Of a stretch of DNA of 32,648 nt, positions 1-32,648 are shown in pieces (position 1 is the stretch's first letter; every line of letters starts with the position of its first letter). Origin of the DNA: a virus. Taxonomy: Duplodnaviria > Caudoviricetes. Made by a program: the position numbers and the translations under genes. The DNA lies in IMG/VR virus record IMGVR_UViG_3300011339_000531, positions 1-32,648 of that record. One strand, 5' to 3'. Below the pieces are notes generated by a model, which ran no database searches, was not told where the DNA came from, and worked only from the letters and a program-made list of their open reading frames with translations.

Positions 1-2
1 CT

Positions 3-209
3 GCAACCTTCTTAACAGTATTAGTAGAAGCATTTATGACGGATGCAACGACTGCGAGTACTTATTACAGATTACTAACAGATGATGGCAAAATCCTTAC
101 TGACGGACGCTACCAAATGACGGAGGAACAATTCAAAGAATGGGGACGTGATAACTCGGTAGTCGACGATTACGTTGCGGAATATTTAGGTGTAACAATT
201 ATTTCTTAA
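3..209 (+). CDS. 5'-truncated small hypothetical protein, possibly tail-fibre-associated
   Basis: Frame +3 is open from the window start to TAA at 207-209: ATFLTVLVEAFMTDATTASTYYRLLTDDGKILTDGRYQMTEEQFKEWGRDNSVVDDYVAEYLGVTIIS. Not in the ORF track because the start lies outside the window. Function inferred only from position before the lysis genes and recalled similarity to small Bacteroidota phage proteins. Confidence 0.7.
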   Translation, partial: ATFLTVLVEAFMTDATTASTYYRLLTDDGKILTDGRYQMTEEQFKEWGRDNSVVDDYVAEYLGVTIIS

Positions 210-229
210 TACTATTTTAGTAAAAAGAA

Positions 230-260
230 TTTGCAAAGTATCTAAAAAAGAATAACTTTG
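230..260 (+). promoter_or_regulatory. Bacteroidota primary-sigma-type promoter (-33 TTTG / -7 TAnnTTTG) upstream of the lysis cassette
   Basis: TTTG at 230-233 and TAACTTTG at 253-260, 19 nt apart, in the 210-309 intergenic gap. Matches the Bacteroides/Flavobacterium consensus. Confidence 0.75.
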
Positions 261-264
261 TGAC

Positions 265-278
265 TGCGTGTAAACGCA
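265..278 (+). other. Short hairpin with GNRA tetraloop at the 5' end of the predicted lysis transcript
   Basis: TGCGT-GTAA-ACGCA: perfect 5-bp stem, GC-rich against an AT-rich background, directly after the -7 element. No U-tract follows, so it is not a terminator. Confidence 0.45.
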
Positions 279-309
279 ATTGGCGTAGTATTAATTTAAT
301 AACAAAAAA

Positions 310-528
310 ATGACAGCAGATCAAACCACACAAGCTCCGAGACAGATTGTCTTAAATGAAGAAAACCTTAAAAATTTAGAAGCGTACATCAGTGAGATGC
401 CTACTAAATTAGGACTTCCTTTAATCAACTTTTTGAATCAGCTTGCTCAAGAACAAGCAAATGAAAAAAGTTCTATGGAGTCTGTTACTGATAACGCTAA
501 TAGCGTGCAGTCCAGCGAAAAGATTTAA
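310..528 (+). CDS. Small helical hypothetical protein (72 aa)
   Basis: ATG preceded by an A-rich leader (aacaaaaaa), as typical for Bacteroidota initiation regions. Amphipathic helical core LKNLEAYISEMPTKLGLPLINFLNQLAQEQ. Its 3' end overlaps the next gene. Confidence 0.75.
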   Translation: MTADQTTQAPRQIVLNEENLKNLEAYISEMPTKLGLPLINFLNQLAQEQANEKSSMESVTDNANSVQSSEKI

Positions 529-907
529 TAGGCTTATAACTAAGCACCCTGAGTTGCTTACTATTGATAGTGTTATTATACACGACACTATTACTTTGTA
601 TGTACCAGAAGTACATACTGACACAGTAGTAACTCTAAAGCAATTAACTGATACGGTAACTTTAACGAAAGATAGAGTTACCGTTAAAGCTTGGTATGTA
701 CCTACAGAGAAAAAGGTTTACATACAAGGCAAATGTGATCCAGTGTACATCACTAAAGTGATCACTAAAAAAATTCCTATAAAATACTACGAACACTATC
801 CCTGGTGGAAAAAGTTTCTCAATAATCTTCTAGCATTTTTACTTATTATTGGCATTATCTATTTAGTATATAAACTAATCACTAAATATTTTAAGATTGT
901 ATTATAA
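461..907 (+). CDS. Candidate unimolecular spanin (lipoprotein with C-terminal transmembrane helix)
   Basis: ATG at 461 gives MKKVLWSLLLITLIA-C (lipobox Cys16, nt 506-508), a beta-rich middle and a C-terminal TM helix LLAFLLIIGIIYLVY. Lies directly before holin and endolysin. Same topology as T1 gp11. Confidence 0.72.
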   Translation: MKKVLWSLLLITLIACSPAKRFNRLITKHPELLTIDSVIIHDTITLYVPEVHTDTVVTLKQLTDTVTLTKDRVTVKAWYVPTEKKVYIQGKCDPVYITKVITKKIPIKYYEHYPWWKKFLNNLLAFLLIIGIIYLVYKLITKYFKIVL

Positions 908-929
908 TATGTAAAATTACTAAGAAGTC

Positions 930-1427
930 ATGAAAGAAAAAATTACACTATTAGTTGTGGGAATTGGAGCAGTAGTAGCTCCTGTAGAAGTATGTGCGTT
1001 GTTACTAATGTTTGTAATCTTTATAGATACACTAGTAAAATTAATTTCTCTTAAAAAAATTGCGTGCACAGAAAATAGAAAATACAGAGATGTATTTAAA
1101 TCAAGATTATTAAGAAGAGGTTATGTTTTTAAAGCAGCAGGATATTATATTTTTGCTGGAGCTTTATTTCCTTTAGACTATTACGCATTAACTCCTTTTA
1201 GTCAAGAACTAATTAAAACATTAGGGTATACTATAACTTTACCTACTACAGCTATTTACACCAATTTATTACTTTGCATATTTGCATTAATAGAATTAGC
1301 ATCTATAAACGAAAATTGGTTTGATATCACAGGTAATAATATGCTTAAATCTGTGTTTGATATAGTAAAGAAAATCAGAGGGACTATCGAGAAAATCTCG
1401 GATACATACAAAAACATAAAAAATTAA
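930..1427 (+). CDS. Holin (phage holin family 4-like)
   Basis: About 3 hydrophobic segments, the ELASINEN signature (E-x-x-S-I-x-E-N), a basic C-terminal tail, and position immediately upstream of the endolysin. Confidence 0.8.
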   Translation: MKEKITLLVVGIGAVVAPVEVCALLLMFVIFIDTLVKLISLKKIACTENRKYRDVFKSRLLRRGYVFKAAGYYIFAGALFPLDYYALTPFSQELIKTLGYTITLPTTAIYTNLLLCIFALIELASINENWFDITGNNMLKSVFDIVKKIRGTIEKISDTYKNIKN

Positions 1428-1430
1428 TTT

Positions 1431-1949
1431 ATGAGTTATGACTTTCTAAAATCGGAAACTTCTCCGAAACTCCTTGTTGAAGCAGTGAAGCTATTAGGAA
1501 CCAAAGAAGTAGTAGGCAAAGTACACAATCCTGTAATTCTAGGATGGGCAAAGGAAGTAGGTTTAAGTAAAGTTTATACAGCAGATGAGATTCCATGGTG
1601 CGGTTTAGCAATTGCTTATGCTTGTCATCAAGCAGGAGTAGAAGTAGTAGACAAGCCATTATGGGCTTTATCCTGGGCTAATTACGGAACAAAAGTAAGT
1701 GAGCCAATGCTAGGAGATATTTTAACATTTAAAAGAGATGGTGGTGGACATGTAGGAATATATGTTGGCGAAGATAAAGAATGTTATCACGTGCTTGGTG
1801 GAAATCAAGGAAACGCAATGAGTGTAACTAGAATTGTAAAATCAAGATTGTACCAAGCAAGGAGAACTAAATGGAAAGTTGCCCAACCAGCAAATGTTCG
1901 TAAAGTAATTTTAGATGCTAAAGGTGCTATCAGCCAAAACGAAGCATAA
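1431..1949 (+). CDS. Endolysin, TIGR02594-like CHAP/NlpC-P60 Cys-His peptidoglycan hydrolase
   Basis: Motifs DEIPWCG (catalytic Cys), ALSWANYG, GDILTFKR, GGGHVGIYVG (catalytic His) and VLGGNQGN. Follows the holin. Confidence 0.88.
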   Translation: MSYDFLKSETSPKLLVEAVKLLGTKEVVGKVHNPVILGWAKEVGLSKVYTADEIPWCGLAIAYACHQAGVEVVDKPLWALSWANYGTKVSEPMLGDILTFKRDGGGHVGIYVGEDKECYHVLGGNQGNAMSVTRIVKSRLYQARRTKWKVAQPANVRKVILDAKGAISQNEA

Positions 1950-2827
1950 TGGAATTAATTAGGCATGCAAAAAATATCCATGAATTAAAGATTAATGGAT
2001 CAAAAGTTAAGATTGGAATGTTTTCTGATATACACTGGGATAATCCTAAATGTGATTGGGATTTACTAAAAAAAGATTTAAATTATTGTGTTAAAGAATC
2101 TATCCCCATTGTGTTCAACGGAGACACGTTTTGCCTCATGCAAGGAAAATGGGATCCACGTGGCACTAAATCAGACATACGTCCTGAGCATAATAACATT
2201 AAGTATTTAGATAGCATCGTAGAAACAGCAGTAGATTTCTTTTCACCATACGCACACTTAATTACTGTGATTGGTTATGGTAACCACGAGACTTCTGTAA
2301 TTAAACGCCAAGAGACTGACATACTTCAACGCTTTGTTGACTTGCTTAACTACAAGAATAAAAGTAATGTTCAAACAGGTGGTTACGGAGGTTGGTTGAT
2401 TATTAATCAAGAAGTTCGTTCAGGTAACTCATTAACTACTAGAGTAAAATATTTTCATGGATCAGGTGGTGGCGGTATCGTTACACGTGGGGAAATCAAT
2501 CTGACAAGAGCCCTTGAGATGTATGAGGATTTTGATGTGTTTGCTATGGGGCATATTCATGAAAACAAATGCACTAACATAGCCCGTGATGCAGTTGAAC
2601 ACCACCCTGTAAAAGGTTACTTTCATAGGCAACGACAAATACATTTAATGATTACGGGTACTTACAAAGAAGAGTATGGAGATGGCTCGAAAGGATGGCA
2701 CGTTGAGAGAGGAGCTCCTCCAAAACCTGTAGGAAGTAGAATCTTAATAATTGATACAAGAAGAGATACATCTAATAATAAAGATGTTACATTAAAATCA
2801 ATTGATAGTACTAAGTTCCCTATTTAA
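1949..2827 (+). CDS. Calcineurin-like metallophosphoesterase
   Basis: All five motifs in order: SDIH, NGD, GNHE, FHG, GHIH. TAATG overlap with the endolysin stop. Confidence 0.9.
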   Translation: MELIRHAKNIHELKINGSKVKIGMFSDIHWDNPKCDWDLLKKDLNYCVKESIPIVFNGDTFCLMQGKWDPRGTKSDIRPEHNNIKYLDSIVETAVDFFSPYAHLITVIGYGNHETSVIKRQETDILQRFVDLLNYKNKSNVQTGGYGGWLIINQEVRSGNSLTTRVKYFHGSGGGGIVTRGEINLTRALEMYEDFDVFAMGHIHENKCTNIARDAVEHHPVKGYFHRQRQIHLMITGTYKEEYGDGSKGWHVERGAPPKPVGSRILIIDTRRDTSNNKDVTLKSIDSTKFPI

Positions 2828-2848
2828 TATTTTTTTTATATTTACCTT

Positions 2849-3007
2849 ATGAAACTAAGAAACAATTGGAAAACAACTAATAAGCAATGGGATAAAATCA
2901 TGATTAGATTTAGAATCTCTGCTTTAGATTTAATTAATATTGAGATAGACAAGTCAAGAAACTTCTATCTTATTACTATTTTTAACATCACTTTAAAGAA
3001 TAGATAA
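2849..3007 (+). CDS. Small hypothetical protein (52 aa), below the ORF-track cutoff
   Basis: MKLRNNWKTTNKQWDKIMIRFRISALDLINIEIDKSRNFYLITIFNITLKNR, TAA at 3005-3007. Fills the gap and is TAATG-coupled to the next ORF. Confidence 0.72.
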   Translation: MKLRNNWKTTNKQWDKIMIRFRISALDLINIEIDKSRNFYLITIFNITLKNR

Positions 3008-3147
3008 TGGCTAAGATTAAAGATAATACAGGAAGCGCTAAAGTAAATGTAAAAGTCTCACGTCCAGGAGTACACGCTAAAACTCGAACTTCTAAGCTTA
3101 AAAGTTCTAAGAACTATAAAAAAGCTTACGGCGGTCAGGGAAGATAA
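3007..3147 (+). CDS. Small highly basic protein (46 aa) ending KKAYGGQGR
   Basis: MAKIKDNTGSAKVNVKVSRPGVHAKTRTSKLKSSKNYKKAYGGQGR, TAA at 3145-3147, TAATG overlap at the start. Resembles (from recall) small phage proteins ending KKYRGQGR. Confidence 0.78.
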   Translation: MAKIKDNTGSAKVNVKVSRPGVHAKTRTSKLKSSKNYKKAYGGQGR

Positions 3148-3158
3148 TTAATTAATCG

Positions 3159-3166
3159 TATATTTG
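3159..3166 (+). promoter_or_regulatory. Bacteroidota -7 promoter element upstream of the tail block
   Basis: TATATTTG matches TAnnTTTG in the 3148-3171 gap and ends 5 nt before the ATG at 3172. No clear -33 TTTG. Confidence 0.55.
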
Positions 3167-3171
3167 TAATT

Positions 3172-3888
3172 ATGTTATCACTAAATGATTTACATGCTCA
3201 GATTGATGAGTCGTTAGAAATAAACTCAATAGAGTCCTCAAATTCCTATGAGCTCTACACGGATTTAATTAACGAACAAAGATCTCTATGGATTAGAAAC
3301 GAGTATAACAAAAATCGTAGTATAGATCCATATATACTACAAGAGATAACATGTCTAGAATTAGAATTAGTTAATCCTATCGATTGCTGTATCGATGTAC
3401 CTGCAGGATGCAAAGTATTGAGAACAGTAAAAGAAATTCCTAATACTGTTGAGTTTTTCTTTACAAAAGGTTTAGAAAGTGTTGGTCCTGCAGATATAAT
3501 GAAACCTAGATTTATTTTAATAGATTATTCTAGAGTTGCTTATGTTGGTCACGGTAGAACTACTCAAAAAAGTATCTATGCTTTCTTTTACGGAAAGCAT
3601 TTGTATATTACTAGTAAAGCATCTAGCCATTTAATGATGAAGTACCTAAGCATCAGAGGAGTATTTGAAGACCCTACTGAGCTACAAGGTTACTACAACT
3701 GTGCGGGTGAAACTCCTTGTTGGACATCCTCAAGTGCTTACCCATTAAACATGTGGATGTGGGCATATATTAAACCATTAGTACTTCAGCAATTGATGCA
3801 GAAAGGAATCAATCAAAAAGATGAAGCTAATAATGCACAAGATCAAAAAAGTAGTTTAGGCATAGGAGGACAACCAAGTGGAGGATAA
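3172..3888 (+). CDS. Tail ring / tubular (adaptor-type) protein, crAss-like
   Basis: 238 aa with N-terminal helices, a beta core with IRGVFEDP, and C-terminal YPL...IKPLVLQ. Size and position two genes before a second ring-like gene and the muzzle match the crAss-like tail block. Confidence 0.68.
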   Translation: MLSLNDLHAQIDESLEINSIESSNSYELYTDLINEQRSLWIRNEYNKNRSIDPYILQEITCLELELVNPIDCCIDVPAGCKVLRTVKEIPNTVEFFFTKGLESVGPADIMKPRFILIDYSRVAYVGHGRTTQKSIYAFFYGKHLYITSKASSHLMMKYLSIRGVFEDPTELQGYYNCAGETPCWTSSSAYPLNMWMWAYIKPLVLQQLMQKGINQKDEANNAQDQKSSLGIGGQPSGG

Positions 3889-4417
3889 TAGTTTTTTAAA
3901 AAGAGGCAAAGGTAAGATAGCTGGTGATATCAAGAAGGACCAGTTTTATAAATACTACTCAGAGAACGCAAAAGAAAAAGTAGTTGAGCGCAGTGTTTAT
4001 AATAAATTTTTACGAGATTTGTTAAGTATTTTTAGTACAGAAATTGTAGAGACAGGCTTAGAACTAAAGATAAACCGAGTAGGTAAACTTAGGATCAGAA
4101 GCAAAGAAATGCATTTCTTTAAAAAGAATGGAGAACGATCCAAAAGTTTAAAGGTAAATTGGGCAGCTACTTGGGAATACTGGGAAACTAAATATCCAGA
4201 ATTAACAAGAGATGAGATTACAAAGATAAATAATAAGACATTAATTTATCACGAGAATGATCATACTAATCAAGAATACTATGAGCATTTTTGGGATAAT
4301 TTTACAACTAATTTAAAATATAAGAGTTTTTATACTTTTAAAGCATCTAGACAATTTTCTAGATTAATTGCTCAAGTAGTTAAAGACCCTAACCGTAAAA
4401 CATTTTATTATGGATAA
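3878..4417 (+). CDS. IHF/HU-like DNA-binding protein of crAss-like phages
   Basis: GTG start. Basic protein with HU-like pattern: helix, LKINRVGKLRIR strands, long arm containing VNWAATWEYW, then FKASRQFSRLIAQVV. Syntenic with the IHF-like gene in crAss-like tail blocks. Confidence 0.72.
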   Translation: MEDNSFLKRGKGKIAGDIKKDQFYKYYSENAKEKVVERSVYNKFLRDLLSIFSTEIVETGLELKINRVGKLRIRSKEMHFFKKNGERSKSLKVNWAATWEYWETKYPELTRDEITKINNKTLIYHENDHTNQEYYEHFWDNFTTNLKYKSFYTFKASRQFSRLIAQVVKDPNRKTFYYG

Positions 4418-4685
4418 TGAATCAATGAACAACGAAAACTCTTCAACTGACGTAGAATCAGTAGTAAAAACTACTCGCAAAGAATTTGAAGATGGTAGTT
4501 ATGAAGAGACAAGAATTGAACAAGTAGAAGGAGGTTTTATTAAAACTGTTTGTACTCGTAAAAAAGTAAATGGCGAGTGGACTTACAAAGATGAAAAATC
4601 TGTAAGCACAGAAGATCCTTCTTTAGATAAAACTTCTGAAGGTATTGCAAGTCGCTTAGAATCAGTGCTTAAAAACTTAATGTAA
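4410..4685 (+). CDS. Acidic hypothetical protein (91 aa)
   Basis: Overlaps the genes on both sides. E/D/S/T-rich with predicted beta-hairpins. No family recognised. Confidence 0.7.
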   Translation: MDNESMNNENSSTDVESVVKTTRKEFEDGSYEETRIEQVEGGFIKTVCTRKKVNGEWTYKDEKSVSTEDPSLDKTSEGIASRLESVLKNLM

Positions 4686-5509
4686 TGTACTCAGGTAAAA
4701 CAGTCTCCTACAAAACAATCCTTGATAAAACTATCAGGGATTTTGGTTTTAACTACGACGTCAAAGAAGAAGAAGGTGTTGAGTGGCTTGCAGAGTTTAT
4801 GGCGCATACTAATGTGCCTGTAACTATGGAGGAGAAAATCGCTTATATTCAAATTTGCGATGGGAGAGGTGATTTACCTTTTGATTTATATAAGATAGGA
4901 CAAACTGCTCATATTGTAGGAGTAAGTACTATTGAAGAAGCTGAATGTGGTAAAGGAAGAATGTATCCAATGCGTTGGAAAACTGATTACTTCCACAACA
5001 GATATCATTTAGATGATAGAGATTACACTACCGAGGGTCGCGAGACTTATACCGTAGGACAAGGATACATCTTTGGTTCTATGAATGAAGGTATCGTAGC
5101 AATGTCATACAGTGCTATACCTACCGACGAGTGTGGATACCCTACTATTCCTGCAGAGCAACAATGGTTGGAAGCAGGTGCTCATTACATTGCACAACGT
5201 ATTGCTCGCAAGTTATTAATCCGTGGAGAAATTAACCCACAGGTTTATCAAATGATTGAGCAAGATAAAGAATGGTACTTTGCACAAGCAGTAAACCATG
5301 CAAAACAATGGAACGGTGTAGACGAAGCAGAGACAGTGAAAAACTCAGTAGTTCGTACTATTCCACAATTACAAGACCATGCATCTTTCTTTGCAAATAT
5401 GCAGTTACCTGAACAACGTAAATTTAGACCTAAGTCTGGTGTAGCATTAGTATCTACCATCAATGCTGTATCACCAAGTGTCAATGGGCCTAACCCAGCA
5501 ACATCCTAA
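4685..5509 (+). CDS. Tail tubular / ring (head-tail adaptor) protein, crAss-like
   Basis: 274 aa with VSYKTILDKTIRDFG, LPFDL, YSAIPTDECGYPTIP and WYFAQA. Immediately precedes the muzzle gene, as the tubular tail gene does in crAss-like phages. Confidence 0.75.
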   Translation: MYSGKTVSYKTILDKTIRDFGFNYDVKEEEGVEWLAEFMAHTNVPVTMEEKIAYIQICDGRGDLPFDLYKIGQTAHIVGVSTIEEAECGKGRMYPMRWKTDYFHNRYHLDDRDYTTEGRETYTVGQGYIFGSMNEGIVAMSYSAIPTDECGYPTIPAEQQWLEAGAHYIAQRIARKLLIRGEINPQVYQMIEQDKEWYFAQAVNHAKQWNGVDEAETVKNSVVRTIPQLQDHASFFANMQLPEQRKFRPKSGVALVSTINAVSPSVNGPNPATS

Positions 5510-5518
5510 TAGTTTAAC

Positions 5519-8500
5519 ATGGAGCAACATATAAATACCTACCAAGGAATGAATAAAGATACTGCCTACGATAGTTTGGCAGCTACTTTTTATATTGATG
5601 CTTTAGATATTAGAATTACAACAACTACAGGAGAATCACTTGGAGGGTATACTAACATTAAAGGTAATAGTCTTGCAGTCAAATTAGAAACAGAAGGAGA
5701 ATTTAATGGTGATGTTTGGACAGCATTAAATCCTGTAGTAATAGGATATGCTACTATTAGAACAAAGATTATTCTTTTTGTTGCTGATGATGAAGGAAAC
5801 AAAGGTTGGATATATAATTTAGAGTATGATCCAGCAGATAAATCAATTATTGTTTTTGATCTTATATATTATAATAAGTTTCTTAACTTCAAAAAAAAAT
5901 GGCCAATTGAGGCATTAGGTCGTTACGAAGCAGAATGTACACAAAGAGTTTATTGGACAGATTACAATAATTTCTTTAGATCTTTAAATGTAGTAGATCC
6001 AAATTTAGCTACTTTGCCTTTAGGTTTAGTAGATATCTTTCCCGATGTTAAGTTTACTCAACCACTGCTAACTACGGTAGCAGGAGGAGGATCTTTGAGT
6101 ACAGGAGTATATCAAATTGCTTATAGATTAATTACCCAGGACGGAAAAGAAACTTTAATCTCTCCCCCAAGTAATTTAATTCATATTGTTTCAGACAGCG
6201 AGTCAGGTATTCCTTCTAATCAATACAATGGTAACAGTACTGTAGTTAATAGCGGCAAAGCAATTACTATTACTTTAGATACTTCTAACTATTGGGACTT
6301 CTACAAAATAGAGTTTATTGGTATTTATAAATCCTCTGATACAGCAACTACTTCCGTAGTTTCTATTGAGCAAATGACTATTGCTAATCAAGCTACTATT
6401 ACATTTACTTATACAGGAGGAGAAACCACTATTTTTGATTTAGAGTTACTAGATTTTCTTTCCAGAAACTATGCTTTTAAAACTCCAAAAACTATCACGC
6501 AAAAAGATAACTCTTTATTAATTGCTAATATCAAAGAATCAGTAGTAAGTCTCAAGGATCTTTTACCTGATGGGGAAACATTTAATTCTCTTACAGGAAG
6601 ATACAACAGTGCTGGAGATTTACCTACATTAGACCCTTTAGAAAATGCCTTTAACACTGCTTATAATTCTGATGCACACTGGAATCCAGATTGGCAAACA
6701 GATTCTCAATATAGATATTTATCTAATGGTATAAGACTAGGAGGACAAGGTCCTAATATTCAATATACATTTCATTTAGAACCGTTTACTTTAGATAATA
6801 CTAATAATTTATCTACTAATATAGGACAAACTTTTGTACCTTCAAGTCCTGATGTAACTGCTCATGATTTAAATGATGGATACGGACCATATGCTAATAC
6901 TACTTTTCCTAATCATGCTTCTCCGTTTATTTCAGGATTACTAAGAGGATATAAACGAGGAGAAACTTATCGTTTTGGAATAGTATTCTACACTAATAAA
7001 GGAGAGACTACATTTGTAGAATATATTGGAGATATTAAATTCCCTGACATTTCTGAAGTAGATTCTGTTACTAATGATTCTGGTTATAGATTTTGGCCTA
7101 TTAGCTCTAAAAAAGATTTAAATGGTAGTACTACAGGTTACGCAATGGGTATTCAGTTTAAGATAGATTTTAATACGTGTCCAGGTTTATTAGATCAAAT
7201 TACAGGCTACCAGATTGTTAGAGTAAAAAGAGAAAATGTAGATAAAAGAAGGTTGACTCAAGGATTGCTTAAAGGGTTTTATTATAATCCTATTTTACCT
7301 ACTGACCCTAATGACCCTCCACCATATGATTTTGATTTAAGAGTTAATAAAAATCATAATGTAGTTCATATTTATCCGTATTATCCAATGGGTTCTGATT
7401 CGGGTGATCCTATAGCAAATAATGCTTCTTTTGCTACATTAGAAGATTCATCAGGAAGTAGTTACATACCAGAATTTAGCGATTATAAAAGATTAGGTGC
7501 TTATTTAGGGTTCTATTCTCCAGAAATATCTTTTGATAAAAATAATGTAGCAGATTTAATGTTAAACTTAGGAACTAATCCTTGTTTATTAATTACAGGT
7601 GCTTACACAAATAGACAATTTTCTGGAAGTGGGGTTTACGATTGGAGTTCTGAAAATTTAGGTGAAAGCTCTAGAGACTATAGAACATTATATTATGATA
7701 CTTTTCCTGTAAATACTGGTATTGAAAATATTAAACGTTGGCAATTTAATGCTAAATTAAAAATGGAAGATACTTCTGATTATAGTTCTAAAGTAACTCC
7801 TATGTTTAGTGGGTATTATATGCGAAATTATTGGTGTATGGATGATTTCACCAGTAGTAACATAAATACTAATCCAAATCAACCTCAAGCAGGCGGTGGG
7901 TCTAATAATATACCAGAAATCTATAAAGGAGGATCAAGCGTTATAGGTAAAGTTGCTAAAATTTCTACTGACTTTTTTACTAATACACCTATAGTAGGGT
8001 CTACAGCAGATTATTTTAAAGCACCTACTGATGTATTTCCTTTAAACAGAACTACTTTTGCAGTAAATACTGACTATGATAATTGCTTTCCTATTACAGA
8101 ATGTATTCTTCCAAAATCAGAAGTATATGGAGGATATACACAAAATAGTTTAGAAGCTAACCAGTTTATGCCAGCTTCCCCTATTATAGATCCCACTAAT
8201 CCAAATCCTAGAGTATTTGGCGGAGATATATTTATTAATATGTTTGTAGTTCAAACAGGTTTAGTAGAATTTCGTACTCAATTTTATCAAGGAAATCAAA
8301 AGTATCGCAGGGACAATACTAATACAGATATAGTAGCTTTAGAAAGTGATTTAAATCTTGAATTGGCAAATGGTGCAACTCTTCGTACAGGAGTTATATA
8401 TGAATTTGGAAATTTAGCTAATCCGCAGTTTAGACAAGAAACTAATAATAAAGAAGCTATATATGCTGAAGTATTAAATATGTATAATTATAATACAGTA

Positions 8501-9832
8501 TACTCTCGTCAAAATGATGATTTAGCTTTCTTTGTACAGCCTGCTAACATGCAAAATTGTGGAGCTAACGATATCCGAGCTTACTTATCTAATGTTAAAA
8601 TTAACGAAGAGACTATAGATTCTTGGACCAAGTTTGGCTTAAATAACTACTATGATGTAGATGACTATGGGCCTATTAATAAAGTACTCAATTGGAAAGA
8701 TATTGTATACTTTATTCAAGACAAAGGGATAGGTGCTTATGCTGTAAACCGTGCAGCCATCACTACTACTGCTGATGGAGTGCCCACACAATTGGGAACA
8801 GGACAAGGTTTTGGTAAACACATCTATTTCTCTAAAGTACATGGAGCTATTCATCAATGGGCAGTACAAACTACCGAAGCAGGTATTTACTTCTTTGATG
8901 CATTTCATAGAAAGATATTTATGATGCAAGCGTCAGGAGGACAGACTGCCAACAATGCTGTATCGGAAATTAAGGGAATGCATAGTTTGTTACAATCCCT
9001 TCCTGCAGAAGTATTTACTCGTAAAGAAAATGGAGGAGATAATCCTATTTTAGGTAAAGGAGTACACATTGGTAAAGACATTATCAATGATGAAGTACTA
9101 TTTACTTTTATGAGTAAAGCTCGTTTTAGAATTTTAGTAACAGAGGCTTTATACACTGAAGGGACTCTTGTTTATTATGAAGATAATAATACTTACTACT
9201 ACGTAACTAATACATTTACTTCAGGTAGTACTATAATGGCTGCAGCAGTAACATTGCTTGCCAATAGTATACCAGCAACTGCAAAGCAAGTGTTTAACTC
9301 TGAGACATTAGTATTTGATGAATTAGCTCAACAGTTTTCTTCAAGATATTCTATGACTCCAACTATTTGGATTCAGAATGGAGATATTATTTTAACTCCT
9401 GATCCATTAGTGCAACAAGCTCTTTATACTAATGCTATCGGAGATTGGGGAGTATTCTATGATAAACAAGAAACATGTGAATTAACTTTAGTAGTTAATC
9501 CACAAGCAGATGTAAATAAAGTACTACGTACAATGGAATTTAATTCTATTGTAAGAGATGATAATAAAGTAGTCGATAGAGGACAGACTATTACTGCATT
9601 TAGAATTTCTACGCAATATCAAGATACTAACATTGTACCTTTTTCTACAGATAGATTTAGAAGAAAATTTGACAAGTGGAGATTAAAAATTCCAAGAGAT
9701 CAAAATAGTACTAGCCAACATGGACGTTTGCGCAGTACATATTTTGTGGTAACTTTATACTTTGATAACTCTCAGAACAAAGAGTTAATCATGAATCGTT
9801 TAATGTCTTACTTTGATCATCAAGTATTCTAA
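5519..9832 (+). CDS. Tail stabilisation / muzzle protein (crAss001 gp44-like, P22 gp10-related)
   Basis: 1437 aa beta-rich. N-terminal GMNKD, VYWTDYNN, GGSLSTGVYQIAYRL, GYKRGETYRFGIVFY, FGGDIFI and C-terminal RRKFDKWRLKIPR...RLRSTY are motifs typical of this family. Confidence 0.85.
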   Translation: MEQHINTYQGMNKDTAYDSLAATFYIDALDIRITTTTGESLGGYTNIKGNSLAVKLETEGEFNGDVWTALNPVVIGYATIRTKIILFVADDEGNKGWIYNLEYDPADKSIIVFDLIYYNKFLNFKKKWPIEALGRYEAECTQRVYWTDYNNFFRSLNVVDPNLATLPLGLVDIFPDVKFTQPLLTTVAGGGSLSTGVYQIAYRLITQDGKETLISPPSNLIHIVSDSESGIPSNQYNGNSTVVNSGKAITITLDTSNYWDFYKIEFIGIYKSSDTATTSVVSIEQMTIANQATITFTYTGGETTIFDLELLDFLSRNYAFKTPKTITQKDNSLLIANIKESVVSLKDLLPDGETFNSLTGRYNSAGDLPTLDPLENAFNTAYNSDAHWNPDWQTDSQYRYLSNGIRLGGQGPNIQYTFHLEPFTLDNTNNLSTNIGQTFVPSSPDVTAHDLNDGYGPYANTTFPNHASPFISGLLRGYKRGETYRFGIVFYTNKGETTFVEYIGDIKFPDISEVDSVTNDSGYRFWPISSKKDLNGSTTGYAMGIQFKIDFNTCPGLLDQITGYQIVRVKRENVDKRRLTQGLLKGFYYNPILPTDPNDPPPYDFDLRVNKNHNVVHIYPYYPMGSDSGDPIANNASFATLEDSSGSSYIPEFSDYKRLGAYLGFYSPEISFDKNNVADLMLNLGTNPCLLITGAYTNRQFSGSGVYDWSSENLGESSRDYRTLYYDTFPVNTGIENIKRWQFNAKLKMEDTSDYSSKVTPMFSGYYMRNYWCMDDFTSSNINTNPNQPQAGGGSNNIPEIYKGGSSVIGKVAKISTDFFTNTPIVGSTADYFKAPTDVFPLNRTTFAVNTDYDNCFPITECILPKSEVYGGYTQNSLEANQFMPASPIIDPTNPNPRVFGGDIFINMFVVQTGLVEFRTQFYQGNQKYRRDNTNTDIVALESDLNLELANGATLRTGVIYEFGNLANPQFRQETNNKEAIYAEVLNMYNYNTVYSRQNDDLAFFVQPANMQNCGANDIRAYLSNVKINEETIDSWTKFGLNNYYDVDDYGPINKVLNWKDIVYFIQDKGIGAYAVNRAAITTTADGVPTQLGTGQGFGKHIYFSKVHGAIHQWAVQTTEAGIYFFDAFHRKIFMMQASGGQTANNAVSEIKGMHSLLQSLPAEVFTRKENGGDNPILGKGVHIGKDIINDEVLFTFMSKARFRILVTEALYTEGTLVYYEDNNTYYYVTNTFTSGSTIMAAAVTLLANSIPATAKQVFNSETLVFDELAQQFSSRYSMTPTIWIQNGDIILTPDPLVQQALYTNAIGDWGVFYDKQETCELTLVVNPQADVNKVLRTMEFNSIVRDDNKVVDRGQTITAFRISTQYQDTNIVPFSTDRFRRKFDKWRLKIPRDQNSTSQHGRLRSTYFVVTLYFDNSQNKELIMNRLMSYFDHQVF

Positions 9833-12800
9833 TGAACAAGACTCCTAGTATTATCGACACGTATTACAAATCTTTAGGAACAAAGATTTATAGAGATACA
9901 ACTGCTTTACCTTTTGCAGATGGTGGTCCTCTTAACGATAGAAATATTCATGGAGATTTATTGCCAAGTGTATACGCATCAGCATTAGGAAGATACTACG
10001 GCAATGGAGGAAAATTCTTAACTGCAGGAGGAGAGTATCATCGTATATATAAAAATCCTGAAGGAGATATAATGGTAAATCATCCTCAAGAAGATAAAGG
10101 AAAATGGGATACTATCAACCTAACAGAAAAAGCAGATGCTAATACAATCACTGAAGGTGTAGAAGCAACTAAACAATGGCATGCAGATAATCCTAATGTG
10201 TACGGTAGTGGTGGACAATTAAAACCTGATTACTCTTTACCAGAAGATAGCTTTCAGCAAGGAGGTAGAGGATTAAAAAACAGCGTATATGCATCAAGCA
10301 TGGGACAATACCCTGCTCCTTATGCAGAAGGAGGACCACTAAATGGTGATCCTGGTCCTAAGCCAAAATTTAAACCTCAACCTAAACCTTTAGTTATAAC
10401 AGATCCTAAGGAATACGCTTATAGAAAAGCTGCATATGATGATAGTCTTTGGTTATATCAAAACAATTTAAGGATACCTGCTTTAATGCAACCTTATAAA
10501 TCTAAGTATAAGAAAAATGATAGTTGGCTTGAAAAATTAGCTAAATGGTCTGTTGATGAAAAAGTAATTAATAGAAAAAACCTAACACTAACACCTCAAC
10601 AATTTAACCAAGGATTAAAAACAACCTGGTATCAATCAGGTATAGGAAGACTTATTAATCCAGTAGGAGATGGTAAAAGTCAAGACCTTAATCATTTATA
10701 TACTACAAATGAAGCTGATAAGCATACATATTCTCCTGCATATGATGCGTATTATGATATTGGTAAATCTAAAAATGAAAAAACAGGATACTATTTAACA
10801 GGTCATAGAGATTTACCTAATAATGAGCCTATTAGTTATGTAGGTAATAGTATGAGAAGTAAAAATAATACAGGGGAATCAGGACAATTTATTTCTCAAT
10901 TTGAACCGCGCTATAAAAAACCAGTACAACCAGTACTTTTTAAAGAAGAGATAAAGCCTATTAAAAAAACTTATCCCCCTGTGGTTAAAAAACCAGTTAC
11001 CTATATAAATCCTCCAGTAGAAGAAATAATCCCTACTGAGCAACCACAACCACCTATTCAAGATAATTATCCACCACCTCCATCAGCAGAAGGATTTCCT
11101 CCAGGACCTCCACCACCTCCTCCATTTAATGGAGTAGAACCATTTATACAAGGAGATCCTATTCCTGAATATGCTACACCAGATCCTGGAGCAGAATTTG
11201 TTCCTGATACAGAGAGGTACATTGATTGGAACGGTAATAGCATTGGCTTTAATGGAGTTAGATTTAGAAAACCTGGACATGGAGGAGATTTAATTAAAAA
11301 AGGAAGTAGACATTATCTTCATTACCCAAGTATTGAAACTAGGCATTCTGCGGATATTGTCCCAGAAGATACAGAAGAGTTTGCGCAGGGAGGAATGATG
11401 AATCAATATCCAGATGGAGGACCTATTTATACTTATGCAAAACGTCCAGGCTCGTATTATCAAAAAGATAATAACGGCCAATGGTATATTAGTAATAAAG
11501 GGACAGGTGGACAATACGTACCTGTAGATGATCCAAGCGGACAACGTGCTGCTGCACTAAACAAAGGAGCAGTAGTAACTATGGCAAATCCTACTGCGGA
11601 TAAATATAGTAATGTTGCCCCTTCTTACGACAAATCGCCGATGGTGCAAAGTGTTGCAGGCAGGACAGAAGCAGAAAGGCAGCCAGTTGAAAATGATATC
11701 TATTCTCAAAATTTTATGTCTCAAATGAGACAAGATACGGCAGAGTCACAAAAAAATGCACTACCTCAACATGAACAACCACTAGTTGCACAAGATTGGC
11801 TTTGGACTTTACCAATGATGGGGGGTTCGGCAATTAAAAGTGCTGGCACAGCTTTAGCAGATGGTATAGGAGCATTAGGAACAAAAGCTGCACCTTATAT
11901 TACAGGAGCACTAGAAACATCAATACCAGGTATGGCTTCTGTGCCTGGAGCAACTGTAGGTAATGCAGTAGCAGCAGGATTTGCCGCTGATGCGGCAGTA
12001 AATAGACTGCCTAAAATTCCAGGTCAAATTTCTAGAGGAGAATATACAGATGCTGCTGCAAATGCTTTAACAGGTGTTCTTGATGTAGCTGGAGCAGGTG
12101 TAATGTCTCCATTATATCAAGGAGCTAAATCAACAGCATCTGAATTTGGTAAATTGTTAAATACAGAGGACGGATTACTATCTAATACTTATAAAGTAAA
12201 TCCTTTTGCTTTTAAACCAAATCCAAATGCTTATTATAGGGGAATCGGTAAAGCAGGCATGGATGATGCACTCAACACAGGAGTTTTACGTTCAAATAAA
12301 ACAGGAACAGGATTAACAAATAATACTACTTATGACGCAGTATTTTTTGACAAAGGCAAAACAAGACTAGCAGATGCTTTGGGTAATGGTAATATTGCTG
12401 AGGTAAGAGACGTACCTATGAAAGAATTTTCTCCTAATCATATGGGTGTAGCTGCTTTTGATGAAAATACAGGAAAATTTTTAAATGAAATTCCTTTAGG
12501 AGATAACACAAGACTATTAAAAAAAGATTGGTTAAAAGGTTACAAAGAAGTTAATAAAGAAATTATTCCAGAATACACCTCTAATAACATATCTCAAAAT
12601 TCTGCAGCAGCAGAAGCTTTAGTAGGAAAACCTTTTATGTCTTTAAATATTCCAAAAGAAGCCTCACAAAATCTTGCTGATAAATCTTTTTCCAAACTAT
12701 TATCAAATCCTAGTTTTGTCGACCAATTAAAAGAATGGAATTTAGGAGTAAATTCTGATATTAACAGTAACGTAGATTTAAATACAGCATCCGCAATTGA

Positions 12801-13650
12801 TTTACCAAATTTAAGTAAAGAACAAATATTAAAATTAAGTGAACAGCCTATTTTATTTTCAGACGATTTAGCAAAACAATATGAAAATTATGAAAGTGTT
12901 GTTAAAGATGAAAACGGTATGTTTACTAAAGTTAGTGGATTTCATGGACACAATACTCCTTTTGATCAGTTTGATAGATCTTATAGAGGTTTAGGTTTTG
13001 GAAATCAAACAAGTGGAGTTTATTTAGGTAATAAATTTAATCCAATATACGGATTAAATTCTGCAAAAGGAGGTTATGGTTTTAATCCAGATAAACCAGG
13101 AAATGTCACATTTACTCCCTTTGTTTCTGAAGTAACAGCAAAATCGCCCGAAAATTTTTATAGTACAGACGAGCCTTTAACACTAAATGCCAGAAAACAA
13201 ATAGGAACAATTAATGGTATTGATTATACTAATCAAGACAATATGTCTTTAGATGCAATTAAACGTAATATAGCTGAAGGATTAGCAAAAAAAGATTCAT
13301 ATGATTTAAGTAAAGATTTAGATGATAAGCTTACAGGATATCAAACAACCGCTTCTGATTTATTAAGAAGTAAAGGAATACATGGAGAAATAACTAATGA
13401 TGGAGAAATTGTTGCATATGATGAAGGAGATGTAATAAAAGGTAATCAACAACTTTATTATGATAATCCTAATCAAGCTATGTTTGGATTATTTATGCAA
13501 GCTATAGCAAAACCACAAGCTGCTCAAACTGCTTCAGATAAAAAATTAATTAATGCTATGAAACATTATTATGGAGAAAAACCAGGAGATAAAGAAGCAT
13601 TTAAAGATTTTAGAAATGGCGGTATATTACCAAAACTCTACAGAAATTAA
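9832..13650 (+). CDS. Modular virion cargo (ejection) protein with (F/Y)xxGG-delimited modules, Pro-rich linker, Gly/Ala-rich hydrophobic region and C-terminal ADP-ribosyltransferase-like domain(s)
   Basis: TAATG-coupled to the muzzle. Motifs FADGG, YGNGG, YGSGG, FQQGG, YAEGG, FAQGG, YPDGG, FRNGG. Poly-Pro at about 11041-11125. FHG...FDQFD...GFGNQTSGVYL...KGIHG...EIVAYD at about 12940-13440. Confidence 0.65.
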   Translation: MNKTPSIIDTYYKSLGTKIYRDTTALPFADGGPLNDRNIHGDLLPSVYASALGRYYGNGGKFLTAGGEYHRIYKNPEGDIMVNHPQEDKGKWDTINLTEKADANTITEGVEATKQWHADNPNVYGSGGQLKPDYSLPEDSFQQGGRGLKNSVYASSMGQYPAPYAEGGPLNGDPGPKPKFKPQPKPLVITDPKEYAYRKAAYDDSLWLYQNNLRIPALMQPYKSKYKKNDSWLEKLAKWSVDEKVINRKNLTLTPQQFNQGLKTTWYQSGIGRLINPVGDGKSQDLNHLYTTNEADKHTYSPAYDAYYDIGKSKNEKTGYYLTGHRDLPNNEPISYVGNSMRSKNNTGESGQFISQFEPRYKKPVQPVLFKEEIKPIKKTYPPVVKKPVTYINPPVEEIIPTEQPQPPIQDNYPPPPSAEGFPPGPPPPPPFNGVEPFIQGDPIPEYATPDPGAEFVPDTERYIDWNGNSIGFNGVRFRKPGHGGDLIKKGSRHYLHYPSIETRHSADIVPEDTEEFAQGGMMNQYPDGGPIYTYAKRPGSYYQKDNNGQWYISNKGTGGQYVPVDDPSGQRAAALNKGAVVTMANPTADKYSNVAPSYDKSPMVQSVAGRTEAERQPVENDIYSQNFMSQMRQDTAESQKNALPQHEQPLVAQDWLWTLPMMGGSAIKSAGTALADGIGALGTKAAPYITGALETSIPGMASVPGATVGNAVAAGFAADAAVNRLPKIPGQISRGEYTDAAANALTGVLDVAGAGVMSPLYQGAKSTASEFGKLLNTEDGLLSNTYKVNPFAFKPNPNAYYRGIGKAGMDDALNTGVLRSNKTGTGLTNNTTYDAVFFDKGKTRLADALGNGNIAEVRDVPMKEFSPNHMGVAAFDENTGKFLNEIPLGDNTRLLKKDWLKGYKEVNKEIIPEYTSNNISQNSAAAEALVGKPFMSLNIPKEASQNLADKSFSKLLSNPSFVDQLKEWNLGVNSDINSNVDLNTASAIDLPNLSKEQILKLSEQPILFSDDLAKQYENYESVVKDENGMFTKVSGFHGHNTPFDQFDRSYRGLGFGNQTSGVYLGNKFNPIYGLNSAKGGYGFNPDKPGNVTFTPFVSEVTAKSPENFYSTDEPLTLNARKQIGTINGIDYTNQDNMSLDAIKRNIAEGLAKKDSYDLSKDLDDKLTGYQTTASDLLRSKGIHGEITNDGEIVAYDEGDVIKGNQQLYYDNPNQAMFGLFMQAIAKPQAAQTASDKKLINAMKHYYGEKPGDKEAFKDFRNGGILPKLYRN

Positions 13651-13686
13651 ATAAAAATTATTACTTTTAAACTCTAAATTATTACC

Positions 13687-16536
13687 ATGTCTAAAAAAGA
13701 TTTAATTAAACGTGCTGACGGATCATATAGTCCACGCGGATTATGGGATAATATTCGTGCTAATGCAGGTTCTGGAAAGAAACCTAGTAAAGAAATGCTA
13801 GCACAAGAGAAAAAGATTAATAATGAAATGGCTAACGGCGGTAAGATGAGTAGCTTTAAGGCTTCTAATATTCAGACTTATGCTGCAGGAGGTCACATGT
13901 ATCCTAACAGATCACCGATTATTTACAACCCTACAATGGGTGAATCAGAAAATACAGAAGTTATGAATAACTATTCTAAAGGTGGTGGTATCCACATTAA
14001 TCCTGCTAACAAAGGAAAATTTACAGCATCTGCTGATGCAGCAGATATGGGAGTGCAAGAATTTGCATCTCATGTATTAGCTAACAAAGGAAGTTATACT
14101 CCTCTACAAATACAGAGAGCTAATTTTGCACACAATGCTGCAGGATGGCAACATGCTCAAGGAGGATTTAACAATAGAGGTTTTCAATCTTTACCACCAG
14201 AAGTACAAGCTAAGATTAAATCTAATAGTTTTGCTGATGGAGGACAGTTAACAGAGTTTAATGAAGGAGGTACTCACGAAGAAAGTCCTATTGGAGGAAT
14301 TCCACAAGGAATGGCGCCTGATGGTAAAATGAATTTAGTAGAAGAAGGTGAAACTAAATTAAATACAGCTGATTATGTATTCTCTGATCAAATTAAAATA
14401 GATAAAGAGACTGCAGCATTATACGGTTTACCTAAAGGTGACATAGGCAAAACATTTGCTGACATCTCTAAGAAAGTTAATCGACCTAACTCACGTAGAG
14501 ATAACGATACTATTGAACAAGTAGCTATTCAACGTGATTTAGAAAACTTGATGCAAGCTCAAGAAAAACAAAAAGAAATGCAGAAGGATAAGGACGTAGC
14601 AGAGTTTGCTGCTAAATATCCCGACTTAGCACAAAATATGCCTGTTGAAGGGCAAGAGCAACAAATGGTTCCTCAACAACAAATGGGTCAAGATCCAATG
14701 ATGGATCCTAATGCAATGCAACAAGGTATGATGCAAGAGCAAATGAATCCCCCTGCTGGTGTACCACAACAACCTATAGATCCTGCAATGATGGCACAAA
14801 TGCAACAAATGGGCCAAATGCCTATGTCTTACGGAGGTTCTTTATTTAATTGCGGAGGTAAAATGTATAATGCAGGCGGTCATATGTACGCTGTAGGAGG
14901 TAATGTATGGAGAGGTATAGGAGCAGGTGCATATGGTGTAGGAGAAGGATTACTTGACACACTTACTTTTGGACTTACTGATACTATCACCGATAAAGGT
15001 TTTGATAAATTAGCAGGTATGGGAGGAAGATCTACATCAGAAATTGAAAAAGATAAAATGATTCGCGGCTTTGGTAATGCTACTGGAGCTATTGGAGGTG
15101 CAATTCTTACAGGTGGAGCAGCTACTTCTTCTGCAGTTAACGAAGGTATAGAAGGATTGACTTCTGGTGTTACTAACATTAAAGGTACAGACGAAAAGTT
15201 TGATAAAATTGCTGGAGGTATTGGACAAGGTGCATCAATGATAGCAGGTTTTATGGGCCCTCAAGGAGCAACTCAAGCAGTTGAAGGAGCAGCTAAAGGA
15301 GCTACTCAAGCAGCTGGAGTATTTAAAGGTAATGAAGCAGTTAACAAATTAATGAATGCTAAACAAAATCCTTTTATTAATCAAGCAACTCAATTTGCAG
15401 GTAGTGCTATGAATAGTTTTGCTAACGGAGGTCGTATAAATTATTCTATGTACCAACCGTTAGACCATGTAACTCAATACGGAGGCCCACTTAATATGCC
15501 TACTAATGATAATCCGTATGTAAACTTTTTAGCAATGGGTGGACCAGAAGGAGAGACTCCTGCAAACCCAACTAATCCTACTTTAGCATTTAACCTTAAT
15601 GGAATCGTAGCTAACTATACTTTAGAACAAGCATTAGCTGATCCTTTAGTATTAGAAGCTTTTGGTGCACAATCTGATGAAGACGGAAATATGTTAAAAG
15701 CACCGAATTTAGAGGAAGTTAAAAAGGCAATTGCTGCTAGATTTCAAGAAGAAACTGTATCAAATCGTCAAGCAGTAGGTTTAGCTCAAAGTGAATATGA
15801 TGCAGCTTTAAGTGCTGCTGCTAATGCTGAAGCACAGTTACCTGGAGAGACTAAAGCAGAGTACGAAAAAAGAATGAGTGATTTAGAAAAGGCAAATGTT
15901 AATTTAGATCAAAAAGCATTAATAGGTGAAATTAAACAAACTCCTATGCAAGCTGCTATGATGGCATTGCCAGCAGCTTATAATATAGGTAGAGGCCTTT
16001 TTGAAAAAGCAGCTGTGTTAGATTATAATGACTATGCACAGAAAGCTAATATAGATCCTTACACCATGAATATTGACCCACAAATAGCTGAAGTTCGTAA
16101 AGCTTACGCAGGTGCTAATCAAGCAATTAAAAATGCTTCACCAGGAAGCGGAGCTTATTTAGGTAACATGGCAAATGTTGCAGCTAGTAAACAAGAAGCC
16201 ATGAATGACTTGTATACTAAAAAAGAAATGTTTGACAAAGAGGCTAAGTATAAAACTGACATGGCAAACAGAGATATTAATAATAGCAACCTTGCTCTTA
16301 AAATGCAACTTCAGACTTATAACGATGCAGCAAGAGCTGCTAAAATGAAATCTTTACAAGAAGGTTTAGGACAACTTGCTGACATAGCTACTAATGATCA
16401 AGGAATTGATGTACAAACACAGTACTTGAAAGCTATCTCTCCAGATTATGCTGAGAATTTTAAATATTCGAGTATCTTTGATCAAATACAAGCAGCCGCT
16501 AAAGCTAAAAAAGCTAGTAAAACATCAGGCAAATAA
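13687..16536 (+). CDS. Virion cargo protein (crAss001 gp45-like) with glycine-zipper membrane helices
   Basis: EFNEGGTHEESPIGGIPQG...NLVEEGET...DYVFSD block, about 13 xxxGG motifs, Q/M/P low-complexity linker, GxxxG-rich hydrophobic helices (GIGAGAYGVGEG, GAIGGAILTGG) and C-terminal coiled coil. Position after the muzzle fits. Confidence 0.72.
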   Translation: MSKKDLIKRADGSYSPRGLWDNIRANAGSGKKPSKEMLAQEKKINNEMANGGKMSSFKASNIQTYAAGGHMYPNRSPIIYNPTMGESENTEVMNNYSKGGGIHINPANKGKFTASADAADMGVQEFASHVLANKGSYTPLQIQRANFAHNAAGWQHAQGGFNNRGFQSLPPEVQAKIKSNSFADGGQLTEFNEGGTHEESPIGGIPQGMAPDGKMNLVEEGETKLNTADYVFSDQIKIDKETAALYGLPKGDIGKTFADISKKVNRPNSRRDNDTIEQVAIQRDLENLMQAQEKQKEMQKDKDVAEFAAKYPDLAQNMPVEGQEQQMVPQQQMGQDPMMDPNAMQQGMMQEQMNPPAGVPQQPIDPAMMAQMQQMGQMPMSYGGSLFNCGGKMYNAGGHMYAVGGNVWRGIGAGAYGVGEGLLDTLTFGLTDTITDKGFDKLAGMGGRSTSEIEKDKMIRGFGNATGAIGGAILTGGAATSSAVNEGIEGLTSGVTNIKGTDEKFDKIAGGIGQGASMIAGFMGPQGATQAVEGAAKGATQAAGVFKGNEAVNKLMNAKQNPFINQATQFAGSAMNSFANGGRINYSMYQPLDHVTQYGGPLNMPTNDNPYVNFLAMGGPEGETPANPTNPTLAFNLNGIVANYTLEQALADPLVLEAFGAQSDEDGNMLKAPNLEEVKKAIAARFQEETVSNRQAVGLAQSEYDAALSAAANAEAQLPGETKAEYEKRMSDLEKANVNLDQKALIGEIKQTPMQAAMMALPAAYNIGRGLFEKAAVLDYNDYAQKANIDPYTMNIDPQIAEVRKAYAGANQAIKNASPGSGAYLGNMANVAASKQEAMNDLYTKKEMFDKEAKYKTDMANRDINNSNLALKMQLQTYNDAARAAKMKSLQEGLGQLADIATNDQGIDVQTQYLKAISPDYAENFKYSSIFDQIQAAAKAKKASKTSGK

Positions 16537-16552
16537 ATAAATAAAATACATC

Positions 16553-19195
16553 ATGGCATTTACTCCGTCTAGTAGTCCCTTACAATATCAATATAAGCCA
16601 TTAAACTTAATGGCTTTTGCCGAGCCTTTGGCTAAGATGCAAGAGAAATACGATTTAACTAAATCTGTTATTGAGGATTCAGATGTTAAGGCTACTGCTT
16701 TACAATGGGCACAAGACCCTATTAAAGCTAAAGCTTTAGAAGAAATCTATCGTAATAAAAGAGACGAGTTAGCACAAAATCTTGCTGAGACTAAAAACTA
16801 TACACAAGCTGCTTCTAAGATTAAAAAGTTGCAAAGACTATGGAACGAAGACCCTGAACGATTAGCTTTAGAATCTAATGCTAAACTTTGGGAAGAAAGA
16901 AATAAAGAAGAGATTGCTAGAGTCGGTAAGCCTGAATCACAAGGTGGAATAACTAAGCAACAATATTTAGAATGGGTTGCTGATGAAAAAAGAAAATTTG
17001 AGTCTGAAGAAGTTGGAGGCACTAATTTTAGAAGAGATGATATAAATCCTAATGGTACTTATAATCCTGTTACAGGTAAAGTAGGTCGAGAAGCAGATCG
17101 TCAAAAAGAAATGGATGAACTAAAGTACAAAGTTGCTGGAGATATTAAAGCTAAAAAATGGAGCGGGGCTTTACAATCTCTTGGAATAGATCCTCTTATT
17201 GGAGACGCACAATTTAAACAAAGCGAATTTGAAAATTTAAGTTCTGCAGAAATTGATAAAAAAGTTGAAACATATATTAGAGGTCTAGATAGATTTAAAC
17301 CTTGGTTAAATGAGGTTGCTGATTATAATCTTAAAAATTATAAATACGCTAATGATGAAGGAACTTCTTACAATGCACTAGCTAAAGAATTAGTAACTAA
17401 GAACTATAATGCTAACGAGGCTTATATTAAATCATTAGAAACCGCTAAGAAAAAAGGTGATAAAAATTATAGTGAGGAGGATTATAAAAATGCTATTAAA
17501 AACAAAGAGTTTTTACGTGAGCAAATGGATAATCCAGATGAAGGAGTTGTTAAAGATTTATTCAATAGAGACTATTTAAATAAACAATACGATGCTAGAG
17601 CATTAGGAGAGATCTTTGAAGTAAATAATTCTTCAACAAGTTACACATTCCGTGATTTACCTAAAGAAGATGATGGAGGGGCTGCAGGAGATCCGTTTGG
17701 TAAAAATGCAGTAGGTTCATTTGACCCTAATGGAGCGTTACCAGTAATAGGAAACTTAACTAGCCAAAAAGTTACAGCAGGACAAGCTCTTTATCCTAGT
17801 TTAGCATTGTTTAATAATATAGCTGGAGGAGTTGCTAGAACATTTGTACTAGGAGCAAAAGATTCAGCAGATAGAAAAAGATTACAAGCTAGTCCAGGAG
17901 AACAAAGAGAACGTCAAATGCAGTTATTTAATATTGCGGTGTCTGCTAAAGATTCTAAAGATTTCTATAATAAAGTAAAAGCTGCAGGATTTAACAGTGG
18001 AGTTACAATGGATAATGCTTCTACTTTATTTAATGCATTAAAAGTTCCAGATGCTCAACAATATGTAGATAAAATCTTTACAGGTTCTGCAGATAATTTT
18101 AATAAATACAGCGACGCTACAAATCAATTAGAAACTATTGATGCTAATGTTAATGCTTCACCAGAATTTAAGAAAAGTGTTGATGCAGTAGCTGATCAAA
18201 AAATAGATGTTACAAGTAACGACGTAGAAAAATTAGCAAAACGTTGGAATACAACTGTAGATAAATTAGTTAAATCGGGTGTAGTAGAAGTTCGATCAGG
18301 TGGACCTACTAAATACGAACAGGGTGTAGCAGTAGCAAGCAACGACTATGTAATGTCAGCTAATAATTTAGCTAAAGCTCATGGCTATGATAACTTAAAA
18401 GACGGTATTCAAAAGAAGATGAATATTGCAGGAATAAATAAAGAACTTGATGGTCTCCTTGCTATAGAAAAACAAAAAGTAATTAATCTAGGAGGACAAG
18501 TAATGTCTCACCGTTATGCAGGAGATAAAGCTGTAGACGAAGGATTAACTGCTAGATTTAATTCTATTGGAGATTTAACTTCATTTATGCCAGCTGATGG
18601 TAAAGCCTGGGGAAATACTCCAGGTTTTGATGAAGATGGAAATTTAGCTGCAGGAACTTCATTTGATTTTGAAGGAAAGCAATCGGTTAAACTAGTAATA
18701 AATGGTAATCAAGTATTCTACGAAATTCCTATTAAATATAAAAATGACGATGGGGATATGACTAAGAAAACTATCTTAGTAAGACCTAAAGCAGGAACAG
18801 AAGAATTCCAAGAGCAACTATTAACTTTTGTTAAAAATAAAAGTGCAGCAACTAGAGCAGATAATCCATTATCTGCTGAGACATATGAAATGGCTCAAAA
18901 AGCTTTATACGATTTAACTACTAAAAGTACATTAACTCCTATTAGAGCAAATGCTTTTAAAGTATCTCAAGGAGAACCTCCTATAGTATTAGAGACTGTG
19001 CCTTCTGGTTACGCAGGAACTACTTTAGAAATTGTAAAAGTTTATGACAATGCTACAGGTACTAACGTCTATAAAGTAAGAGCTAGTAGTCCTACAGGAT
19101 CACAATTCTTATCTGCTGAAAACGGTAAAGAATTTACTTCGAGTGATGTAAACGCTGCAAAAGTGTTAATATCACAGCAACTAAATGGAAAGTAA
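16553..19195 (+). CDS. Virion cargo / ejection protein (880 aa), crAss-like
   Basis: N-terminal YQYKPLNLMAFAEPLAKMQEKYD followed by coiled coil. Lies between the gp45-like gene and the RNAP locus. Assignment mainly by synteny. Confidence 0.6.
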   Translation: MAFTPSSSPLQYQYKPLNLMAFAEPLAKMQEKYDLTKSVIEDSDVKATALQWAQDPIKAKALEEIYRNKRDELAQNLAETKNYTQAASKIKKLQRLWNEDPERLALESNAKLWEERNKEEIARVGKPESQGGITKQQYLEWVADEKRKFESEEVGGTNFRRDDINPNGTYNPVTGKVGREADRQKEMDELKYKVAGDIKAKKWSGALQSLGIDPLIGDAQFKQSEFENLSSAEIDKKVETYIRGLDRFKPWLNEVADYNLKNYKYANDEGTSYNALAKELVTKNYNANEAYIKSLETAKKKGDKNYSEEDYKNAIKNKEFLREQMDNPDEGVVKDLFNRDYLNKQYDARALGEIFEVNNSSTSYTFRDLPKEDDGGAAGDPFGKNAVGSFDPNGALPVIGNLTSQKVTAGQALYPSLALFNNIAGGVARTFVLGAKDSADRKRLQASPGEQRERQMQLFNIAVSAKDSKDFYNKVKAAGFNSGVTMDNASTLFNALKVPDAQQYVDKIFTGSADNFNKYSDATNQLETIDANVNASPEFKKSVDAVADQKIDVTSNDVEKLAKRWNTTVDKLVKSGVVEVRSGGPTKYEQGVAVASNDYVMSANNLAKAHGYDNLKDGIQKKMNIAGINKELDGLLAIEKQKVINLGGQVMSHRYAGDKAVDEGLTARFNSIGDLTSFMPADGKAWGNTPGFDEDGNLAAGTSFDFEGKQSVKLVINGNQVFYEIPIKYKNDDGDMTKKTILVRPKAGTEEFQEQLLTFVKNKSAATRADNPLSAETYEMAQKALYDLTTKSTLTPIRANAFKVSQGEPPIVLETVPSGYAGTTLEIVKVYDNATGTNVYKVRASSPTGSQFLSAENGKEFTSSDVNAAKVLISQQLNGK

Positions 19196-19222
19196 TTAAT
19201 ACTTTTACATAAAAGATCTACA

Positions 19223-22200
19223 ATGCCAAACGATACTAATAAAGGATTGACTCCTGGAGAAATTAAGAACGAAGAGATATTAACAGGTTTATCTAAAAAA
19301 GCTGTAGAATCTGGCGCTGCCTATGATCCTAAGGTAATTAGAGAAGCCGCTACTTCTAGTGATACTGCTTATAAAGGACAAGAAGCTGATTACGGTATTA
19401 AACCTTTAGATTTCTTTGATCCATATGAGGATTACGTTGCAGAAGGAACTTTACGTGGAGGACAATTTAGTACAGAAGATCTAAACAACATACGTGCTAA
19501 CAATCAATCTAATTGGGAACAAGCAGGTAATGCTATTGGAAGAATAGCAGTAAATGTAGTTCCACAAATCCTAAGTAGTACAGCAGCAATGATAGATATT
19601 CCAGGTTACTGGGATGCTGAGCATGCGGCAACTAATGATATTGTAAATTGGGCAGACAGTGTTAAATCTAAAGTAGATAACGAATGGCTACCTATCTACG
19701 AGAACAGTCCTAATAAATTCATGCAAATGGGTGATTGGGCTTGGTGGATGGCAAGAGGTTCAGGATTAGTAGAGTCGATAGCTTCTTTTGCAGTTACAGG
19801 TATGGGTGCAGGTAAGGTAGCTTCTATGGGAGCAAAAGGCCTAGGTAAAGCACTAGCTAAAACTGCACTAAGTGCAAAGAATGCTCAAATAGCTGAAGGA
19901 GCTGCAGCAAGATTAGCTACGGCCACAATGCTTAATCAATCAGAAGCAGTATTAGAAGCTACTCAAGTATATAAAACTACTTTAGATAACGCAGTTGCTA
20001 AAGGAGTAAACTATACAGATGCTCGCAAGAAAGCCGCACAAGCAGCAGCTACTACAATGAATATCAATAGAGCTAATATCTTATTAAACCTTACATCAGC
20101 AGGTGCTTTCTTGTCTCCTCAAAAGTTTACAAGAGGATTACTAGCGGCTCCTAGTTTAAAGAAAGTAGGAGGAGAAATACTCAAAGAAGGCGTTCAAGAA
20201 GCAGGAGAAGAGTTAGTTAACTTATATGCACAAAAAGCAGGTGAGGCTAGAGGAAGAGGTGTAAAAGATTATATGTCTCAAGGCTACAAAGACATCGATG
20301 CGATGGAAGGCTTTGAAGCAGCTTTCCTTGGTGCTATTGGAGGTATGGGGCAAACAGGTATTACAAGTGCAATGCGTGCTTCTCAATACGGTCCAGGAAG
20401 TATTAAAAATGAAGACGGTACTAGAACAAGTGCTCTTGATCAAGAGAGAGATCGATATACTCAACAACAAGAAGTTATTCAAGAAATGAAAGCAAACGGT
20501 GTTAAAGTCACCGATGCTTTAATGAATATCAAAGAACAACAAGAGTTTGAAGCAAAACTATTTGAAGCTAACCAAAAAGGAGATAACGAAGAAGTAGAGC
20601 GTTTAAGAAGTCAAATGTTCGAAAGTCAAGCACTTAAAGCTTTTAATTCTGGTACTACAGAAACATTAGAAGAATTATATAAAGCTGAAGCTTCTAGAGA
20701 TGTAGAAGAAGTAGGTCCAGAATATATTGCTAGAGCTAACGACGCACTCAAAAGATTAACAGCACTAGAGGATATCTATAATAACTATGAAGGCTACGCT
20801 AATGTAAATGAAATCTTCTTTAATCGTGCTACTGCTGATAGAGTCGCTATCCAAGAGAAAAACTTAGATTCTTTAGTTAAGAATTCTCAGATTGACTACG
20901 GACTACAAGTTCGTGAGATTGCTGATAAATATAAATTTAAGCATACTCACGAAGGAATTATTAAAGAGAATGGCAAAGAAGTAGATAGAACAGAATTTAC
21001 TAGAGAAAGTAATGTTCCCTACAGTCTTTCAGACATTGAAAACAATCCTGGAGAAACTAAAGAGAACAAAGCTACTTACAAGAAATTCTTGAATGAAGTT
21101 AAAAAGACTCAAGCATATAAAGTTCACGAAGGTTACAAAGCTCAATATGAGCAGGTTAGTAAACTAAAAAATGGTTTACAAGAAGAGTTTTCTGAAATTA
21201 CAAGTAAGGGCTATCAAGAAAAAGTAGTCGCTCAGAAAGAAGAAGAAGCAAAAGTGAGCGCTATTAAAGATGGTATTCTTGCAGCTACAACTATTCCAGA
21301 GATTGAAAAATTAGCAGCACAAACAGAAAATGAATCTGTGCAAAAGCTCGCAAAAGAAAAATTAGCAACTATTGCTAATCAAAATGCTGCGGCAGCTAAA
21401 CAAAAAAAGATTGATTTAATTACAGGAGAGATAGGTAATAAAATTGCTCAAGCAACAGAAGAACAACAAGAAGCTCTTGAACAAGAAATTGAAGATGCTG
21501 AGATTAGTCAAGAACGTAAAACAGAATTACGTAATAAATTAGCTAACCGTATCAAGTTACTTAATGGTGAGGACGTTGAGGGTACAACTGACTTATCTGA
21601 CCCAATGAGCGTATTTACTCAAGGTAAAGATTTAGAAGGACAAATTGATCAAGAAGAAAAAGACTTTGAAACTACTCTTCCTACAGATCTCCCAATACCT
21701 ACTGAAGAAGCAGAGTCAGTAGAGAATGAAGTTATCAATGCTGCTGAATCTCTTATTCAACAAGATCAAACTTTTTTAGTAGGATTAGACAATCAAGGAA
21801 ATCTTATCTTTAATTACGACAGATCGTCAGAAGGTTATAACAGAGCAGCTTACTTATCTAGAGAATTTAATCAAACAGATTCTTCAGGTATTATTGACCG
21901 TGAAGAATTTACTAATACTATAGATAATCCACAAGTTTTAGGACCGAATAATTTACTAGCAGGTACTAAACTAGTATTATCAGTAGACACTGAGTATGAA
22001 GGACAAAAGTATGACCCTAGTTCTACTACCAGAGCTACTATGTCTTGGCCATCACGTTTAGCGCAACTACAACAAATAGCTGCACAAAACGGCGTACCTG
22101 TTACAGAATTGAATGAATACATTGCTGAGGTTCCTATTAAAGTTACATTAGAGAACGGCGAGACAGTATTTTATGTACATGATAACTCATGGTACAAAGC

Positions 22201-24895
22201 AGAAAACTTAAATGCTACACCTGAAGAAATTGAAGAAGATAGATTAAGAAACTTTGAGATACGTAAAGCAATTGTTAAAAAAGGTACAGCTAAATCTAAA
22301 GTACAGTATAAAAGCTTTGGTAGAATCTTTAAAACTGCTGACGGGAAACCTGTAAGTGTTGCAGAAGCAATGCCCGATAGCAAATTAATTATTGCTACAG
22401 GAAAAGATGGTGGGTTTAAGCTACCTAACGAAGCAGTACTTAAAGGTGCTACTATTATTAATAAATCTAAAACTCAAGAAGGTCGTCCTTATGCTATTGT
22501 ACAAGTGGGCCCTAAAGAATATTTAGCAATTCCTTTACAACGTCAAAAGTTAGCTAAAGAAGTTGTAGACTCTATTATGTTTGCTGTAGAAGCTCACTTA
22601 ACTAATGATCCTAATAACCCAGTAGTTAAAGCTATCGTAGAAGAAACAGGATTAGATATCTTAGAGACAGAAGGATTACGTCAATACGTAAATCAATTTA
22701 CTTATGTTTTTCCTACAGAAAAAGCTGAAGGATTAGAGAATATCTTATTACAAGGTGGACAAAAAAGTAGATTAAAACCTAATACACCTATTATTAGTAT
22801 TATACCTGCAGGTCAAGCAACTGAGATTCAGTTTGGTAGACCAGGTGTAGCAATGGGATCTTATGTAGATAAAACTACTAATCGACAAGTTAATAAATAC
22901 TCAGTAAGTATTTCTAGAAACTTTGCAGGTACTAAAGGAACTCGTTCTAATGAAGCGGGTATGCGTAAACTTCGTGGAGTATTAGAACTTTCACTAAGCA
23001 ATGTACTAGTAGAGAACTTGTCACTAAACAAAAATGCTGCTATTATATTAAATGCTGAAGGCGAGATGATGCCTGTTACTTATTCACAGCATGTAAAAGA
23101 CTCTCACGTTACTAATGTGTTGTCTACTAACATCGGCACAGAAGAGAAGCCAGAATGGGTATATACTATCCAACCTACTGTGTTATTCGACACTAAGTTT
23201 GCAGGTATTGATTCTACAAAGAAACAACGTAAAGCTCAACCTACTACAAAAGTAGCTACCCCACCAATAACTGTAACACCTACTCCTGCTCCAAGTGTTC
23301 CCCAAATGGGAACAACTGCTGATATAGAAGCTCAAAAAGCTGATATAGAAAGAAGAAGACAAGAAGAAGAAAATGACCCATTAAGAGTAAATTTAGCAAT
23401 TTCTTTAGTTAACGCTAAGAATGATGCAAAAGATAATCCTGAGTCTTTATTAAAAGGCTTAACAGATTCTGAAATAGAAGATATATTTAAAGAGGAGCTT
23501 GCAAATATAAATCTCTTAATAACAAAACTAAAAGAAAAAGGAAAATCTAATGAAGAAATAGCAAAAGTTATTTCATCTAGATTAGCAAATTCTAAAGTTT
23601 TAAAATTTAAGAGAGGTTTTAACAACAGTATTGCTAAAGATTTAGAAAATTTTCCAGAGGGTGGTTATAAAAGTTCTAAGGAAATCAATGCTAAATATGA
23701 TGCAGAACTAGCAGCTCTAGAACAACCTTCAGATATTGAGTCTAAAAAAGCTGAGATAGAAACTAAACAAAATGCTATACTAGCAAGATTTGAGGCAGAA
23801 AATATTACACAAGAAAAAGTAAATGACTTAATGAGTTATGATTCTGGCAATGGTAAAATACTAGAACAAGCTCAAAGGTTGATAGATAATTATAATAGAA
23901 TTTTTGATGTAAATGCTAAAGTAATAGGTTTTAATAATAAAAAACTTGATATTCAAATTGGAAATTATAAAACAAGTATAACAGCAGAAGCTCTTAAATT
24001 AGCTGGAAAGTCTGAAATATTTACTATTGATCAAGAAGGTATACTTGAATTAGTTAAAGCTAAGTACGAGGCAGAACTAGCTGCTTTAGAAAAAGAAGAC
24101 CCACTTGCTAAGTTAAATGCATTAAATGCAGGATTAGTAGGTGTTTCAGATACAATTAAAGCATCTAAAGTATCACAATTAAGAACAGATGAACAAATAG
24201 AATTGCTTGCAGCTATTCCTAATATAGAAAGTTACAAAGTAAATGGAGAGATAGATAAGTCACTTATGCCAGCGGACGTTTTGGCTAAGTATGAAGAAAT
24301 ATATGACAAGTATGATAAATTAATAACTCCTTTGTTACCTGCTTCTACAGTTACAGAAGAAGTAGAAGAGTTAACAGGGCAAGCATTAATTGAATCACAT
24401 GCTGAAGAAATCTTAACTCAAGGAATTCCTTTAAAAGATTTAGAAGGCTTCGTAGATAATATTGAGAACGATGTAATTGCTACAGAAGATTTACTTAAAC
24501 AAGGATTTGGTTCTAGACAAATGGCTATTGATTCATTCAAGTTAGCTATTGCTAAAGCAAAACAAAATTCTTCTACAACTACTTTAGCTAACGGCATTAC
24601 TATCAAGATCGATGGTACTACTATTGATGATGCAGACCCAGAAGATGATACTACTATTGATGAGAGTATTCCTGTATTGTCAGCAACACCTGCAGAAGGT
24701 GAATTTGATATAGCAGGTGTTAAAGAGGAAGCAGGATCTCTATTACTAAGCGGATTAGGAACTACCGAGCAATACTCGTTAATTAGTTACCTTGCTGCAG
24801 ATATCATGCAACAAGCATTAAATGCTAAGGAAGTAGACGGCATTCGTAAAATCGAAACAGCTCCTATTTTTGAGAAACATTTAGAAAGTCTTTAG
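19223..24895 (+). CDS. Giant virion protein, N-terminal part of the RNA polymerase locus (1890 aa up to a TAG)
   Basis: N-terminal QSNWEQAGNAIGR, Ala/Gly-rich hydrophobic helices, EGVQEAGEE and FLGAIGG ejection-protein motifs, long coiled coils and internal cassette repeats. Ends in TAG in frame with the next ORF. Confidence 0.75.
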   Translation: MPNDTNKGLTPGEIKNEEILTGLSKKAVESGAAYDPKVIREAATSSDTAYKGQEADYGIKPLDFFDPYEDYVAEGTLRGGQFSTEDLNNIRANNQSNWEQAGNAIGRIAVNVVPQILSSTAAMIDIPGYWDAEHAATNDIVNWADSVKSKVDNEWLPIYENSPNKFMQMGDWAWWMARGSGLVESIASFAVTGMGAGKVASMGAKGLGKALAKTALSAKNAQIAEGAAARLATATMLNQSEAVLEATQVYKTTLDNAVAKGVNYTDARKKAAQAAATTMNINRANILLNLTSAGAFLSPQKFTRGLLAAPSLKKVGGEILKEGVQEAGEELVNLYAQKAGEARGRGVKDYMSQGYKDIDAMEGFEAAFLGAIGGMGQTGITSAMRASQYGPGSIKNEDGTRTSALDQERDRYTQQQEVIQEMKANGVKVTDALMNIKEQQEFEAKLFEANQKGDNEEVERLRSQMFESQALKAFNSGTTETLEELYKAEASRDVEEVGPEYIARANDALKRLTALEDIYNNYEGYANVNEIFFNRATADRVAIQEKNLDSLVKNSQIDYGLQVREIADKYKFKHTHEGIIKENGKEVDRTEFTRESNVPYSLSDIENNPGETKENKATYKKFLNEVKKTQAYKVHEGYKAQYEQVSKLKNGLQEEFSEITSKGYQEKVVAQKEEEAKVSAIKDGILAATTIPEIEKLAAQTENESVQKLAKEKLATIANQNAAAAKQKKIDLITGEIGNKIAQATEEQQEALEQEIEDAEISQERKTELRNKLANRIKLLNGEDVEGTTDLSDPMSVFTQGKDLEGQIDQEEKDFETTLPTDLPIPTEEAESVENEVINAAESLIQQDQTFLVGLDNQGNLIFNYDRSSEGYNRAAYLSREFNQTDSSGIIDREEFTNTIDNPQVLGPNNLLAGTKLVLSVDTEYEGQKYDPSSTTRATMSWPSRLAQLQQIAAQNGVPVTELNEYIAEVPIKVTLENGETVFYVHDNSWYKAENLNATPEEIEEDRLRNFEIRKAIVKKGTAKSKVQYKSFGRIFKTADGKPVSVAEAMPDSKLIIATGKDGGFKLPNEAVLKGATIINKSKTQEGRPYAIVQVGPKEYLAIPLQRQKLAKEVVDSIMFAVEAHLTNDPNNPVVKAIVEETGLDILETEGLRQYVNQFTYVFPTEKAEGLENILLQGGQKSRLKPNTPIISIIPAGQATEIQFGRPGVAMGSYVDKTTNRQVNKYSVSISRNFAGTKGTRSNEAGMRKLRGVLELSLSNVLVENLSLNKNAAIILNAEGEMMPVTYSQHVKDSHVTNVLSTNIGTEEKPEWVYTIQPTVLFDTKFAGIDSTKKQRKAQPTTKVATPPITVTPTPAPSVPQMGTTADIEAQKADIERRRQEEENDPLRVNLAISLVNAKNDAKDNPESLLKGLTDSEIEDIFKEELANINLLITKLKEKGKSNEEIAKVISSRLANSKVLKFKRGFNNSIAKDLENFPEGGYKSSKEINAKYDAELAALEQPSDIESKKAEIETKQNAILARFEAENITQEKVNDLMSYDSGNGKILEQAQRLIDNYNRIFDVNAKVIGFNNKKLDIQIGNYKTSITAEALKLAGKSEIFTIDQEGILELVKAKYEAELAALEKEDPLAKLNALNAGLVGVSDTIKASKVSQLRTDEQIELLAAIPNIESYKVNGEIDKSLMPADVLAKYEEIYDKYDKLITPLLPASTVTEEVEELTGQALIESHAEEILTQGIPLKDLEGFVDNIENDVIATEDLLKQGFGSRQMAIDSFKLAIAKAKQNSSTTTLANGITIKIDGTTIDDADPEDDTTIDESIPVLSATPAEGEFDIAGVKEEAGSLLLSGLGTTEQYSLISYLAADIMQQALNAKEVDGIRKIETAPIFEKHLESL
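23321..24091 (+). repeat. Two tandem intragenic cassettes with conserved ends (DIExxKAxIE ... AKY[D/E]AELAALE) and unrelated cores
   Basis: Left ends gatatagaagctcaaaaagctgatatagaa (23321) and gatattgagtctaaaaaagctgagatagaa (23732). Right ends gctaaatatgatgcagaactagcagctctagaa (23690-23722) and gctaagtacgaggcagaactagctgctttagaa (24059-24091). Confidence 0.85.
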
Positions 24896-24898
24896 CAA

Positions 24899-27800
24899 AT
24901 GCAAAAGCTTTATAAAGAAGCTAACTTGCCTAATAAAGCTAAGAAAGTACAAATGGTAATTGATCAGTTTGATAAAGCAAAAGCACTTACTAATCAATAC
25001 ATGAGTTTGTTAACTACAGGTAGTGTTAAAGAAGATTTAGAATTAAACGATAGTGAGCAATCAGCAGGGTTAGAGAAATTAGTTTACTCTGACGAATGGG
25101 CATTCACGATTAATTCAAAATCTACAGCTAGTGCAGACTTACGTAAGTTCTTTAGTTTTGTAGAAGCTAAAAATGAAAATGGAGATTTGATTACAAGTTC
25201 TTTAGGATTCCCTGAAATCATTCCTTTTGATGTAGTGTATGATACATTGCATGAAATTTTAGCAAATAAGCCTGCAGACTATGTAACAATGATTGATACA
25301 TTGGAAGTATATAAAGAAAAACTCCCATGGTTACAATCAGTTATTGACAACATCGAAAAAGCTCCTGAGCGTATACAAAATGAGTTTGTATCTGATATGT
25401 CTAAACACCATATCAGTATGCAGTTTGTGATGTGGAAGAAAAATCCTAACGGCCAGTATTCTTTAACTCGTTGGTCAAGTAATGCGTCAGCAATTAAAGA
25501 ACGTCTTCGTCGTACATGGAATAATAACATGCATAATCCATTTGGAGGTTCTAATCTAATTGCCGTAGATCCAGCAGGTAATTATTTGTTTAACGCAGAA
25601 GTAGCGGATTATTTATATGAAATAGCTAAAGAATGGGAAGCAGATCCGTCAAAAGTTACCAACGAAGAACTTGCAAATTGGTTGGGTAACTTTGGTATAG
25701 TACTTACAGACGAAACTTATAAAGATTTACGCGACGGCAAATATAAAAACCAAGGTGCAAAATCTTGGAACAAATTATTCACAGATAGTGCTGGTATAAT
25801 TAAAGTATTAGCTAAGAAAATTAAAAATGTTACTGACCAAGGTATTACAGTTGAAGAAGCTAATATTTTAAATGATTCTGCTGTAGAAGCCTTAGCAGCA
25901 TTAGATGCTACTAATAATTTAAATGTATTTAGTAACTCATTTAGAACAGGTGGTAAAACTATTTACTCTTACGGAAATAATAACTACCTAGTTAATCGTA
26001 TGAGAGATCTTACAGCTTACGATGAGGAGAATAAAAAGTTTATTAATCCTGGCTTATTCGACGATTTAAATAACATCTCTTTTACTAGAGATAGTCTTTG
26101 GTTAAAAGAATTACAAGCTGATACTGAAGCAGGGCAATTAATGAGAAGTAATCTTAGATTAGATTACATTTCATTAGAAGCTTTAAAGCAAGAATACCGA
26201 GCTCCTAAAGATGATAGTAAATTAAAGAATCTTAACATAGACGAACACGAGATTGTCAAGCTAGGCATGTTCTTTAATGCTTCTAAGAAAATTGTAGATG
26301 GAGAAATACGTAGAGTAGCATCTTTGTTCTACAACACAATGTCTGATAAATCTACTATGTTAACAATGTCTTTCTTAACAAGACAAGTAGAATTAGAACA
26401 AGAAGGATTAAGTAAAGCAAACTTAGAATTATTATACCAAGCTTTAGTACAACCTGAAGTAAACAGAATTAGAGGTGAGCAATCTAAAAATATTAACGGT
26501 TACGAGCCTAATTTTTTCTATTTCTTACCAGGCTTAAATGATTTAATGATTGATATCAACGGTACTCCACAATCATTTAGAGACATCGTAACATCTAAAA
26601 ACAATCTTTACTTTCAACCTGAAGTTAATGCTGCTGTATTAGATTATTTAAATCAAACGTTTAGTACTTTACTAGAAGAAAAATTAGAAGATTGGAATAA
26701 ATTAGGCATCGGCCAAACAATTAAAAACGAACAAGGAAAAGTTACGGATAAAAATACATTCCTTGATGCAGAGTACATGAGCAAAATTGCTCAAGGAAAT
26801 GCAGAAGGTAAAGTACGATATGCAGCTGCTGACTATCTATTCAATACTTTAATTGCAGGTTCAGAAATGTATAAACTATTTGCTGGTGACCCTGCATTAT
26901 ATGCTAAATTTAAACAAGGTAAAACTATACAAGAAAACTTAGAAGAGACATTTACTAATATGGGTAAACGTCTTGCTGGAGATATTGCACCAGGATTAGA
27001 GTTAGCTAACAGTAAAGGAAGTAGTTATTATCAAGTATTTTTAGGAGATAAAAAGATCAGCAGTAATAACGTTTTAGATGCTGAACAAAAGGCTTACTTC
27101 AATAAAATTGTAAGTACTTACTCAGAAGACTATAGCAACATTGAGGGATCAGATGCACAAGAGTATACAACTTGGAAAGAGCATTTATATGTGATGAAGC
27201 AATTAGGACGTTTGACACAAGAACAATTTAATACTTTAACACGTAAACTTACTAACCAAAGTAATGGTAACTTCTCTGAAGCAAATAAATTAAGCTACGC
27301 AGAGTCTTTATTAGTATTACAACCAATGAAACCTGTATACGTAGGTAACGTTGCTTCTAAAGAAGACAATGCTGACCGCCGTGTGTATATAAAATCTTCT
27401 AGTTTTCCACTTATTCCAGAGCTTACTGCTGGTATGCAGTTAGATAAATTACGTAGTGCTCTTGAAAATTTTGAAGAAAGTAAAAAGAATGAAACTAGTA
27501 TAAGCGGTTCTCCTAAATATGTTAGAGCTTCTTTTGGCACTGCTAATAAAGTAGGAGCTATTAGTAATAAAAATGTTGTTGAAGTATTTGATGATAAAGG
27601 CAATGTTAGAGATGCATTATCTTTTGCGGGAATTAGTGATGCAAGTGTATTAGAACTTCCTAGAGAAAATTTCCGCATTCAGCAAGATGTTCCTTACGAT
27701 AGAGATAAGACAAGTGTAAACATTGGTACTCAAGGACGCAAACTATTATTTGTTGATGCATTAGATCTTGAAGTATCTAAAGGACGTACAGGACAAGACT

Positions 27801-28162
27801 TAATGAATGAGTATAACAAAGCTTACCATGAGTTATTTGCTGATGCACAAGAAGGTTTATCTAGAAAGCTAGGACTTATTGAAGAAGTAACACCTGATGA
27901 TGTATTTACTACTTTTGCTAGCATGCAACCTGATACAATGTTAGTTGATACTATTACAACAAGAACAGAAGAGATTGCTAAAATTAGTTCGCCAATCAAG
28001 AAACAAACTGCTCAACAAGAATTTGCTGACGAAATAGGCGAAGATAACCTAGAAAGAGTTAACTTTATCAACAAAAACTTTGACAAGATAGTAGAAGCGC
28101 TGACTGCTTCTAAGATTAATGTTTTCTTTGACGAGAACAATGAATTTAAAAAATGTGAATAA
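24899..28162 (+). CDS. Virion RNA polymerase, first (beta-like) half; possibly continuous with 19223..24895
   Basis: Motifs FAGDPALY, KRLAG, GSDAQEYTT, QPMKPVY, YIKSSSFPLIP, FRIQQDVP and GTQGRKLLF, typical of the region preceding the catalytic barrel in crAss-like RNAPs. Lacks the DxDxD motif, which is in the ORF at 28662. Confidence 0.8.
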   Translation: MQKLYKEANLPNKAKKVQMVIDQFDKAKALTNQYMSLLTTGSVKEDLELNDSEQSAGLEKLVYSDEWAFTINSKSTASADLRKFFSFVEAKNENGDLITSSLGFPEIIPFDVVYDTLHEILANKPADYVTMIDTLEVYKEKLPWLQSVIDNIEKAPERIQNEFVSDMSKHHISMQFVMWKKNPNGQYSLTRWSSNASAIKERLRRTWNNNMHNPFGGSNLIAVDPAGNYLFNAEVADYLYEIAKEWEADPSKVTNEELANWLGNFGIVLTDETYKDLRDGKYKNQGAKSWNKLFTDSAGIIKVLAKKIKNVTDQGITVEEANILNDSAVEALAALDATNNLNVFSNSFRTGGKTIYSYGNNNYLVNRMRDLTAYDEENKKFINPGLFDDLNNISFTRDSLWLKELQADTEAGQLMRSNLRLDYISLEALKQEYRAPKDDSKLKNLNIDEHEIVKLGMFFNASKKIVDGEIRRVASLFYNTMSDKSTMLTMSFLTRQVELEQEGLSKANLELLYQALVQPEVNRIRGEQSKNINGYEPNFFYFLPGLNDLMIDINGTPQSFRDIVTSKNNLYFQPEVNAAVLDYLNQTFSTLLEEKLEDWNKLGIGQTIKNEQGKVTDKNTFLDAEYMSKIAQGNAEGKVRYAAADYLFNTLIAGSEMYKLFAGDPALYAKFKQGKTIQENLEETFTNMGKRLAGDIAPGLELANSKGSSYYQVFLGDKKISSNNVLDAEQKAYFNKIVSTYSEDYSNIEGSDAQEYTTWKEHLYVMKQLGRLTQEQFNTLTRKLTNQSNGNFSEANKLSYAESLLVLQPMKPVYVGNVASKEDNADRRVYIKSSSFPLIPELTAGMQLDKLRSALENFEESKKNETSISGSPKYVRASFGTANKVGAISNKNVVEVFDDKGNVRDALSFAGISDASVLELPRENFRIQQDVPYDRDKTSVNIGTQGRKLLFVDALDLEVSKGRTGQDLMNEYNKAYHELFADAQEGLSRKLGLIEEVTPDDVFTTFASMQPDTMLVDTITTRTEEIAKISSPIKKQTAQQEFADEIGEDNLERVNFINKNFDKIVEALTASKINVFFDENNEFKKCE

Positions 28163-28675
28163 TGGATAAATTACTTACACCTGAAGAAGAAAAAGCATTA
28201 AATGTTTTCGGTAAATTTGAACTTACTGCTTCTCATGTATATCAACATTTAACAAATCGTATGAAAAGCCTTGCTTACTTCGGTGCAGAGGCATTCTTTC
28301 ATTCTGAATCTCTTGACGAGCGTACACACTATGCTAAGTTAGAAGAATTTATGAATAATATGAATTGCGAGTTAGCAGTAGAATCTTTAGATCCTGTAAC
28401 TTCTTCTGTAGCTAATATAGGAGATGCATTACAAATGGCTTACGAGATGGAATCAGATTTGTTAGCAGCATATGAAAAAGCTTATGATTCAGGAATTAGT
28501 TCTAAAGTAAAAATCTTACTTCAAGATTTTATTAACATCCAAGTATCAGCAGTAGGTGAATACGGAGATTTAATCAACAGACTTAAGCTTACAGACAACA
28601 TGCTTGTGTTTGATGCAGATTTGTTAGAGAGAAGTGAAAACGAAGGTTAAAATTTAGTATTATGGCTTGTGAATA
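28154..28675 (+). repeat. 8-bp direct repeat TGTGAATA (28154-28161 and 28668-28675) bracketing the ferritin gene
   Basis: Read directly: aaa TGT GAA TAa and gct TGT GAA TAt. Both copies encode Cys-Glu in the frame of their RNAP ORF. Spacing 514 nt. Confidence 0.85.
28162..28650 (+). CDS. Ferritin (non-haem, ferroxidase-centre type)
   Basis: 162 aa four-helix pattern: E(LTASHV)Y, GAEAFF...DERTH (ExxH), ALQMAYEME, FINIQV...E. TAATG-coupled to the upstream RNAP half. Confidence 0.87.
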   Translation: MDKLLTPEEEKALNVFGKFELTASHVYQHLTNRMKSLAYFGAEAFFHSESLDERTHYAKLEEFMNNMNCELAVESLDPVTSSVANIGDALQMAYEMESDLLAAYEKAYDSGISSKVKILLQDFINIQVSAVGEYGDLINRLKLTDNMLVFDADLLERSENEG

Positions 28676-31600
28676 TTTTGTAGGAGGTAAATATATCTCT
28701 GAAAACGAATTTAAAGCGCTTTTAAATGAAGGCCTATTAGATACTTTAGTGTCCAATAAGAAGATCGACATGAAAGGCTTTAAGGTCGATGCTACTAAAG
28801 CTATTTCACAAGAACCTAAAATAGTAAAAAGACTTACTGTACCAGCTCCTAAATTAGCAAAGATACTTGCAGACGAAGTAAAATCTAGTCAAGGATATCC
28901 TGCTAATATGCTATCAGCATTAGAGCTAAATGCATCAGGTACAGATTTTAAAATTCCTTTATGGGCTTCTCCTTATGCAGATAAGTTTGAGAGCTTACTA
29001 GCATCTCTTGTTACTAATAAAGTCATTAAACAAAAGTTCCCAGGAGGATCTTATGTACTAGGATCAGAAGAAGGATTTAAAGTTAAAGAAGGTGATGAAG
29101 CTGCAGGAGATTTAAAAAACTCCAACATTGTATTTAGTTCTAAGTTTGATCCTGTGAAGGGTTTACAACCAATGAGATATGATAAAGAGACAGGTAAAAT
29201 ACTACCTGCTCAAATTATGATACCTTTTAAGTTCCGTGATGAGCAAGGAAACATTCTTGACATTAGTCAATTTGTAAAAGACGAAGGGGGCAGACAAATA
29301 TTAGACACGTCCAAGATGCCTGAAAAACTATTACAACTATTTGGTTTCCGTATTCCTACACAGAAACGTAATTCAATGGCTGCAGTAGAGATTGTAGGAT
29401 TCTTGCCTGAAGCTTCTGGAGATTTAATCTTAGCACCAAGAGACTTTGTTAAGCAGATGGGATCGGATTTTGACGTTGATAAATTGTACACATACATGTA
29501 CAATCATTATTATTTAAACGGCAAAATATATACTAATTTTAAAAGCAGCGCTAAAGACATAGCTAAACTTACTAAAATAGTAAAAGATCAGATTACCGAA
29601 CTTAAGGATAACATGAAGATCTCTAAAGAAGAGAGAAAACTTATTGATAATTATATTAATCAAGTATTAGATGCTACCCAAGCAGGTAAAGAAATAAATG
29701 CTGATATTACTCAAAGAGCTAATGAATTAATTTCTAAAGCCATAGCAGTAAAAGCATTTAGTGAAGAAGCTAAAACAGCTTTAAACAATGCCATTACACA
29801 ACTATCTGTATTAAATAGATCCTATAAAGCAGCTAGACAAAATAAAATACTAGATCTTCACTTAGAGATGTTGACTAGTACTAATCCTGAGATTATTGCT
29901 AGTATTATAGCAACTGATACTTATGGAGAATTTGAAGGATTAGCAGCAAGACTAGCAGATATTCGTCGTAAGAAAGGGCTTATTAAAGCGCCTCTAACAA
30001 TTCTATCTGATATTTATCAAAGAGGTAAATACTTAAATGCATCAGCAGGTAAAAATGCTTTAGGTGCATTTTCTTTGGATTCTACTTTTAATGCTATTAC
30101 TCAAGGTAAAAATTTAGCGTATATCAATCTAAGTGCAGAAGAACAAGATAGACTATTCGGCAGTCCTATGAATCCTAGAACTCCTACTGCTGAAGAAATT
30201 ATGGCTGCAAATGATCCAATTGCGGCATTTGGTAATTCTATTTCTAAAGGGGATTTATCTAATAAATATACTTTGAGATCACAATTTGTGATAGCAAAAG
30301 CTAAAGCAGAGAAACGTGATTTGACTAAAGAAGAAAAAGCTTCTCTTAAACTTAAGTCTAGTATTATTGCTGCATTGCAATCTACTGCTGCAGATAATGA
30401 AAAGGGTCAGATTCTTGATAAATTAAATATCAATGACGACAGTCTTCAAGCTATTAAAGCAATGACTTTATTAGGATTTGAAGAGAATGATATTGCAGGT
30501 TTGATTACTCAAGATATCATTTGGGAATATTTCGAAACTTTAAATAAAACTCGTTCATCACTTACTGGTTACCAACAAGATGCTAAGGATAAAATTAGAG
30601 AAGCATTAATTGCTAAATACGATCCACAAGGTAAACTAAAAGGATTATCTCCTGAAGAGTATGCTGCTATGGCTAAAATGGCTGATAAATCAGGTGATGA
30701 ATTATTAGACATGCTAGCTAATAGTAAATTTAATCCTACTGTATCTACAAGCTATAACTTAAACCAACTATTTTTATTAGAAAAGTTCTTAAAATTAGAA
30801 GAAGTTGGTGCTAGCATTCACCAAGTACAATCTACTATCAATAGTGAATCAAGAGGTGTTCCTAAATCTTTATTAGAAACTGCAAACAAAGTAACGCAGA
30901 TTGAGAATTTAGGTAAGTCTATTATCTTTAATGCCTCTGAATTACTAGGCGCATATAATCCTGACACTAAAGTTTTTGAACCTACTACCATCAGCGGATT
31001 TGCTGCAATCTACGGAACAGAGTTTGCTAATACTATTTATCGACCATTCTTCCCGTACCAAACAGCAGGATTTGAGACTTTATTTCAAGAGATATTAACC
31101 CATACGCCGTCTTATAGTAAAGGACAAAGTATGGCAAAACTGACTGAAGCACAAAAGACAGTGTTTAAAGGAGTTAAGTCTTTCTTATATAGTAGCAACA
31201 ATACTAACTTGTTTACAGGAAATCCTGATCAAGAACGTAACAGATTGTTTATGGATGTAGTAGACGGTAACATGAGTCTTGCTAGCATATTACAAAATTT
31301 ATCTAGCCAAACTTGGTTTCAAAAAAATGCATTCCTCAACAAATTAGATTTTAACATCAACACTAACGGCACTCCTTCAAGAATTGAATTTGAAGCAGCG
31401 ACTGCAGAGAACTTTGATGAAAGAAATATCTATGAAGGTTTCTTGTCTTTACTAGACAAAAACTTCCCTGTAGGAACATTTAATGGCGTTGAGTATACAT
31501 CACGTAGTTTAGCACAAGAACTTGTAGCAGCTGCTTTCCTAGAAGGTGGAATGCAAGGTTCTAAGCAATATATGAAATATGTACCTATTGCATACTTAAA

Positions 31601-32648
31601 AACATTAGGATTTGGTGATTATTTATCTAACGTACCATTTAATTTTGTAAGTACTTTTAAAGGAACTCTTACTGAAGCAGGAGCAGTATATAGCCAACCT
31701 TCAGCATTTACACGTCAATACTTCCAAAATAATCCAGAGTTAGCTAAATCTGTTCTTACTGGTGACCTAGAGGGTAAACATACTAAGGCACCTGCAATGA
31801 GTTTTGTTTTAGGCAAAAAGGCAATGGAAGCTAACTTTGTAGACATTACTGATCCTATTACTAATGAGCCTACTAAAGTGCAAACGCAATTTCTATCTAT
31901 CAAAGAACCTAAAGGAAAAATTGCTTTATACGAGTTTGATGCTATAGAAAAAGTTTATCGCCGTATTCCTGTATTAAAAGATAAGTTTGGATTTGTTCAA
32001 TATAACGCAGAGAGTTCTAAACCAATTCCTTTAGAAGCTGAGAATGCTGTGCCTATTAATAAGCCAGTAGATATTCCTACTCCTAATTACAATATTCAAA
32101 ATATTCCTGCAGAGACTCATAAAGAATTTAATGTAGATAATGTAAACAATACTCAGTTGCCTGCAACTGTAGCTACGTTGCCTATATCTAAAACTCTTTC
32201 AGGAACATCAGAAGCATTAGACGATTTAATTAATGCACTAGTAGATTCAGGTGAAATATCTACAGCTAATGTATTCTTACTTAATACCTTACAAGGTTTA
32301 GTAAGACCTGATAACTTTAAATTAGTATACAGCAATGATGCTAGTATCAAGGGTAATTATAACTACGAAACTAGTACGGTAACAATTAACCCTAACCACA
32401 GTAGTATTAAGACTATTGACGATGTAGCTACTACGTTAGTACATGAATTAGTGCACTCAGCTACGGGGCTTACTATCAAACAATACGAAGCAGGGTTAAC
32501 TAATAAGTTAACTGCTGAGCAAATAAAAGCAGTTGAGAATTTAAAATCTGTTCAAAATAAATACATTGAGTATTTAGCTAGCCAAGGAAAAGCAGCTCAA
32601 TTGGCAGCATTTACTGAAGATTATAGAGCTTGGAAAAAAGGTAATAAG
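28662..32648 (+). CDS. Virion RNA polymerase catalytic (beta'-like) half with a downstream zincin-like metallopeptidase domain; 3'-truncated (more than 1329 aa)
   Basis: ATG 28662 (MACEYFVGGKY...). No stop in the portions I translated, and the same frame holds at the window end, which explains its absence from the track. FRIPTQ (RIP 29349-29357), MGSDFDVDKLY (DFDVD 29466-29480, comparable to DFDID of phi14:2 gp66), AGKNALG, ADNEK. KGNYNY...TINP...TLVHELVH (HExxH 32442-32456). Confidence 0.92.
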   Translation, partial: MACEYFVGGKYISENEFKALLNEGLLDTLVSNKKIDMKGFKVDATKAISQEPKIVKRLTVPAPKLAKILADEVKSSQGYPANMLSALELNASGTDFKIPLWASPYADKFESLLASLVTNKVIKQKFPGGSYVLGSEEGFKVKEGDEAAGDLKNSNIVFSSKFDPVKGLQPMRYDKETGKILPAQIMIPFKFRDEQGNILDISQFVKDEGGRQILDTSKMPEKLLQLFGFRIPTQKRNSMAAVEIVGFLPEASGDLILAPRDFVKQMGSDFDVDKLYTYMYNHYYLNGKIYTNFKSSAKDIAKLTKIVKDQITELKDNMKISKEERKLIDNYINQVLDATQAGKEINADITQRANELISKAIAVKAFSEEAKTALNNAITQLSVLNRSYKAARQNKILDLHLEMLTSTNPEIIASIIATDTYGEFEGLAARLADIRRKKGLIKAPLTILSDIYQRGKYLNASAGKNALGAFSLDSTFNAITQGKNLAYINLSAEEQDRLFGSPMNPRTPTAEEIMAANDPIAAFGNSISKGDLSNKYTLRSQFVIAKAKAEKRDLTKEEKASLKLKSSIIAALQSTAADNEKGQILDKLNINDDSLQAIKAMTLLGFEENDIAGLITQDIIWEYFETLNKTRSSLTGYQQDAKDKIREALIAKYDPQGKLKGLSPEEYAAMAKMADKSGDELLDMLANSKFNPTVSTSYNLNQLFLLEKFLKLEEVGASIHQVQSTINSESRGVPKSLLETANKVTQIENLGKSIIFNASELLGAYNPDTKVFEPTTISGFAAIYGTEFANTIYRPFFPYQTAGFETLFQEILTHTPSYSKGQSMAKLTEAQKTVFKGVKSFLYSSNNTNLFTGNPDQERNRLFMDVVDGNMSLASILQNLSSQTWFQKNAFLNKLDFNINTNGTPSRIEFEAATAENFDERNIYEGFLSLLDKNFPVGTFNGVEYTSRSLAQELVAAAFLEGGMQGSKQYMKYVPIAYLKTLGFGDYLSNVPFNFVSTFKGTLTEAGAVYSQPSAFTRQYFQNNPELAKSVLTGDLEGKHTKAPAMSFVLGKKAMEANFVDITDPITNEPTKVQTQFLSIKEPKGKIALYEFDAIEKVYRRIPVLKDKFGFVQYNAESSKPIPLEAENAVPINKPVDIPTPNYNIQNIPAETHKEFNVDNVNNTQLPATVATLPISKTLSGTSEALDDLINALVDSGEISTANVFLLNTLQGLVRPDNFKLVYSNDASIKGNYNYETSTVTINPNHSSIKTIDDVATTLVHELVHSATGLTIKQYEAGLTNKLTAEQIKAVENLKSVQNKYIEYLASQGKAAQLAAFTEDYRAWKKGNK

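Follow-up and report, generated by a model that had tools for sequence, protein, structure and literature searches.

A crAss-like virion RNA polymerase gene cut between its two barrels by an insert with a ferritin gene and cysteine-tipped ends

Gene layout of the split RNA polymerase locus

The stretch of DNA analysed here (the window) comprises positions 1 to 32,648 of IMG/VR virus record IMGVR_UViG_3300011339_000531, and the phage, of river origin, carries a split RNA polymerase (RNAP) gene. The locus holds three plus-strand open reading frames (24899..28162, 28162..28650 and 28662 to the window end), and upstream of the RNAP lie CrAss_Ring_1/2, crAss_MUZ and crAss_CARG1 genes, which is the order of the Crassvirales late module, with the RNAP after the muzzle and cargo genes. 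A preliminary description of this DNA had given the reading frames, the RNAP motifs and two copies of an eight-letter repeat, all of which were verified at their positions. The features are as follows.

19223..28162, plus strand: chain 1, a cargo protein in fusion with the N-terminal virion RNAP half, which includes the first barrel
24893..24895, plus strand: in-frame TAG, a probable assembly error or private variant
26800..27877, plus strand: RNAP core with the first barrel and the initial part of the Connector; the match to intact relatives runs as far as KLGL
27878..28162, plus strand: inserted C-terminal tail of 94 aa, ending KKCE-stop
28154..28161, plus strand: first TGTGAATA, covering the Cys-Glu codons plus two bases of the stop codon
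28162..28650, plus strand: ferritin gene, 162 aa, whose start overlaps the stop of the upstream gene (TAATG)
28662..28838, plus strand: inserted N-terminal head of about 55-59 aa, MACEY...GLLD
28668..28675, plus strand: second TGTGAATA, covering the Cys3-Glu4 codons plus two bases of the Tyr5 codon
28839..32648, plus strand: chain 2 continued, the rest of the Connector and the second barrel with catalytic DFDVD, extending beyond the window

The motifs DAQEYTT (27152), KPVY (27329) and GTQGRKLLF (27725) precede the insert, and GYPAN (28893), KQKFPG (29028), RIP (29349) and DFDVD (29466) follow it. DFDVD aligned to DFDID of gp66 of Cellulophaga phage phi14:2, the DFDxD catalytic motif of the second barrel. 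Both halves gave BLAST matches to gp66, chain 1 to residues 852-1127 and chain 2 to residues 1171-1490; chain 1 also matched crAssphage gp45 and residues 1899-2884 of FpV4 gp32. Judged by homology, the window RNAP belongs to the gp66-type family of crAss-like virion RNAPs, as a variant split within the Connector, and the cargo part of chain 1 is kin of crAssphage gp45, in the position of phi14:2 gp67. In the accessible part of the preprint, the Connector of gp66 is placed at residues 1095-1238 (10.1101/2020.03.07.982082). The two systems have in common the homologous core, the DFDxD motif, the position in the cargo block and cysteines at the termini only (residues 3 and 2179 in gp66). However, in gp66 a single chain holds the two barrels and the Connector, whereas in the window the Connector is cut, the N-terminal half is fused upstream and the tail, ferritin and head are inserted. 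Either chain would, by the same homology, be packaged in the virion.

The upstream reading frame had been taken to start at 24899, behind the in-frame TAG. Position 24893 was A in all four runs, which converts the TAG to a sense codon and rules out read-through or recoding there; all 16 ORFs of relatives aligned across the region continue without a stop, and this TAG is the only TAG stop among the 16 closed ORFs listed. The TAG is probably an assembly error or a private variant. Since the runs carry A and the relatives are continuous, the frame probably begins at 19223, which gives chain 1 a length of about 2,979 aa provided that 24893 is A. Chain 1 then has a single cysteine, the second residue from its C-terminal end, and Cys3 is the sole cysteine of chain 2 among the 1,329 residues visible in the window. 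The possibility of an assembly chimera, raised at the outset, was ruled out and the arrangement is genuine: single contigs spanned both ferritin junctions in three of the four runs (X1 record 1, X3 record 10, X11 record 8), X1 and X3 being possible sources of the window DNA and X11 near-identical.

Anatomy and distribution of the insert

The insert is about 950 nt long, not 514 nt as the spacing of the repeat had implied, and consists of the 94-aa tail with its Cys end, then the ferritin gene, then the 55-59-aa head, which begins MAC. The insertion site is a 14-residue hairpin of the Connector, between both barrels; KLGL, the point where homology stops, is residue 993 of the 24899 ORF. The structural evidence on the fold comes from the intact relative L053 (59-69% identical): in its AlphaFold model (pLDDT 88.8) the site falls within a two-strand hairpin, residues 382-392, and the model matched 6VR4 at E 1e-28 and then QDE-1, a two-barrel fold of gp66/QDE-1 type. 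The empty sites of L053, L055 and L051 are short loops without Cys. With the intact relatives as outgroups, the two-chain state is derived from one chain. The anatomy of the insert and the intact relatives agree with the preliminary description that an insertion had split a virion RNAP core into a two-chain enzyme, the two-chain state being probable.

All 17 aligned tails have the tail Cys; the repeat is not invariant among them. The last 36 or so residues of the tail are 27-61% identical to tails of five ferritin-bearing members of a distant lineage, where they stand at ordinary junctions; the likeness was noted for this part, not for the first 58 or so residues. In the head, counted over RNAP- and ferritin-anchored loci only, residues M1, C3, Y5, E14, K18, L21, G24, L25 and L26 are invariant (17/17), and neither alignment holds an invariant Cys or His elsewhere. 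An A at -3 of the start, a feature of Bacteroidetes, precedes chain 2 in 16 of 23 loci, a weak signal. Between 27600 and 29000 the promoter scan gave 3 sites against 5.3 expected, and one terminator-like hairpin lies on the minus strand.

In a distant crAss-like lineage, whose RNAP is intact, the tail-ferritin-head unit also occurs, at an ordinary junction between cargo genes. Between the window and L125, identity is 80% for the ferritin and 27-36% for the RNAP core. Split and intact forms are interleaved on the tree, and a single clade of split forms was rejected on both flanks (p-AU 7e-4 upstream and 9e-54 downstream; quick trees of 11 split and 5 intact rows), as was a single clade of the ferritins inside RNAP (12 of 33 rows, p-AU 1e-42). 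In the downstream tree, L054 and L055 sit on a long branch in common and have an unusual composition. Read from these sequences, the insert was gained or lost at the RNAP site at least twice. A second, unrelated split of the core occurs in L151, with a facing Cys pair and no ferritin. The unit appears to have moved by recombination between co-occurring phages without a mobility gene; Pfam and Rfam scans agreed with the earlier impression that no intron or intein signature is present. Rfam on 24000-32648 returned only one sub-threshold snoRNA match and no group I/II intron, and Pfam returned nothing at E < 0.01 on tail and head, so that there is no intein match; split-intein Hint halves were also absent in the ferritin.

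Facing cysteines and the proposed coupling of the two chains

Cysteines face each other from the termini at 132 of 136 cargo junctions (four have no such pair), and internal Cys amounts to 0.067%; in the sequences compared, facing terminal cysteines are a rule at cargo junctions across the order. Proteins gp67, gp66 and gp65 of phi14:2 have only four cysteines, all at facing ends. The facing Cys are kept in crAss001 though gp47 lies on the strand opposite to gp50 and gp49, and fully fused polyproteins of more than 5,000 aa (e.g. L082, L097, L104, L105, L113) have none. The terminal Cys is sub-terminal, with variable residues beyond it. No paper on this RNAP split or on a terminal Cys rule in crassviruses was found in the openly accessible literature covered. 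Cryo-EM of crAss001 has described disulfides in the tail and portal vertex, including inter-subunit ones, and the text covered mentions none between cargo proteins, which are largely unresolved; its extended tables cover reduced and non-reduced virion mass spectrometry, which may bear on the disulfide proposed here (PMC10172136).

The window probably encodes a virion RNAP of two chains, with added ends that dock and become joined by a disulfide. The block of about 950 nt cuts the RNAP gene between the barrels, and the two chains would be made separately; the added ends would then dock, and a disulfide would tie the only cysteines of the two chains. The unit may be the normal chain-to-chain coupler of the order, moved between phages by recombination, and since it supplies its own coupler an essential enzyme could be cut without breaking the cargo chain. 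The barrels would reassemble on separate chains, like beta and beta-prime in cells. The tether could hold unfolded cargo in N-to-C order during threading through the tail, with release possible by reduction in the host cytoplasm. The tail of crassviruses is narrower than 50 A, and the ordering and threading of a multi-megadalton cargo has been called an open question in the part of that report covered (PMC10172136). A complex model of tail and head scored 0.40 against 0.04 for the best control, which is weak (contact agreement at least 94%, partner pLDDT at least 69, score without contacts); 116 of 157 solved complexes and 2 of 215 mismatches passed the same mark, but those that did so at 0.60 or less were only 18 of the solved complexes and both mismatches.

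It has been reported, in the accessible text, that the ejection proteins of cyanophage A4 are joined by a Cys1715(gp27)-Cys5(gp26) disulfide seen by cryo-EM, with a C-terminal helix leading to the next N-terminus (PMC12002296). The A4 link joins a C-end to the next N-end, and in crAss-like phages the facing pattern of 132/136 junctions is known from sequence; A4 differs in having a T7-like pre-ejectosome with one link and no polymerase. In Aeromonas phage Aeh1, nrdA is split by mobE and tails derived from the insertion assemble the split NrdA, as far as the available text goes (PMC3045599). There too an inserted gene breaks up an essential phage enzyme and adds C- and N-terminal tails, which serve assembly in Aeh1, and would do so here, in place of splicing. 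However, mobE is a homing endonuclease and the middle gene here is a ferritin, and the tails at this locus are a pre-existing coupler that stands at ordinary junctions elsewhere, has a conserved Cys and recurs across distant lineages, with a coupling role that is putative here. Cellular multisubunit RNAPs likewise carry their two barrels on different chains, beta and beta-prime, according to the part of the preprint covered (10.1101/2020.03.07.982082); the difference is that here the state is derived from a single chain and its ends bear added Cys-tipped modules.

A metal bridge is equally compatible with the sequence. The coupler could then be the same, with cysteines that bind Zn or Fe or are modified singly, mainly non-covalent docking and no disulfide. 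Virions assemble in a reducing cytoplasm, the rule itself shows conservation and a facing position of the Cys and nothing more, and a ferritin lies between many such pairs. However, each end offers a single Cys, with no second invariant Cys or His in tail or head, the link in A4 is a disulfide and crAss001 virions contain inter-subunit disulfides in the text covered, and we regard a metal or single modification as unlikely.

The ferritin gene matched PF00210 with 45 bits (cut-off 24.5), and ferritins were its best PDB sequence matches; no match to it was found in GenBank phages. Residues E20, Y27, E53, H56, E97 and Q127, which by ferritin numbering we take to be the di-iron ferroxidase ligands, are invariant in 33 of 33 phage ferritins, and position 130, a third-site Glu in many bacterial ferritins, is Ala. 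Such a protein, co-translated between the ends, could be a working part of the coupler that oxidises or shields thiols or ties linking to iron status. The invariant ligands, the coupling of its start to the upstream stop and its position would fit: in all 23 ferritin-profile loci (13 within RNAP, 9 in the distant lineage, 1 between non-RNAP genes) one neighbour is Cys-ended and the other Cys-started, and exact placement between facing Cys ends was also seen for 13 of 62 distant phage ferritins. However, in L130, L132, L137, L139 and L159 the head module stands behind a Cys-ended gene with no ferritin, most Cys junctions are free of ferritin (none in the examined span of 104 of 134 RNAP loci), and 41 of the 62 distant ferritins do not adjoin a cargo or large gene. 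A working role is thus quite improbable, and the head modules without ferritin and the distant ferritins away from cargo leave the proposed link of RNAP production to iron status unsupported. The ferritin is probably an active-looking, iron-oxidising passenger, which would travel between the coupler halves.

Joining of the ends by a peptide bond into one chain, through trans-splicing or another Cys-based ligation, would also account for a Cys conserved at both ends. It is made very improbable by the lack of any Pfam family at E < 0.01, hence of an intein match, by the variable residues past a sub-terminal Cys, and by gp66 having been crystallised as a separate 2,166-residue model in the accessible preprint text (PDB 6VR4; 10.1101/2020.03.07.982082). 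The early suggestion of joining at the protein level pointed in the right direction, but the joining would work via conserved terminal cysteines, which had gone unnoticed.

The eight-letter repeat and the meaning of the cassette

The plus strand carries TGTGAATA at 28154 and 28668 and nowhere else, a spacing of 514 nt, and the match does not extend on either side. That removal of the segment and one copy gives an in-frame fusion is true but uninformative, because both copies begin on the in-frame Cys codon of their own gene and the fusion is automatic. An 8-bp match was found in 3 of 23 distinct related loci, including L129, where it stands at an ordinary junction adjoining an intact RNAP; among split loci it is present in 2 of 12 and missing in 10. 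Shuffled pairings that take the conserved ends as given (Cys-x-stop and Met-x-Cys-x-Tyr) gave 0.65 expected against the 3 of 23 (p 0.0096), and 0.45 against 2 of 22 (p 0.053) when the window, chosen for its repeat, was left out. This is a weak excess at most, and related loci are not independent.

The repeat had been proposed to mark a place of active rejoining, whether by excision of DNA, splicing of RNA or a ribosomal hop over 514 nt. In favour are the slight excess over shuffles and the matched GAA codons, the first of which is followed at once by a stop, as in T4 gene 60 bypassing. However, gene 60, in the source text covered, bypasses 50 nt, against 514 nt containing a full gene, and the matched last and landing codons occur in 5 of 12 split loci, mostly since the last codon is the Cys itself, and are absent in 7. 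The repeat is missing in 10 of 12 split loci, Met1 of chain 2 is invariant, no Rfam intron family was found and the Cys rule persists across opposite strands in crAss001. The suggested search for a DNA junction gave no 28154-to-28668 joint in contigs of eight runs (contigs drop rare variants), and joining there would leave 149 residues against 14 in intact L053. Rejoining is hardly credible. Other contig joints, two in one run set and three in another, lay elsewhere and came from diverged relatives.

Equally hard to credit is a target-site duplication from insertion of the ferritin gene alone: the copies closely flank that gene, but they lie inside the insert, whose borders are about 280 nt and 165 nt beyond them, and L053, L055 and L051, which were expected to keep a single copy, hold neither repeat nor Cys (0/3) and lack about 135 flanking residues, which largely refutes it. 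The repeat was therefore dropped as signal or scar, being missing in most split loci and all empty sites examined; it is likely a by-product of two cysteine codons and of no importance in itself.

A wider proposal is about as likely as not: the proteins that crAss-like phages eject may be threaded as a single chain held by disulfides, and these phages may exchange a portable cut-and-relink cassette of docking tail, ferritin and docking head. Inserted in a cargo protein at a surface loop, and even between the RNAP barrels, it would split the protein with the chain unbroken. Such a cassette would be a natural analogue of a split intein, releasable by redox change, and would spread without a mobility gene. 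It would show a route from a single-chain two-barrel polymerase to a two-chain one, as in cellular beta and beta-prime, and that neither splicing nor a mobility enzyme is needed for an essential gene to be broken up and repaired. A small tail/head pair of natural origin, possibly closing covalently, would be a useful protein-joining tag. The Cys rule is cheaply testable on cultured phages, and it bears on the order of cargo in the crassvirus tail.

Split point and anatomy of the insert

The open reading frames, the RNAP motifs and both copies of the 8-bp direct repeat were located where the preliminary description had placed them. The features of the split gene are:

19223..28162 (+): chain 1 (19223 being its probable start), cargo protein fused to the N-terminal RNAP half
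27878..28162: tail of chain 1, ending in Cys
28154-28161: TGTGAATA, first copy
28162..28650: ferritin gene
28662..window end: chain 2, second barrel
28662..28838: head of chain 2, starting MAC
28668-28675: TGTGAATA, second copy

They form part of a crAss-like phage's late module, in which tail ring, muzzle and cargo-1 families match the upstream genes. A Cys-free 1,272-aa protein without Pfam or PHROG match lies between muzzle and cargo 1 (9832-13650), and an ordinary lysis region (930-2827) contains holin-like, CHAP/NlpC endolysin-like and metallophosphoesterase-like genes. Near-identical DNA was found in 12 of the 20 listed sequencing runs (3 studies), every habitat-labelled one being riverine; 10 carry a flag as possible sources, and no RNA run was among those listed with it. 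An assembly chimera was excluded because, in 3 of 4 runs, the junctions on either side of the ferritin gene were spanned by single contigs.

The window has an in-frame TAG (24893-24895) before 24899, which interrupts a frame of 2,979 aa; none of the other late ORFs listed ends in TAG. The frame is open at this site in 16/16 aligned relatives and, since position 24893 is A in all 4 runs, the TAG is probably an error of the window's assembly. With A at this position, chain 1 has about 2,979 aa and a single Cys, second from the end; chain 2 also has a single Cys, at position 3, within the 1,329 residues seen.

Chains 1 and 2 aligned with residues 852-1127 and 1171-1490, respectively, of gp66, the virion RNAP of Cellulophaga phage phi14:2 (PDB 6VR4), whose two barrels are described as joined by a Connector at residues 1095-1238 (10.1101/2020.03.07.982082). 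The proposed split of the RNAP core was thus confirmed, with the cut within the Connector. For a survey, 160 loci were taken from two RNAP profiles (the best 80 of 195 and the best 80 of 180). Once 21 duplicates and 6 incomplete loci had been set aside, these best-80 sets contained 121 distinct loci with an intact RNAP and 12 with a split one, of which 11 had the window's layout. L151 (2-9253 and 9263-13768) has a separate split some 100 residues later in the core, immediately past the Connector; the ends there have facing Cys, ferritin is absent, and the second chain of L151 bears an ART-PolyVal domain.

The nearest intact relatives (L053, L055 and L051) have a short Cys-free loop at the empty site, which forms a two-strand hairpin in the L053 core model (pLDDT 88.8; match to 6VR4, E 1e-28). 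The single TGTGAATA expected at an empty site was absent from all three. From these short loops, and from 149 residues in the window vs 14 in L053 at the split site, the insert is seen to consist of a 94-aa tail, the ferritin and a 55-59-aa head, about 950 nt in all. With these borders, the repeat lies inside the insert.

The repeat and the proposed rejoining of the chains

The exact in-frame fusion at TGTGAATA noted earlier does exist; it is automatic, because both copies start on the Cys codons of the chain 1 end and chain 2 start. An 8-bp match was present in 3 of 23 distinct ferritin-plus-head loci (the window, L054, and L129, which has an intact RNAP), and the remaining 20 matched over 3-6 bp. 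Shuffled pairings gave 0.65 expected (p 0.0096), and with the window excluded 2/22 were observed vs 0.45 expected (p 0.053), a faint, unexplained excess. The real finding is the cassette and its cysteines, to which the repeat is probably incidental.

Active rejoining through the repeat, also suggested earlier, was not borne out. The 8-mer was found in 2/12 split loci and the matched last and landing codons required for a gene 60-type hop in 5/12; no joint excising the 514-nt segment was among those listed in contigs of 8 runs, and Rfam and Pfam searches gave no intron or intein. In crAss001 the facing terminal Cys are kept and gp47 is encoded on the strand opposite to gp50 and gp49, which excludes DNA-, RNA- or ribosome-level joining in that phage.

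Distribution of the insert and its ferritin

The ferritin exceeds the Pfam cut-off, and its six putative di-iron residues are retained in 33/33 phage ferritins. All 23 ferritin-profile loci have a Cys-ended gene on one side and a Cys-started one on the other. Of these, 13 lie inside RNAP, 9 occupy the usual upstream junction in a second lineage (RNAP intact downstream in 7; the other 2 end too early), and in one (L038, 3665-13083) the tail-ferritin-head unit links two large proteins that have neither an RNAP match nor a significant Pfam family. In the RNAP core, about 4.2 changes per site separate the window from the second lineage. Compared with L125 of that lineage, the window is 80% identical in ferritin and 44% in head, against 27-36% in RNAP.

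Ferritins inside RNAP are not one clade (12/33 rows, p-AU 1e-42). For split RNAPs, too, a single clade was rejected, with p-AU 7e-4 for the upstream and 9e-54 for the downstream flank (quick trees of 16 rows, the downstream result with a long-branch caveat); in both trees split L054 paired with intact L055, and intact L053 came out within or next to the split forms. One site has therefore changed at least twice, each time by either gain or loss of the insert. A close strain in run X16 (record 20, window 27774-28841) has flanks, including tail and head, near-identical to the window, and the middle of its contig, read in part, is mostly unalignable and 19 nt shorter, consistent with ferritin replacement. 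In record 11 of run X14, the end of the ferritin resembles that of the window, but the head after it is a different one.

The ferritin is not required for the coupler formed by tail and head: in five loci (L130, L132, L137, L139 and L159) nothing separates the head from the Cys-ended gene before it. A distant ferritin clade gave 62 distinct sequences from 80 loci, with query rows taken from RNAP neighbourhoods: 41 lay away from any large gene, 13 between facing Cys, 5 adjoining RNAP without the full Cys pair, and 3 adjoining other large genes. The ferritin may be read as an auxiliary late gene riding in the gap between the coupler halves; that it plays a part in forming the link is very improbable. 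Many distant phage ferritins (L207-L248) have a ~235-aa gene on one side and, on the other, a gene whose product begins M[AS]YF[NP]HA, apparently a second preferred ferritin site.

Facing cysteines and a probable two-chain RNAP

Cys was found in the last 6 and first 10 residues at 132/136 closed junctions of ORFs of at least 1,000 aa touching an RNAP ORF (open-ended and distant pairs excluded; loci related to each other), compared with 0.067% Cys at internal positions. The three phi14:2 proteins have 4 Cys in total, all of them at facing ends. A single Cys occurs in the 4,287 residues of FpV4 gp32, and fully fused polyproteins (e.g. L082, L105) have none. Two overlapping Cys-free cargo ORFs in L056 (2245-16870) probably represent a single fused polyprotein interrupted by a frameshift error. 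L144 (2720-4068) carries, between two cargo genes, a ferritin and an additional protein of 288 aa whose two ends each have a Cys, resembling an added link in the chain.

A tail-plus-head model scored 0.40 vs 0.04 for the best control (contact agreement at least 94%, partner pLDDT at least 69) and weakly supports their pairing; the mark was passed by 116/157 solved and 2/215 mismatched pairs, with 18 solved and both mismatched pairs at this low level.

Fragmented RNAP genes of Zeta crAss phages have been noted in reviews, whose accounts of that RNAP mention neither ferritin nor the present split (PMC10136315, PMC7886860), and none of the papers listed in our literature search dealt with it. Insertion-borne tails have been reported to assemble the enzyme fragments of Aeh1 nrdA (PMC3045599); the window's insert would act in a similar way but has no endonuclease. 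The bond proposed here resembles the disulfide between gp27 and gp26 in cyanophage A4 (PMC12002296), and cargo is reported to need partial unfolding to pass constrictions < 50 A (PMC10172136).

At the sequence level, the comparisons establish the split point, the insert anatomy, its sharing between lineages, its repeated change of state and the Cys rule. We consider it likely that this phage has a two-chain RNAP: the chains would be translated separately and both packaged in the virion, tail and head would dock, a disulfide would close between the terminal Cys, the cargo would be threaded in order, and the two barrels would reassemble inside the cell.
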